Source: Parcubacteria group bacterium M6-OD1-4
GTDB taxonomy: Bacteria > Patescibacteriota > Patescibacteriia > Patescibacteriales > UBA12465
Assembly (NCBI GenBank): GCA_003056205.1
Contig: LSNS01000004.1
Location: forward strand, 124,630-188,629
Reading direction: 5' to 3'
Length of the DNA: 64,000 bases
Position numbers and translations under genes: made by a program. Positions 1 through 64,000 of the stretch are shown here, piece after piece. The stretch's first letter is position 1. Every line of letters starts with the position of its first letter. The notes below the pieces were generated by a model. That model was not told where the DNA came from and did not search any database. It saw only the letters and a list, made by a program, of their open reading frames with translations.

Positions 1-502
1 CATATTTATAAGTTTCTCGGGCTTCTAAATATTTTTTCTGCCCAACATATAATTCAGCGAGATTAAAAAAAGCTGATAAATTCTTTTGATCTAATTTAAT
101 AATTTCTAGTAATTTTTTTTCCGCTAAAGCGTCATCTTCCTTTTTCAAAGACTCTTGGGCAATAAGTTTTAAATTCTTAATCCGCTTTTGTTTTTCTGAC
201 CAGGGAATTTTAATATTAGCCTGACAATTAGCTTTTATTTTTTCTAAATTTGTCTGTTGATTTTGCAAAAACTCAGTGGAATAGCGTTTAATGAATAACA
301 AAAACCTTCCTAAAAATCCGCTCCAACGTTCAAGATCACGTTGCACCCGACTTTTAATAATTTGCTGTTTAAATTTAGTTTCTTTCTCTCCCAAAATATC
401 AGTAACATTAAGAATGGCTAAGGCTGGAAATTTTTTAATAATAATTATTAAAATTACCAAGGCCGCCAGAATAATTAAGATAAGAGAAATTATATTGAAC
501 AT
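1..502 (-). CDS. Partial CDS (C-terminus lies beyond the window start): single N-terminal TM anchor followed by a helical, TPR-like region
   Basis: Absent from the ORF track because there is no stop inside the window. The reverse-strand ATG at 502..500 opens an uninterrupted frame to position 2 (167 codons): MFNIISLILIILAALVILIIIIKKF...LAELYVGQKKYLEARETYKY. The start overlaps the last 13 nt of tpiA. The + strand ORF 291..512 is its low-complexity shadow. Confidence 0.5.
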   Translation of the reverse strand, partial: MFNIISLILIILAALVILIIIIKKFPALAILNVTDILGEKETKFKQQIIKSRVQRDLERWSGFLGRFLLFIKRYSTEFLQNQQTNLEKIKANCQANIKIPWSEKQKRIKNLKLIAQESLKKEDDALAEKKLLEIIKLDQKNLSAFFNLAELYVGQKKYLEARETYKY

Positions 503-1230
503 ATTGAACTAAACTCTTTAATCTGTAAGGCGGCCGCTCCAATTAATAAGCCGTCAATATTTTTTTGCGCTAAAAAGTCAGCCGCATTCTGATCATTAAC
601 ACTACCACCATATAAAACCGCAATCTTTTTCTTTAAAATCCTTTGCGCCTTTTTTTTGATAAAAGTTTGAATCCGATCCGCTTCACTAGCTAAGATAGGC
701 CGGGCAGCATGGTTTGTACTAATCGCCCAAATTGGTTCATAAGCAATAATTAAATCACGAGCTCTTTTAATTTTAATTCCTTTTAAAGCGCGATGTAATT
801 CGGAATTCAAATAGCTTTCCGCTTCACCGTTGTTTCTCTCTGTTAGCTTCTCCCCAATACAAAGAATCGGAATAATTCCTTGGCTTAAAGCAACCCGAAT
901 TTTAGCATTAATAATTGCTGAATTTTCATGGAGATGATTGCGTCGTTCACTATGCCCCAGAATAACATATTTTACTCCCAACTGACGAAGATTAACGGCA
1001 GAAATCTCACCGGTATAAGCTCCAAATTCAGCGACCGCCGAGTCCTGAGCCCCGAGAGCGATAAAAGTTTTTTTTAATAAGGGGCTGATTAAAACTAAAG
1101 ATAAATAATCTGGACAAATCACAATTTGCGCCGAAGAAAACTTTAATTGCTGAAGCATTTTTTTAGTTAAGGACAAACTATCTTTGATATTTAATTGCAT
1201 TTTCCAATTAGCAACAATCATTTTTTTCAT
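490..1230 (-). CDS. tpiA: Triosephosphate isomerase
   Basis: N-terminus VANWKMQ, then GHSERR and IAYEPIWAIST motifs; length 246 aa. Confidence 0.95.
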   Translation of the reverse strand: MKKMIVANWKMQLNIKDSLSLTKKMLQQLKFSSAQIVICPDYLSLVLISPLLKKTFIALGAQDSAVAEFGAYTGEISAVNLRQLGVKYVILGHSERRNHLHENSAIINAKIRVALSQGIIPILCIGEKLTERNNGEAESYLNSELHRALKGIKIKRARDLIIAYEPIWAISTNHAARPILASEADRIQTFIKKKAQRILKKKIAVLYGGSVNDQNAADFLAQKNIDGLLIGAAALQIKEFSSICSI

Positions 1231-1257
1231 AAAGCTTGGTAAAATTTAATTTAATTC

Positions 1258-2190
1258 TTATTCTTCTTGGAGATGGCTTTTGGTCCAATTAATAGTTCTT
1301 TTAATACCCTCTTCTAAGTCAACGCGGGGATACCAATTTAGAACATCACTGGCCCGCTGGTGATCGAGACAACTCCGACGCTGTTCACCTGCTCGAGCGG
1401 AAAGTTCTTTAACAATTATCGCTGATCCTAAAGCTTTTTCAATTTTCTGACGAATATCTAATAAATTAGTTTCCACTCCAGAAGAAATATTTAATTCTCC
1501 ATGACAAGTAATTTCCTGGGCAGACTGTAAGGCTTGGACAACGTCATCAACATAAACAAAATCACGAGTTTGTTGACCATCACCATATTGTTTGCTTTCT
1601 CGCCCCCGAACCGCATTATCAATAAAAATAGCAATCACTCCCGCTTCCCCACCTTTAAATTGTCGTGGACCGTAAACATTAGCAAAACGTAAAATAGTAT
1701 AATCTAAGTGATAAAGATGATAGTAAGAATTTAAATATTTCTCAAAAGTTAATTTATGAATACCATAAAAAGAAAGGGGATAGGTGGGATAAGATTCTTT
1801 GGTAGGAATTTCATCCGCTTCACCATAAATTGCTCCACCAGTAGAAGAAAAAATGATTTTTTTTATTTGTTGACGACGACAATTTTCTAAAATATTCCAA
1901 GCCCCAATAACATTAATTTGATTATCTTGCAGAGGATTGGCAACTGATTTACTAATTTCAATTTGGGCCGCAAGGTGATAAACAAAATCAAACTTTTCTA
2001 ATTGAAAAATTCGCTCCAATTCTGGAGAATTAATATCTAATTGATAAAATTTTGCCAGAGGATTCAGATAATCTTTTCGTCCCGCGGACAAATCATCAAC
2101 GACAACTACTTTATTTCCCGCTAAAATTAACTTATCAACTAGGGTGGAACCAATAAAGCCTGCACCACCAGTTACTAAAATATTAGACAT
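1258..2190 (-). CDS. NAD-dependent sugar-nucleotide epimerase/dehydratase (GalE-like SDR)
   Basis: N-terminal Rossmann motif VTGGAGFIGS and a YxxxK-type region (YGIHKL); 310 aa, typical of extended SDRs. Confidence 0.85.
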   Translation of the reverse strand: MSNILVTGGAGFIGSTLVDKLILAGNKVVVVDDLSAGRKDYLNPLAKFYQLDINSPELERIFQLEKFDFVYHLAAQIEISKSVANPLQDNQINVIGAWNILENCRRQQIKKIIFSSTGGAIYGEADEIPTKESYPTYPLSFYGIHKLTFEKYLNSYYHLYHLDYTILRFANVYGPRQFKGGEAGVIAIFIDNAVRGRESKQYGDGQQTRDFVYVDDVVQALQSAQEITCHGELNISSGVETNLLDIRQKIEKALGSAIIVKELSARAGEQRRSCLDHQRASDVLNWYPRVDLEEGIKRTINWTKSHLQEE

Positions 2191-2242
2191 ATATTCAATA
2201 CTAACATACTTTTTTTTAAAAAAAAAGTCGCCAATTAAACAT

Positions 2243-2271
2243 TTGCCAATTAGGATATTTTTTGCTAAAAT
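2243..2271 (+). promoter_or_regulatory. Candidate sigma70-type promoter upstream of gyrB (TTGCCA-17-TAAAAT)
   Basis: TTGCCA at 2243-2248, a 17-nt spacer, TAAAAT at 2266-2271. This would give a leader of about 160 nt. Sequence pattern only. Confidence 0.35.
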
Positions 2272-2401
2272 GATTATAGATAAGGAGTCAAAAAAATTTT
2301 AATAAATTTAAAAATAAAAATTAGTACACTCCCTTAAGTGAGGATTTTTTATTTGGAAACAAAAGGAAAAGCTTAAGAAAACTACACTTATTTCTAATTA
2401 A

Positions 2402-4477
<2,076 letters not shown>

Positions 4478-4481
4478 TATC

Positions 4482-4916
4482 ATGTATATCTACATCCTTT
4501 GTCCAATAATCGCTTTCGTTATTGCTCAAGGTCTAAAAACAATTTTACATTCTTTTAAGCATAAAATAAGCTGGCGAGATATTTTTGCTTATTCCGACAT
4601 GCCCTCTGGTCATACCGCTGTGGTAATTTCTTTAGTAGTTATTTTGGGTTTAAGATTAGGCTTAAGTTCACCAATTTTTGCCACCGCCGTGGTCTTTGCG
4701 CTCATTGTTATCGTGGATGCTATTGGTCTCAGAAATTATCTTGGTCAACATGGTAAAACTTTAAATATTTTAGTAAAAGATTTAAAAGAAGATGAGTTTT
4801 TAGATCGAAGCTACCCCGAATTATTAGAACATATCGGACATACTCCTCTGCAAGTCATCATCGGTTTCTTAATTGGTGCCTTAACTAGTCTTGTGGCATT
4901 TTATTTATTTTTCTAA
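4482..4916 (+). CDS. Divergent PAP2 / DUF212 (acid phosphatase/vanadium-haloperoxidase-related) membrane protein
   Basis: 144 aa and multi-TM. The MPSGHTAVV motif resembles the GGMPSSHSA signature of the DUF212 family. It lies 4 nt after gyrB. Confidence 0.65.
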   Translation: MYIYILCPIIAFVIAQGLKTILHSFKHKISWRDIFAYSDMPSGHTAVVISLVVILGLRLGLSSPIFATAVVFALIVIVDAIGLRNYLGQHGKTLNILVKDLKEDEFLDRSYPELLEHIGHTPLQVIIGFLIGALTSLVAFYLFF

Positions 4917-4941
4917 AAATTAAATTAATTTTTCTCAAAAT

Positions 4942-4971
4942 AAAATCAGGTTAGTAATTAACCTGTTTTTT
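4942..4971. terminator. Bidirectional rho-independent terminator between convergent genes
   Basis: Stem CAGGTTA (4947-4953) pairs with TAACCTG (4959-4965) around a 5-nt loop. An A-run lies upstream and T6 downstream. Confidence 0.6.
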
Positions 4972-5014
4972 GAACTAAAATTTAATTTTTAAAAATAATA
5001 GGGAGACAAAAAAG

Positions 5015-5938
5015 TTAAGTTGATTTCTTCTCTAACAAACTTTTACCAGTCATGTCTTCGCTGGGGTTTAGACCCAGAATATTTAAAATAGTTGGTGCTA
5101 AATCAGCAAGCGTTCCCGCCGGAGCTAAAGAACTTAAATCATTATTTAAAGGATCAACCAAGCCAATTGTCTTCCCTCTAAATTCGGAACCAACAATAAT
5201 AACTGGTACGGGATTGTTAATCTGATAATTATCTAATAAACCAGTTTCCGGATTATGAATTTGTTCAGCACCACCACCAGCAGCCGAAATAATTAAGACA
5301 CCATTTTTAGCGTTAAGAGCTTTGAGAATAAGATGAAATCCTTTGTCAATAATTTCAATTGCTTGTTGGAGCCCTAGAAAATCACTTTTTTGCGCTAATA
5401 AATCTAAGACGGGGAGAGCTAATACCAAAAGATCAAGATTCTTCTCGAGTTTAATCGCTTGAATAGCCTCTTGAATACTTTCTTGAAGAGTCACTAAAAC
5501 TTGCTTACCAGATGAACCATCTACAGAAGGAATAAGGCGTAATTCTTCTTGGGGATATTTTTGATCAGAAGCTCCATTAAAAAAATAAGTTAAAGCTGCC
5601 AAACGCTCAACAACGGTAATTTTGATTTGTTTTAACTTAGCCTGGGCTAAAATTGAACTTAAACTAAAACGAGTTTTTTGCTTTTCGTCGAGAATCTCTT
5701 GCCCCGTGCCAATACTCTGATAACGAGCATTCCAACTTAAGGCTGATGAACTGAGAAGAGCGACTGGATATTTATTAATTAAATCATCAAAAACTGGAGT
5801 CGGGGTATCAACAATGGCATTTTCTTGATTAGCTGAAGCAATCCCCCAACCATCAATTAATAATAAAACTACCGGCCTTGATAATAAGGGAGGTTCATCG
5901 CTATGAGAATTAGAATTTAAAGTATTTTGAGCAGACAT
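5015..5938 (-). CDS. Truncated, ligand-depleted homolog of cofactor-independent phosphoglycerate mutase (phosphatase domain only)
   Basis: Segments recalling iPGM: VVLLLIDGWGIA (LIILDGFG), ERLAALTYFFNGA...EELRLIPS ([9 protein letters not shown].GG...ERILI.SP), NNPVPVIIV, GTLADLAPTILNILGL..DMTGKSLL. It is 307 aa against about 510 aa, so the central transferase domain is missing. Confidence 0.6.
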   Translation of the reverse strand: MSAQNTLNSNSHSDEPPLLSRPVVLLLIDGWGIASANQENAIVDTPTPVFDDLINKYPVALLSSSALSWNARYQSIGTGQEILDEKQKTRFSLSSILAQAKLKQIKITVVERLAALTYFFNGASDQKYPQEELRLIPSVDGSSGKQVLVTLQESIQEAIQAIKLEKNLDLLVLALPVLDLLAQKSDFLGLQQAIEIIDKGFHLILKALNAKNGVLIISAAGGGAEQIHNPETGLLDNYQINNPVPVIIVGSEFRGKTIGLVDPLNNDLSSLAPAGTLADLAPTILNILGLNPSEDMTGKSLLEKKST

Positions 5939-5941
5939 AAA

Positions 5942-7192
5942 TTATTTAATAAGCTCCGCAATCTTCAATAAACGATTATACTTAGCTACTCGTTCACCAC
6001 GAGAAAGCGAACCAGCTTTGAGATAATTAGCACCCGTGGCAACGGCTAAGTCAACAATAAAATCATCATTACTTTCATCACTGCGTTGGGAAATAATAAT
6101 TTGATAATGATGTTGTTGAGCAAGTTGCAGACAAGCAATAGTTTCTGTGATTGTTCCAGTTTGATCAGGTTTAATTATTATTGCATTAGCAGCTTGTTCT
6201 TGAAGACCCTGGCTTAAACGACGACGGTTAGTAGTAAATAAATCATCGCCAACAATTAAGATTTTTTGACCAAGTTCCTTAGTAAGTTCACGCCAAGCTG
6301 CCCAATCGTTGATTGCTAAGGGGTCTTCTAAATAGATTAAGGGATACTTTTTTAACCATTCATGATATAAGCCAATTAAATTACTAGAACTAAAATAAGC
6401 GTGGTCTAAGGGAAAAACGTATTTTTTTTCTTTTTCTTCATAGAGAACTGAGGAACCAATATCAATCCCGAGATGTAAATCTTGACCCGGTTGGTAGCCA
6501 GCACGAATAGCGGCCGCCAGAATAAATTCTAAAGCTTCCAAACTAGAATCTAAGTTAGGAGCATAACCACCTTCAACGCCAGTATCAGTATCATAACCAG
6601 ATTCATGGAGAACTAAACCCAACTCTTTAAAAATCTCCGCTCCCATTCTCACCATCTCGGAAGCAGATTGCAATTTAGGTATTAATAAAAACTCTTGAAA
6701 ATCTAAATTAGTATCAGAATGTTTTCCACCATTAAACATATTAAAGAGAGGCTGGGGAATCCGTGGTGAAGCTAAGGAAAAAGTATCTTGTAAATAAACA
6801 AATAATTCCTGCTTTTTACTCTGAGCAGCTACCCGAGCGACAGCCAAGGAGACCGCCAGAATAGAATTTGCTCCTAAGTTACTTTTATTGGTGCTAGCAT
6901 CAAGGTCAATTAAAATTTGATCAATATTTTTTTGAGCAGTTACTTTCTGACCTTGGAGAGCAGGGGCGATAATTTCTTCAATTTTTTTAACTGCCTGCAA
7001 AACTCCTCGTCCACCATAGCGTTGTGAATCATGATCCAATAAATCCCAAGCCTCATAATCTTCAGTAGAAGAGGCACTCGGAACACTGGCTTGAGCTGTC
7101 AAACCATTATCCAAAGAAATTTGAACTTCAATTGTCGGCAAACCGCGAGAATTTAATATTTCTCGAGCTTGAATTGTTTTAATTTTTGCCAT
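5942..7192 (-). CDS. eno: Enolase (divergent)
   Basis: REILNSRGLPTIEV, NGGKH...FQEF, GVEGGYAPN, YLEDPL, IVGDDL, IIIKPDQTGTITET and KAGSLSRGERVAKYN. The SHRSGETED motif reads SQRSDESND. Confidence 0.9.
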   Translation of the reverse strand: MAKIKTIQAREILNSRGLPTIEVQISLDNGLTAQASVPSASSTEDYEAWDLLDHDSQRYGGRGVLQAVKKIEEIIAPALQGQKVTAQKNIDQILIDLDASTNKSNLGANSILAVSLAVARVAAQSKKQELFVYLQDTFSLASPRIPQPLFNMFNGGKHSDTNLDFQEFLLIPKLQSASEMVRMGAEIFKELGLVLHESGYDTDTGVEGGYAPNLDSSLEALEFILAAAIRAGYQPGQDLHLGIDIGSSVLYEEKEKKYVFPLDHAYFSSSNLIGLYHEWLKKYPLIYLEDPLAINDWAAWRELTKELGQKILIVGDDLFTTNRRRLSQGLQEQAANAIIIKPDQTGTITETIACLQLAQQHHYQIIISQRSDESNDDFIVDLAVATGANYLKAGSLSRGERVAKYNRLLKIAELIK

Positions 7193-7196
7193 ATTT

Positions 7197-8375
7197 TTAT
7201 TTACTAACTATTTTACTCAAACCAGGCATGAGACCACCACCCAGATAGGTCAACATTGCTCCCCCCGCTGTAGAAATCCAATCCACATAACGAGCCATCT
7301 TGGTTAATTTAAGAGCTTCAACTGTATCCCCACCGCCAACCAAACCATAGGCCCGCCCCGAAGAACGAGCAGCGATTAAAGTTGCCGTTGCCACGGTTCC
7401 CTGGCGAAAACTCTTTTCTTCAAATTTACCAAGTGGTCCATTCCAAACTAGCGTAGCCGCTGTTTTAATACGCGTGGCAAAATCAGCAATTGTCAGTGGA
7501 CCAATATCAAAGATAGTATCACTCGCATCCACTTCAGTAGTTTTAATAACTCGCGTCTGGTGTTTCTTGGTTTCAACCACCAGATCACGAGGTAAAATAA
7601 TTTTTGGCACAATCTTTCCTCGTCGAAAAAGTTTTTTTACTATTTTCTGATCTCGGTCAGCGACTAAAGAACGACCAATTTCTAAACCTTGGAATTTAAA
7701 GAAATTATTCGCCAAAGCACCACCAATTAAAATCCAACTCGCACGCGGATAGAGCTTTAAAATTAATGGCAATTTAGTTTCTAATTTAGCTCCGCCCATA
7801 ATAATCACCAGGGGTTTTTTGGGGAGAAGAATTCGATTTAACGCTTTAACTTCCTGTTCTAATAAGAGTCCTGCATAAGATGGTAAAAACTTTTTGATGG
7901 CGGAAATTGAGGCTTGAAACCGATGAGAAACAGCAAAAGCATCATTAACATAAAGATCAGCTAAAGAAGCTAAACGAGCCGCAAATTTTGGACTATTCTG
8001 ATATTCACCAGAGTAAAAACGAAGATTTTCCAAAAAAACAATTTCTCTCGGTTTCATTCGTTTAATTGCCTGACGAGTAGCAGAATTAATTCCTCCTGGT
8101 AAAAACTTTACTTTTTGTTTTAAAATTTGTGCTAAGCGTCGAGCCAGCGGTCGAGTGGAATAAATTAATTGGGATTTAGAACTCGGCCTGGCCAGATGAG
8201 TCGCAATAATTATTTTCGCTCGATGATCTTGTAAAAATTCAATACTGGCTAAAGCGACTCGAATCTTATAATCTTCTTTAATGCGACCAGAACTAAACGG
8301 AACATTAAAATCAACTCGCAAAAAGACAGTTTTATTTGCTAAATTTTTAACTTTTCTAATAGAATTAATTTTCAT
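7197..8375 (-). CDS. pgk: Phosphoglycerate kinase
   Basis: VFLRVDFNVP, HLARP, NDAFAVSHR, VWNGPLG.FE and GGGDT motifs; 392 aa. Confidence 0.95.
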   Translation of the reverse strand: MKINSIRKVKNLANKTVFLRVDFNVPFSSGRIKEDYKIRVALASIEFLQDHRAKIIIATHLARPSSKSQLIYSTRPLARRLAQILKQKVKFLPGGINSATRQAIKRMKPREIVFLENLRFYSGEYQNSPKFAARLASLADLYVNDAFAVSHRFQASISAIKKFLPSYAGLLLEQEVKALNRILLPKKPLVIIMGGAKLETKLPLILKLYPRASWILIGGALANNFFKFQGLEIGRSLVADRDQKIVKKLFRRGKIVPKIILPRDLVVETKKHQTRVIKTTEVDASDTIFDIGPLTIADFATRIKTAATLVWNGPLGKFEEKSFRQGTVATATLIAARSSGRAYGLVGGGDTVEALKLTKMARYVDWISTAGGAMLTYLGGGLMPGLSKIVSK

Positions 8376-8382
8376 AATTTTA

Positions 8383-9576
8383 TTATTTTAATTTTCCCAA
8401 CTTAATCTCTGCAGTTTTCTCCCGACCCTGACGATTATAAGTCAAAGTAATAGTCTCTCCAGCCTTATAATTACTCAATAAATCTGCCAAATCATGACGG
8501 GAATCAATTTTTTGATTATTAACCCAGGTAATGATATCTCCGGCTCGTAAACCAGCCACCGCCGCTGGACTATTTTTCAAAACAGCCGGTCCTTGCGTAC
8601 CAGAATGTAACCAAGCTCCTTGACTCAATTTAATTCCCAAAGCTTTAATCAAACTAAGATTTAAATAGTTAACCCCTAAGAAAGGTTTCGTGGCCGGAGT
8701 ATTTTGCACTAAGGACGACCAAATAGTTTGATAAGAAAACGCGGGAATAATTTTTTGTTGAGAATTAATAATTGCGACCAAATCTCCTGCTAAATTGAAA
8801 ACAAAAGAATTTTTGAATTTACTATTATCACCATTAGTTAAATTTAAATTAGCACTCAAAACATCACTATTAGAAACTAGCGATTTCCGGACCAGAGAAG
8901 TTAAGACGGAGGGTTGAATAGTGGCCATTCCTTGAAAAATTAATAAACTTTGTCCAAGACTTAAATCAGAACGAGCAACTATTTTTTTAGTAGGTAAATT
9001 AGCAGCACCCTGGAGATGTAAAAGCATCAAAGCCCCAGGTGATTTTTGAAGATAAATAAAACGATCAATCTGATATGAATGACGATTATTGCCAATGACG
9101 GTATAATTCTTAAATTTGAAATTCCCAGCCAGATTACTAGGCGCCAAAGCTAAAACCCAACCATCAGCGGTAATAATTAATCCGGTAAACAAAGGATGGT
9201 CTAAACGATAATAAGTTGCTGAGGATTGACTATTTATTTTCGAATGGGAATTATTATTCAAAACCGCTGAAGTTTGTTTTGTACTAGAGCTAGAAATAGT
9301 TTTGAAAATACCCACTAAGCTGGGTCGGATACTACTAATAGTTTCACTAACTTTAACATCTTGATTAACAATTACTTTCTGGGGATTACGAATAACTAAA
9401 CCTAAATTATTATTATTTAGATTAGCCAGATTAAGCTCACTGGCAGAATAAGAAAAACTTGGGAAAATATAGACTTGGGTTAAAATAGACCCGAGGACAC
9501 CAGCAAAAAGACCACCAATTACAATTAGAATAATAGTCGTCCAAAAATTTCGATCGGGTTTGGATAAATTAGACAT
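8383..9576 (-). CDS. Membrane-anchored HtrA/S1C-like protein with a C-terminal PDZ domain; catalytic triad not evident
   Basis: N-terminal TM segment (FWTTIILIVIGGLFAGVLGSIL). Central region resembles the S1C fold (GLIITADGWVLA..., FNLAGDLVAIIN). The PDZ domain is clear (AVLKNSPAAVAGLRAGDIITWVNNQKI...GETITLTYNRQGREKT). Confidence 0.6.
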   Translation of the reverse strand: MSNLSKPDRNFWTTIILIVIGGLFAGVLGSILTQVYIFPSFSYSASELNLANLNNNNLGLVIRNPQKVIVNQDVKVSETISSIRPSLVGIFKTISSSSTKQTSAVLNNNSHSKINSQSSATYYRLDHPLFTGLIITADGWVLALAPSNLAGNFKFKNYTVIGNNRHSYQIDRFIYLQKSPGALMLLHLQGAANLPTKKIVARSDLSLGQSLLIFQGMATIQPSVLTSLVRKSLVSNSDVLSANLNLTNGDNSKFKNSFVFNLAGDLVAIINSQQKIIPAFSYQTIWSSLVQNTPATKPFLGVNYLNLSLIKALGIKLSQGAWLHSGTQGPAVLKNSPAAVAGLRAGDIITWVNNQKIDSRHDLADLLSNYKAGETITLTYNRQGREKTAEIKLGKLK

Positions 9577-9580
9577 AAAG

Positions 9581-10354
9581 TTAAAGCCAACGAGCAGTTA
9601 AAAATAATAATAAAATAGCGATGATGGTTAAAACGAGAGGGAGTTTTAGGGTACGACGATTTAAACTATGACTGTTATCTAAGCGAAGAATCATTAAGCC
9701 TAAATAATAAATAATGGCTAAAAATAGGGCTAAAATATTAAAGTTAAGAGGGAGCAAAGAAAAAACCCAGGCAAACTCAGTTAAAATTAAAGCATTAATC
9801 AAACTTAAACCCCCAACTGGCCAATCTTTTTGAGATTTTAGGGGTCGAAACTGAACAAATAGCAACCAACTAATTATTGCTAAAATAGTCAGACTTAGAT
9901 AGAGAGGCCAAGTAATAAAAGCGGAAAGATGAAACAAGACGGCGGCGGTCGCAAAGGCAATTAGAAAACTTCCAGAAATTAAAAGATTATCTAATTTAGT
10001 TCCCCATTTTGTTTCTGCTTCGGTCCCTAAAAGATGAAGGGAATAATAATAGAAATCTCGTAAATACAGAAAAATAAAAATAGTAATTAATAGATAAATT
10101 AACTGAATCCAAAAATTACTAATAACAATGGCCGCATAAAAAGAAAAACTTAGTAAAAACAAAACTGGAAAAATAATAAATAATAACCAATATTTTTTAC
10201 TATGGTTATTAAGATAGCGGACACTTAAAACTACTAATAATATTTCTAAAATAAGGATGATATAAAAAAACTGTGGTGACCATAAAACAAACTCAGCTAA
10301 AAACCAAATAGCGAGGGCGGTAAATAAAGGAATAAAACGTTGATATTTTGTCAT
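9581..10354 (-). CDS. Polytopic integral membrane protein, function unknown
   Basis: 257 aa and almost entirely hydrophobic helices. Tightly packed in the operon (gaps of 4 nt and 9 nt). Confidence 0.55.
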   Translation of the reverse strand: MTKYQRFIPLFTALAIWFLAEFVLWSPQFFYIILILEILLVVLSVRYLNNHSKKYWLLFIIFPVLFLLSFSFYAAIVISNFWIQLIYLLITIFIFLYLRDFYYYSLHLLGTEAETKWGTKLDNLLISGSFLIAFATAAVLFHLSAFITWPLYLSLTILAIISWLLFVQFRPLKSQKDWPVGGLSLINALILTEFAWVFSLLPLNFNILALFLAIIYYLGLMILRLDNSHSLNRRTLKLPLVLTIIAILLLFLTARWL

Positions 10355-10363
10355 AAAATAATT

Positions 10364-12727
10364 TTAAGGTTGAGTATTGCTCGCCGCACTTGAACTTGAA
10401 GTGGCTGCAGGATTGGAAATTCGACTAGGAACTAGTGGCACTGCAGCCGGCGAAGAACTTGCGGAACTAGTGCTGTTTGAACTACCGGGAGTAGTCAGTG
10501 GACTAGAAGGGGAATTTTTATTAAGCAAATTTAAAGTACTAGTTGATGATGAAGCAGAACTTTCAACGGGTATGAAAAAATAATTATTATTAAGAGTCGC
10601 TAATTTAATAGTCGCCAAGGATTTGAAATTTGTTAAATTGTTGATTTTAAGAAACTCATTAGAGAGAGTAATTAAATTATCTCCCACTATTAAACTCCGC
10701 TGAACAGTATTATGATAATAATTAATTCCATTCCAAGAGTCTTGCGGGCTAAATTGACCGGGAACAAAATGTTTAATTTTAGTTTGAAGACTAATTTTAT
10801 TACTCGCAACATTAAAAACAAAAGAACCAATAAAACTTAAATTATTATTCTGATTATGCTGATTAAATGGTAAAACTAACAAATTTCGAGTAGGAGAATA
10901 TAATAAGGCTTGATGATCTTGAAAAGCAATGGAATTACCAGTCGCTTTGCTAATTAAATAACTGGATAATTCCTGAGGCTTATTCAAATTAGAGAAATCA
11001 AATAACGACCAGGTTAGGCCCTTGGCACTCGTCCCGTCACTATAAGAAACCTCTCCTTGACGACTGAGAACGGCAAACTTAGTTCCATTAGCATCCAAGG
11101 CTTGTAAATAGTTGTCAGTCCCCGGAATTTGAATCGCTCCTAAAACTACAGGCTGGTGAAAATTAGCCAAACTAATGACAAATAGCGGATCTTGCGATTT
11201 AGAAGTAATAAAATACAAACGATTTCCCAAAAAACTAACATTAATAATTTTCTGAGTGGTCATCAAATTTTGTAAACTACCAACAATTTTCAATTGCGAA
11301 TCTAGAACATAAACATTGGTATAATAATTGTCTCCCTTTTTATTTAAATTTAAAGCCAGCGGATTACTGTTGGTGACTAAACGTAAGTAATCGCCACTCT
11401 GATTTAAAGCAGCTTGAGCGAAAATTGTGCCCCGAACTTCTGCCGAATTCTGATAAGTTAGCTGATCATTCTTAATGATGAATTTATAAAGAAAAGTTTT
11501 GTCTTGAGATTTAAAAGCCTGAATAAATTTTTGTTGAGTAATACTGGTAATTAATTTTTGCCAAGTTTTCTGTGAAGCGTCCCCTAAAGATGCTAAATAA
11601 TTATCCAAAATTTGCGTAATTTTAAGTCTCTTTTCATTATTAGTTAACAAAAATTGAGGACTTAAAGTAATCTTATTAATTTCGGTTTGAATTTTGGAAC
11701 CTAATTTTGAATAAAGTAATTTTTGTTTGGCTTGTTGTTCAAGACGATAATAGTTAGGAAACTGAGAATAAGTAATATATAGACCATTAGAACTTAAATA
11801 AAATTTCTGTTGATTGTTGGCTAAATAAACTTCTCCACTTAAGGCTTGAGTATTGTCTAGCATATTAATCGTCGTCACACTGGTGAAATTATAGGAAGAA
11901 TAAGGAATATTAAAATAATAAATTGTCGGGGTAAAACAGTTTGCCAGATCTACACAGTCATTAGATAATATCTGACCATTATTTAAAATTCGTGGTAATA
12001 GCGGTTCAGATGGTAAATAAGATACTGGGATTCTAGTAATAAAATAAAGATTATGACCAATCAAACGAGCTTTTAAATAGTGCCCTTCAAAGCTCAGATT
12101 ACGAGTCTCTTTAGGTTGAGCAGGATTGCTGAGATCAAAAATCTTCAAAAAAGTATAAATATTCTGACGTCGGAAATTCTGATAAATTGCTTGTTGTGAA
12201 ATTTGGGTATCTTGACCATAGATTGCCAAGAAGTTCCCTGACAAAATCATCGCCTGCGGATGAGATTTAAAAATAATTTTACTAACAATTTTAGCCGCTG
12301 AAGCTGGTGAAGTATTAATAATAAACAACTCGTTACGCACTAAAGCATAAACATAATTACCATTGCTCTGAATAGTATTAGCTGACCCAGCAACTAGCTT
12401 AGTTGTTTCCGGCCAAGCCCTTAAATAATTATTAGGAACATTGCGATGAGAATCAAGCGCCAGACTTGAAGATGTTGAAAAACTACTAGTTAAAGGACGA
12501 TGATTATTTAAAAACTCTGCCAATTTAGAATAATTTTTAAATTTTTCAATTTTATTATTATAAATAATCGCTGGAGTAGTTGTGGAAATAATAGTTGCCG
12601 ATTTAAGCGGAGTTTTGACAGAAGTGGGGGTGGTCTTTTTCGGACTTGTTAAAGAAAAAGAGCAAGCGCTAGTTGTTAAAGCTACTACCCCTAATATTAT
12701 AAATAAGATGAAAAATCTTTTCGACAT
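10364..12727 (-). CDS. Putative lipoprotein with a beta-propeller-type extracellular domain and a Ser/Thr/Pro-rich C-terminal tail
   Basis: Signal peptide with a lipobox-like LTTSAC. The long Asn/Ser/Tyr-rich body has repeated strand-like segments reminiscent of the secreted 'beta propeller domain' family (from memory). The C-terminal ~70 aa are SSASSSTST...SSPAAVPLVPS...SSSSAASNTQP. Confidence 0.5.
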   Translation of the reverse strand: MSKRFFILFIILGVVALTTSACSFSLTSPKKTTPTSVKTPLKSATIISTTTPAIIYNNKIEKFKNYSKLAEFLNNHRPLTSSFSTSSSLALDSHRNVPNNYLRAWPETTKLVAGSANTIQSNGNYVYALVRNELFIINTSPASAAKIVSKIIFKSHPQAMILSGNFLAIYGQDTQISQQAIYQNFRRQNIYTFLKIFDLSNPAQPKETRNLSFEGHYLKARLIGHNLYFITRIPVSYLPSEPLLPRILNNGQILSNDCVDLANCFTPTIYYFNIPYSSYNFTSVTTINMLDNTQALSGEVYLANNQQKFYLSSNGLYITYSQFPNYYRLEQQAKQKLLYSKLGSKIQTEINKITLSPQFLLTNNEKRLKITQILDNYLASLGDASQKTWQKLITSITQQKFIQAFKSQDKTFLYKFIIKNDQLTYQNSAEVRGTIFAQAALNQSGDYLRLVTNSNPLALNLNKKGDNYYTNVYVLDSQLKIVGSLQNLMTTQKIINVSFLGNRLYFITSKSQDPLFVISLANFHQPVVLGAIQIPGTDNYLQALDANGTKFAVLSRQGEVSYSDGTSAKGLTWSLFDFSNLNKPQELSSYLISKATGNSIAFQDHQALLYSPTRNLLVLPFNQHNQNNNLSFIGSFVFNVASNKISLQTKIKHFVPGQFSPQDSWNGINYYHNTVQRSLIVGDNLITLSNEFLKINNLTNFKSLATIKLATLNNNYFFIPVESSASSSTSTLNLLNKNSPSSPLTTPGSSNSTSSASSSPAAVPLVPSRISNPAATSSSSAASNTQP

Positions 12728-12779
12728 AATTAATAAGTCAATATTTAACTAACTTTGATAATTATAACATAAATTTTAT

Positions 12780-13841
12780 TTATTTTCTTGTTTTCCGACG
12801 ATCATCTATAAACCAAAAACCAACCACAATTAAAAGCATTAATAATAAGAGGAAGAGCAGAGCTAAAAATTTACCACGACTCTGTAAAAATAAACCGCTA
12901 AGACCAAATATTAAAGCTAAAAAATAGAAAATTAAAACAGTACTTCTCTGCCCAAGCCCCAAAGATAAAAGGCGATGATGTAAATGTTGACGATCCGCAA
13001 ACTGAAAAGGGTTTTTCCCTTGGATTAGACGACGAATAATAATCCAGACGACATCTAAGACGGGGATGCCCATAATTAATAAAGCAATGGCAATTTTACT
13101 ACCCGAAATAATTGCCAACACCCCCAAGAGATAACCCGTTAATAAAGAACCGCCTTCTCCTAAAAATATTTTAGCTGGATGCCAATTAAAAACTAAAAAA
13201 CCAAGACAAACCCCAGTTAATAAAATAGCCGCAAAGGCAATGTCTGGTTGATAATAACGCGTCGTCAAAGTAAATAGAAAAATAATGAAACCACCGATTG
13301 CTGTCATCCCTGGAACCAGGCCATCAACACCGTCTAATAATTTGGTAGTATACATCATCCCTAACAACCAAATGATAATTAATGAAGAGGAAAAAATCTT
13401 TAAATTTTGGAGGTTTAAGAAACCGCCAAAAGGATTGGTTAATCTCGCAATTTCTACACCACCAAAAATCAAAGCTAAACTCGCTAGAAGAGGAAAAATA
13501 ATTTGATAACGAGGAGAAAGCTTATATTTATCATCTAAAAAACCACCAATAATAATAATCAGAGCACCAATAAAGAAACCAATTAAATGGCTCCAGTGTA
13601 AATTACCAGCCAAAAAACGTTGGTGGAAAACAAAAAGAAAGAGAAAAAAAGTAGCAAAAATTGCCAGACCACCTAATAATGGGATAGGTCGATGATGAAT
13701 TTTTCTCCCCAGACCCGCTAAATTTCTTTGAAGTGAATCAGGTTGATCAAGAATTTTAAAATAAATTGCTAAGCGTTTTACCAATAAGGTAAAAATAATA
13801 GCGGTCAAGAAAGACGAGGAAAAAATGAAAAAATAAAACAT
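12780..13841 (-). CDS. Polyprenyl-phosphate N-acetylhexosamine-1-phosphate transferase (MraY/WecA family, GT4)
   Basis: About 10 TM segments, with LDDKY, KLLDGVDGL and IFLGEGGS motifs corresponding to the conserved cytoplasmic loops of MraY/WecA. Confidence 0.8.
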   Translation of the reverse strand: MFYFFIFSSSFLTAIIFTLLVKRLAIYFKILDQPDSLQRNLAGLGRKIHHRPIPLLGGLAIFATFFLFLFVFHQRFLAGNLHWSHLIGFFIGALIIIIGGFLDDKYKLSPRYQIIFPLLASLALIFGGVEIARLTNPFGGFLNLQNLKIFSSSLIIIWLLGMMYTTKLLDGVDGLVPGMTAIGGFIIFLFTLTTRYYQPDIAFAAILLTGVCLGFLVFNWHPAKIFLGEGGSLLTGYLLGVLAIISGSKIAIALLIMGIPVLDVVWIIIRRLIQGKNPFQFADRQHLHHRLLSLGLGQRSTVLIFYFLALIFGLSGLFLQSRGKFLALLFLLLLMLLIVVGFWFIDDRRKTRK

Positions 13842-13848
13842 AGTTAAT

Positions 13849-16533
13849 TTATAACTTAACTGCTTTAGCTATATTCACTTTAGCCTGAGAGTTAATAATA
13901 ACAGTATCGCGACGTTTTAGCTGACCAGCAAGAATTTTATTGGCGATAATGTCTTCTACTTTATTTTGTAATAAACGCCGTAAAGGACGAGCGCCAAATT
14001 TTGGATCATAACCTTCTTGAGCTAGAAGACGAACACCATCTTTATCAGCTTTAAGGTTAATGCCCTTTTTACTAAGATTCTTTTTAATCTTTTTCAACAT
14101 TAAAGTGGTCACGGCGACAGTGTCTTCTGGGGTTAATGGTTTAAAAACAATAATTCCATCAAAACGATTAATTAATTCTGGGCGTAAATACTTATTTAAT
14201 TGATTATTAATTAATTCCTGTTGAATTAAATTAATAGCTATTTGAGCTTTAATTTGTTCTTGAATATAAACCGCACCGATATTAGAAGTAGCAATAATGA
14301 TTGACTCGGAAAAACTAATTGTTCGTCCTTGACCATCAGTTAAACGACCATCATCTAATAACTGTAAAAATAGATTTAAAATATCGGGATTAGCTTTTTC
14401 AATTTCGTCTAATAAAATAAGAGAAAATGGTTTCTTACGAACAGCTTCAGTCAAATATCCGAGAGTGCCATCAACATCACCGATCATCTTTCGCACACTA
14501 TCAGCTGACTGATATTCACTCATATCTAAACGAATTAGATAATCCTCATCCCCAAAATAGACTTCGGAAATTGACTTTGCTAATTCGGTTTTTCCAACTC
14601 CAGTTGGTCCTAAAAATAAGAAACTAGCAATTGGTCGTTTACTGTCTTTGAGTTCGGCCCGGGCTCGTCGCAGAGAGGCAGACACCGCCTTCACTGCTTC
14701 ATCTTGACCAATTAAACGTCGATGGATTTCTGTTTCTAAATTTAACAATTTTTTGCTTTCAGAGGCAGTTACTTTACTCACTGGAATACCAGTTAATTCA
14801 CTAATGGCAGCCGCCACTTCTTCGCGGTCACAAAAACCAGACTCAGGATTATTCTGTAATTTATTGGCAGTAACAATGGCCGCTTTTTCTAATAAATCAA
14901 TCGCTTTTGAGGGCAAAAATTTATCATGTAAATAACGAGCCGAGAGATTAACTGCCGCTTCCAAGGCTCCATAGACAATATAAACATTATATTTTGCTTC
15001 GAAAATTCCGACCTTACTCTCCAACATTTGAATAGCACCATTAGTATCTGGCTCATTGATACCAATAGTGGTTAAAGCATTACCTAAGGGTTTTCCCTCA
15101 ATATAGCGAGTATAGTTCTCAGTAGTGGCTGCTGCTAAACAATAGAGAGCTCGACGTTCTAAAGCATCAGCTAAGACCTCAGACAGATCTAGGCTCTCTT
15201 CCCCACCAGAACTAATGCCAATTAAATTTTCAATATTATTAATGTAAAGAATAATATTACCAGAACGATTAATCTCATTTAAACTCGACAACAAACGTTC
15301 TTCAGCCTCACTAGCATCAGCCCCAGCAACAATTCGCGGAATATCTAGTTCCACCAAACGCTTATCTTTTAAGAAACTGGGGACATTTTCCTCCACCATT
15401 AATTGGGCTAAACCACCAACAATAGTATTCCGCCCTACTCCCGTGGAACCCACTAATAAGACACCACTATGTCCGCCAGTAAAAGCTTCAAAAATCTTTT
15501 GTAATTCTTGATCACGTCCAATACAAACATCTAAAACACCTTGTTTGGCTGAAATTGTTAAATCATGAGAAAAATGATCAAGAGCCGGAGTCGCAATTGC
15601 CGTATAGGCGCGATTCATATTATTACCCGGTTTCAGAATTGCTAAACGTCGGTAATTATGATAATTAGCAACTAATTTTTTATTCACTCTAAACCAGGCA
15701 ACAGTATTAATAATTTTAGCCTCATTAATTTTTAACTCATCGAGAATTTCGGCCAACAGTACATCGCGAGCATAACAAAAAGAAATGATGTTGAGTGGAT
15801 CAACACTCTGCTGTTTAAGTTGATAGGCATCAACAAAAGCTAAAACCAAGACTTCCTGAAGAGCTAAAGACAGGTTTTGTGGATTAGACTTTTTAGTCTG
15901 ACGGGGATTAAGAAGATGATGATCAATTAAATTAACTAATTTCTGAGCATCCACATTCAAGCGAATAAATAAATTTTGAATTTCTTTATTTTTTAACAGA
16001 GCTCGGAATAAATGGATAATTTCAACTTGCTCTTGGCGCAAACGATTAGCTAATGAATAGGCATCTTCAATAATAGCTTGACTAAGCGGAGAATAAGCTT
16101 GAGCAACATCATATTTTTTACTCGTCTTAGTATTGTTCTTGACCTTACTAAACAAACGGAAATTGATTTTTTTCAAAGCAATTTTTTCTTGACTAAAACG
16201 ATAAATAATAAACAGATCAAACCATAAAGATAATAAGAAAAATAAAATTAGGGGACTGGGACGCCGCCAAAAGAATAATAAACTAAAAGGATTGGCTAAA
16301 ATAAGTGCTTGTTCCCGAAAAACCCACAGCCCAAATAAAAACCATCCTCCAAAAATAATCAGCCAAACAATAAAAATAAAAAAACGATCAAATTGCTGAC
16401 GACTTCGTTCTAAGTTAATAATGGACCGCTTCAGAGTTCGTCCCCAAAACAAAAAACGTCCTGAAAACCAGGTACCTCGACCACCACGATCTTGTTCATC
16501 GGTAAAAATTAATTTATCAGCGTCCATATTCAC
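13849..16533 (-). CDS. Hsp100/Clp-family AAA+ ATPase with N-terminal TM segments, a degenerate D1 and an intact D2
   Basis: D2 is canonical: [42 protein letters not shown]1 is degenerate: GSTGVGRNT, ILYINNIENL. Clp-N-like repeats follow two hydrophobic N-terminal segments. There is no long M-domain. Confidence 0.85.
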   Translation of the reverse strand: MNMDADKLIFTDEQDRGGRGTWFSGRFLFWGRTLKRSIINLERSRQQFDRFFIFIVWLIIFGGWFLFGLWVFREQALILANPFSLLFFWRRPSPLILFFLLSLWFDLFIIYRFSQEKIALKKINFRLFSKVKNNTKTSKKYDVAQAYSPLSQAIIEDAYSLANRLRQEQVEIIHLFRALLKNKEIQNLFIRLNVDAQKLVNLIDHHLLNPRQTKKSNPQNLSLALQEVLVLAFVDAYQLKQQSVDPLNIISFCYARDVLLAEILDELKINEAKIINTVAWFRVNKKLVANYHNYRRLAILKPGNNMNRAYTAIATPALDHFSHDLTISAKQGVLDVCIGRDQELQKIFEAFTGGHSGVLLVGSTGVGRNTIVGGLAQLMVEENVPSFLKDKRLVELDIPRIVAGADASEAEERLLSSLNEINRSGNIILYINNIENLIGISSGGEESLDLSEVLADALERRALYCLAAATTENYTRYIEGKPLGNALTTIGINEPDTNGAIQMLESKVGIFEAKYNVYIVYGALEAAVNLSARYLHDKFLPSKAIDLLEKAAIVTANKLQNNPESGFCDREEVAAAISELTGIPVSKVTASESKKLLNLETEIHRRLIGQDEAVKAVSASLRRARAELKDSKRPIASFLFLGPTGVGKTELAKSISEVYFGDEDYLIRLDMSEYQSADSVRKMIGDVDGTLGYLTEAVRKKPFSLILLDEIEKANPDILNLFLQLLDDGRLTDGQGRTISFSESIIIATSNIGAVYIQEQIKAQIAINLIQQELINNQLNKYLRPELINRFDGIIVFKPLTPEDTVAVTTLMLKKIKKNLSKKGINLKADKDGVRLLAQEGYDPKFGARPLRRLLQNKVEDIIANKILAGQLKRRDTVIINSQAKVNIAKAVKL

Positions 16534-16558
16534 GGATTATTTTAATAAAAAATAGTTT

Positions 16559-16930
16559 TTATAGTCTTGAAAACTGAAACCATAGAGCATAAAGTAGAAA
16601 AATTGGAAAAGTTAACCAAACAATTATAATCAATAATAGAAATAAAGATAGAACGAGTAGGGCGGTTCCCCGAATAATGATTTGGACACTCCGCATTAAA
16701 AAACTAATTAGCCGACTGACAAAATCTCGCTGACCATACATTGGTACAAAAATATTCTTCAACCAAATAAAAAAACCCAAAGCTTCTTCTTGATTATGTA
16801 AAAATTTTCCTAGAATTAACAATAAACGTCCAAAACCAACGCTATACCACCATAATGGAAAATACAAAATTTCTCCAATAATTTGCATAATGATTTTAAC
16901 ACTATAACTTAAAAAATTATGTTCAGTCAT
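16559..16930 (-). CDS. Small polytopic membrane protein, first gene of the Clp-like operon
   Basis: 123 aa with 3-4 hydrophobic helices. It lies 25 nt upstream of the Clp-like gene on the same strand. Confidence 0.55.
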   Translation of the reverse strand: MTEHNFLSYSVKIIMQIIGEILYFPLWWYSVGFGRLLLILGKFLHNQEEALGFFIWLKNIFVPMYGQRDFVSRLISFLMRSVQIIIRGTALLVLSLFLLLIIIVWLTFPIFLLYALWFQFSRL

Positions 16931-16969
16931 AAAAATTTAGAAAATAAGAATTGATAATTTTTCATTAGT

Positions 16970-16999
16970 ATTATACCATAGTAAAAGACGGATTGACAA
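16970..16999 (-). promoter_or_regulatory. Candidate promoter for the minus-strand operon (TTGTCA-18-TATAAT with extended TG)
   Basis: On the minus strand: TTGTCA (16999..16994), an 18-nt spacer ending in TGG, and TATAAT (16975..16970). The -35 overlaps the clpB -35 on the opposite strand. Confidence 0.45.
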
Positions 17000-17021
17000 C
17001 TCATAATTCTTATATTATGAT
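16993..17021 (+). promoter_or_regulatory. Candidate clpB promoter (TTGACA-17-TATGAT)
   Basis: TTGACA at 16993-16998, a 17-nt spacer, TATGAT at 17016-17021. CIRCE starts 5 nt downstream. Confidence 0.55.
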
Positions 17022-17026
17022 GTTAA

Positions 17027-17053
17027 TTAGCACTCTTAGTCAGAGAGTGCTAA
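17027..17053 (+). promoter_or_regulatory. CIRCE operator (HrcA-binding inverted repeat), perfect match to consensus
   Basis: TTAGCACTC-N9(TTAGTCAGA)-GAGTGCTAA, located between the -10 element and the clpB start codon. Confidence 0.85.
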
Positions 17054-17080
17054 GAAAAAACAATAATAAATACTAAATAT

Positions 17081-19717
17081 ATGTTTAATAAATTTACCGA
17101 TAAATCACAAGAAGCGATTATCAATTCGCAAGTTATTGCTTCAAATTATGGTCAAGCAAATATTGAGGCCCTCCATATTCTCTTAGCTTTATTACAACAA
17201 AGTGAGAGTCTGATAAAGCCCGTCCTCGAGAAAATGAAAATTGATCCAGAAATAATTGAAGAATACACATTGAAAGCGATTCAAAGATTACCGAGGATAA
17301 AAATTGACCCCCAAACTGGACCGCTCCAGGCGGTTTCGGGAACAGCCGAGACGGCTTTAATTTTAGAACGAGCTAAAAAAGAAGCCGACGGCATGAAAGA
17401 TGAATTTGTTTCTACAGAACACATCATGTTAGCTTTAATTGGTATTAGTTCCCCAGCCCAAGAAGTTCTCTTAAACTTCAAAGTAGAATATCAAACGGTA
17501 AAAAATATTCTCAAAGATCTCCGCGGATCGCAAACTATTACTGATCCTTTTCCAGAAAATAAATACAAAGTTTTAGAAAAATACACTACAAATCTAACTA
17601 AACTAGCGCACCAAGAAAAACTTGATCCAGTTATTGGACGAGATCAGGAGATTCGGAGAATTATGCAGGTTCTACTCCGTCGAACAAAGAATAATCCAGT
17701 TTTAATTGGTGAAGCGGGAACTGGAAAAACCGCTATTGTAGAAGGTTTAGCTCAACGAATTGTGGCTGGCGATGTTCCTGAGAATTTAAAAAATAAAGAA
17801 ATTGTTACTCTTGATTTAGGAGCTTTAGTCGCTGGTGCTAAATTTCGTGGTGAATTTGAAGACCGTTTGAAAGCGGTTTTGAAAGAAGTTAAATCACAAA
17901 ACGGTAAAATAATTCTATTTATTGATGAATTACATACTTTAATTGGAGCCGGTGGTTCTGAAGGAGCAATTGATGCCTCTAACATGTTAAAACCGGCTTT
18001 AGCACGAGGTGAATTGCGAACAATTGGAGCAACTACTACTAAAGAATACCAAAAATATATTGAACGGGATGCCGCTTTAGAACGACGTTTCCAACCTATT
18101 TATGTTAAAGAGCCCAGTATTGATGACGCGATCAGCATGTTACGGGGTTTAAAAGAAAAATATGAAGTTCATCATGGAGTGCGAATTACTGATAATGCTT
18201 TAATCACGGCAGTTAAGCTCGCTGACCGCTATATTAGTGATCGTTTCCTACCAGATAAAGCAGTGGATTTAATTGACGAAGCAACTTCTTCTTTACGTAT
18301 GGAAATTGATTCCATGCCTGATGAATTAGATCAATTAAAGCGCAAAATAAATCAATTAAAATTAAATAAAGCTGGCTTGGAAACCAATAATAAGAAATCA
18401 CCAAAACTACGTCCATTAAAAATAGAATTAGCGGGTTTAAAGGAAAAAGCGGATCAATTAGAATTACATTGGAATAATGAAAAAAATATTATCTCCCAAA
18501 TTCGCAATTCTAAAAAAGAAATAGAAGATTTGAAAATTAAGGCTGAAATTGGTCAACGCCAAGGAGCAGACTTAACGGAGGTGGCTAAAATTAAATATAG
18601 TTTAATTCCTCATCTTGAAAATAAAATTAAAGAATCACAAGAAGAATTATTAAAAATTCAAAATAAAGGACAACGAATTCTTAAAGAGGAAGTTGACGAA
18701 GAAGATATTGCTAAAGTTGTTGCCCGCTGGACTGGTATTCCGCTCAATCGGATGCTACAAGATGAAATCAGAAAATTAAGTAATATCGAAAATGAACTGG
18801 GACAAGAAATCATCGGACAAGATGACGCTATCAAAGCCGTCGCCAACGCTCTCCGTCGTAGTCGAGCCGGAATTAATGAAGAAAAAAAACCAATTGGATC
18901 TTTTATGTTTGTTGGTCCATCAGGAGTTGGTAAGACAGAATTAGCGAAAGCTTTAGCTCGTTTTATGTTTGATGATGAAAAAGCTTTAATTCGCTTAGAC
19001 ATGAGTGAATTTATGGAAAAACACTCCGTTGCTAAATTAATTGGTTCCCCTCCGGGTTATGTCGGTTATGACGAAGGAGGACAATTAACTGATAAAGTTC
19101 GCCGCCGACCATATAGTGTGGTTCTCTTTGATGAAATTGAAAAGGCTCATCCTGACATGTTTAACATGTTGCTACAGATTCTCGATGATGGACGCCTGAC
19201 AGATTCTAAGGGACGGGTAGTTAATTTTAAGAATACTATCATTATCATGACTTCCAATTTGGGAAATGAAATTATTAAACAGTATTCCATCGGTTTTTCG
19301 GATACTAATGATCAACCCAAAAATAGTAAATTACGAGAAAAAGAGATGCAAGAAAAAATTGATAAGATATTAAGAAAGAATTTTAAATTAGAATTCTTAA
19401 ACCGTATTGATGAAATTATTCTCTTTAAGAGCTTGGACCCTCAAGCCTTGGAAAAAATAGTAGACTTAGAAATACTAAAGGTAGAAAAAAGATTAAATAA
19501 TAAAAATATTACGGTTAAAGTTGGTTCAAAAATAAAAAAACTATTAGCTAAAAAAGGTTACGACATTACTTACGGTGCTCGTCCTTTAAAACGGATTATT
19601 CAAACTATGATCTTGGATGAGCTCGCAGTAGAAATTGTCAAAGGAAAGATAAAAGATGGTGATAAAGTAAAAATTAATCTCAATACTCAAGAAAAAGTAA
19701 GTTTAAAAATTAATTAA
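17081..19717 (+). CDS. clpB: Chaperone/disaggregase ClpB
   Basis: Two canonical AAA+ modules ([31 protein letters not shown]; [22 protein letters not shown]) and a long coiled-coil M-domain between them; 878 aa. Confidence 0.95.
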
Positions 19718-19738
19718 GTAAAGACCTGAGAGAAGTTT

Positions 19739-19767
19739 TTGTTCTAAATCAGAAAATATACTATAAT
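19739..19767 (+). promoter_or_regulatory. Candidate promoter TTGTTC-17-TATAAT placed 6 nt before the ATG (possible leaderless mRNA)
   Basis: TTGTTC at 19739-19744 and TATAAT at 19762-19767. The ATG at 19774 is 7 nt after the last -10 base. Confidence 0.4.
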
Positions 19768-19773
19768 ACCACC

Positions 19774-21246
19774 ATGAAATATCAAAAAACGATCATTATC
19801 TTAATCTTGTTTTGTGCTAGTATATTTTGGCCACAATTCTCTCACGCTCAACAATTTATCGACCCTAGTTTTAACCCGAATAAAATTATTGAAAATCATA
19901 AACTGCTAGATTACAATTCCATGAATCTCCAAGATATTGAGAATTTCTTAATTAGCAAAGGAAGTTTCTTAATTAATTACACCGCCTTCAATATTAATGG
20001 CCAACGAGAATCAGCTGCAAAGATTATTTATGATGCAACTCATAATAATTATGATTGCAGTGGAGCTGTCTTTAATTCTTCGCCAACAATAGCAGAAAAA
20101 AACGCTCAATGTCGACGAATTACTACTGTTAATCCAAAATTAATTTTGACTCTTTTGCAAAAAGAACAGGGTTTAATAGAAGATACCAATCCTTCACCAA
20201 GACGCTTAGATTGGGCAACAGGTTATGCTTGCCCAGACCGTTTAGTGTGTAATCCCTATTTTAAAGGCTTTGGTAAACAAGTAAATAGCGCAGCCCTACA
20301 ATTTCTGGACTACATGAAACATCCCCAGCACTATAATTATCAAGCTGGTAGAGCCTACACTATTTACAATACTCGCAACCCCTATACGAGTCGCCACAGC
20401 ATGACCGTCATTCCCCAAAACCAAGCCACGGCAGCGCTCTATGACTATACTCCTCATATTTTCAATGGAAATTATAATTTCTATAAAATATGGCAACGCT
20501 ATTTTCCAGAGATTACTCGTTTTTATCCTGATGGCTCAATTTTAAAAGTTAAAAAAGATCCACGAATTTGGTTGATTGAAAATAAGCAAAAACATCTTTT
20601 TGCTAATTGGTCAGCATTTATTTCTCGCTTCAGTCCCCGACAAATTGTTCAAGTCTCTAATAGTGTTCTGGCTCGTTATCCCTTAGGGACTGGCATTAAA
20701 TTTGCTAACTACTCGGTGGTACAAACACCAGATAAAAAAATATTTTTATTAGTAGATAAAAAGAAACGACCCTTTGTCAGTGAAGAGGTCTTTAAGAAAA
20801 TCGGCTTTAATCCCGGTGAATTAGAATCAGCGACAATGAGTGATCTACAAGACTATCAAACTGCTTCACCAATTACTGCAAGTTCTAGTTATGTAACTGG
20901 CGCTCTACTTGAAAACAATAAAACCCACAAAATATATTATGTCCAAAATGAAACTCGGGCCCTGGTTGATAAGATTCTTCTCCCACTCAAGTTTCCTTAC
21001 CAAAAAATTATTAAAGTCAGTCCCCAAAAACTACAACAGTATGCCACTACCAGTCAGATTCTATTAAATGAAGGGACCTTAGTAAAAACCACTAGTTTTC
21101 CCACAGTTTATCTAATTTCTGATGGAAAAAAACGACCATTTGCTAATCCAGAGATTTTTGCTAAATTAGGATATAATTATGATAATGTCATCGCCGTTTC
21201 TTCGCAATTCCTCTATAATTATAATATGGGTCAACCCATTAAATAA
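19774..21246 (+). CDS. Secreted protein: conserved N-terminal module plus four ~58-aa C-terminal repeats; function unknown (cell-wall associated?)
   Basis: Signal peptide ending in ...FSHA-QQ. Conserved block NPKLILTLLQKEQGLI...RRLDWATGYACPD...ATAALYDYTPH. Four repeats carry the pattern G.L.K......(I/V)(W/Y/F)L(I/V)...K(K/R)(R/H)(P/L)F......F...G(F/Y)N......V. Confidence 0.55.
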   Translation: MKYQKTIIILILFCASIFWPQFSHAQQFIDPSFNPNKIIENHKLLDYNSMNLQDIENFLISKGSFLINYTAFNINGQRESAAKIIYDATHNNYDCSGAVFNSSPTIAEKNAQCRRITTVNPKLILTLLQKEQGLIEDTNPSPRRLDWATGYACPDRLVCNPYFKGFGKQVNSAALQFLDYMKHPQHYNYQAGRAYTIYNTRNPYTSRHSMTVIPQNQATAALYDYTPHIFNGNYNFYKIWQRYFPEITRFYPDGSILKVKKDPRIWLIENKQKHLFANWSAFISRFSPRQIVQVSNSVLARYPLGTGIKFANYSVVQTPDKKIFLLVDKKKRPFVSEEVFKKIGFNPGELESATMSDLQDYQTASPITASSSYVTGALLENNKTHKIYYVQNETRALVDKILLPLKFPYQKIIKVSPQKLQQYATTSQILLNEGTLVKTTSFPTVYLISDGKKRPFANPEIFAKLGYNYDNVIAVSSQFLYNYNMGQPIK

Positions 21247-21267
21247 TAGCTAAATATATTCAATTTT

Positions 21268-22080
21268 ATGGCTTTAATCACGAGTGCCTTACTACCTCAT
21301 TCCCCCCTACTAATTCCAGAAATTGGTCAGGCAAATTATAATTTTCTCCAGAAAACCACAGAGGCTTATCAGAAGATAGCTAATAAACTGATAGCAAATA
21401 AAATAGAAACTTTAATTATTATCAGCCCACACGGATCAGATTCGACAGATTTATTTAGTATCAATGTCGCTCCAGAAATGACTATTAACTTGCAAGATTT
21501 TGGTTTCATTCCTCCGAAAACTACTTTTGCTGGCGATGCTCTGTTAGCCGATCAAATACAAGAGATCTTGCGCTTAGATTATCCGCGGCAATTAATTTCT
21601 CAGAGTATTATTGACCATGGTAGTGCAATCCCGCTCTACTTACTGAAAGATGTTAATCCACAATTAAAAATAATTATTATTTCACCAGCTTCCAATTTAC
21701 CATTAGAAAAACAATTAGGTTTTGGAAAAAAAATACAAACTATTTTATTAGCTACTGAGAAAAATATTGGAGTAATCGCTTCAGGGGATTTATCTCACCG
21801 TTTACAAAAAACCTCTCCAGCTGGTTACTCGCCAAAAGGTGCAAAATTTGATAATAAATTAATTGAATATCTCAGTCAACCAGTAAGTGCCCGAGATAAC
21901 ATTTTAAAAATGGATCATAATTTAATTACTGATGCTCAAGAATGTGGATTGAAACCCTTGGTGGTATTGCTCGGAATCTTAGATGGTTTAGATTGGGATT
22001 CTCAAGTGCTAGCTTATCAAACTGACTTTGGTATTGGTTATTTAAGTATGGATTTTGAAATTAAGAATCATTCTCATTAG
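21268..22080 (+). CDS. Class III extradiol dioxygenase subunit B-like (LigB/MEMO-type fold) protein
   Basis: N-terminal LLPHSPLLIPE, ISPHG and ASGDLSHRL motifs are typical of the LigB superfamily; 270 aa. Substrate unknown. Confidence 0.55.
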   Translation: MALITSALLPHSPLLIPEIGQANYNFLQKTTEAYQKIANKLIANKIETLIIISPHGSDSTDLFSINVAPEMTINLQDFGFIPPKTTFAGDALLADQIQEILRLDYPRQLISQSIIDHGSAIPLYLLKDVNPQLKIIIISPASNLPLEKQLGFGKKIQTILLATEKNIGVIASGDLSHRLQKTSPAGYSPKGAKFDNKLIEYLSQPVSARDNILKMDHNLITDAQECGLKPLVVLLGILDGLDWDSQVLAYQTDFGIGYLSMDFEIKNHSH

Positions 22081-22127
22081 AAACCTAATAAATTGAAATT
22101 TAGTTTTAAATATTAAACATAAAAACA

Positions 22128-22373
22128 ATGGATTCTCTCGCAGACATTCTCAAAAATAAAAAGACTATGAAAGCGCCAAGCTATCCTTGGCAAGATTTAG
22201 CCTTACAAGTTATCCAGGAATTAAATATCCCTAATTTTAAACGCAGCGCGGTCTTTAAAATTTGTAAAGAGCATTCTAGCCAAAATGTTAAATTAGCCCT
22301 CAATGATACCAAAGAATTATGTACCAGTGGACTAAAGTGGAAATACTTTTTTAAGATTATTGACCAAAAATAA
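22128..22373 (+). CDS. Small hypothetical protein (81 aa)
   Basis: An ORF in an otherwise empty gap, with normal composition. I recognise no motifs. The antisense ORF 22181..22411 is the alternative, less likely reading. Confidence 0.4.
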   Translation: MDSLADILKNKKTMKAPSYPWQDLALQVIQELNIPNFKRSAVFKICKEHSSQNVKLALNDTKELCTSGLKWKYFFKIIDQK

Positions 22374-22399
22374 TTATTATTTGAAAAATAAAAATATTT

Positions 22400-22876
22400 A
22401 TGCCCAAACAACTACCAATAATTATTAATCCCAATCCCCTTCTTAGAAAAAAATCTTTAGAAGTTTCTTTAGAAAAAATTAATAATCAAGAATTTCAGGA
22501 ATTACTACTAGATATTGAAGAAACCATGACTAAAAAAGATGGAGCTGGGCTAGCCGCTCCTCAGGTTGGAAAAAATATTCGGGCTTTAGCTATTCTTCAC
22601 GGAAAAAAAGTAGTTCTCATGATTAATCCCCAAATAACTAAAAAATCATGGGCAAGAAAGATTGATGAAGAAGGTTGTCTATCAGTTTTAGATGATAATG
22701 GAGAAATTATTTATGGTTTAGTGGAACGCCACAAGAAAATTAATTGTGTTTATTGGGATAAAACTGGTAAAAAGAAAAAAATAAAAGCCGAAAATATGCT
22801 GGCCAGGATAATCCAACATGAAATTGACCATCTAGATGGTATTCTATTTATTGATAAATTGGCAAAAAAGAAATAG
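22400..22876 (+). CDS. def: Peptide deformylase
   Basis: GAGLAAPQVG, EGCLS and HEIDHLDG motifs. Confidence 0.95.
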   Translation: MPKQLPIIINPNPLLRKKSLEVSLEKINNQEFQELLLDIEETMTKKDGAGLAAPQVGKNIRALAILHGKKVVLMINPQITKKSWARKIDEEGCLSVLDDNGEIIYGLVERHKKINCVYWDKTGKKKKIKAENMLARIIQHEIDHLDGILFIDKLAKKK

Positions 22877-22927
22877 AAAATATTGAATCTGATTTGGCTT
22901 TTTATCTTCTTGAAGATTATTCCTTAA

Positions 22928-23551
22928 TTAAAGGCGATACGGATGTTTTCTTTTTTTAATAATTTTCCAAACTAACCAGGCTATTCCGAGAAGAAGAAAA
23001 ATACCCGAAATTTCTTGATAATATTTAGTGAGAAGAACTTGATTAGTGCCAATAAAATAACCTAAAGCCGCTAAGATACTTACCCAAATAGTTGATCCTG
23101 CTAAAGTTAAGAAAATAAAACGTCCCACGGGCATTTTAGAAAAACCGGCTGGTAAAGATACCAATTGGCGAATAACTGGAACTAAACGTCCCAAAAAAGT
23201 AGCTGAATTAGCATTCTCCAAAAAATATTTTTCTGCTCGTTCTATCTTTTCTGGGTTAAGCATTAAAAATTTTGCTCCAGGTTGGGCAGCGAAACGATAA
23301 ATTGCCGGGCGACCAAGATAATAAGCTAAAACATAATTTATCATCGCTCCTAATAAACTTCCCAAAACACCAATAATAATAATTAACCAAATATTCATTT
23401 TTCCTTGACTAGCTAAATAAGCAGCCGGGGGAATAATAATTTCTGACGGAAAAGGTATAAAAGAACTTTCGACCGCCATTAAAATACCTAAACCGCTATA
23501 ACCTAAGTTCTGGGTAATACTTAGAGCCCAAATAAAGAAAGATTCTAACAT
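22928..23551 (-). CDS. DedA-family (SNARE-associated/VTT domain) membrane protein
   Basis: N-terminal GYSGLGILMAVESSFIPFPSEIIIPPAAYLA and GRLVPVIRQLVSLPAG motifs; 207 aa. Confidence 0.85.
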   Translation of the reverse strand: MLESFFIWALSITQNLGYSGLGILMAVESSFIPFPSEIIIPPAAYLASQGKMNIWLIIIIGVLGSLLGAMINYVLAYYLGRPAIYRFAAQPGAKFLMLNPEKIERAEKYFLENANSATFLGRLVPVIRQLVSLPAGFSKMPVGRFIFLTLAGSTIWVSILAALGYFIGTNQVLLTKYYQEISGIFLLLGIAWLVWKIIKKRKHPYRL

Positions 23552-23615
23552 GATGAGAAAATAAAATTTACAACTAAAACTAAAACTAATTACAATATAT
23601 CATTGATTACTGCTT

Positions 23616-24566
23616 ATGCCAATAATTTCTAAACAAAAAATTCGTTTGTTACTAATGGGAACTCCTGATTTTTCTTTAGCGGGTTTTCAATCTTTAATTG
23701 ATAATTCCCATTTTGAAATTGTCGGAGTTTTTACTCAGCTGGACAAAAAAATTGGTCGCCAACAAATTTTAACTCCACCACCTGTTAAAAAATGGGCTCT
23801 TCAGAATAATTTAACAGTGTTTCAACCTCAAAAATTAAAGTTAGAAATAAATACTATCCAAAATCTTCAAGTAGATTTAATAGTAGTGATTGCCTATGGT
23901 AAAATAATTCCTCAAGAAATTCTGGATATTCCTCGCTGGGGCTGTTTGAATGTTCATGCTTCTCTCTTGCCTAAATATCGTGGTGCGGCCTGTTTAAATG
24001 CTCCAATTCTTAACGGTGATTCAGAAACTGGAATAACAATCATGAAAATTGATGCTGGTCTTGACACTGGACCAATTTTACGGCAAGCTAAAATACAATT
24101 GACTGGTCAAGAAACTTTAAAAGACGTTCATGATAAATTGTCAGAATTAGGAGCAAAATTATTAGTTCCTGCTATACAAGATTTTATTTCAGGAAAAATT
24201 AAAGCTCACAAACAAAATGAAAATCAAGCAACTTATGTCAAAATGATTAACAAAGAAGACGGGCGAATTAATTGGCATCAATCTGCCCTAGAAATTGAAA
24301 GAATGATTCGCGCTTATTACCCTTGGCCAGGAACCTATTCAGAAAACAGCTCTAAGATATTAAAAATAATTGAAGTTCAAAATAAAATATTAAAGATAAA
24401 TAATTATCAAATAGGAGAAATTTTCCAAGATGATCAAAAATTAGCAATACAAACTGGTCAAGATGCTTTAATAATTCTGAAATTACAAGAATCGGGGAAA
24501 AAAGCAATGAGTGCTCAAGATTTTTTAAGTGGACACCAAAATATAATTGGCACAATTTTAAAATAA
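23616..24566 (+). CDS. fmt: Methionyl-tRNA formyltransferase
   Basis: MGTPDFS, LNVHASLLPKYRGAA and TGITIMKIDAGLDTGPIL motifs; 316 aa. Confidence 0.95.
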   Translation: MPIISKQKIRLLLMGTPDFSLAGFQSLIDNSHFEIVGVFTQLDKKIGRQQILTPPPVKKWALQNNLTVFQPQKLKLEINTIQNLQVDLIVVIAYGKIIPQEILDIPRWGCLNVHASLLPKYRGAACLNAPILNGDSETGITIMKIDAGLDTGPILRQAKIQLTGQETLKDVHDKLSELGAKLLVPAIQDFISGKIKAHKQNENQATYVKMINKEDGRINWHQSALEIERMIRAYYPWPGTYSENSSKILKIIEVQNKILKINNYQIGEIFQDDQKLAIQTGQDALIILKLQESGKKAMSAQDFLSGHQNIIGTILK

Positions 24567-24573
24567 AGATTAA

Positions 24574-24645
24574 GGCCCTTTCGTCTATCGGCTAGGACGC
24601 CAGGTTCTCATCCTGGTAAGACGGGTTCGACTCCCGTAGGGGCTA
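24574..24645 (+). tRNA. tRNA-Glu (anticodon CTC)
   Basis: Manual cloverleaf. Acceptor GGCCCTT/AGGGGCT (with G1-U72 and U6-G67 wobbles), D stem GTCT/GGAC, anticodon stem CCAGG/CCTGG with loop TTCTCAT, 4-nt variable loop, T arm ACGGG-TTCGACT-CCCGT. CCA is not encoded. Confidence 0.85.
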
Positions 24646-24668
24646 CTTCGAAATAAGAGGATTAAAAA

Positions 24669-24691
24669 AATCGCTTCCCGAGCGATTTTTT
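24669..24691 (+). terminator. Rho-independent terminator after tRNA-Glu
   Basis: Stem AATCGCT (24669-24675) pairs with AGCGATT (24681-24687) around loop TCCCG, followed by a T-run. Confidence 0.7.
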
Positions 24692-24810
24692 GTTAAAATG
24701 GAAGGATGGATAATAAAAAATTTTGGCGAAAAATAATGGGATTGTCCCGGGATTAATTAAAGAAGTATTAAGTAATTAAGCTTCCAGATTTTTAAAAAAA
24801 TAGAAGTTAA

Positions 24811-24854
24811 TTGAAAATAAAAAGGAAGTCTAATATTTTTATTTTGACTTCCTT
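24811..24854 (-). terminator. Putative terminator of the small TM gene
   Basis: 9-bp stem AAGGAAGTC (24822-24830) pairing with GACTTCCTT (24846-24854), with a 15-nt AT loop. On the minus strand it is followed by TTTATTTTC. Confidence 0.5.
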
Positions 24855-24870
24855 AAATAATAATTCCTTT

Positions 24871-25227
24871 TTAAAATTTGTGGCATTTTATATTTGCTTC
24901 CCGAACTCCTAAAAAATAGAAGACAATTGAAAACAAATAGTTTATTATCAAAGCCGAACCAATAGTCCAGTTTAAATAACAAAAGTGAAAACCATAGAAC
25001 AAGACGAAGGCAATTACGCTGACGGCAATTAATATTCCGACAAACATCGCCAAGAAGAGATAAATTTTCGAGAATCCATTATTTTCATAATTGTTTTTAC
25101 GAATTCCCAATGTATAAGCCAAAATGCTTGGTCCTAATATTGGCACAAAACTAAAAATAAAAAATAAAGCGGTCAGAGACATGCCCGTCAGTGTGACGGA
25201 AGAAATTTTATCAGAATTTTTTTTCAT
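24871..25227 (-). CDS. Small membrane protein (about 118 aa), function unknown
   Basis: 3-4 hydrophobic helices. I prefer the internal ATG 25227 (MKKNSDK...) because AGGAG lies 8 nt upstream. The track start 25278 has no such signal. Confidence 0.5.
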   Translation of the reverse strand: MKKNSDKISSVTLTGMSLTALFFIFSFVPILGPSILAYTLGIRKNNYENNGFSKIYLFLAMFVGILIAVSVIAFVLFYGFHFCYLNWTIGSALIINYLFSIVFYFLGVREANIKCHKF

Positions 25228-25475
25228 GTTTTTTTCTCCTATATTTAGAATAACAATTAGATTAATTATTAATCTCACCTATAATTAGATGAAGTTAATA
25301 ATTAATCTAATTAATTTTAAAGGACTGGTGTAACGATTTAAATATAATATAACACAATATAATATTTCAGTCAATGGCGATTTAAAAGTTATCTTGAAAA
25401 GCTAAATTGAAATATATTTATTATTTATTAAAGCTCTTCAACAACTGCTGAAGATCTAGAAGATCATATTAACTG

Positions 25476-26381
25476 TTAATTACAATGCTCACATTCCAAT
25501 TCCGCCTCTTCCGACTCTTTTTGAGAAACGATTTGCAAGGTCTGATGATGAATATTATATTTTTCTTTTAGCATTTCTTGAATTTTTTTCAATAGTTTGG
25601 CACGCTGGTCACTGTTTATCTCTTGCGTCACTACATGAGCACTAAGAAAATAATCATTGGAACTTGTTTGCCAAACATGTAAATCATTAACATTTTTAAT
25701 TTCTGGAAATGCTACTAAACTATTTTTTATTTTCTGAAAATCTAAATTTTCCGGAACCGCGTCTAACAACATATTGGTAGATTCAAATAATATTTCGTAA
25801 ACTTCTTTTAACAAAAAAACGGAAACCGCAATTGAAGCCAGGGGATCAACCCAATTCCAACCGGTATAATGAATAATGATTGCCGCCGCTACTACTCCGA
25901 GAGAAAATAAAGCATCCTGTTTAGAATGTAACCAAGCACTTTTTAAATTTAAATTTTGATGAGCTCCCACGTGTAATAGATAGCTCGCTAGAGTATTGCC
26001 GAGAAGTGAAATAACAGCAACCACAAACATAATGGACCCAATCACGGGTTGAGGATGGAAAATTCTAATAACTGATTCAATTAGTATCCAACCACTAATT
26101 CCTAAGAGGACTCCACCGTTGATAAAGGCAATAATTACTTCCGCTCGTTTATAACCATAAGTTTTATTTTCAGTACGAGGCTTTTTTACTAATTTTTCAC
26201 CCCAGAGACTAAGAACCATGGAGCCAATATCAGTAAAATTGTGTAAAGCCTCCGATATGAGAGCCATACTTCTAGCTATAATACCAAAAACAACTTCCAC
26301 CACTACAATGATAATATTAATAGTGATGGACCAAATAAGATTTTTTGAAGTAGTGGCTGGAGAGTGATGATGTTCAGACAT
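25476..26381 (-). CDS. Cation diffusion facilitator (CzcD/ZitB-type) divalent metal efflux transporter
   Basis: Six TM segments, with HNFTDIGS and HSKQDALFS-type metal-site motifs, a C-terminal cytoplasmic domain (DLHVWQ) and a His/Cys-rich terminus (CEHCN). Confidence 0.9.
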   Translation of the reverse strand: MSEHHHSPATTSKNLIWSITINIIIVVVEVVFGIIARSMALISEALHNFTDIGSMVLSLWGEKLVKKPRTENKTYGYKRAEVIIAFINGGVLLGISGWILIESVIRIFHPQPVIGSIMFVVAVISLLGNTLASYLLHVGAHQNLNLKSAWLHSKQDALFSLGVVAAAIIIHYTGWNWVDPLASIAVSVFLLKEVYEILFESTNMLLDAVPENLDFQKIKNSLVAFPEIKNVNDLHVWQTSSNDYFLSAHVVTQEINSDQRAKLLKKIQEMLKEKYNIHHQTLQIVSQKESEEAELECEHCN

Positions 26382-26504
26382 GATGATTGGTCTTGATTTC
26401 TTTTATAATGTATATATAATAACAAAGATAATATAAATATTATAGTATGTAGCAGTAATAATCATTACCATTAGCGACGAGGTTTCCATTTCGACTGTAA
26501 AGCC

Positions 26505-26533
26505 TTGTCAAAAATAAAATCTTTTGTTATTAT
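26505..26533 (+). promoter_or_regulatory. Candidate promoter of the tRNA-Lys/tRNA-Thr unit (TTGTCA-17-TATTAT)
   Basis: TTGTCA at 26505-26510 and TATTAT at 26528-26533. The tRNA starts 14 nt downstream. Confidence 0.5.
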
Positions 26534-26546
26534 CAGACTTGTAATT

Positions 26547-26622
26547 GCGCCTATAGCTCAGTTGGTAGAGCAGCAGCCTTTTAAGCTGATGGTCGCTGGT
26601 TCGAATCCAGCTGGGCGCACCA
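26547..26622 (+). tRNA. tRNA-Lys (anticodon TTT), CCA encoded
   Basis: Manual cloverleaf. Acceptor GCGCCTA/TGGGCGC, D arm GCTC-AGTTGGTA-GAGC, anticodon loop CTTTTAA, T arm GCTGG-TTCGAAT-CCAGC, 3' ACCA. Confidence 0.95.
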
Positions 26623-26644
26623 TCGAAAACTAATGTTTAATTAT

Positions 26645-26717
26645 GCCGACTTAGCTCAGCTGGTAGAGCAGCTGTTTTGTAAACAGCAGGTCGTCGGTCC
26701 GAGCCCGACAGTCGGCT
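26645..26717 (+). tRNA. tRNA-Thr (anticodon TGT) with an atypical T-loop
   Basis: Acceptor GCCGACT/AGTCGGC, D arm GCTC-AGCTGGTA-GAGC, anticodon stem GCTGT/ACAGC with loop TTTGTAA, T arm GTCGG-TCCGAGC-CCGAC (C at position 55). CCA is not encoded. Confidence 0.85.
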
Positions 26718-26726
26718 CCCAAAAAA

Positions 26727-26752
26727 ACTGCTTATTATTTAAGCAGTTTTTT
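26727..26752 (+). terminator. Rho-independent terminator after tRNA-Thr
   Basis: Stem ACTGCTTA (26727-26734) pairs with TAAGCAGT (26740-26747) around loop TTATT, followed by T5. Confidence 0.7.
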
Positions 26753-26809
26753 AAATAAAGGAGGGGGATAAATTGCTAATAAACTGTGTCCAAAAAATAA
26801 GATCGCGAC

Positions 26810-26838
26810 TTGAAAAATGAAGCAATATAAGTTAAAAT
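26810..26838 (+). promoter_or_regulatory. Candidate dnaB promoter (TTGAAA-17-TAAAAT)
   Basis: TTGAAA at 26810-26815 and TAAAAT at 26833-26838. Pattern only. Confidence 0.4.
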
Positions 26839-26887
26839 AATAACATCATAAAATTTATTTAAAAAATTTATTTAAAATTTCTAAAAT

Positions 26888-28288
26888 ATGGATGTGAATG
26901 AAAAAAACTTGATAGCTAAAGTTCCTCCGCATAGTTTAGAAGCGGAAGAGTCATTGTTGGGATCACTCTTGATAGATAAAGACGCTATTATTAAAATAGC
27001 GGACACGGTTATGCCTCAGGATTTCTATCAAGATCGTCATCAAATTATCTATAATGCTATTAAAGAGCTCTACGGTAACCAAGAACCAATTGATATTATT
27101 ACGCTAGCGAGTCGTTTAGAAGATAAAAAAAAATTAAAAGTTATTGGTGGACGTTCTTATTTAGCCCAACTTTCTAATACTGTAGCGACTTCTGGAAATA
27201 TCAGCAATTATGCCAATATCATCCAGCGAAAAGCAACCTTACGCCGTCTACAACAGGCAGCAGCTGAAATCTCTGCCTTAAGTTTTGACGAAGAACAAGA
27301 AATTGATAAAGTTTTAGATGAGACTGAAAAGAAGATTTTCGGTGTCTCTCGTAAATATTTAAAGAATGCTTTCCTGCCAATTGATAATTTATTAACCGCT
27401 GCTTTTGACCGTATCGATGAACTACACCGTCATAGCGGAAAACTTCGAGGATTATCAACTGGTTTCCAAGATTTAGATCATTTATTAGCGGGTTTACAAA
27501 AATCGGATTTAATAATTCTCGCTGCTCGTCCCTCTGTGGGAAAAACTTCTCTCGCCATGGATATTGCCCGTCAAGCGGCTATCAAGAGCAAAGAAGGAGT
27601 CGGAATATTTTCTCTAGAAATGAGTAAAGAGCAATTAGTGGACCGCATGCTTTGTGCCCAAGCTAATGTTAGTCTATGGAAAATGCGTACTGGTAATTTA
27701 TCAGATAAAGAAGAAGATAACGATTTCGCGCGGATTGGTGAAGCCATGGGTAAATTAGCTGAAGCACCAATTTATATTGATGATTCTGGAACTCTATCAA
27801 TTATGGAAATTCGTGCCAAAGCCCGTCGCTTGCAGATGGAAAAAGGTCTGGGTTTAATTGTTATTGACTACTTACAATTGATGGAAGGTCGTGGAAAATA
27901 TGGTGATAATCGTGTTCAAGAAATAGCCGAAATTAGTCGAGGTTTGAAAGCAATTGCCCGCGAGTTAAACATCCCCATTCTGGCTTTAGCCCAATTATCT
28001 CGGGCGGTAGAATTAACCCGTCCAGCCATTCCTAAACTATCTCATCTGCGTGATTCTGGCTCTATTGAACAGGACGCTGATGTTGTGATGTTTATTTATC
28101 GTAAAGCGGCTGATCGCGGTTATGACCCCGATGATTTGAATCCTGATGAACGTCATAAAGCGGAAATTTATATTGCCAAACATCGTAATGGCCCAACGGG
28201 AAAAGTCAATCTATTTTTTGATGAAAATACGGTTAGTTTTAAAGCTCTCGCTAAAAATATTAACGAAGAAGAGGCTCTCAAATCTTAA
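26888..28288 (+). CDS. dnaB: Replicative DNA helicase DnaB
   Basis: PPHSLEAEESLLGSLL, Walker A ARPSVGKTSLA, VIDYLQLM, ALAQLSR and RDSGSIEQDADVV motifs. Confidence 0.95.
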   Translation: MDVNEKNLIAKVPPHSLEAEESLLGSLLIDKDAIIKIADTVMPQDFYQDRHQIIYNAIKELYGNQEPIDIITLASRLEDKKKLKVIGGRSYLAQLSNTVATSGNISNYANIIQRKATLRRLQQAAAEISALSFDEEQEIDKVLDETEKKIFGVSRKYLKNAFLPIDNLLTAAFDRIDELHRHSGKLRGLSTGFQDLDHLLAGLQKSDLIILAARPSVGKTSLAMDIARQAAIKSKEGVGIFSLEMSKEQLVDRMLCAQANVSLWKMRTGNLSDKEEDNDFARIGEAMGKLAEAPIYIDDSGTLSIMEIRAKARRLQMEKGLGLIVIDYLQLMEGRGKYGDNRVQEIAEISRGLKAIARELNIPILALAQLSRAVELTRPAIPKLSHLRDSGSIEQDADVVMFIYRKAADRGYDPDDLNPDERHKAEIYIAKHRNGPTGKVNLFFDENTVSFKALAKNINEEEALKS

Positions 28289-28314
28289 ATTTAAAAAATT
28301 AATAAATAAAAAAT

Positions 28315-28590
28315 ATGTTCAGTAAATTAAAACAATTCAAAGACTTACGTAGCCAAGCGAAAACCATGCAAAACGTTTTAGCTGAAGAAACCATTACCGA
28401 AGAAAAAAATGGTGTTAAAATTGTTCTCAATGGTAATATGGAAATTTTAGAATTAAAATTAAGCGATCAGCTTAATAAAAGTGCTCAAGAAGAAGCAGTA
28501 AAGTCTTGTTTTTCGAGCGCCTTAAAACGAACCCAAAGACTAATGGCTAAAAAACTACAAGATATGGGTGGTATTCCTGGGATGAACTAA
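28315..28590 (+). CDS. ybaB: YbaB/EbfC-family nucleoid-associated protein
   Basis: 91 aa, with an N-terminal lysine-rich helix and a central GGVKI-type strand region. It sits in the conserved position immediately upstream of recR. Confidence 0.8.
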   Translation: MFSKLKQFKDLRSQAKTMQNVLAEETITEEKNGVKIVLNGNMEILELKLSDQLNKSAQEEAVKSCFSSALKRTQRLMAKKLQDMGGIPGMN

Positions 28591-28591
28591 G

Positions 28592-29188
28592 ATGAAATAT
28601 CCACAAGTTTTACAAAATTTAATAGATAAACTAGCTAATTTCCCTAGTGTTGGTCCAAAAACTGCTGAACGCTATGCTTTTCATCTCTTACAACAAAGTC
28701 CCGAAAAATCTCAAGATTTAGCACAAGCCATTAATGACTTAGCTAAAAAAATAATTGTCTGCCAAAGTTGCTTAGCAATTGCGGAAAGTAATCCCTGTTC
28801 AATTTGTCGTGATCAGAATCGTCGACAAGATATTTTGTGTGTAGTTGAGAATCTTCAAGACTTAATTGCCATTGAAAGCACGAAACAATATCCAGGGCGT
28901 TACTTCATCCTTGGGGGATTAATTAACACTATTACCGAGATCCAACCCCGAGATTTAAATGTTAACAAATTAATAAAGAAAATTAACAAAGAAAAAATTA
29001 AAGAAATTATTCTCGCTTTAAATTTTACTCTCGAAGGAGAAACAACTGCTTTATATTTAAATAAACTTCTCAAGGGTCATTTAAAAGTTACGCGCCTTGC
29101 TAAAGGTCTGCCCGCTGGATCTAATTTAGAATATGCTGATGAATTAACTCTCAGTAGCGCCTTACAACACCGCAATGAAATTAAATAG
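28592..29188 (+). CDS. recR: Recombination protein RecR
   Basis: FPSVGPKTAERYAFHLL helix-hairpin-helix, C4 zinc finger (CQSC...CSIC), Toprim region (LCVVENLQDLIAIE). Confidence 0.95.
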   Translation: MKYPQVLQNLIDKLANFPSVGPKTAERYAFHLLQQSPEKSQDLAQAINDLAKKIIVCQSCLAIAESNPCSICRDQNRRQDILCVVENLQDLIAIESTKQYPGRYFILGGLINTITEIQPRDLNVNKLIKKINKEKIKEIILALNFTLEGETTALYLNKLLKGHLKVTRLAKGLPAGSNLEYADELTLSSALQHRNEIK

Positions 29189-29216
29189 AGAATAATTTTA
29201 AGAGAATAAATGAAAT

Positions 29217-29248
29217 AAAAAAAACCATTTTTAAAAAATGGATTTTTT
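29217..29248. terminator. Bidirectional terminator between recR and rplU
   Basis: A8-CCATTTT...AAAATGG-A-T6; an AT-rich stem closed by two G-C pairs. Confidence 0.55.
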
Positions 29249-29271
29249 ATTTGAAAATTCTTAATAAAAAT

Positions 29272-29580
29272 TTAAGCAATACTAGAAATCTTAATCGCAG
29301 TAAATTGCTGACGATGTCCAATAGTTCGTTTGTACCGTATTTTACTCTTATACTTAACAACAGTTACTTTTTTAGCTTTAGCAGTTTCTAAAACCTCTGC
29401 TTCCACCTTCTCTCCTAAAGAAGGATGGCCAATTTCTAATTTCTCGCCATTAGCAATTAATAAGGTATCAAGTTTAACAGTTGAACCATTTTTAGCTTCT
29501 AATTTCTCAATTTTGATGGTTTCCCCAACTTGCACCTTATATTGTTTACCACCAGTTTTAATAACAGCAATTTTTGACAT
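29272..29580 (-). CDS. rplU: 50S ribosomal protein L21
   Basis: IAVIKTGGKQYKV start and the basic C-terminal YKSKIRYKRTIGHRQ; 102 aa. Confidence 0.95.
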   Translation of the reverse strand: MSKIAVIKTGGKQYKVQVGETIKIEKLEAKNGSTVKLDTLLIANGEKLEIGHPSLGEKVEAEVLETAKAKKVTVVKYKSKIRYKRTIGHRQQFTAIKISSIA

Positions 29581-29643
29581 ATAATAATATTATTAATAAA
29601 AAATCAGCATCAAATCTGAATTCGTTTTAATCATAACAAATAT

Positions 29644-29672
29644 TTGAAAAATGTCAACAAATAAGCTATAGT
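29644..29672 (+). promoter_or_regulatory. Candidate murA promoter (TTGAAA-17-TATAGT)
   Basis: TTGAAA at 29644-29649 and TATAGT at 29667-29672. Pattern only. Confidence 0.4.
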
Positions 29673-29708
29673 AAATAAAGAAATTAATATTTAGCTAATT
29701 TTATAATT

Positions 29709-30971
29709 ATGGCCAAATTTATTATTACTGGCGGGCAAAAACTGAGCGGAGAAATTATCGTCAGTGGCGCCAAGAACGCTGCTCTTAAAATAATACCAGC
29801 GGCTATTCTTTCTCCAGGGACAATGACAATTAATAATATCCCGAAGATTGAAGACATTGAGAAATCATTTCAATTATTAACTACTCTCGGAGCAAAAGTA
29901 ATCCGTCATGGTTCTCAAGCGATAGTGAATACTAAAAATATCAATAAAACAGAGTTATTAGCTAAACTAGCTGATAAATTTCGAACCTCAATCATGTTTG
30001 TTGGACCACTTTTGGTACGTTTTGGAGAAGCTAAATTTCCACATCCTGGAGGTTGCGTAATTGGCGCTGGAAGTCGTCCAATTGACCTTTTTTTGGAAGG
30101 ATTTAAACTCTTTGGAGCAACAGTTCAAGAAAAAAATGGTAAATATTATCATATTAAAGCCAAAAAATTACGAGGAGCAAATTACTTTTTTTCAACTATT
30201 AGCGTCACGGGTACTGAAAGCCTAATGATGACCGCCTGCTTAATACTCGGGAAAACTGTCCTACGGAATTGTGCCATGGAACCAGAAATCCAGGCTTTAG
30301 CAGATTATTTAAACCAGCAGGGAGCAAAAATAACTGGTGCGGGCACACCCACGATAACTATTCAAGGAGTTAAAAAATTACGAGCGGGAATTTTCAACAT
30401 TATCCCCGATCGAATTGAAACTGGCTCTTTTGCTATTATGGCTGCTGCTGCTCAAGCGAGAGTAAAAATAAAAAAATGTAATCCAGATCATATTTCTAGC
30501 TTGCTAACAGTTTTTGATAAAATTGGTGTTCACTATGAAAAAGGCCGCAATTGGTTATTAATGAAACCCTCTCCGAATATTAGAAGCTATGATATTAAAA
30601 CTCATGAATATCCCGGCTTTCCTACTGATTTACAATCTCCCTATGTGGTTTTGATGACTCAGGCTCACGGTAACTCTTTAATTCAAGAGACTATCTATAA
30701 TCGACGCTTACTATGGGTTGATATGTTTTCCCAAATGGGTGCTGACATTGTGATGTGTGATCCTCATCGCGTAGTTGTTAGTGGTCCTACTAAATTATTT
30801 TCTAAACATCTTATTAGCCCCGATATTCGAGCTGGCCTCGCCTTAGTAATTGCGGCTTTAATTGCTAAAGGAACAACAACTATCGACAATATTTATCAAA
30901 TTGATCGTGGTTATGCTGAACTAGATAAGAGACTCAAAAAATTGGGAGCTAATATTAAACGCCTGAACTAA
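29709..30971 (+). CDS. murA: UDP-N-acetylglucosamine 1-carboxyvinyltransferase
   Basis: ISGAKNAAL, the catalytic-loop region PGGCVIGAGSRPID and FPTDLQ motifs; 420 aa. Confidence 0.95.
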   Translation: MAKFIITGGQKLSGEIIVSGAKNAALKIIPAAILSPGTMTINNIPKIEDIEKSFQLLTTLGAKVIRHGSQAIVNTKNINKTELLAKLADKFRTSIMFVGPLLVRFGEAKFPHPGGCVIGAGSRPIDLFLEGFKLFGATVQEKNGKYYHIKAKKLRGANYFFSTISVTGTESLMMTACLILGKTVLRNCAMEPEIQALADYLNQQGAKITGAGTPTITIQGVKKLRAGIFNIIPDRIETGSFAIMAAAAQARVKIKKCNPDHISSLLTVFDKIGVHYEKGRNWLLMKPSPNIRSYDIKTHEYPGFPTDLQSPYVVLMTQAHGNSLIQETIYNRRLLWVDMFSQMGADIVMCDPHRVVVSGPTKLFSKHLISPDIRAGLALVIAALIAKGTTTIDNIYQIDRGYAELDKRLKKLGANIKRLN

Positions 30972-30980
30972 CCAATAAAT

Positions 30981-32312
30981 ATGTCTAAAAAATTTCGTGA
31001 TTGGCTTTTTATTTTTTTTATTGCCTTCTTCATCGTTGGAACTTTATTAATTTCCTTATACGCTTCGGGTTTTCAAATTAATCTTTCTTGGCCTTTAAAT
31101 TTTAACCGCTTATTAATAAAGACAGGAATGTTGGTTATCAAAACTAAACCCGAAGGAGCAACTATTTATTTAAATCAGAAAGCTCAGGCCAATTTTTCTA
31201 TCAATCCTTGGAAAAAAATTAACTTAACAACTGATGCCCGACTCAAAAACATTTTGCCAGGAACTTATAATTTAAATTTGGAATTAAAGGGCTATTTACC
31301 ACTTACTAAAAGGATAACAGTCTCTTCTGGACAAACTACTTTCTTGGAAAATATTAATCTTTTTAAATCAGATTTGCCACAATTGCTCGTCCGTAGCCCA
31401 GAGACTAAACTGCAATTAAGCAATAATCACCAATATCTATATTTAGCCACTCCCGCCGAAATACTCAATCCTCAGTCTTCAAAAATAACTAAATTGAAGT
31501 TAATTATTACTTCAAGGCCTGGACAATGGTTAAATAATAACAATCAATTATTTATTAATGGACAACTATTCAGTCTCAAGCAACAAAGCAGTATTAATTA
31601 CCAACAAATATTAGGATCAGCAGCGAGTAATTTATATTATGATGAAAGCACCAACCGTCTTTACTACCAAAATGGTCATTCTCTTAACTATTTTGATATC
31701 AGACAAAGAAAAAGTTTTCAAATCATCAGTGGAGAAGATTATTTAAACTATCAAGTTCAGAATGATAGATTATTTGTAGTCGCTCTTAAAAATCAGAAAA
31801 CAGTTTTACAATTATATTCTTTAGCTGATAATAAGCTTAAACAAGAAATCAATCTACCGAGCGATGGCCATTATCTTTTTGTTGCCAATCAACATAATCG
31901 TCTCAGTCTTTATGATACTAAAAATGAAACTCTCTATCTGATAAATCCTCAAATTCTCCATGATCAAAAAATTATTTACAAGATTCTTAGTTGGCAATGG
32001 ATTAACGACCAAACTCTATTTTATAATAACGATTGGGAAATATATAAACTCAACTTGCAAAAAAATCAAAGTATGCTTTTAACTCGCGTTGGTGAGAAAA
32101 TAGTAAAAATAATTTGGAATAAAAATAATAAATATTTAGTTTTTTCCACCACGAATAGTTTAAACACTTATGATCCAAAAATTAATTTAATCACTAAACT
32201 CTTCACGGGAAATGCTATTTCATCGCCAGTTCTGGATAATAATAACAATACTCTTTATTTTTGGGCTAAAATTGGGCGACAAAGCGGTATTTATAGTATT
32301 GTTCTCCAATAA
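30981..32312 (+). CDS. Membrane-anchored PEGA-domain protein with a C-terminal beta-propeller-like (TolB/WD40-like) region
   Basis: N-terminal TM segment, PEGA motif (IKTKPEGATIYLNQK...PGTYNLNLELKGY), then repeated Y/W/N-rich strand segments. Confidence 0.6.
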   Translation: MSKKFRDWLFIFFIAFFIVGTLLISLYASGFQINLSWPLNFNRLLIKTGMLVIKTKPEGATIYLNQKAQANFSINPWKKINLTTDARLKNILPGTYNLNLELKGYLPLTKRITVSSGQTTFLENINLFKSDLPQLLVRSPETKLQLSNNHQYLYLATPAEILNPQSSKITKLKLIITSRPGQWLNNNNQLFINGQLFSLKQQSSINYQQILGSAASNLYYDESTNRLYYQNGHSLNYFDIRQRKSFQIISGEDYLNYQVQNDRLFVVALKNQKTVLQLYSLADNKLKQEINLPSDGHYLFVANQHNRLSLYDTKNETLYLINPQILHDQKIIYKILSWQWINDQTLFYNNDWEIYKLNLQKNQSMLLTRVGEKIVKIIWNKNNKYLVFSTTNSLNTYDPKINLITKLFTGNAISSPVLDNNNNTLYFWAKIGRQSGIYSIVLQ

Positions 32313-32330
32313 TAAATAATAATTATGAAT

Positions 32331-32362
32331 AAAAAAAACTGACTCTTCAAGGTCAGTTTTTT
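32331..32362. terminator. Bidirectional terminator between convergent genes
   Basis: A-run, stem ACTGAC (32338-32343) pairing with GTCAGT (32352-32357), then T5. Confidence 0.65.
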
Positions 32363-32401
32363 GATTACTTTAGAAGACCACGGGACTTATTTTTTAATTA
32401 A

Positions 32402-33283
32402 TTATTTAAATTCTCGATTGGTATCTTTAATAAATTGTTTCAACTTCGCACCAATCTCTTGGTCTTTAAGTCCTAATTTAATTGTTGCTTTAATGAAATT
32501 AAATTTATTTCCAGTATCCAACCACTCCCCAGCTAATTTTTTACCATAGATAACTCGTCCTTCTTGCAATAAGGCTTCATAAGCATCGGCTAAACGAATT
32601 TCTCCAGATTTACCACAATCGATAGTTTTTAAGACTCTCAAGATATCAGGAGTAATGATATTAATACCCACTTGAACCAAATTAGAAGGTGCATCCTTAA
32701 TCTTTGGTTTTTCAACAAATTTTTTAATTTCATAAACATCATCACCGAGAGGGATACCATCAATTACCCCAAATTGACTAAGCTCTTCTGGCTGGACTTC
32801 TGATAAACCAATAACAGAATCACCATATTTCTCATAAACATCCATCACTTGTTTCACTGGTGATATCTGGGAATCATAGAGAGTGTCGCCAAACATAACT
32901 AAGATAGCTTCATCCTGACCAATTAAATGTGCTGCACAATTAATCGCATCACCATCACCTTTCGGTAGGGGCTGGCGGACATAAGAAAACTTAGCTAGTC
33001 TTTCAATGGCTTGTACCTTAGCAACCAAATCAAGCTTATTTTTCTCTACTAAAGTTTTTTCTAATTCAAAAGAATAATCGAAATGATCTTCAATTGCTCT
33101 CTTCCCACGGCCAGTAACAAAGATAATTTCTTCAATACCCGCCGCTACTGCTTGCTCAACTAAATACTGAATAACCGGTTTATCAACAACTGGTAACATT
33201 TCTTTCGGTTGAGCTTTAGTCGCTGGTAGAAAACGAGTTCCAAAACCAGCCACCGGAAAAATTGCTTTTTTAATTTTAGACAT
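32402..33283 (-). CDS. galU: UTP--glucose-1-phosphate uridylyltransferase
   Basis: AIFPVAGFGTRFLPATKAQPKEMLPVVDKP and VEKP motifs; 293 aa. Confidence 0.9.
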   Translation of the reverse strand: MSKIKKAIFPVAGFGTRFLPATKAQPKEMLPVVDKPVIQYLVEQAVAAGIEEIIFVTGRGKRAIEDHFDYSFELEKTLVEKNKLDLVAKVQAIERLAKFSYVRQPLPKGDGDAINCAAHLIGQDEAILVMFGDTLYDSQISPVKQVMDVYEKYGDSVIGLSEVQPEELSQFGVIDGIPLGDDVYEIKKFVEKPKIKDAPSNLVQVGINIITPDILRVLKTIDCGKSGEIRLADAYEALLQEGRVIYGKKLAGEWLDTGNKFNFIKATIKLGLKDQEIGAKLKQFIKDTNREFK

Positions 33284-33284
33284 A

Positions 33285-34091
33285 TTATTTAGATTTTAAG
33301 CCCCATTTTATAAAATATTTAAACCAAGAACTAATATGATGCCAAGCTAGAACATCTAACAAAATAGCGAGATACCAAGGATAACGAGCACTCTGACGCT
33401 GATGATCATGGATAATTACTGCTTGAGGATTATAAATCACTTTCTGACCTTTAGTCCAGATTTGACGAGCAAAATCAATATCTTCAAAATACATAAAATA
33501 ACGCTGATCAAAATGGGGTTGGAAAATTTCTCCCGATTTCAGAGTAATTTTTTTTCTAAACATTAAACAAGAGCCCATTAGCCAATCTACTTCTTGAAGT
33601 AGCTGATGGTCAACATCTTGCATCATAAAATAATCTCGCTGACTTTTAAAATAATCGCCTAAAAAGGTCCGACGTAAAATTGGCATCCAGAAACTCGGAA
33701 AATGTAAACAAGAAAGTTGTAAAGAACCGTCAGGAGCTAATAATTTTGGACCCACTAAAGCTACCTGAGGATGTTCTATTAAATAATTAAATAAAATTTC
33801 AATTGCCCCGGTGGTAATTAAAGTATCGGGATTAAGAATTAAAATAAATTTTCCCTGAGCTTGATCTATCCCTAGATTATTACCGCCACCCATCCCTAAA
33901 TTACGAGAACTAACAATTAACTGTAAATTAGAATGTAAACTTGGGAGAACTGCTAAGTCATCCCCCGAATGATTGTCAACGACAATTAATTCCCAATTTA
34001 AACCAGTTGCTGGGTGTTGATAGAGAGAATCTAAACAACGCCGGAGTTTATCCTGGCTTTTATAATTAACAATAATAATTGAGAGATCCAT
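33285..34091 (-). CDS. Family 2 glycosyltransferase
   Basis: LSIIIVNYKS start, a DNHSGDD (DxD-type) motif and LNPDT; 268 aa. Confidence 0.8.
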   Translation of the reverse strand: MDLSIIIVNYKSQDKLRRCLDSLYQHPATGLNWELIVVDNHSGDDLAVLPSLHSNLQLIVSSRNLGMGGGNNLGIDQAQGKFILILNPDTLITTGAIEILFNYLIEHPQVALVGPKLLAPDGSLQLSCLHFPSFWMPILRRTFLGDYFKSQRDYFMMQDVDHQLLQEVDWLMGSCLMFRKKITLKSGEIFQPHFDQRYFMYFEDIDFARQIWTKGQKVIYNPQAVIIHDHQRQSARYPWYLAILLDVLAWHHISSWFKYFIKWGLKSK

Positions 34092-34101
34092 ATCAAATAT
34101 C

Positions 34102-35169
34102 TTAAAATAACTTTTTAATTAACGACCAATAGGCAGAAAAAACAGGGTTTACCACATTATTCAAGAGTGGATTAGCAATTTCTTGAAATTCAATTCGTCC
34201 TGAAAAATGCTGAGCTAAAGCCGAAAAAGGAACAATTTTAAACTTCTTTATCCGACGCCGTTCTTGAATAATTTTAACATAATTTCGATAACTACAAAAA
34301 TAACGATAAACTTTTTTCTTGGTATTAAACCACCCTTTCAGAATGGAAAAAAACAGTAAACCACCGTCCATAATAATTAATGGTAAAACAATTAAAAATA
34401 ATAAATATCCTGGATAAAAAGTGAAAATTAATAAATAACGATTTCGTTCTAAATAATAAAGCATTTGGACACTGCGAGAAAATTCGTATTTATGAAAAAC
34501 CCGTGAACGTGGAGCAAGAATAATTTGTTGACCAGCTAAGCGAGTTTTTAAGCTTAATTCCAAATCATCGTGATACATATAGAATTCTTCATTATAAGCA
34601 CCAATCTTCTCAAAAGTTTCACGACGAATTATAAATGAACAACCGCTAGCATAACCTTGAATTTCAGGATAATCTTTAATTTCGCGGTCGGCCTCACCAT
34701 AAGCCGAGGTAAAACCAAAACCTAAAAAATTAATAATATTTCCTAAACTGTTAATTTTCATTTCTGAAGAATGTTGATTTGTAGCTGGGGCTAATAAAAT
34801 TTTAGACTGGGCAATTCCTGCTTGAGGGTTTTGATCTAAGGCTAAAACTAATTCCTGAAGCCAATTAGCATCTAGTTCGGTATCCATATTCAAGGTTACT
34901 AAATATTGACAAGCATCCTGAATAGCCTGTTTAAATCCTAAATTATTAGCAGCAGCATAATTTCCATCCGAACGAGGTAAAATTAAAGCTTCGGGAAAAT
35001 TATCTTGTAAATATTTAAGAGATTCTGGACAAGAAGCATTATCCACAATATAAATTGAAATTTGGTCCGCAGGATAGTTTTGTCGGCGTAAAGAATCTCG
35101 ACAAGCTAATAAAAAGCGAGTAGCATAATCCTGATAATTTACTAAAACTATAGCAACCTTTTTATTCAT
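34102..35169 (-). CDS. Family 2 glycosyltransferase with a C-terminal membrane segment
   Basis: VAIVLVNYQ, VDNAS and NMDTELD motifs, plus a hydrophobic stretch (LLFLIVLPLIIMDGGLLFF). Confidence 0.8.
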   Translation of the reverse strand: MNKKVAIVLVNYQDYATRFLLACRDSLRRQNYPADQISIYIVDNASCPESLKYLQDNFPEALILPRSDGNYAAANNLGFKQAIQDACQYLVTLNMDTELDANWLQELVLALDQNPQAGIAQSKILLAPATNQHSSEMKINSLGNIINFLGFGFTSAYGEADREIKDYPEIQGYASGCSFIIRRETFEKIGAYNEEFYMYHDDLELSLKTRLAGQQIILAPRSRVFHKYEFSRSVQMLYYLERNRYLLIFTFYPGYLLFLIVLPLIIMDGGLLFFSILKGWFNTKKKVYRYFCSYRNYVKIIQERRRIKKFKIVPFSALAQHFSGRIEFQEIANPLLNNVVNPVFSAYWSLIKKLF

Positions 35170-35187
35170 AAAATCTACAAACTAAAA

Positions 35188-36036
35188 TTAAATAAAAAGT
35201 TTCAATAAACCCCAAACTACTTTTAAAATTAAGTATTGCCAATATTTCTCCCATTTCCGAAAATACTTTAACATTGAATCACTAAAATATTTTTGTCCTT
35301 GAGACCGGGAAAGCTGACGAAAACTAGCTCCAAGATAATCCACACAACTAGCCACAGGAGTATACCAAACTTCTCCGCCCAATTTATAAACTTCACGACA
35401 AAAATCTACCTCTTCAAACCAAACAAAATAACGTTCATCCAATAGAGGGCGAGAAGCACCGCTGAGATGTTGATAATTCTCACGATTAATTAAAAAAAAT
35501 GCTCCCCGAATTGAATCTACGCGACTAGCCTGCTCATAGTTAAAATCTACTTGTAAATATCTATTAAGCACCCCAGGAATTAAATGAGGTATTTTTAAAG
35601 TAATTAATAACTGATCACAAAAACGAGGGAAACGCCGAACTTGTTTGATAGTTCGTTGTTGCTTATCTAACAAGCGACAAGCGCTAACTGTTGCTTGGGG
35701 GTGTTGTTTTACCCAATGCAAAACCTTGTTCAAGGTCTCGGATTCAAGCTGCATATCGGGATTAAGCAATAGGATAAAACGACCCATCGCTAATTTTAAA
35801 GCTTGATTATTTGCCCGGGCAAAGCCCTGATTATGAGAATTGACGATTAATTTAACAGTTGGAAATTCAGAACGAAGCATCGCTACGCTATCATCAGCGG
35901 AATGATTATCAACAACATAAACCTCAAAACGAAAATTAACTTTTGATTTAAATAAAGCGCTTAAATTAGCGCGTAATTTATCTTGGACATTCCAAGAAAC
36001 AATAATAATAGAAAGTTCTATGTTTACATGGTCCAT
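35188..36036 (-). CDS. Family 2 glycosyltransferase
   Basis: LSIIIVSWN, VVDNHSADDS and LNPDM motifs; 282 aa. Confidence 0.8.
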   Translation of the reverse strand: MDHVNIELSIIIVSWNVQDKLRANLSALFKSKVNFRFEVYVVDNHSADDSVAMLRSEFPTVKLIVNSHNQGFARANNQALKLAMGRFILLLNPDMQLESETLNKVLHWVKQHPQATVSACRLLDKQQRTIKQVRRFPRFCDQLLITLKIPHLIPGVLNRYLQVDFNYEQASRVDSIRGAFFLINRENYQHLSGASRPLLDERYFVWFEEVDFCREVYKLGGEVWYTPVASCVDYLGASFRQLSRSQGQKYFSDSMLKYFRKWEKYWQYLILKVVWGLLKLFI

Positions 36037-36043
36037 AAGTTAA

Positions 36044-36310
36044 TTATCTACTAACTTTAATTAATTTATCTTTTTCACCAAGACCACTAACAATTTTTAC
36101 TTGATATTTGCGAACCCCGAGCTCTTTAGCGAGAAACTTCAGCAATTCACGATTAGCTTGATTCTTTTCGGGAAGAGCATTCAGTGCAATCTTAACCAAA
36201 CCATCAGCCATGGGCCGCAAGAAAGCAGTCTGCGAGGCTTGAGGAGAAACACGAACTTTAAAATAAATTTCTTTATTATTAGCTAATTCTTTAATATATT
36301 TATCTAACAT
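36044..36310 (-). CDS. DUF167 (YggU-like) family protein
   Basis: 88 aa with the pattern V.V.P.AS......DGLVKIAL.A.PEKN.AN.EL..FLAKELGV.K..V.IVSG...K.K. Confidence 0.7.
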   Translation of the reverse strand: MLDKYIKELANNKEIYFKVRVSPQASQTAFLRPMADGLVKIALNALPEKNQANRELLKFLAKELGVRKYQVKIVSGLGEKDKLIKVSR

Positions 36311-36493
36311 TTTAAAGGTTTTTAAATTATAATCAACAAGATAACAGTTATATTATAACATTTTTCCGAGAATTTTAAAAGTAGTAATAATATAAAAAAT
36401 TATTTTTGTCAACGTTTATTTTATTTAAATAATAAGTTAGAATATAGTTAGGGTAAAAACAAATAAAAATTTATAAATTCAACTCAAAATTTT

Positions 36494-36982
36494 ATGAAAC
36501 AAAGTCATCAACGCCCCTCTTGGGATGAATATTTTATTAAAATAGTAGAAATGGTTGGTAGTCGTGGTACCTGCGATCGCGGTCGGGCAGGCTGTGTCAT
36601 CGCTCGTAATAGACGAATTGTGGCCACGGGTTATGCCGGGTCCCCTGTTGGCTTAGCACATTGTGATGATGCTGGGCATGAAATGCATACAGTTCTCAAT
36701 GAAGACGGTTCCACTAGTCGCCACTGTATCCGCACTACTCATGCGGAACAAAATGCTATTTGTGAAGCCGCCCGGATGGGAATTGCCTTAGAAGGAGGCA
36801 CCCTTTATTGTAAAATGACTCCCTGTTATACTTGTGCTAAAATGATTATTAATGCTGGTATTAAAAAAGTAGTCTGTGCTCAAGATTATCATTCTGGCCA
36901 ACGCAGTAAAGAGATATTCCAAGAAGCTAAAATAGATTTTGTTTTACTTAATAAAAAAATGACTAAATATACTGATCAATAA
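36494..36982 (+). CDS. Deoxycytidylate (dCMP) deaminase
   Basis: The zinc motifs HAEQNAI and PCYTCAKMI, plus the extra Cys/His cluster typical of dCMP deaminases; 162 aa. Confidence 0.9.
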   Translation: MKQSHQRPSWDEYFIKIVEMVGSRGTCDRGRAGCVIARNRRIVATGYAGSPVGLAHCDDAGHEMHTVLNEDGSTSRHCIRTTHAEQNAICEAARMGIALEGGTLYCKMTPCYTCAKMIINAGIKKVVCAQDYHSGQRSKEIFQEAKIDFVLLNKKMTKYTDQ

Positions 36983-36992
36983 TTTAAACTAT

Positions 36993-38282
36993 ATGGCTAA
37001 TATTTTTATCTACGATGAATTTAACCCTGAAGATTCAGCGATGCTCCAAGCCCTTTATTCTCGTAGCCCCCAAAGTGTCACGAAACACGTAGAAAAGGTG
37101 AAGCAAGGCGATTCGGGAAAATTTATGGAAACTTTTTATGTCGGTTATGGCCATGCTAGCATTGCGGACTGTGGCAGTACTACTATCTTTATTGAAGGAG
37201 TTAGCATTTTAGGTGACAAAGCTATCCAAGATTGGCAACTCTATAGCGGACAAGAAACCAGCACACGTTATATTGATATGGGACAACAAAAAATTATTGA
37301 CCCCATTAATTCTCCGGAATCAAAAAAAATTCTTCAGAACTGGATGGATTTTTATATCCAACACCAAGAAGAAGTACAAAATTATTTAAAAAACAAATAT
37401 CCTCGGAAAGAAGATGAGCAAGAAATAGTTTATAATAAAGCAATTAAAGCCCGTAGTTTTGATATAATGCGCGGATTTCTCCCCGCAGGTATTACCACTC
37501 AATTAAGTTGGCATACTAATTTACGTCAAGCCTGGGATCATCTAGTATTACTCCGCCATCATCCCTTAAACGAAGTACAAGAAATTGCCAAGAAAATACT
37601 TCAACAATTACAAACGAAATATGCCCATAGTTTTACTTTTACCCCGAGTGAAGAACAGAAAAATTATCGTGAAAAAACTGTAAAAGAATATACTTATTTT
37701 ACTCCTCAAGAAACAGGAGAATTTAAAATGACGACAACAATTAAGTTGGAAGAATTAAAGAAATACCAAGAAATACTGGACCAACGACCAGCCAAAACAA
37801 ATTTACCGAATTTTTTAGGTGATTTAGGAACTAATACTTTTAATTTCATTCTAGATTACGGCTCTTTTCGAGATATTCAGCGTCACCGTAATGGGATTTA
37901 TCGAATGCCACTACTGACGACAACCTTAGGGTTTAATTCTTGGTATTTAGAACAGCTTCCAGAAGTCCTGCGTTCTCAAGCTCAAGAATTAATTACTAAA
38001 CAACAATTAGCAATTAAAAATTTAGCAACAAGTCCAGAGATAAAACAATATTATATTGCAATCGGTTTTAATGTCGCTTGTCAATTTACCTTTTCCCTGC
38101 CCGCCTCTATTTATGTCACCGAACTGCGCTCCAATCGAACAGTTCATCCTTCTCTCAGAAAAATTGCTCATCAAATGCATCAGTCTTTAAAGGATTCTTT
38201 CCCAAATTTAACATTATATTCCGATTTGAAACCTGATGATTGGGATATTCGTCGGGGTTTAGCAGATATTATCAAAAAATAA
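36993..38282 (+). CDS. thyX: Flavin-dependent thymidylate synthase-like protein; tandem ThyX-ThyX fusion
   Basis: Half 1: GHASIADCGSTTIFIEGVS...QDW.LYSGQETSTRY and SWHTNLRQAWDHLVLLR....EVQEIA. Half 2: FNFILDYGSFRDIQRHR and FTFSLPASIYVTELRSNRTVHPSLRKIA. Both halves resemble the T. maritima ThyX core as I remember it. Context: dCMP deaminase, tmk, dut. Confidence 0.6.
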   Translation: MANIFIYDEFNPEDSAMLQALYSRSPQSVTKHVEKVKQGDSGKFMETFYVGYGHASIADCGSTTIFIEGVSILGDKAIQDWQLYSGQETSTRYIDMGQQKIIDPINSPESKKILQNWMDFYIQHQEEVQNYLKNKYPRKEDEQEIVYNKAIKARSFDIMRGFLPAGITTQLSWHTNLRQAWDHLVLLRHHPLNEVQEIAKKILQQLQTKYAHSFTFTPSEEQKNYREKTVKEYTYFTPQETGEFKMTTTIKLEELKKYQEILDQRPAKTNLPNFLGDLGTNTFNFILDYGSFRDIQRHRNGIYRMPLLTTTLGFNSWYLEQLPEVLRSQAQELITKQQLAIKNLATSPEIKQYYIAIGFNVACQFTFSLPASIYVTELRSNRTVHPSLRKIAHQMHQSLKDSFPNLTLYSDLKPDDWDIRRGLADIIKK

Positions 38283-38286
38283 AATT

Positions 38287-38841
38287 ATGTCTAAAATTAT
38301 TATCGGTTTAACAGGACCAATTGCTAGTGGGAAAGATGTAACAAAAAAGTATTTAGAAAAAAAATATCAGGCCCAAAGTTATCGCTTCTCAACAGTCTTA
38401 CGTGATATTTTAAAACGTCTTTACTCGCCAATTAGTAGAAAGAATTTACAAGATTTATCTCTGAATCTCCGAACTCTCTTTGGCAGCAATATTTTAGCCC
38501 AAGTTATTGCTCAAGATGTTGATAATAGCCAACAAGAAATTGTCATTGTAGAAGGTATTAGGCGTTTAGCGGATATTGAGACTTTAAAAGATTTTTCTAA
38601 TTTCTATTTAATAAGCATCTCCGCCAAGCAAAAAATACGTTATGAGCGAGTGATAAAACGTAATGAAAATGTGGGCGATGCTCAAAAAACTTTTGCAGAA
38701 TTTTTGACTGATGAAAATAAAGAATCAGAATTAGAAATTCCAATAGTGATGGCCAAAGCAAAATATCAATTAGATAATAACCAAAGCTTAACAGATTTAT
38801 ATCGGGAAATAGATGAAATAATTAGAAAAATTAAAAAATGA
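38287..38841 (+). CDS. P-loop nucleotide kinase (dephospho-CoA kinase / dNMP kinase-like), substrate unknown
   Basis: Walker A GLTGPIASGKD at the N-terminus; 184 aa. Embedded in the thymidylate operon. Confidence 0.55.
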   Translation: MSKIIIGLTGPIASGKDVTKKYLEKKYQAQSYRFSTVLRDILKRLYSPISRKNLQDLSLNLRTLFGSNILAQVIAQDVDNSQQEIVIVEGIRRLADIETLKDFSNFYLISISAKQKIRYERVIKRNENVGDAQKTFAEFLTDENKESELEIPIVMAKAKYQLDNNQSLTDLYREIDEIIRKIKK

Positions 38842-38842
38842 T

Positions 38843-39529
38843 ATGAAGAAACCAATAGGAAAATTTATTGTCATTGACGGCACAGACGGTAGTGGCAAAG
38901 CGACGCAACTTGATCTCTTAGTTCAACGATTGGAAAACAAGGGGTACCAAGTAAAAACCGCTGATTTTCCACAATATAACACTAAATCAGCAGGAGCAAT
39001 TGAAGAATATTTATCCGGCAAATATGGAACAGCTGAAGAGGTCGGTCCTTATAAAGCTTCAATTTTCTATGCCACTGATCGTTATGATGCTAGTTTTAAA
39101 ATAAGAGAATGGTTAAGTGCTGGTTATATTGTCCTCTCTAATCGCTATACTAGTGCGAATATGGGACATCAGGGCGGAAAAATAAGCAATTCTGTAGAAC
39201 GACGAGTTTTCTTCGATTGGCTAGACGATTTAGAATATAAAATATTTGGAATTCCACGACCAGACCTGTCTCTCATCCTTCATGTTGAATCTCGAGTTGC
39301 TCAAAAATTAGCTAAAGATAGGGGCCGAGAAGATTGGGTTGGTAAAAAAAATGATATTCACGAAAACAATCTTCATCATCTTCAAATGGCAGAGAAGGTT
39401 TATCTAGAAATAGCCAATAGTTTTCCAAATTTTGAATTAATTAATTGTACAAAAAATAAAAAAATTTTTAGTCGCGAGAAAATTAGTCTCCTAGTTTGGC
39501 AAGTGGTAGAAAAATTAATAAATCAATAA
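38843..39529 (+). CDS. tmk: Thymidylate kinase
   Basis: FIVIDGTDGSGKATQ P-loop and the DRY motif (ATDRYD); 228 aa. Confidence 0.9.
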   Translation: MKKPIGKFIVIDGTDGSGKATQLDLLVQRLENKGYQVKTADFPQYNTKSAGAIEEYLSGKYGTAEEVGPYKASIFYATDRYDASFKIREWLSAGYIVLSNRYTSANMGHQGGKISNSVERRVFFDWLDDLEYKIFGIPRPDLSLILHVESRVAQKLAKDRGREDWVGKKNDIHENNLHHLQMAEKVYLEIANSFPNFELINCTKNKKIFSREKISLLVWQVVEKLINQ

Positions 39530-39531
39530 AA

Positions 39532-39978
39532 ATGAATAATAATCTCTCCCACAATTTGATTCTCAGAATTGAACGACTTAGTCCGCAAGCCAAGCTGCCA
39601 CAAAAAGCTCATCCAGGTGATGCGGCTTATGATCTCTATGCGAATGATTATTACTCTCTAGAGCCTCAGCAACAAGCGATAATTAAGATTGGTGTAAAAA
39701 TGGCTATTCCTGAAGGATTCGTCGGTTTAATCTGGGATAAGAGTGGTCTCGCCTCTCAAGGTCTGACGACAATCGGTGGTGTGATTGATGCTAATTATCG
39801 AGGAGAAATTAAGGTAATTCTTAAAAATTTAAGTCAAGAAGTTTTTAAAATTATTCCCGAACAAAAGGTGGCCCAAATTTTAATACAAGAAATCGCTAAA
39901 ATAGAAATAAAAGAGGAAAAAATAACTAACACTACTGAACGTCAAGACCGAGGTTTTGGGAGTTCAGGACAATTCTAA
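39532..39978 (+). CDS. dut: dUTP diphosphatase
   Basis: GDAAYDL, GVIDANYRGE and RGFGSSG motifs. I set the start at ATG 39532 (MNNNLSH...), just after the tmk stop, rather than the track start 39496. Confidence 0.9.
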   Translation: MNNNLSHNLILRIERLSPQAKLPQKAHPGDAAYDLYANDYYSLEPQQQAIIKIGVKMAIPEGFVGLIWDKSGLASQGLTTIGGVIDANYRGEIKVILKNLSQEVFKIIPEQKVAQILIQEIAKIEIKEEKITNTTERQDRGFGSSGQF

Positions 39979-39979
39979 T

Positions 39980-41485
39980 ATGACTTATGATGTAATTATC
40001 GGTTTAGAAATTCATGCCGAATTAAAAACTAAAAGCAAAATGTTTTGTTCCTGCGATAACAATTCTCAGGATAAGGCTCCAAATACTGCGGTCTGTCCAA
40101 TTTGTTTAGGGCATCCTGGTACACTGCCGGTCCCTAACAAACAAGCAATTAACTGGACAATTTTAACTGGCCTAGCTCTTCATTGTCAAATTAATCGTCT
40201 TTCTAAATTTGATCGAAAAAATTATTTTTATCCCGATCTACCAAAAGGATATCAAATATCTCAATATGATCAACCTTTAACCTACAAGGGTTATTTAGAA
40301 ATTGATGGCCGAAAAATAGATATTACCCGAATTCACCTTGAAGAAGACACGGGTAAATCTTTGCATTTTAAAAAAGAAAATTATACTTTATTGGATTTCA
40401 ATCGAGCGGGCACCCCCTTAATGGAATTAGTTACTGAACCGGTAATTAAGGATGCTAGCGAAGCTAAAAAGTTTTGTCAAAATTATCAACGAATTTTACG
40501 CTATTTAGATATTAGTAATGCCGATATGGAGAAAGGACAGATGCGTTGCGAAGCGAATGTTAGTGTCCAAAAAAAGGGTCATTGGGAATATAAAGATGGT
40601 TTGATTCTAGCAAAGAATAATAAAGAATTAAGCGCTAAAGTAGAGGTTAAAAATATTAATTCCTTCCGAGCAGTTGAAAAAGCAATTAACTTCGAAATTA
40701 AACGGCAGACTGCCTTATTAGAAGAAAATAAAAAGGTTTTAGGAGAAACACGGGGTTGGAATGAACATCAAAATGCCACAGTTGGGCAACGCTTAAAAGA
40801 AAGTTCCGCCGATTATCGTTATTTTCCTGAACCAGATATTCCAATCCTCAAAATTGACGACAACCTAATAGCTGATATTCGATCCCAATTGCCAGAACTA
40901 CCCGAAGCCAAAAAAGAACGTTTTATGAAAGAATATGATTATTCTGAGAAGTTGGCGAGTATTTTGGTTAATGATAAAAAATTAGCCTCTTGGACAGAAG
41001 AAGTCATTTCAGAATTAAAGGCTTGGATTAAGGCTACCGGCGATAAATTTGAACGTCAAGAAAAACGTTTGGCCAAAGCGGCGGCTAATTTAATTACTGG
41101 TGAATTACTAAAGCATCTCAATACTGATAACAAGAAAATTAGTGATTTAAATATTACTGCAGAAAATTTTGCGGAATTAATAACTTTAATTTATCAACAA
41201 AAGGTTAATTCATCGGCGGGACAAAGGATTTTAGAAGAAATGTATCATCACGGTGGTGATCCGACAGATATTATGGATAATTTAGGCTTAAAGCAATTAG
41301 ATAATTCCGCCGAACTAGAAACTTTCGTTAAAAAAATTATTCAGGCTCATCCCCAACAATTAGCTCAATATCGTCAGGGAAAAGTCAACGTCATCCAATT
41401 TTTCATCGGGAAAGTTATGGCCGAAACTAAAGGAAAGGCTAATCCAAAAATTGTCCGTGAGTTATTAGAAAAACTATTAAAATAA
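39980..41485 (+). CDS. gatB: Asp-tRNA(Asn)/Glu-tRNA(Gln) amidotransferase subunit B
   Basis: VIGLEIHAEL, CPICLGHPGTLP, HLEEDTGK, RAGTPLMELVTEP and MRCEANVS motifs. I set the start at ATG 39980 (MTYDVIIG...). Confidence 0.95.
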   Translation: MTYDVIIGLEIHAELKTKSKMFCSCDNNSQDKAPNTAVCPICLGHPGTLPVPNKQAINWTILTGLALHCQINRLSKFDRKNYFYPDLPKGYQISQYDQPLTYKGYLEIDGRKIDITRIHLEEDTGKSLHFKKENYTLLDFNRAGTPLMELVTEPVIKDASEAKKFCQNYQRILRYLDISNADMEKGQMRCEANVSVQKKGHWEYKDGLILAKNNKELSAKVEVKNINSFRAVEKAINFEIKRQTALLEENKKVLGETRGWNEHQNATVGQRLKESSADYRYFPEPDIPILKIDDNLIADIRSQLPELPEAKKERFMKEYDYSEKLASILVNDKKLASWTEEVISELKAWIKATGDKFERQEKRLAKAAANLITGELLKHLNTDNKKISDLNITAENFAELITLIYQQKVNSSAGQRILEEMYHHGGDPTDIMDNLGLKQLDNSAELETFVKKIIQAHPQQLAQYRQGKVNVIQFFIGKVMAETKGKANPKIVRELLEKLLK

Positions 41486-41505
41486 TTAGCTAATAATCTA
41501 AATCT

Positions 41506-41536
41506 AAAAAAAGCTTAAGTATTACTTGAGCTTTTT
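41506..41536. terminator. Bidirectional terminator between gatB and miaA
   Basis: A-run, stem AAGCTTAAG (41511-41519) pairing with CTTGAGCTT (41525-41533) with one G-U, loop TATTA, then a T-run. Confidence 0.65.
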
Positions 41537-41540
41537 ATTA

Positions 41541-42491
41541 CTATTTTTTCATTTTCTCTAATACTTCCTGATAACTTTTTACCCATTCAATCTTCTTTCC
41601 TTGTTTTTCCCAACGTTTAAACCAAGTTTTTTGGCGTTTCGCAAAACGATAAGTAGCCTGAGCTAATTTATCGATCATTTCTGAATAACTTAATTCTTCT
41701 AAGAGATGTTGGCTAATAAATTTATATTCTAAACCAAAGGATTTCAAACGTTGCCAAGATAAACCCTGCTCATGCAAAGCTTGAACTTCAGCAACCATTC
41801 CCTCTTTTTCTAAACGTTCTAAAATTCGTTGTAAAATTCTTTCTCGAAGAATTTTATCAGACCAAGACAAGCCAAAAATTAAAAAATCATAAGGAGACTT
41901 TTTCCGGGTTTTCCCAGGGATTATCCCCGCTTCAACAATTTCTAAATAACGTACTAAATGACGAATATTATGGCGTTCACTATTATTTAAATGTTGAGCA
42001 AATTCTGGTTTGAGTTTAGTAATTTTTGATAACAATTCTTCAGCGCTTAGGTCTTCATTCTGAGCACGCTGGATTAAATTAGGTTTAATGGTTGATAAAT
42101 TATAGTGATCAACTACCGCTTGGAGATATAAGCCACTACCACCAACAATAATTGGTAATTTGTGTCGAGCTAAAATATCTTTAATAGCCTGAAAAGCTAG
42201 TTTCTGATACTGTGCTAAATCAAATTTAACTTGGGGACTAACGACGTCAATCAAATGATATCTAACTTTCGGGCCACCCTGAGAATACTGAATCAAATCT
42301 TTTCCTGAACCAACATCTAAACCGCGATAAACTTGTCGACTATCAGCACTAATAATTTCTCCGGCAAATTGTCGAGCCAAATGAATAGCGAAAGCCGTTT
42401 TGCCACTAGCGGTTGGTCCAAGAATAACTAAAATCTGAGCTGGAGCCGAAGATGATTTAATTTCTTTTTTAATTTTGCTACTTGTCGCCAT
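41541..42491 (-). CDS. miaA: tRNA dimethylallyltransferase
   Basis: ILGPTASGKT P-loop, ISADSRQVYRGLDVGSGK and GGSGLY motifs; 316 aa. Confidence 0.95.
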   Translation of the reverse strand: MATSSKIKKEIKSSSAPAQILVILGPTASGKTAFAIHLARQFAGEIISADSRQVYRGLDVGSGKDLIQYSQGGPKVRYHLIDVVSPQVKFDLAQYQKLAFQAIKDILARHKLPIIVGGSGLYLQAVVDHYNLSTIKPNLIQRAQNEDLSAEELLSKITKLKPEFAQHLNNSERHNIRHLVRYLEIVEAGIIPGKTRKKSPYDFLIFGLSWSDKILRERILQRILERLEKEGMVAEVQALHEQGLSWQRLKSFGLEYKFISQHLLEELSYSEMIDKLAQATYRFAKRQKTWFKRWEKQGKKIEWVKSYQEVLEKMKK

Positions 42492-42512
42492 AATTATAAA
42501 TATTAAGAACTA

Positions 42513-43838
42513 CTACTTTAATTCCCCTTCCAAACCGAAAGCTCGAGCCTTAGTTATTTTAATTTTTAGAAATTTTCCTGATAAATCTTTCTGATTTTTA
42601 ATATTTTTTAAATTCTTAATAACCACTGTCTGATAACTACTAGCTTTACCATGGTAATCACCATGTTTATTTTTCCCTTCCACTAAAATCTCTAAGGTCT
42701 GCCCTAAATATTTTTTATTATTTTCTAAGGCCGTTCGCTGAAGAATTTCATTTAATTTTTTAGCTCGTCGCTTTTTCTCAAGTGCCGAAACATTATCTTT
42801 CATTTTCGCCGCAAGTGTCCCAGGGCGAGGACTATATTGTAAAATATAAGCTAAATCAAATTTTAAATCTTCAAAAAGTTGAACAGTATGTTGAAATTGT
42901 TTTCTAGTTTCTCCTGGAAAACCAACAATGACATCAGTGGTAATTGCTATCCCTGGCTTAGCTAGTCTCATTTTTTTAATTAAACTTTGATAATGACGAG
43001 CGGTATACTGACGCTTCATTGCTCTTAAAATATCATCATCTCCAGATTGCACTGCTAAATGAAGATGAGAACAAACTTTTGGAGAAGAACCCATCACCAA
43101 CATTAATTCGGAACTTAAATCCTTGGGATGACTAGAAGAAAATCGTAACCAGAACTTTCCCGGAATTTTTATTAATTGAGCCAATAAACGGGAAAAATTA
43201 TAATCTTGATCTTGATAGCTATTAACATTTTGGGCAATTAAAATTATCTCCCGATATCCACGATGGACTAAACTACGCACTTCGGTAATAATATCTAGCG
43301 TCGGTCGATAAACTTCTGGGCCCCGAGCATAAGGCACCACACAATAGGAGCAAAAATTATTACAACCATTGCCAATCGGGACGTAAGCGGTAAATTTACT
43401 TTGATACTTAGGTGAAATATTAAGATATTTTTCGCCCTTTTCTAAACGGATATCATCTAAACTAAAATAAGGTTCATAAGTCTGACCTTGCAATAATTCT
43501 GGTAATTGGAGGAGTTCATTAATTGGTAAAAAAATATCGGCTCGACCACGTAAACGTTTTTGGACATCCGCCCGTCGACTTAAACAACCAGCAACAATAA
43601 CTTTGGCCTGGGGATTATATTTATTAACTTGGTTAATCAGTCCATAAGCCCGATCTTCAGCTGGTTGACGCACTCCACAAGTATTGATAATTACTATTCC
43701 GGCAGTTTTAAAATTAGTGACCTCTTGAAAACCATTATTATCCAAGAAGGCGGCTAAACGTTCACTGTCAGCTTGATTCATTTGACAGCCAATGGTCATT
43801 AAGTAATAAGTCTTATTTTTTGGTGTTGATATTTTCAT
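42513..43838 (-). CDS. miaB: tRNA-i6A37 methylthiotransferase (radical SAM, MiaB family)
   Basis: N-terminal UPF0004 cysteines (GCQMN...NTCGVR...GC), radical SAM CNNFCSYC and a C-terminal TRAM-like region. Confidence 0.9.
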   Translation of the reverse strand: MKISTPKNKTYYLMTIGCQMNQADSERLAAFLDNNGFQEVTNFKTAGIVIINTCGVRQPAEDRAYGLINQVNKYNPQAKVIVAGCLSRRADVQKRLRGRADIFLPINELLQLPELLQGQTYEPYFSLDDIRLEKGEKYLNISPKYQSKFTAYVPIGNGCNNFCSYCVVPYARGPEVYRPTLDIITEVRSLVHRGYREIILIAQNVNSYQDQDYNFSRLLAQLIKIPGKFWLRFSSSHPKDLSSELMLVMGSSPKVCSHLHLAVQSGDDDILRAMKRQYTARHYQSLIKKMRLAKPGIAITTDVIVGFPGETRKQFQHTVQLFEDLKFDLAYILQYSPRPGTLAAKMKDNVSALEKKRRAKKLNEILQRTALENNKKYLGQTLEILVEGKNKHGDYHGKASSYQTVVIKNLKNIKNQKDLSGKFLKIKITKARAFGLEGELK

Positions 43839-43848
43839 TTTTTAATCT

Positions 43849-45618
43849 TTAAAATTTGTTTTTTAGCTCTAACTGGTATAAACCAAAACGAAGATTTAAT
43901 TTTCTAATTAATTTAAGTCGTAAATTATAAGGTTTTAATTTACGATTATTTAAATAATTAACAGTAGCTTGATTTAAATAAAAATTATAATAATAAACTG
44001 GATAATACTTTAGCAATTTAGTGGCCGTTAATTGAATCTGCCGATTAGGCAAAGTGCCAACAATTACCTGTCGCTCAGGCCAAAAATATTTATCATTATA
44101 ACGAGTAATAATTATAGAATTAGGAGCCGTCAAAGACCAAACTTGTTGAGTAGTTATTTTCTCAATTTGATCATGATAATACAAGTATCCCAACCCTTCA
44201 TCGGAACCATATAACACAAATATAATAGAAGAACTAGCGATAATTAAAATAAATAGAACCTGCAGGGCGGTACTAATTATTTTTTTCATTCGCACTGATT
44301 TATATAATTTAGAAAAAGAAATTGCCCGACTGAGACGAATTAAAGCTAAAGCAACTAAGGGAAATAATCCTAAATAAATTGGTAACCAATAACGTGTATA
44401 GGAATTGCCAATTGTAAATTGATGAATATTAGGATTATCATTAAATTTCCAGCTACCATAATAAAGAATTAAAATGGCACTTAATACTAAGTAACTGATA
44501 GAATAAACTAAATATTTTTTTTGAAAATGACGATAATTCTTTTCGATTAAAAAAACAAAACCTAAAAAACCACCATAAAAAATAAAAGGAAACATTCGAA
44601 AAATATAATGTCCCGCCATGACCAAAGATTGTTTAAAATTAAAACCAAAATAAAAAACATTAATAAAGATTTGTTGGAAATACTGACGATAATAATTAAA
44701 TTGTCCAGTCCAAGTAGATTTAATAATCCCTCCACTAGAAAGAGCGATATTATTCAAAGAACTATTCATCGCTGGATAACCACCGTGCCAAAAAATACCG
44801 TAAATAATTTGATTATAATAGGCAACTGGCAACATCGCTAGCACAATCGCAGAAATAAACAAAATCGGCTTAGTTAAACCGAGACGGCGAGCATAAAACA
44901 ACCAAATTATTATCAATACTGGCAAGAGCCATAAGAGTTCAGAAGTACGAGTGATAATTGCCAGACCAGTGAATAAGCCACCAATAAAAATTGCTAATAG
45001 TTCCCACCATTGTCGTGCTGGCAAAGACCAAGTCAAAAATTTTGTCTTTAATTTTATCGTTTTAGGTCCCCAAGCCAGAAGAGAAAAATATAGGCCAGCT
45101 AAAAGTAAAACAATGAACAAAACATTGTGGAACATACTCCGAACTGTATAGTAAATATAAACTGGAAAACTGGCTAATAAAAAAGCAGACCACAGAGCCA
45201 CTCGTTCTGAAAATAAGCGTTTTATTATTAAATAGAAAAGAATTAGCCCCCAGGCAGCAAACCAGGGAGTCAAGAAAGGAATGACTGCCGAACCCAAAAG
45301 AGCAGCTAGCTGCCCATAAATTAGAATAATACCGAGAAAACTAACTGGTTTTAACCATCCCTGGTCACTGCGCACACTCCGCGGAATAACTAGTCCCTGA
45401 CCAATAAGATCGGCTTGGCTGAAAACGGCTAATTGCCGAGTTTGACTAAAATTCTTAGCAAAAAAATAATTGGCAGTTTCATCTGGAGAAGACCATTTTA
45501 CATAATTTCGAGATTGAGAATAGTAATTAAAACTAGCTGTGGCTAAAAAGAAAAGAAGTGCTAATAATACTACCAAAATTAAACTAAAATATTTTTTTAT
45601 CAGTACCTTAAAAGTCAT
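43849..45618 (-). CDS. Polytopic membrane protein with GT-C / PMT_2 (ArnT-like) glycosyltransferase architecture
   Basis: About 12 TM segments. The first extracytoplasmic loop carries SPDETANYFFAKNF, a DE acidic motif as in GT-C enzymes. There is a C-terminal soluble domain, and it is one of the few genes with an SD (AGGAGAATAATG). Confidence 0.45.
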   Translation of the reverse strand: MTFKVLIKKYFSLILVVLLALLFFLATASFNYYSQSRNYVKWSSPDETANYFFAKNFSQTRQLAVFSQADLIGQGLVIPRSVRSDQGWLKPVSFLGIILIYGQLAALLGSAVIPFLTPWFAAWGLILFYLIIKRLFSERVALWSAFLLASFPVYIYYTVRSMFHNVLFIVLLLAGLYFSLLAWGPKTIKLKTKFLTWSLPARQWWELLAIFIGGLFTGLAIITRTSELLWLLPVLIIIWLFYARRLGLTKPILFISAIVLAMLPVAYYNQIIYGIFWHGGYPAMNSSLNNIALSSGGIIKSTWTGQFNYYRQYFQQIFINVFYFGFNFKQSLVMAGHYIFRMFPFIFYGGFLGFVFLIEKNYRHFQKKYLVYSISYLVLSAILILYYGSWKFNDNPNIHQFTIGNSYTRYWLPIYLGLFPLVALALIRLSRAISFSKLYKSVRMKKIISTALQVLFILIIASSSIIFVLYGSDEGLGYLYYHDQIEKITTQQVWSLTAPNSIIITRYNDKYFWPERQVIVGTLPNRQIQLTATKLLKYYPVYYYNFYLNQATVNYLNNRKLKPYNLRLKLIRKLNLRFGLYQLELKNKF

Positions 45619-45666
45619 TATTCTCCTATTAATCTTTAGATAAACTTAAATTAATAGTATCTAAAA

Positions 45667-45696
45667 TTGCCAATTTTGGCAAGAATTTGTTATGAT
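45667..45696 (+). promoter_or_regulatory. Candidate promoter TTGCCA-18-TATGAT overlapping a 16-bp palindrome; -10 ends 6 nt before the ATG
   Basis: TTGCCAA-TT-TTGGCAA is a perfect inverted repeat at 45667-45682. TATGAT lies at 45691-45696 and the ATG at 45703. Confidence 0.4.
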
Positions 45697-45702
45697 TAAG
45701 AC

Positions 45703-47688
45703 ATGATAAAAAGAATTATAAATTGTCCAAAAATTATTCATAATTTAAACGATATTTCCTTATTGTTAGTGGTTTTAACGATTATTTGGGGAACTATTGT
45801 CTATTATCTATATGCTCTAAATCTTTTCGGTATTATTATTTCCCTAATTTTAATTATCGCTAGTTTTGTTATCCTTTATCCCTACTGGAATAAAAGACAA
45901 ACTATAACAGCTGATTTACAACTTAAGTACCAATATCAGATAAAACACAAAATAATTCCCACTTTAAAGAGTAAAATTCTAATTATAATTTACGCTTTAT
46001 TATATTTAATTCTGATTCAACAATTATTCCTGAGTCGAACTAGCCGAGCAATAATTTCTCCTTGGCAAGTAGTTGGTCAACCTTTCTTTTATCTTTATTT
46101 TTTGATTTCCCTGGTTCTAATTCTAATTCTTCTGCAAAAAACCATTGATCAGCGTTTAAAGATAATTTTAGTTTCGGCCCAATATTTAATTAGCTTTTCA
46201 ATTGCCATGATTGTTTACAAGATTGCCTATGGTTTTGATCCTATTATTCATCAGGCTACGATGGAATTAATTGCCAAAAAAGGATTTGTTCTTCCGAAGA
46301 CACCCTACTATTTAGGAGAATATAGTCTAATTATTATTATCCATCGAATAACTAGTTTTTCCATTGCTATTTTGAATAAGATTCTTGTTCCCGGATTAAC
46401 CGCTCTATTTTTGCCAACAGCTCTCTATCGTTTTTTGAAAAATAAAAACAAAAATTTTCCTCTCGCTCTCCTGTTTTTATTAATTTTGGGTTTTTCACCT
46501 TTTATTCTCAGTACTCCTCAAAATCTTAGTTATCTCTTCTTGTTGTTAACTGTCTTAGCGAGCTTCAATTATCCTGATTTATCTCGTGTTTATTTATTAG
46601 CAATCGCCACAGCCGCTATTCATCCTGTAACGGGTTTACCAGCGCTTATTTTTGTTCTTTGGCTCAGTTTTAAAAAATATCAACAGCGCTTAAAACCACT
46701 TTGGCAAAAAATTACTAAAACTTTTATTTTTATTTTAATGGGCGGAGCAATTCCAGGGGCATTAGTAATCGGTGGTGGTGGACACTGGCAAACAATTAAT
46801 CACTACTCTTGGTCTTTTTTTTCACCGCTAAAAGATTTAATTGCTCACCCAATTATGGCTGGTCAAGAAGATGTAATTTCTAACTTTATTTATTTCCTGG
46901 CCAGTAACTACAACATTTTCATAATCATCGCTATTCTGATGGCGCTATTATATTATTATCAAGTATCAGTAAGAGATAGACATGCTAAAATTGTAAACAA
47001 TTCTTTAGTGGTGATTAGTTTTGCTTTATTATTCAGCTATTTATTGAGCAAACAAATTATCTTTAAAGATTTAATTTCTTACGAACAAGCCAACTACAGC
47101 CAACGTTTACCAATCATCATCATGATTTTCTTATCACCCTTCCTAATCCGTGGTTTAAATAATATAATTATCAAAATTCGGCAACAAAAAAAAATGATCC
47201 AAATCATTTTTTTAACTACCGGCTTAATATTATTAACAACTAGCTTATATTTATCATATCCTCGCTGGGATAAATATTGGAATAGTCATGGTTATAGTAC
47301 CAGTCAGAACGACATTTTAGCTGTCCAATCTATTGCTCAAAATGCTCAACAACAAGCTTATCTGGTTTTAGCTGATCAACAAGTTAGTGCGGCGGCTTTG
47401 AAAGAATTCGGTTTTAATCATTATTATCAAACTAAATCTGGAAAAAACTATTTTTATCCAATTCCGACTGGGGGCTCTCTATATCAATACTATTTAAAAA
47501 TGGTTTATACTAAACCTCAAGTTCAAATTATGAATCAAGCTCTTCGTCTTATGGGAGTTTCAACGGGTTATTTAGTTATCAACAAATACTGGCATAACAG
47601 CGATCGTTCTATTAATGAAGCTAAACTGCAAGCTCGGAAATGGTGGACAATTAATCAAGAAATTTATATTTTTAAATACCAAGATTAA
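45703..47688 (+). CDS. Large polytopic membrane protein (661 aa) with a C-terminal extracytoplasmic domain; function unknown (GT-C-like layout)
   Basis: More than 12 hydrophobic helices, followed by a ~150-aa soluble C-terminus. I recognise no catalytic motif with confidence. Confidence 0.45.
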   Translation: MIKRIINCPKIIHNLNDISLLLVVLTIIWGTIVYYLYALNLFGIIISLILIIASFVILYPYWNKRQTITADLQLKYQYQIKHKIIPTLKSKILIIIYALLYLILIQQLFLSRTSRAIISPWQVVGQPFFYLYFLISLVLILILLQKTIDQRLKIILVSAQYLISFSIAMIVYKIAYGFDPIIHQATMELIAKKGFVLPKTPYYLGEYSLIIIIHRITSFSIAILNKILVPGLTALFLPTALYRFLKNKNKNFPLALLFLLILGFSPFILSTPQNLSYLFLLLTVLASFNYPDLSRVYLLAIATAAIHPVTGLPALIFVLWLSFKKYQQRLKPLWQKITKTFIFILMGGAIPGALVIGGGGHWQTINHYSWSFFSPLKDLIAHPIMAGQEDVISNFIYFLASNYNIFIIIAILMALLYYYQVSVRDRHAKIVNNSLVVISFALLFSYLLSKQIIFKDLISYEQANYSQRLPIIIMIFLSPFLIRGLNNIIIKIRQQKKMIQIIFLTTGLILLTTSLYLSYPRWDKYWNSHGYSTSQNDILAVQSIAQNAQQQAYLVLADQQVSAAALKEFGFNHYYQTKSGKNYFYPIPTGGSLYQYYLKMVYTKPQVQIMNQALRLMGVSTGYLVINKYWHNSDRSINEAKLQARKWWTINQEIYIFKYQD

Positions 47689-50087
47689 CGACTTTCTTGA
47701 TAATGCCAAACTGGTCCAACGGAAAAAACTTTATTATTTCCTTCCTGATGGATGAGAATTAATAAACGTAAATTCTGGAGGTTTTCTTGGAGTTTCACTC
47801 GTGAATTCGGAAAACTTAAATCTAAGGAATGCTTATTAGCAGAATAATTCAGAACCTTAAACTGCCGGGTAAAATCAATAATAGTTTCGTTATCGCTGGT
47901 ACTTAAAATTTGATTATTTAATTCTTTAATAATAATTTTTCGCAGAGAAAGCAGATTATTAGAGAAATTTTTAATATTCTGTGAAGCGGAAGGAACTTCT
48001 TTGTCTAACTGTAAGGCGGAAAACATTTTGAGCAGCATTGTATCATTAGCTAATAGTTCATTTACCAGATTTAAATTAGGCTCAATATAGGAATTGCGAT
48101 TTAATTTAATTAAACTATTAATATTAGCTCCAGTGGCGGCGGGAACAGGTATTAAATTTTCTAGAGGCAATTGTAAATTAATCCAAGTAGCCACTGCAGT
48201 TTCTAAATTCCGATTTTGCCAGGCCATAGATTGGGTAAAAGTTGGTGAATTTGATTTTGGAAAATTTAAAAATGTTTTAATTAAACTAAGAGTTGTCCAG
48301 TAATTATTAAGATGACTGATATTGCTCTTCAGCATTTCAGATTTTAACTTATTAACTTCCTGGGGATAATTCAAATAATTAGTATTCTCCGTAAAATAAG
48401 GATTATGCTCAATCGGATAAACTAAATTAATCGGATCCAAAACAAAACCATTACAACGTAAGAATTCTGGACGATTATCTTGTTGACAAACAGTAATATT
48501 GTCAAGAACAGTACTCGTTCCAAGATAAGTGCTTACCTGCGGACTTGTTAAATGGCTAAAAATATAATTATTCGGCCAATATGATTCGGCTAAAACTCGA
48601 AAGCCTAATTGAGCTTTAGTACTCGCTAAATTATGATTAAACGCTCCCGAAATGGCAGGAAATTTATAATCTAGAAGTCGTTGCTGAAATTTAGACAAGT
48701 TAGTATCAGCCTGTTTGTTTTGATCATTAAATAACTTAGTAATTTGATAGTGCGCTCCGAATAGGGATTGCAAGGCATCACGATAATTAACATAACTTAA
48801 ATCCTCTCTTAAACCCTTAAAGAAAGAAACTACTTTATAGATTCTCGCCCACTTATTTTTCAATTCAGGAGATAGCGAGAAATCTTGAGAGATTAGACTA
48901 GCCGCAATCAGATTAATTCGCCAATCCGATTGGTCTAACAAACAATGAGGACAATTAGCCTGACGATAGTTCAAAGGAAAAACAGAATTCAACCAACGAG
49001 TTGTTAAATAAAAATTATTTAATTTGGCATTAGTTTGGTAATCAGTGGGAACAATAAAATCTCGATAATTACGCTGATAAAGCAAAACTGGCGACTTAGT
49101 AGAAGTCTGATTTGCCGCGCGAATCAATTTTTCTTCAGTCAAAACATCGTCACGTAAATAAGGCGGGACAACAAAATAAAATTTATTAGCTTCCACCTTG
49201 CTAAAAAGTTTAGAATTAATGGAAGTTTGGTCAGAAGAGATTTGTTGCGCCTGAGGCTTTAATAGTTCTAAGGCAACAGCGAAAAAGGCTGTTTCTAGTC
49301 TTTCTCCTTCTAAAACCGAGTTATTAACATCGCCAATTCTTGCTAAATTAGTCTCATAACGATTGCGGGCAATAGTATAAAGTTTTTTATTAATATCCCA
49401 AAGATTATTGTAAAAAACATTCTTTTCAATATCTTTGAAAGATTTTTTAAGAGTATTTTGATAATTAGCAATCAAAAAATCGGAAGTAATTAAAACGGGA
49501 ATTTGTTTTTGATTTAAATTTTGATAAATAGCATAGAAATCAGGGGCTGATTTTGGCCAAGGATTATCCAGTAAAGCAAAGCCATTGTTATTTAAACTAT
49601 TAAGACCAGGATCGAGATTTAATTTTCGAGAAATATCATAATAATTCAGAACATCAACTTTAACATTAAGAGGTAAAGAATAATGCTTAACTTTAAAAGT
49701 TATTTTATTATCTGGAGATTGATAAAAACTAGCAAAAGTTAAATACTCAATTTTTAAATTAGCTAATGAAGAACTAGCTATTAAAACTGTATTGGTCGCT
49801 ATGGAATTTAAACTTGGTAAACTCGGAGAACTGGTGGCACTAGGTTTCACAGAATGTTTAATAAGTAGCGTCGAGCTTGTTGATGATTGTTGAGAACCAA
49901 TATGAGATTTTCTAAATTTGAAATAGGCACCAATTGCCAAAATAATTAAAATTAAGAAAATAATTAGCCAGAAAATGATTTTTTTAGAAGAAAAACGAGG
50001 TGGTCTCCCGTTCCCAGAATCAGCAGTTAAATTAGTCGCTGAAGAATTAGGGTCAGAAGATAAAATTGTAGCTTCTTCGTTAGGCAT
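47685..50087 (-). CDS. Membrane-anchored 800-aa extracytoplasmic protein, possibly DUF3160-like
   Basis: Cytoplasmic N-terminus, one TM segment (IIFWLIIFLILIILAIGAYF), an S/T-rich linker and a large Asn/Leu-rich domain. Resemblance to DUF3160 (IPVLITSDFL...) is from memory only. Confidence 0.45.
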   Translation of the reverse strand: MPNEEATILSSDPNSSATNLTADSGNGRPPRFSSKKIIFWLIIFLILIILAIGAYFKFRKSHIGSQQSSTSSTLLIKHSVKPSATSSPSLPSLNSIATNTVLIASSSLANLKIEYLTFASFYQSPDNKITFKVKHYSLPLNVKVDVLNYYDISRKLNLDPGLNSLNNNGFALLDNPWPKSAPDFYAIYQNLNQKQIPVLITSDFLIANYQNTLKKSFKDIEKNVFYNNLWDINKKLYTIARNRYETNLARIGDVNNSVLEGERLETAFFAVALELLKPQAQQISSDQTSINSKLFSKVEANKFYFVVPPYLRDDVLTEEKLIRAANQTSTKSPVLLYQRNYRDFIVPTDYQTNAKLNNFYLTTRWLNSVFPLNYRQANCPHCLLDQSDWRINLIAASLISQDFSLSPELKNKWARIYKVVSFFKGLREDLSYVNYRDALQSLFGAHYQITKLFNDQNKQADTNLSKFQQRLLDYKFPAISGAFNHNLASTKAQLGFRVLAESYWPNNYIFSHLTSPQVSTYLGTSTVLDNITVCQQDNRPEFLRCNGFVLDPINLVYPIEHNPYFTENTNYLNYPQEVNKLKSEMLKSNISHLNNYWTTLSLIKTFLNFPKSNSPTFTQSMAWQNRNLETAVATWINLQLPLENLIPVPAATGANINSLIKLNRNSYIEPNLNLVNELLANDTMLLKMFSALQLDKEVPSASQNIKNFSNNLLSLRKIIIKELNNQILSTSDNETIIDFTRQFKVLNYSANKHSLDLSFPNSRVKLQENLQNLRLLILIHQEGNNKVFSVGPVWHYQESR

Positions 50088-50092
50088 AAAAC

Positions 50093-51040
50093 TTATCTTA
50101 AATATTTATATCTATTTCTCAAATGTTGAGCATAGGTCTCCGCATAAACAACTTTCTGTGTTCCAGAGGGTGTTAAAAAATAATTATATTTAGTGTAAAT
50201 CGGATAAATTGCGGCTTGAATTGCTAAAATTCCAGGATTAGAAATTGGACCCGGAGGTAAACCAGGATATTTATAGGTATTATAACGAGAATCAATCTCT
50301 AAAGACTTACCCTGATGTTGCGCTTCTTGATCGTTTAAAATATAAGAGAGAGTCGCATCTGATTCTAGAGCTTGACCATTTTTGAGGCGGTCCCAGAAAA
50401 TACCTGCAATAATCCGCGCATCCCGATTACCATTTTGCTGATAATTAATTGGGGCTTCTTTTTCAACCAGTGAAGCCATTGTAATAATCTCATAAATTGT
50501 TTTCCCTTGCGATTTAATATCCGCTCTCATTTTTGGAGTTAATTTCTTGTTAAAATTGCTTAACATTTTAGAAATTATTTCTTTTACCGTTGAACTAGCA
50601 TAAACTTGATAAGTATCGGGAAATAAATATCCTTCTAAAGTAGCCCGGGATGGGCGGTTTTTTAAAAAAGGAAATTTATTAGAAAAATAAGTACTAGTCG
50701 CAAATTGACCACTAGGGAAATTCTTCTGGGCTGAACCCGCAACCCGCAAAAAATCATGATTAGTCCAGTTTTCTTTAGTTGCTAGATAATCAGCAATATC
50801 TTTATTGGTCCAACCCTCAGGAATTTGGATTGTTTCTTCTGGCTTTTCCCGAACTACCTGAGGACGAGGTGATTCAAAACGATCAATAACGCGAATAATA
50901 AAACTGGGTAATTCTGATTTATGAGTCAGTATGACTTGGTGATAAATAAATTTAATATAAAAGAGGCTGAGGACTAAAGTGGTCGCTAAAAAAATAATAA
51001 CGATAATGGAGAAATAATGAACTATTTTTTTAATAATCAT
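50093..51040 (-). CDS. mltG: Endolytic murein transglycosylase MltG (YceG family)
   Basis: N-terminal TM segment, then ASLVEKEA, ESDATLSY and YNTYKYPGLPPGPISNPG motifs. Confidence 0.9.
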   Translation of the reverse strand: MIIKKIVHYFSIIVIIFLATTLVLSLFYIKFIYHQVILTHKSELPSFIIRVIDRFESPRPQVVREKPEETIQIPEGWTNKDIADYLATKENWTNHDFLRVAGSAQKNFPSGQFATSTYFSNKFPFLKNRPSRATLEGYLFPDTYQVYASSTVKEIISKMLSNFNKKLTPKMRADIKSQGKTIYEIITMASLVEKEAPINYQQNGNRDARIIAGIFWDRLKNGQALESDATLSYILNDQEAQHQGKSLEIDSRYNTYKYPGLPPGPISNPGILAIQAAIYPIYTKYNYFLTPSGTQKVVYAETYAQHLRNRYKYLR

Positions 51041-51553
51041 TTAATTTTTAGGTGATTTAGTAACTAAGATTTGTTTCTTGACTGAAGGGGATTTCTGAAC
51101 TTGTTTGGCGAAACGTTTTTTCTTAGCTGTGGCAATAATCTTGGAGCTGGCTCTAATTTTTTTACCAAGACCATCGACCATTTTAATGTTTAATTTTTGA
51201 CAAAGTGCATATTCCGGAACATCGTTGACATTCTTGCGATCTCCACCATTAGCAAAAATATCTGGTTTAATTTTTTGAAGAGAACGACAAACTGAATAAT
51301 CTTGATCAATTGCTAAGAAAACTTCATCAACGCCTTTAATGGCTTGGACAATTTTTAAACGATCGGTAGCCGACATAAAAGGAACACTACCCTTTAGTTT
51401 AACTTGATAATCATTATTGATAATAGCAATCAACTTATCCCCTAACTTTTGAGCTTGAAAAATCATGTCTAAATGACCAATATGTAGTGGATTAAAATAA
51501 CCAGAAATAGCGACGACAATAGGTTTTTTACGAGCAGGTTGAGACTTTTTCAT
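51041..51553 (-). CDS. Cytidylyl/adenylyltransferase-family protein (HxGH nucleotidyltransferase)
   Basis: SGYFNPLHIGHLDM (HIGH motif); 170 aa with a Lys-rich C-terminal tail. The substrate cannot be assigned from sequence. Confidence 0.7.
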   Translation of the reverse strand: MKKSQPARKKPIVVAISGYFNPLHIGHLDMIFQAQKLGDKLIAIINNDYQVKLKGSVPFMSATDRLKIVQAIKGVDEVFLAIDQDYSVCRSLQKIKPDIFANGGDRKNVNDVPEYALCQKLNIKMVDGLGKKIRASSKIIATAKKKRFAKQVQKSPSVKKQILVTKSPKN

Positions 51554-51619
51554 AAATTTTATTTTAACTAGATAAGAATATTATAACAAAATAATTCAAA
51601 TATTAAAACCTTGTTTTTT

Positions 51620-51649
51620 AAAAAAACCGCTCAACAATGAACGGTTTTT
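51620..51649 (-). terminator. Rho-independent terminator after groEL
   Basis: The minus strand reads AAAAACCGtTCAttgtTGAgCGGTTTTTTT. Confidence 0.65.
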
Positions 51650-51674
51650 AGTGATTATAATTTGAGATAATAAA

Positions 51675-53640
<1,966 letters not shown>

Positions 53641-53668
53641 ATTTTTTCTAATATTAAATTAATTAGTG

Positions 53669-53695
53669 TTAGCACTCACTAACTGAGAGTGCCAA
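53669..53695 (-). promoter_or_regulatory. CIRCE operator upstream of groES (one mismatch to consensus)
   Basis: The plus strand reads TTAGCACTC-N9(ACTAACTGA)-GAGTGCCAA, located between the candidate -10 and the groES start. Confidence 0.8.
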
Positions 53696-53705
53696 TTACC
53701 TTTTC

Positions 53706-53734
53706 ATTTTAGACTTTTTAAAATTACTTGTCAA
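53706..53734 (-). promoter_or_regulatory. Candidate groESL promoter (TTGACA-17-TAAAAT)
   Basis: On the minus strand: TTGACA (53734..53729) and TAAAAT (53711..53706). CIRCE begins 10 nt downstream. Confidence 0.5.
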
Positions 53735-53771
53735 GACTTTCGAAAGATAATAGAAAAGCTTAAAAAATAAT

Positions 53772-53801
53772 AAAAAAAATCGTCTCCCGAAAGAAGACGA
53801 T
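53772..53801 (-). terminator. Rho-independent terminator of the 282-aa orphan gene
   Basis: The minus strand reads ATCGTCT-tctttcggg-AGACGAT followed by T8. Confidence 0.65.
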
Positions 53802-53825
53802 TCTTGATAATAATAAACAAAAGAA

Positions 53826-54674
53826 TTAATTGTTTTGTTCGCTGGAAACAACCATGCCGACTATCTTTACTCGTCCTTGTGAGCTAAGCATAAAATTAGT
53901 TAAAGCCTCTCCTAAATCAGTGAGCTGTTTCTGTCCAGTGGCAAAGATAATAATATAAAAAGGATTCTCTACAGTAAACCTGGAATCAAAACCATGATCT
54001 CCGAGAGAAATTCCCGCTAAAACTTCAGCCTCTCGAGCAACATAATCTACTTCTACTCCTAAACCTAAAGCAGCCGATATAAATCTTGGTGGTAGATCAG
54101 GAACTTGATGGGCATTAAATCTGGCTGTGCCATCAATAATCACCATTCTCTCGTTGTGAATCTCCGCACTAAAATCTTTTTTTTCAAGATGATGATATTC
54201 AGCTCCTAGGAGAGCGGCCTGTTTTTTAGCAAAATACTGAGCAAGCTCATCACTAGTTCTCACTCCTTCGGGCAAAGATTCACCCTTCTTGAGCATATCA
54301 GCAAATTTAATAGCACCGGCTCCACACTCATCATGGCTGGTAACAATTTTAAGTTTTCCTTTATTATTTTTAACAAATTCCTCATTCTCCGAGGAACTGA
54401 ATAAAATACCCGATCCTGCTAAACCAAGTTTTTCATTCTGAGAAAGCATTGAATCGCCATTAACTCGGCCATCAGAACATTCCATAATATCCAGAATACC
54501 ACTAGATTTAAAGGATTTTGAAAACCCCGATAATTCTTCCAGAGTATCACGAAGACCTTCGCTAGCATTCAAGCCAACAATTAAAGGATTAGCTTGAGAT
54601 TCCTCCCATTCCCGATCAAACAACTCTTGACGAATATCATGTCGGAGATTGTTTTCAATTTTTAATTCTGCCAT
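53826..54674 (-). CDS. Hypothetical protein with a beta-carbonic-anhydrase-like CxDxR / HxxC motif pair
   Basis: 282 aa and soluble. MECSDGRV (C66, D68, R70) and VTSHDECGAGAI (H114, C117). It appears monocistronic, with its own terminator and a plausible promoter. Confidence 0.45.
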   Translation of the reverse strand: MAELKIENNLRHDIRQELFDREWEESQANPLIVGLNASEGLRDTLEELSGFSKSFKSSGILDIMECSDGRVNGDSMLSQNEKLGLAGSGILFSSSENEEFVKNNKGKLKIVTSHDECGAGAIKFADMLKKGESLPEGVRTSDELAQYFAKKQAALLGAEYHHLEKKDFSAEIHNERMVIIDGTARFNAHQVPDLPPRFISAALGLGVEVDYVAREAEVLAGISLGDHGFDSRFTVENPFYIIIFATGQKQLTDLGEALTNFMLSSQGRVKIVGMVVSSEQNN

Positions 54675-54767
54675 AATTTTGTTTTTTGATTTTTAAAATG
54701 AACATTTATAATATTACTAATAAATAATATTTATCTGAAAATATTGTGTTAAGTAATAAGCTCTTAA

Positions 54768-55205
54768 CTATTTAATTCCTTTAAGCCGTCGCCAACGCTT
54801 GACCGCTCGGTGACGTGCTAATTCTTTATCTATCCTGGCGGTTAAAGAGAAAAATTCCCTTCCTTGATGATCCTTAAGCTTCTTCTTCAATTCATCGGCT
54901 CGGGTATAAGCCTCATTAACACGCTGATCATCAATTTCTGCAGCCCGCTCAGCGGTGTCTGCTAAAATTACAACTTTACCTTTCATAACTTCAATAAAAC
55001 CACCAGAGACCGACATAATATCCAGGGAGCCATCAGTTAATTTAATTTCAATAACTCCAGCTTGTAAGATTGAAATCAAAGGGATATGTCCAGGCAAAAC
55101 AGTGATTTCACCACTAGTGGTCGGAACAGAAACCTGGAGAATCTTCTCTTTTAAAACTACTCTCTCTAGAGTAACAATCTCAAATTTTATAGTCTTCTTG
55201 TCCAT
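54768..55205 (-). CDS. atpC: F1 ATP synthase epsilon subunit
   Basis: 145 aa; a beta-sandwich N-terminal region (FEIVTLERVV...GEITVLPGHIPL) and a helical C-terminus. Last gene of the atp operon. Confidence 0.9.
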   Translation of the reverse strand: MDKKTIKFEIVTLERVVLKEKILQVSVPTTSGEITVLPGHIPLISILQAGVIEIKLTDGSLDIMSVSGGFIEVMKGKVVILADTAERAAEIDDQRVNEAYTRADELKKKLKDHQGREFFSLTARIDKELARHRAVKRWRRLKGIK

Positions 55206-55222
55206 AATTTAACTTAATTAAA

Positions 55223-56611
<1,389 letters not shown>

Positions 56612-56615
56612 TTAT

Positions 56616-57563
56616 TTATTCAGCTAAAGCGTTAGCGCCAGCACTTATTTCCGCTATTTCAGCAGTAATACTAGCTTGGCGTGCTTTATTATAAAACAAA
56701 GTTAATTCATTGACCATATCATCGGCAGCTTCAGTAGCTTGATTCATAGCACTCATTCGAGCACTATGTTCCGAAGCACTAGCTTCTAAAAAAGCTTGAT
56801 AAAGCTGGACTTCAATCAAGCGCGGAATCATTTTATCTAAAACTTCTTGAGGATTGGGCTCAAAAAAATATTCATAAACAAAATCATCTTGACTTAAATG
56901 TTTTTCTTCTCGAGCGGCAGCATCTTCGGGAGTCAAACCAATTTTAGAATCTTTACCAATAATACCTAAATATTCTTCATTCTCTAAAGTAACTGGTAAT
57001 AATTGCTTAATCCGTGGAACCTGGGTAACGGCATTCACAAAATCAGTGTAAGCCACTAAAACTTTATCATATTTTCCAGATTGATAGGCATCCAAAACCA
57101 TTTTTGCTAAAGGATAAACTTCTTGAGAATCAGTAATTAAATCATTTTTTTTAAAATCTGCGACAATATTATAATCTTGATTACGAATTATAGAACCTTT
57201 CGTCCCAACGAGAATAAAATCGGTTTCTAAATTATGTTTTTTAACTGATTCTTTGGCCTTAGAAATTATTAAGGAATTATAGCCACCGCACATCCCCCGG
57301 TTAGAAGTAATCAGGATAATGGCCACACGTTTAATCTCTGATCGCAATTCTAACAGCGGATGAGAAAATTCTGCTTGGCTGATGGGAGCTTGGACTAAAT
57401 GAAGAACCGTCTCCCAACTGAGATTAGCATAAGTTCGCGTTTTTAAAACCGCCGAAATTGCTTTTTTCATTTTAGCTGCCGCCACCATTTCCATCGCTTT
57501 CGTAATCTTACGAGTACTAGTGACAGATTTAATGCGACGAGAAATTTCTTTAGTATTAGCCAT
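56616..57563 (-). CDS. atpG: F1 ATP synthase gamma subunit
   Basis: KEISRRIKSVTSTRKITKAMEMVAAAK at the N-terminus and ITAEIAEISAGA at the C-terminus. Confidence 0.95.
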   Translation of the reverse strand: MANTKEISRRIKSVTSTRKITKAMEMVAAAKMKKAISAVLKTRTYANLSWETVLHLVQAPISQAEFSHPLLELRSEIKRVAIILITSNRGMCGGYNSLIISKAKESVKKHNLETDFILVGTKGSIIRNQDYNIVADFKKNDLITDSQEVYPLAKMVLDAYQSGKYDKVLVAYTDFVNAVTQVPRIKQLLPVTLENEEYLGIIGKDSKIGLTPEDAAAREEKHLSQDDFVYEYFFEPNPQEVLDKMIPRLIEVQLYQAFLEASASEHSARMSAMNQATEAADDMVNELTLFYNKARQASITAEIAEISAGANALAE

Positions 57564-57565
57564 AA

Positions 57566-59089
57566 TTACTTAAGTAAATAATCAAGAGTTAATTTATAAT
57601 CAGCAAGTAGAGTCTTTATTAATTTTTCAATCTCTTCATCTAAGGCTTTTCTAGTATTAATAAGTTTTAAAACCTCATCATGTAAATCAGCATATTGATA
57701 TAAATTAGCTTCAAATTCTCGCACACGCTTGACAGGAACATCGTCTAAAAATCCATTAGTTAAAGCATAATAAATCAAAACCTGTTTAGCCACCGCTAGC
57801 GGCTGGTATTGATCTTGTTTGAAAATTTCATATAAACGTTGTCCTCGATTTAATTTATTCTTAGTTTCTATATCAAGATCGGAACCAAATTGAGCAAAAG
57901 CTGCTAATTCTCGATATTGGGCAGCTTCTAAACGCATACGACCAGCCACTTTCTTCATCGCTTTAATTTGTGCTGATGAACCAACACGAGAAACTGATAA
58001 ACCCGCGTTAACAGCCGGGCGATTACCTTTATAAAATAAATCTGGTTCTAAGAAAATTTGACCATCAGTAATCGAGATAACATTCGTCGGAATATAAGCT
58101 GACAAATCTCCAGCTTGAGTTTCAATAATTGGCAAAGCGGTAATTGACCCACCACCATACTCTTTATTTAGCTTACAAGACCTCTCTAATAGCCGAGAAT
58201 GAAGATAGAAAACATCTCCTGGATAAGCCTCTCGTCCTGGTGGGCGACGTAATAACAAAGATATTTCCCGATAAGAAACAGCGTGTTTTGATAAATCATC
58301 ATAAATAATTAAAACATCTTCACCCTTATCTAAAAAGTATTCCGCCATCGCGCAACCAGAATAAGGAGAAATATATAACAAGGAGGCAGAGCTAGCAGCT
58401 CCAGCCAAAACTACTGTTGTATATTTCAGGGCTCCTGCCTCTTTTAACTTAGAAACAATATTAGAAACTTTAGATTCTTTTTGTCCAATAGCGACATAAA
58501 TACACTTCATGTTCTGACCTTTCTGATTAATAATAGTATCAATCGCTAAAGCAGTTTTACCTAACTGACGATCACCAATAATTAGCTCCCGTTGTCCCCG
58601 ACCGATAGGAATCATCGCATCAATTGCTTTAATACCAGTTTGCACTGGTTCTTTCACGGGATCACGAGTAATTACGCCTGGAGCAATTTTTTCAATTGGA
58701 TAAAATTTACTAGCAGTGATTTTCCCCTGACCATCTAGAGGTTCTCCTAAAGGATCAACAACACGACCAATTAAAGCTTCGCCAACTGGTACCTCTAAAA
58801 TTCTTTTGGTGGCCAGTACTTCATCCCCTTCTTTAATGGCCGTATAATCACCAAAAATAATAGCTCCCACCTGATTCTCTTCTAAGTTTAAAGCGACACC
58901 ACTAACCTCGCCACGACTAGTTTTGAAAGTTAAAATTTCACTCATCATCGCTTCCGATAATCCAGAGACTAAAGCAATTCCATCAAAAATTTTTAAAACT
59001 CGTCCAACTGATTGTTCTTCAATTTTAACTTGAAAACCAGAAATCTCTTTTTTTAATTGCTCAATGATAAAATCCTTTGTACTAGACAT
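57566..59089 (-). CDS. atpA: F1 ATP synthase alpha subunit
   Basis: GDRQLGKTA Walker [42 protein letters not shown]. Confidence 0.97.
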
Positions 59090-59100
59090 ATTATTTAAAA

Positions 59101-59505
59101 CTAATTAGTAATTCTATTTTTTAATTTTTCTAAGTTACTTCGCAAACTACCATCGACTATTCGACTCTGATATCTTAAAATAAATCCGCCCTGTAAATTC
59201 TTTTGTATCTTTTCTCGCAAATTTATTTTAGTCATTCCAGTGCGTTTTTGGAGATAAGAAACAATTAATTCTTTCCCCGTTGACTCTAACTGACGAGCAC
59301 TTAATAGCTCAACAGTTAACTCACCATGTTCACGATCCCATATTTCTTGAAAATCTTTAATAATTTCCACCGCTTGTCCTAAATCATGCTGACGGACTAA
59401 AATTAGTCCTAAGTTATGGACTAGTTTTTCTAGTTCTGGCTTACTCTTATCACCAATTACCTCAAAAAGGCTTTGGGCATATTGTCGACTAGATATTGTC
59501 ATCAT
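59101..59505 (-). CDS. atpH: F1 ATP synthase delta (OSCP) subunit, short form
   Basis: YAQSLFEV N-terminal motif, [24 protein letters not shown]-terminal motif, and the expected operon position. It is 134 aa against about 180 aa typical. Confidence 0.8.
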
Positions 59506-59548
59506 ATTTCGTTAATTAAATTCTTTAAGCAATATCGAGATACTTAAA

Positions 59549-60037
59549 TTATTTAATTAAAGTTTTAATTAATTTTTGATCTTGCTGACTATCCATTTTT
59601 TCGGCTAATAATTTTTCAACCGTCAAGATGACCAAATCAGCAACTTCTTTTTTAATTTCCTTTAAAGTTTCTGATTTTTCTCTAAGTAATTTAGCCTTTT
59701 CATCATTAATTACTTGTCCAATATCTTCTTTGGCCTGGATTAACAGTTGTTGACGCTTTTTCTCCCCATTCTTGTTAGCTTCCTCAATAATTAAATTGGC
59801 TTGTTTCTTGGCAGCTACAATGACCGCTTCTCGCTCTTTAGTGGTTAAAGCTAAGCGTTTCTCAATTTCATCGGCATTTTTAAGACTTTTATCAATCTTT
59901 TCAGAGCGCTCCGCCATAATCTTCACTAGGGGTTTGAAAGCAAAATAATACAAAAGTCCAAAAACAATTGCAAAGTTAACTAATTGGGCAATGAATAACT
60001 TTAAATCTAAATGAAAAATAGAAATTAATGAGTCCAT
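59549..60037 (-). CDS. atpF: Fo ATP synthase subunit b
   Basis: A single N-terminal TM segment followed by a long charged helix; expected operon position. Confidence 0.9.
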   Translation of the reverse strand: MDSLISIFHLDLKLFIAQLVNFAIVFGLLYYFAFKPLVKIMAERSEKIDKSLKNADEIEKRLALTTKEREAVIVAAKKQANLIIEEANKNGEKKRQQLLIQAKEDIGQVINDEKAKLLREKSETLKEIKKEVADLVILTVEKLLAEKMDSQQDQKLIKTLIK

Positions 60038-60124
60038 AATTGTAAACTAAAGAAATAAAAAATAATTATCTAGCCTTTTCTCCTAACTTTAATTAGGAGA
60101 AATTCGTCAAATCATTATTTGAGA

Positions 60125-60352
<228 letters not shown>

Positions 60353-60393
60353 TTAACAAACTTAATATTTGTTTCCACTTTTTATTATATAAA

Positions 60394-61206
60394 TTAATTT
60401 TCTTCAACTGTGGTGCTAATTGTTAAGTATGTTAACACTAACATCGCAAAAATTAAAGCCTGAATAAACCCAACCAACAATTCCAGAAAAATAAAGGGGA
60501 TTGGTACTCCCCAAGCCAAAATAGCGGACATCGATGCCAATAACACTTCTCCGGCAAAAACATTACCAAATAAACGAAAAGATAGGCTCGCCACTTTAGC
60601 TAATTCACCAATTACTTCAATTAAACTCACAAAAGCTTTAATAGGATTAACCAGAATAACCATCGGATCTTTTCTAATTTTTTTCGGAATATCTAAAAAA
60701 GCTTGAATATTAATAAAACGATTAAAATATTTCCACCAGCCAATAACAACTACTCCTAAAATATGACTTAAAACCACCCCCATAGTTGCCAAAGCAAGCG
60801 TAGTATTTAAATCAGCCGTTCCTCCTCGAAAATAAGGGATAAAAAAATCTTTTCCGCCAGTTCTAATCACTTGGCCAATTGAACCCACGCCTGGCAATAG
60901 CCCCATCCAATTATTAATCAAAATAAAGAAAAATAAAGCAAAAATGACGGGAGCAAATTGTAACGATTTCTTACGACTGCCAGTGATACCGTCAAAAGTC
61001 TCTAAAGAGGCATCAATAATTATTTCTAAGGCATTTTGTAAGCCACTCGGAACTTGTTTCAAATTACGCCGAATTAGAAAAACTAAAACTAAAATAATAA
61101 GTAAAGCTAAGGCGGAAGTCATTAAAGAATTGGTAACAATAAAACTTCCAATATGAGCAATCGGTTCCGAATATAATGTATTTTCATGAATGAGCGACTC
61201 AAGCAT
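60394..61206 (-). CDS. atpB: Fo ATP synthase subunit a
   Basis: SLSFRLFGNVFAGE, with the essential Arg, and polytopic topology; 270 aa. Confidence 0.95.
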   Translation of the reverse strand: MLESLIHENTLYSEPIAHIGSFIVTNSLMTSALALLIILVLVFLIRRNLKQVPSGLQNALEIIIDASLETFDGITGSRKKSLQFAPVIFALFFFILINNWMGLLPGVGSIGQVIRTGGKDFFIPYFRGGTADLNTTLALATMGVVLSHILGVVVIGWWKYFNRFINIQAFLDIPKKIRKDPMVILVNPIKAFVSLIEVIGELAKVASLSFRLFGNVFAGEVLLASMSAILAWGVPIPFIFLELLVGFIQALIFAMLVLTYLTISTTVEEN

Positions 61207-61248
61207 TTTATTTATTCTCTAATACTAGCTTTAATTATATTAATGAGT

Positions 61249-61554
61249 TCAATCAATGTTCTTATCTTCTCGATTTGTATTCTGTTGACTGTTCGTTGAT
61301 TTAGTAACAATTTTCTTTTCCGAACTATGTTGTTCCCGATCAATTCGTTTAAATTCTCTCAAAGCATGCACTGTCAGTCCATAAATGGAAATAAAAAAAG
61401 ATACAGCCATAGTAGTTAAAAATAACCAGGGACTAGTTTCAAATCTATTATCCAACCATTTACCTAAATACAGGCCAACAATAATTGGAAAGGCAATCCA
61501 GACTGAAACATTAACCATGGTTCGAAGAGCGACTCCCCAGGATTCATCTTTCAT
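61249..61554 (-). CDS. AtpZ/AtpI-like small membrane protein at the head of the atp operon
   Basis: Two TM segments, with GLYLGKWLDNRFETSPWLFL resembling the AtpZ signature (G..lD....t.PW). It has a charged C-terminal tail. Confidence 0.7.
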   Translation of the reverse strand: MKDESWGVALRTMVNVSVWIAFPIIVGLYLGKWLDNRFETSPWLFLTTMAVSFFISIYGLTVHALREFKRIDREQHSSEKKIVTKSTNSQQNTNREDKNID

Positions 61555-61595
61555 ATATTTAAATCCGTTTAAAAACAGATACTTAAACCGCTTTT

Positions 61596-61624
61596 TTTAT
61601 AGCGCAAAAAAACTTAAATGTCAA
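61596..61624 (-). promoter_or_regulatory. Candidate atp operon promoter (TTGACA-17-TATAAA)
   Basis: On the minus strand: TTGACA (61624..61619) and TATAAA (61601..61596), about 40 nt upstream of the atpZ-like ATG. Confidence 0.5.
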
Positions 61625-61647
61625 GACTCTGGTTTTTTATTTTTAAT

Positions 61648-62499
61648 TTAAATTTGAAAAAAAGAACGAGCAGTTTCAGTAGTAATTTTAGCTACTTTTT
61701 CTAAATTAATACCACGAATATCAGCAATACGATTAGCAACATATTGGACTAATAAAGGTTCATTTCTTTGTCCTCGATAGGGTTCTGGTGTCATATAAGG
61801 ACTATCAGTCTCAATCATTAATTTATCAAGAGGAATTTTTCTGATTAAATTGTCCCATTGCTTACTAAAAGTAATCAAACCAGTAAAAGAAATTAAAAAA
61901 CCTAACTTAAAATATTTCCAAGCGAGATTTTCATCGCCAGAGAAACAATGAATAACTCCCCAAGGCTTATTAGTCGGAATTAATTGATGATATTTATTTT
62001 TAAACTCTTGGAGAAGTGGGAATAAATCATCATGAGCTTGACGACAATGGATAATAGCTGGCAAATCAAGAGTCCGAGCTAATAATAGTTGTTGAATAAG
62101 AACAGTTTGTTGTTTTTTCTTAATAGCTGATAAATCTTTACTAGGATCTAAATGATAATAATCTAAACCAACCTCCCCGATCGCTACTACTTTTTCAAAT
62201 TTAGCAATTTTTTCATAATTATCATAATTAAATTCCTCAGCCTTGGTAATAAATCCGGAATTAGAACCAGCTTCTCCAGTATCAACAAAACCATCTTCTA
62301 AATGGACAGGGTGAAGGCCAACTGCTGCATAGACTCCTTTTTCATATTTATTGGCATATTTCAAAGCTCGGTTAGAAGTCTTAAACTCTGCTCCAGGTAA
62401 AATCATCCAAGTATTATTACTTAAAGAGCGTCGAATAACTTCATCGGCATCATCTTTAAAAACAGAAAAATTAACATGGCTATGAGTATCAATAAACAT
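61648..62499 (-). CDS. tatD: TatD-family metal-dependent hydrolase (DNase)
   Basis: MFIDTHSHVNF start, GEVGLDY, IHCR, VIHCFSG and ETDSPY motifs. Confidence 0.9.
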   Translation of the reverse strand: MFIDTHSHVNFSVFKDDADEVIRRSLSNNTWMILPGAEFKTSNRALKYANKYEKGVYAAVGLHPVHLEDGFVDTGEAGSNSGFITKAEEFNYDNYEKIAKFEKVVAIGEVGLDYYHLDPSKDLSAIKKKQQTVLIQQLLLARTLDLPAIIHCRQAHDDLFPLLQEFKNKYHQLIPTNKPWGVIHCFSGDENLAWKYFKLGFLISFTGLITFSKQWDNLIRKIPLDKLMIETDSPYMTPEPYRGQRNEPLLVQYVANRIADIRGINLEKVAKITTETARSFFQI

Positions 62500-62509
62500 A
62501 AAAATAAAA

Positions 62510-63598
62510 TTATAAATTAAGTTCTGCCAATAATTGCTTCTGTTTTTTATCTAATTTGGTTGGAATCTTAACAATTATTTTAGTAAATTGGTCTCCAAGA
62601 CCGTTATTATGTAATCTGCTAATTCCCTTTCCTCGTAATTTAAAAACTGTCCCCGCTTGAGTTCCCGCAGGAATTTTTAATTTTACTAAGCCATTAACTG
62701 TTTCAACATCAATTTTATCACCCAAAATAGCCTGACTAACACTGATTGTTTCTTCAGTATAAACATCATAATTTTGTCGTCTAAATTTTTGGTTTGCTCG
62801 TAATCTAAGACGTAAATAAAGATCCCCAGCTGGACTTCCTTGTGGGCCAGCTTCTCCTTGACCACTTAAACGAATAGACTCGCCATCATTAATGCCTGCG
62901 GGTATTTTGACCTTAATCTTAACCTGTTCATTATGAATACCACTTCCCCGACATACACTACATTTTTTACTATATATTTTCCCCTCACCGCCACAATCAG
63001 GACAAGTAGTTTGAGCCTGAATATTACCTAAAATTGTTCTTTGCAAACGAGTAACCTGTCCCGAACCACGACAAGTTTTACAAGTATCTATTTTTGATCC
63101 AGGTTCAGCACCATTACCTTGGCAATGAGCGCAAATAACGTTTTTATTAAATATTAATTCTTTTTCTAGACCATGAGCAGCTTCTAAAAAATCTAAAGTA
63201 ATCGGCATTTCTAAGTCCCGCCCACGATTTTTTTGATGAGAACTTTGACGACCACCATTAAAACCAAAAATATCACCAAAGCCACCAAACATATCCCCCA
63301 AATCTTCAAAATTCATATTGAAATCACCAGTATTTTGAAAACCACTAAAACCACCAGCTCCGGCACCAAAACCACCACCAGCCTGACCATTTTGAAAAGC
63401 CGAACCAAATTGATCATACTGTTTCTTTTTTTCTGGATTACCTAAAACTTGATTAGCTTCATTGACCTCCTTAAATTTCTCAGCATCTCCTCCTTTATCA
63501 GGATGATATTCATGGGCTTTTTTCCGAAAAGCTTTTTTAATTTCCTCCGGAGAAGCATTCTTATCAATACCTAAAATGGCATAATAATCTTTAGACAT
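62510..63598 (-). CDS. dnaJ: Molecular chaperone DnaJ (type I)
   Basis: J-domain DYYAILG...HPD, a Gly/Phe-rich linker and four CxxCxGxG zinc-finger repeats. Confidence 0.95.
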
Positions 63599-63650
63599 AA
63601 TAATCTTTTAGCCTTTTAATTTATAAGGATAATATTTAATTTAATAAGTC

Positions 63651-63674
63651 GCCCCTCTAATTTAACAAAGGGGC
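63651..63674 (-). other. Intercistronic stem-loop between dnaK and dnaJ
   Basis: GCCCCT (63651-63656) pairs with AGGGGC (63669-63674) around a 12-nt loop. It is the only GC-rich element in the 93-nt gap. Confidence 0.4.
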
Positions 63675-63691
63675 AACCTAAAAATAAACTA

Positions 63692-64000
63692 TTATTTTTT
63701 TTCTTCAACCTCTCCTTCCACGACTTCATCCTCTTTATTCTCTTTATTTTCTTTCTCATTCTTTTCCGTCTTATCTTCAGTAACTCCAGCCTGGGCACCA
63801 GCAGTAGCTCCAGCACCTGGAGCAGATTGGTACATCGCCGCCCCAATTTTCTGAGCAAGAGTATTCAATTCTTCCATCTTTTTCTTGATTTCTTCAAGAT
63901 CTCCGCCTTCTTGAGCTTTTTTAAGAGCGGCGGACTTATCTTCCATCTCTTTTTTATCTTCTGGTTTCATTTTATCACCTGATTCTTTTAGCATTTTTTC
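63692..64000 (-). CDS. dnaK: Molecular chaperone DnaK, 3' fragment (N-terminus beyond the window end)
   Basis: The frame stays open to position 64000. The C-terminal lid and tail (...LEEIKKKMEELNTLAQKIGAAMYQ...) and the acidic EEKK end are typical of DnaK, and it lies immediately upstream of dnaJ. Confidence 0.9.
   Translation of the reverse strand, partial: EKMLKESGDKMKPEDKKEMEDKSAALKKAQEGGDLEEIKKKMEELNTLAQKIGAAMYQSAPGAGATAGAQAGVTEDKTEKNEKENKENKEDEVVEGEVEEKK

What the first reader, a model, noticed from the sequence alone, without database searches (positions are those of the whole stretch)
5015..5938. Phosphoglycerate-mutase relic in the pgk-eno operon: transferase domain deleted and most metal ligands replaced
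The 307-aa ORF, 3 nt downstream of eno, aligns by eye with both halves of the iPGM phosphatase domain. The comparison is to Geobacillus iPGM as I remember it.

Segments that match:
- LLIDGWG corresponds to IILDGFA.
- SSILAQAKLKQIKITVVERLAALTYFFNG corresponds to [29 protein letters not shown].
- NNPVPVIIV and GTLADLAPTILNILGL..DMTGKSLL match the C-terminal end.

Two departures from a working iPGM:
- The chain jumps from the ...IGTGQ segment straight to the second half, so about 230 residues of the phosphotransferase domain are missing.
- At the positions I align to the Mn ligands and the phosphoserine, only the two Asp residues (D12-like and D403-like) survive. MGNSEVGH becomes LSWNARYQ (no Ser). 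PDMVGH becomes LDLLAQ. ADHGN becomes AAGGG. AHTTNPVP becomes YQINNPVP.

The gene occupies the slot of a glycolytic mutase yet looks catalytically dead as an iPGM. It could be a pseudoenzyme, a scaffold, or a repurposed phosphatase-fold protein. In each case the 3PG to 2PG step in this organism is left unexplained.
Basis: partly seen in the sequence, partly recalled or inferred. Interest (0 to 1): 0.6.

Follow-up and report, generated by a model that had tools for sequence, protein, structure and literature searches.

The report
Truncated, catalytically dead phosphoglycerate-mutase paralogue
The gene after enolase in this tiny-genome (Patescibacteria/CPR) bacterium is a conserved, actively maintained half-size copy of cofactor-independent phosphoglycerate mutase that has lost its substrate domain, its catalytic serine and most metal ligands, so it cannot work as that enzyme, although annotation pipelines and metabolic surveys count it as one.

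Summary
ORF 5015-5938 (-), 307 aa, starts 3 nt after eno in a pgk-eno-X operon. It matches only the phosphatase (alkaline-phosphatase-like) domain of iPGM. About 230 residues of the transferase domain are replaced by a 12-residue linker. Of six metal ligands only the two Asp remain, and the nucleophile Ser is W (L/W/I in the family).

It is not an assembly artefact or a decaying pseudogene:
- The identical protein occurs in at least four independent assemblies.
- More than 120 homologues (43-54% identity) and 32 species-level genomes (Falkowbacteria-type CPR) carry the same short form in the same slot.
- dN/dS is 0.05-0.17.

Related genomes show how it arose. Many CPR carry tandem intact eno-iPGM1-iPGM2. 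The window protein descends from iPGM2. One genome with identical synteny has a full-length iPGM2 whose metal site is already dead, so ligand loss preceded domain deletion.

Best reading: a selected, non-catalytic pseudoenzyme acting with the glycolytic operon. The partner or ligand is inferred, not shown.

No other PGM lies in the 64-kb window or within 10 kb in the 32 related genomes. The whole genome could not be searched, so the claim that the 3PG-to-2PG step is unexplained stays open.

The family is undescribed in the searchable literature. I rate it a new variant of a known kind, of moderate interest.

The parts
5015..5938 (-). Short iPGM2-derived gene (307 aa): phosphatase/alkaline-phosphatase-like core only, with no functional metal site
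   Evidence: ORF. PF01676 match, E=3.4e-28, residues 22-291. TIGR01307 score 122.8 bits against a cutoff of 330.65. AF2 model and Foldseek hits to iPGMs.
5699..5875 (-). Residues 22-80: N-terminal segment of the phosphatase domain (iPGM residues ~5-76). Includes retained D29 (=D12) and the former nucleophile loop.
5720..5737 (-). Residues 68-73 (SWNARY): former nucleophile loop. Ser62 position is W69, Gly65 is R72, His66 is Y73. N70 and Y73 are invariant and R72 is 94% conserved in the family.
   Evidence: The register comes from MAFFT only.
5663..5698 (-). Residues 81-92: short linker standing where the ~230-residue phosphotransferase domain (PF06415) is inserted in iPGM
   Evidence: no transferase-domain hit anywhere in the window; linker modelled with pLDDT above 90.
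5030..5662 (-). Residues 93-303: C-terminal segment of the phosphatase domain (iPGM 317-510). Carries R112 (=K336), D179 (=D403), Q183 (=H407), A220/G221 (=D444/H445) and Q239 (=H462).
5219..5284 (-). Residues 219-240: loop that carries three of the metal ligands in iPGM. Here it is ligand-less and is the least confident internal part of the model (block pLDDT 76 and 58).
5123..5191 (-). Residues 250-272: ~15-residue insertion (G-K-T-I-G-L..D-P..D-L-S.L). It marks the CPR iPGM2 lineage and is also present in full-length intact members.
5942..7192 (-). eno (enolase, 416 aa), immediately upstream with a 3-nt gap
   Evidence: TIGR01060, 503 bits.
7197..8375 (-). pgk (phosphoglycerate kinase, 392 aa), first glycolytic gene of the cluster
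4947..4965 (.). Terminator-like hairpin read on both strands between the convergent short gene and the DUF212 gene. Probable end of the pgk-eno-X transcript.
   Evidence: This is a consensus scan only.
4482..4916 (+). DUF212 (divergent PAP2) membrane protein gene. It is the convergent neighbour of the iPGM2-type gene in every related locus where the downstream flank was annotated; in L013 it lies about 6 kb downstream, after two other genes.
490..1230 (-). tpiA (triose-phosphate isomerase), part of the conserved neighbourhood

Best explanation
The gene encodes a pseudoenzyme. It is a domain-deleted, metal-site-less descendant of a second iPGM paralogue (here called iPGM2) that many CPR/Patescibacteria carry in tandem after eno (eno-iPGM1-iPGM2).

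Inferred order of events in the Falkowbacteria-type lineage of this window:
1. iPGM1 disappeared from the locus.
2. iPGM2 lost its Ser nucleophile and four of six Mn ligands while still full length.
3. iPGM2 then lost the ~230-residue transferase (substrate-holding) domain.

What remains is a well-folded alkaline-phosphatase-type core. It is kept under strong purifying selection and is probably co-transcribed and translationally coupled with pgk and eno.

It cannot perform the iPGM reaction. That reaction needs a phosphoserine intermediate on a two-metal site, with glycerate held by the transferase domain.

Most likely it acts non-catalytically with the lower-glycolysis enzymes. It could be a binding or regulatory subunit of enolase and/or PGK, or a small phospho-metabolite binding protein using the remodelled pocket (D29, N70, R72, Y73, R112, D179, E225).

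What is shown: ancestry, domain loss, ligand loss, selection and operon conservation.

What is inferred: absence of activity, the partner or ligand, and the idea that the family-specific Arg72 salt-bridges the two surviving Asp in place of the metals.
For: Architecture and dead site:
- PF01676 only, no PF06415.
- Far below the GpmI equivalog cutoff, 122.8 against 330.65 bits.
- Residue mapping to 1ejj and E. coli GpmM.
- All 120 closest relatives lack H407/D444/H462 equivalents and a conserved nucleophile.

Fold kept: AF2 pLDDT 86, and Foldseek returns iPGM first with TMq 0.78.

Real and selected:
- The identical protein is in GCA_003056195.1, GCA_006243105.1 and two SRA assemblies.
- 22 invariant and 66 near-invariant positions.
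- dN/dS 0.05-0.17.

Conserved operon:
- pgk-eno-short in 32 of 80 genome loci, with no transferase-domain hit within +-10 kb.
- The same arrangement in loci.
- A 3-nt gap after eno and a terminator-like hairpin after the gene.

Origin from iPGM2:
- Tandem intact pairs in 14 loci, plus L097.
- The window protein is closer to iPGM2 (125 against 81 bits) and shares its insertion.
- L013 has eno-iPGM1-short.

Ligand loss before deletion: L098 has the same synteny but a 527-aa protein carrying S62L, H66Y, H407D, D444S, H445I and H462Y, with 6 of 7 substrate residues of the transferase domain kept.

Compensation hint: Arg at the Gly65 position occurs in 26 of 73 ligand-poor forms and in 0 of 78 ligand-rich forms. 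Tyr at the His66 position occurs in 58 of 73 against 5 of 78.
Against: No biochemical data exist, so loss of ancestral ligands does not prove lack of any activity.

No partner is identified. Operon membership is the only link to enolase and PGK, and gene order is generally conserved in this clade, so adjacency alone is weak evidence of physical interaction.

If the genome truly has no other PGM, the retention of pgk and eno next to this gene would argue that it contributes to the 3PG/2PG step after all.

The window protein departs from its own family at highly conserved positions: E109V and T110V (each 1 of 120), N223G and T240I (each 3 of 120). Whatever site the family uses may therefore be altered here.

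The Arg72 and Tyr73 correlation could reflect shared ancestry rather than compensation.
Confidence: 0.55

Rival explanations
1. Neo-functionalised enzyme. The alkaline-phosphatase-type core has acquired a new, metal-independent or differently liganded active site and catalyses some other reaction, for example a phosphatase or phosphotransferase on a glycolysis-related or unrelated substrate.
For: Strong purifying selection and many invariant polar residues around the old pocket: D29, N70, R72, Y73, K106, E111, R112, D179, D198, E225, D267. Intermediate short forms with a complete metal site and a Ser or Cys nucleophile exist (P0192, P0210, P0155, P0179, P0185, P0198). Phosphatase-domain-only proteins are therefore probably real enzymes in some lineages.
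Against: Most invariant residues are shared with canonical iPGM and look structural. The replaced ligand and nucleophile positions became small or hydrophobic (A, G, L/W/I, M/I/L), not an alternative catalytic set. No invariant His, Cys or Ser is new to the family. The window protein has lost further family-conserved polar residues: E109V, T110V, N223G, T240I.
Confidence: 0.15
2. It is still the organism's phosphoglycerate mutase. It would work by an unprecedented mechanism, or only in complex with another protein that supplies substrate binding and catalytic groups.
For: It occupies the mutase slot in a conserved pgk-eno-X operon in at least 32 genomes. No gpmA, gpmI, apgM or transferase-domain gene lies in the 64-kb window or within 10 kb in relatives. 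No long contig carrying the short form also carries one of the 120 closest relatives of a neighbouring lineage's iPGM1; this is a contig-length comparison and is weak. pgk and eno are well conserved and look functional.
Against: Every element of the iPGM mechanism is gone: the nucleophile, 4 of 6 metal ligands and the whole glycerate-binding domain. The lineage it derives from coexists with an intact iPGM1 in other genomes, so iPGM2 need not be the housekeeping mutase. More than 90% of the genome was not examined.
Confidence: 0.08
3. Non-functional remnant: a pseudogene in decay, or an assembly or sequencing artefact of a full-length gpmI.
For: It has lost the catalytic apparatus. It evolves faster than its neighbours: mean identity to relatives is 43%, against 59% for pgk, 64% for eno and 54% for tpi.
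Against: The identical ORF is in independent assemblies. Intact ORFs of 281-312 aa are in all 32 related genome loci and in more than 120 protein clusters. dN/dS is 0.05-0.17. There are 22 invariant positions. The fold is predicted with confidence.
Confidence: 0.02

Closest known systems
Cofactor-independent phosphoglycerate mutase (iPGM/GpmI; TIGR01307; e.g. G. stearothermophilus 1EJJ, E. coli GpmM)
   Same: It is homologous throughout the phosphatase domain (both halves), with the same alkaline-phosphatase-type fold. Foldseek gives E about 1e-19 and TMq 0.78. It has the same genomic slot after eno. It retains D12, D403, the ETE(K/R) strand, FFNGG, GN-E, NPVP and DxAPT motifs.
   Different: There is no transferase domain (PF06415). 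The Ser62 nucleophile is replaced by W/L/I. H407, D444, H445 and H462 are replaced, His66 is Tyr, K336 is Arg, and there is a 15-residue insertion. The score is 122.8 bits against the 330.65-bit equivalog cutoff.
CPR 'iPGM2': the second, tandem iPGM paralogue of Patescibacteria (not named in the literature I could search; e.g. L097 9601-11217, P0171, P0175)
   Same: This is the direct ancestor lineage. It has the higher similarity (125 bits against 81 for iPGM1), shares the G-(K/R)-x-x-G...D-L-S-L insertion, and has the same position downstream of eno.
   Different: iPGM2 in those genomes is full length (~525 aa) with all catalytic residues intact and sits next to iPGM1. The window protein is short, ligand-less, and is the only iPGM-like gene at the locus.
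Full-length ligand-less iPGM2 forms (P0258 in L098; also P0146, P0193, P0197, P0206)
   Same: L098 has the same synteny as the window (PDZ-pgk-eno-X-DUF212-gyrB). These forms share the loss of the nucleophile and metal ligands and the His66-to-Tyr change.
   Different: They still carry the transferase domain. In P0258, 6 of 7 substrate-binding residues of that domain are kept.
Other PF01676 enzymes: phosphopentomutase (DeoB) and archaeal ApgM
   Same: They share the metalloenzyme core fold. Foldseek gives E about 1e-9 and TMq 0.55-0.60.
   Different: They are much more distant, have their own cap domains and intact metal sites. TIGR00306 scores 11 bits against a cutoff of 320, and there is no sequence-level DeoB match.

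Membership tests
iPGM / GpmI (TIGR01307 equivalog) | Two-domain architecture: phosphatase domain (PF01676) with inserted phosphotransferase domain (PF06415) | tested here: not met
   Only PF01676 matches, as one continuous stretch over residues 22-291. PDB alignment skips iPGM residues ~48-316. No transferase-domain hit anywhere in the window by tblastn.
iPGM / GpmI (TIGR01307 equivalog) | Nucleophilic Ser (Ser62 in G. stearothermophilus) | tested here: not met
   The aligned position is W69, and L/W/I in 115 of 120 relatives. No conserved Ser/Thr/Cys at residues 68-70. The register comes from MAFFT only; HMMER left the loop unaligned.
iPGM / GpmI (TIGR01307 equivalog) | Binuclear metal site: D12, D403, H407, D444, H445, H462 | tested here: not met
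   Only D29 and D179 are kept. The others are Q183, A220, G221 and Q239. Family consensus at those positions is A, A, G, M.
iPGM / GpmI (TIGR01307 equivalog) | Score above the curated equivalog cutoff | tested here: not met
   122.8 bits against 330.65 for TIGR01307; 109.4 against 862 for NF003897.
iPGM / GpmI (TIGR01307 equivalog) | 3PG/2PG mutase activity | not testable with these tools
   Needs enzyme assay or complementation.
Metalloenzyme superfamily domain (Pfam PF01676; alkaline-phosphatase-like core) | Sequence match above gathering threshold and the alpha/beta core fold | tested here: met
   99.3 bits against 24.3. AF2 model pTM 0.87, with iPGM, sulfatase, LTA-synthase and phosphopentomutase structures as matches.
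Metalloenzyme superfamily domain (Pfam PF01676; alkaline-phosphatase-like core) | Metal-binding catalytic site | tested here: not met
   See the ligand mapping.
Pseudoenzyme (catalytically inactive homologue maintained by selection) | Loss of residues essential to the ancestral chemistry | tested here: met
Pseudoenzyme (catalytically inactive homologue maintained by selection) | Gene maintained by purifying selection and conserved across species | tested here: met
   dN/dS 0.05-0.17. 120 homologues with 22 invariant positions. 32 syntenic genomes.
Pseudoenzyme (catalytically inactive homologue maintained by selection) | Demonstrated lack of catalytic activity and a non-catalytic role | not testable with these tools
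   Requires biochemistry or interaction studies.
Archaeal-type ApgM (TIGR00306) / phosphopentomutase DeoB | Family-level sequence match | tested here: not met
   TIGR00306 scores 11.2 bits against 320. E. coli DeoB tblastn gives no significant hit.

The most novel reading that the evidence does not exclude
Falkowbacteria-type CPR bacteria have no conventional phosphoglycerate mutase at all. Two variants are not excluded. In the first, the short ligand-less protein, perhaps in complex with enolase or PGK, carries out or channels the 3PG-to-2PG step by a mechanism unrelated to the phosphoserine/two-metal chemistry of iPGM. In the second, these cells run pgk and eno around a missing mutase, for example via glycerate or by exchange with a host, with this protein as the adaptor. 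Either variant would change how 'complete lower glycolysis' is inferred across a large part of the CPR.
Probability: 0.08. Interest if true: 0.85.

Novelty: new variant of a known kind. Interest (0 to 1): 0.55.

Why it matters
1. Annotation and metabolic inference. JGI names family members '2,3-bisphosphoglycerate-independent phosphoglycerate mutase'. The protein's TIGR01307 score of 122.8 bits exceeds the 92.9-bit manual cutoff used in a major CPR metabolism survey (Jaffe et al. 2020, PMC7304191, Table S2). Lower glycolysis can therefore be scored complete on the strength of a protein that cannot be an iPGM. That paper itself notes a patchy PGM distribution in Parcubacteria.

2. Pseudoenzyme evolution. 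Neighbouring lineages preserve a stepwise series: a tandem intact pair; a short form with an intact metal site and a Cys nucleophile next to an intact iPGM1; a full-length dead form; and a short dead form. This is a well-resolved natural example of how an enzyme becomes a pseudoenzyme in genomes under extreme reduction.

3. Physiology. A ~300-aa non-enzyme kept under dN/dS of about 0.1 in ~0.6-1 Mb genomes must do something important. Finding its partner or ligand, and finding out whether these cells have another PGM, makes the question of how CPR bacteria run lower glycolysis directly testable.

Tried and rejected
- Assembly or sequencing deletion: rejected. The protein is identical in four independent assemblies and the short form is present in 32 genomes.
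- Decaying pseudogene: rejected.
- Split gene with the transferase domain encoded nearby: rejected for the window and for +-10 kb in 32 relatives.
- Another PGM in the window: tblastn with E. coli GpmA, GpmM and DeoB and a Pfam scan of 45 window ORFs found none.
- The insertion at residues 250-272 as a short-form-specific novelty: rejected, because it is shared with full-length intact iPGM2.
- Whole-genome co-occurrence test by matching contig lengths between short-form hits and iPGM1 hits: no overlap, but only the top 120 hits are visible, so it is inconclusive.
- Literature: nothing on truncated or dead iPGM.
- afdb50 fold library: not available.
- HMMER, with a single sequence or a profile, would not align the nucleophile loop to PDB iPGMs. 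The Ser62 register therefore rests on MAFFT.
- The NJ tree is a quick distance tree. Its gradient from intact to degenerate forms may be sharpened by long-branch effects, so I use it only qualitatively.
Full report
**What is in the sequence**

The window is AT-rich (about 34% GC). Its gene content and its closest relatives place it in the Patescibacteria (CPR), with Falkowbacteria-type MAGs.

ORF 5015..5938 on the minus strand encodes 307 aa. Its ATG lies 3 nt after the stop of eno (5942..7192), which follows pgk (7197..8375). A terminator-like hairpin readable on both strands (4947-4965) separates it from the convergent DUF212 gene. pgk-eno-X therefore looks like one transcription unit with X as its last gene. 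This is inferred from spacing and consensus scans only.

**Check of the observation**

- Pfam finds only PF01676 (Metalloenzyme) as one continuous match over residues 22-291, E=3.4e-28. It finds no PF06415.
- The NCBIfam GpmI equivalog scores 122.8 bits against a cutoff of 330.65.
- phmmer against PDB aligns residues 20-64 with residues 3-47 of G. stearothermophilus iPGM (1ejj), and residues 93-303 with residues 317-510. The ~230-residue transferase domain is replaced by a 12-residue linker.
- Ligand mapping: D12=D29 and D403=D179 are kept. H407=Q183, D444=A220, H445=G221 and H462=Q239 are replaced. K336 is R112.
Anchored on the conserved GxG, Ser62 aligns with W69 and His66 with Y73. HMMER leaves this loop unaligned, so the register is MAFFT-based. 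No Ser/Thr/Cys is conserved at residues 68-70 in any register.
- An AF2 model built on 120 homologues is confident (pLDDT 86, pTM 0.87). Its weakest internal stretch is the loop that used to carry D444, H445 and H462.
- Foldseek returns iPGM structures first (E about 1e-19, TMq about 0.78), followed by sulfatases, LTA synthase, phosphopentomutase and an archaeal homologue.

**Not an artefact and not a dying gene**

- The identical 307-aa protein is encoded in GCA_003056195.1, GCA_006243105.1 and two SRA-derived assemblies, with identical neighbours.
- A word-indexed search of 5.8 billion proteins gave 733 hits. The best 120 are all 281-315 aa, 43-54% identical, PF01676 only, and from Patescibacteria MAGs. 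NCBI calls them hypothetical and JGI calls them iPGM.
- Their alignment has 22 invariant and 66 near-invariant positions. None of them restores the missing ligands.
- Nei-Gojobori dN/dS for eleven close pairs is 0.05-0.17.
- The gene evolves somewhat faster than its neighbours. Mean identity to the window is 43%, against 59% for pgk, 64% for eno and 54% for tpi.
- The window protein is itself an outlier at family-conserved positions: E109V and T110V (unique among 120), N223G and T240I (3 of 120), and W133L.

**Where it comes from**

A profile search of 1.84 billion cluster representatives found 6186 relatives. Among the best 150, short (~300 aa) and full-length (~520 aa) proteins interleave. 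Scoring the catalytic positions gives four classes:
- full-length intact;
- full-length degenerate;
- short intact, including a set with Cys in place of the nucleophilic Ser;
- short degenerate.

A scan of one genome per species, annotated with tblastn and hmmsearch, shows two arrangements:
- 32 loci have pgk-eno-short, with tpi 4-7 kb downstream and no transferase-domain sequence within +-10 kb.
- At least 14 other CPR loci have two tandem full-length iPGM genes after eno, both with every catalytic residue intact.

The second gene of the pair (iPGM2) is the closer relative of the window protein. It carries the same 15-residue insertion, G-(K/R)-x-x-G...D-L-S-L.

Three loci act as intermediates:
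- L097 (a Rifle Falkowbacteria genome): eno-iPGM1-iPGM2, both intact.
- L013: eno-x-iPGM1 (intact, 529 aa)-short iPGM2 (303 aa, metal ligands intact, Cys nucleophile).
- L098: exactly the window's synteny (GT4, QueH, PDZ protease, pgk, eno, X, DUF212, gyrB), but X is a 527-aa full-length protein with S62L, H66Y, H407D, D444S, H445I and H462Y. It keeps 6 of 7 substrate-contacting residues of the transferase domain.

In the window's lineage the catalytic site therefore died first and the now useless transferase domain was deleted afterwards. iPGM1 is no longer at the locus.

**How it most likely works**

iPGM chemistry needs three things: the Ser nucleophile, the two-metal centre, and the transferase domain that holds and re-orients glycerate. 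This is established knowledge from the 1EJJ and 1O98 structures. All three are missing, so canonical mutase activity is excluded by sequence.

The positions that replaced the nucleophile and ligands are hydrophobic or small. Most other invariant residues are those conserved in all iPGMs, so they look structural. There is no new invariant His, Cys or Ser.

The family-specific changes next to the old site are E63N, G65R, H66Y, K336R and H339A (G. stearothermophilus numbering).
- Arg at the Gly65 position occurs in 26 of 73 ligand-poor forms among the representatives, and in none of 78 ligand-rich ones.
- Tyr at the His66 position occurs in 58 of 73 ligand-poor forms, against 5 of 78 ligand-rich ones.

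I infer, without coordinates to test it, that Arg72 pairs with the two surviving Asp and fills the former metal site. This would stabilise a fold that now serves a non-catalytic purpose.

The gene is the last cistron of a deeply conserved pgk-eno-X unit and is kept at dN/dS of about 0.1 in ~0.6-1 Mb genomes. The most economical function is therefore a binding or regulatory role towards enolase or PGK, or towards a phospho-metabolite.

My confidence that it is a selected, iPGM-inactive paralogue derivative is about 0.9. My confidence in the specific 'works with eno/pgk' role is about 0.35. The combined statement is at 0.55.

**The open question: where is the mutase?**

- No dPGM, iPGM, ApgM or transferase domain is present in the 64-kb window or within 10 kb of the gene in 32 related genomes.
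- None of the long contigs (0.16-0.91 Mb) that carry the short form shares its length with a contig carrying one of the 120 nearest relatives of L013's iPGM1. This is weak evidence, because only the top 120 of 8000 hits are visible.
- I could not read whole genomes, so 'unexplained' is neither confirmed nor refuted.

**Comparison with what is known, and novelty**

The protein is a member of the PF01676 superfamily fold. It fails every defining feature of GpmI that could be tested.

I found no paper describing a truncated or ligand-less iPGM, a tandem iPGM pair in CPR, or Cys-nucleophile variants.

Jaffe et al. 2020 (PMC7304191) noted that PGM is patchy in Parcubacteria and possibly 'too divergent' for HMM thresholds. 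Their manual TIGR01307 cutoff of 92.9 bits would count the window protein (122.8 bits) as PGM.

I therefore rate it a new variant of a known kind: an iPGM-derived pseudoenzyme family with a well-resolved evolutionary path. Interest is moderate (0.55). It would be higher if complete genomes prove to lack any other PGM.

Noticed in passing
L047, L050, L052, L053, L057-L059, L061-L064, L066, L072, L076 and L097 (for example L097:8001-9566 and 9601-11217): Many CPR genomes of ~1 Mb or less carry two tandem full-length iPGM genes after eno, both with all catalytic and substrate residues intact. The second copy has a conserved 15-residue insertion. Why reduced genomes keep two intact iPGMs is unexplained.
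   Followed up: partly
P0155 (L013:8001-8912), P0179, P0185, P0198 (short); P0152, P0202, P0147, P0167 (full-length): A set of iPGM2-type proteins has a complete metal-ligand set but Cys instead of the nucleophilic Ser (signature DCHKDHDHH). It occurs in both full-length and transferase-less forms. P0155 sits directly after an intact iPGM1.
   Followed up: partly
window 4482-4916 (+); also L013:15172-15603, L098:9593-10021, L099:1710-2159: A DUF212 (divergent PAP2, membrane phosphatase-like) gene is the convergent neighbour of the iPGM2-type gene in distant lineages, whether that gene is short or full length, dead or intact. In L013 it lies about 6 kb further on, after two large genes. This may be plain synteny or a functional link.
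   Followed up: no
window 13849-16533 (-) and 17081-19717 (+): Two Clp/Hsp100-type AAA+ chaperone genes of ~880-890 aa, with a Clp_N, AAA, AAA_2 and ClpB_D2-small domain set, lie divergently next to each other in a very small genome.
   Followed up: no
window 36494-39978 (+): A compact pyrimidine deoxynucleotide cluster: dCMP deaminase, a ThyX-like protein, a P-loop kinase, thymidylate kinase and dUTPase. The ThyX-like ORF is 429 aa, but the Thy1 domain covers only residues 18-208, leaving an unassigned ~220-aa C-terminal half.
   Followed up: no
window 19774-21246 (+), 43849-45618 (-), 45703-47688 (+), 53826-54674 (-): Four sizeable ORFs (490, 589, 661 and 282 aa) have no Pfam match at E<=0.001.
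   Followed up: no
window 5015-5938 (-), residues 109, 110, 223, 240: The window protein alone among 120 relatives has VV instead of the family's E-T in the ETE(R/K) strand. It is one of three with N223G and T240I. The same sequence recurs in independent assemblies, so this is real lineage-specific drift at otherwise conserved pocket positions.
   Followed up: partly
L020, L022, L025, L031, L032 and others (record titles): Many third-party (TPA) MAGs carrying this clearly patescibacterial locus are titled 'uncultured Gammaproteobacteria bacterium'. L037 is titled Saccharimonadales. These look like mislabelled records.
   Followed up: no
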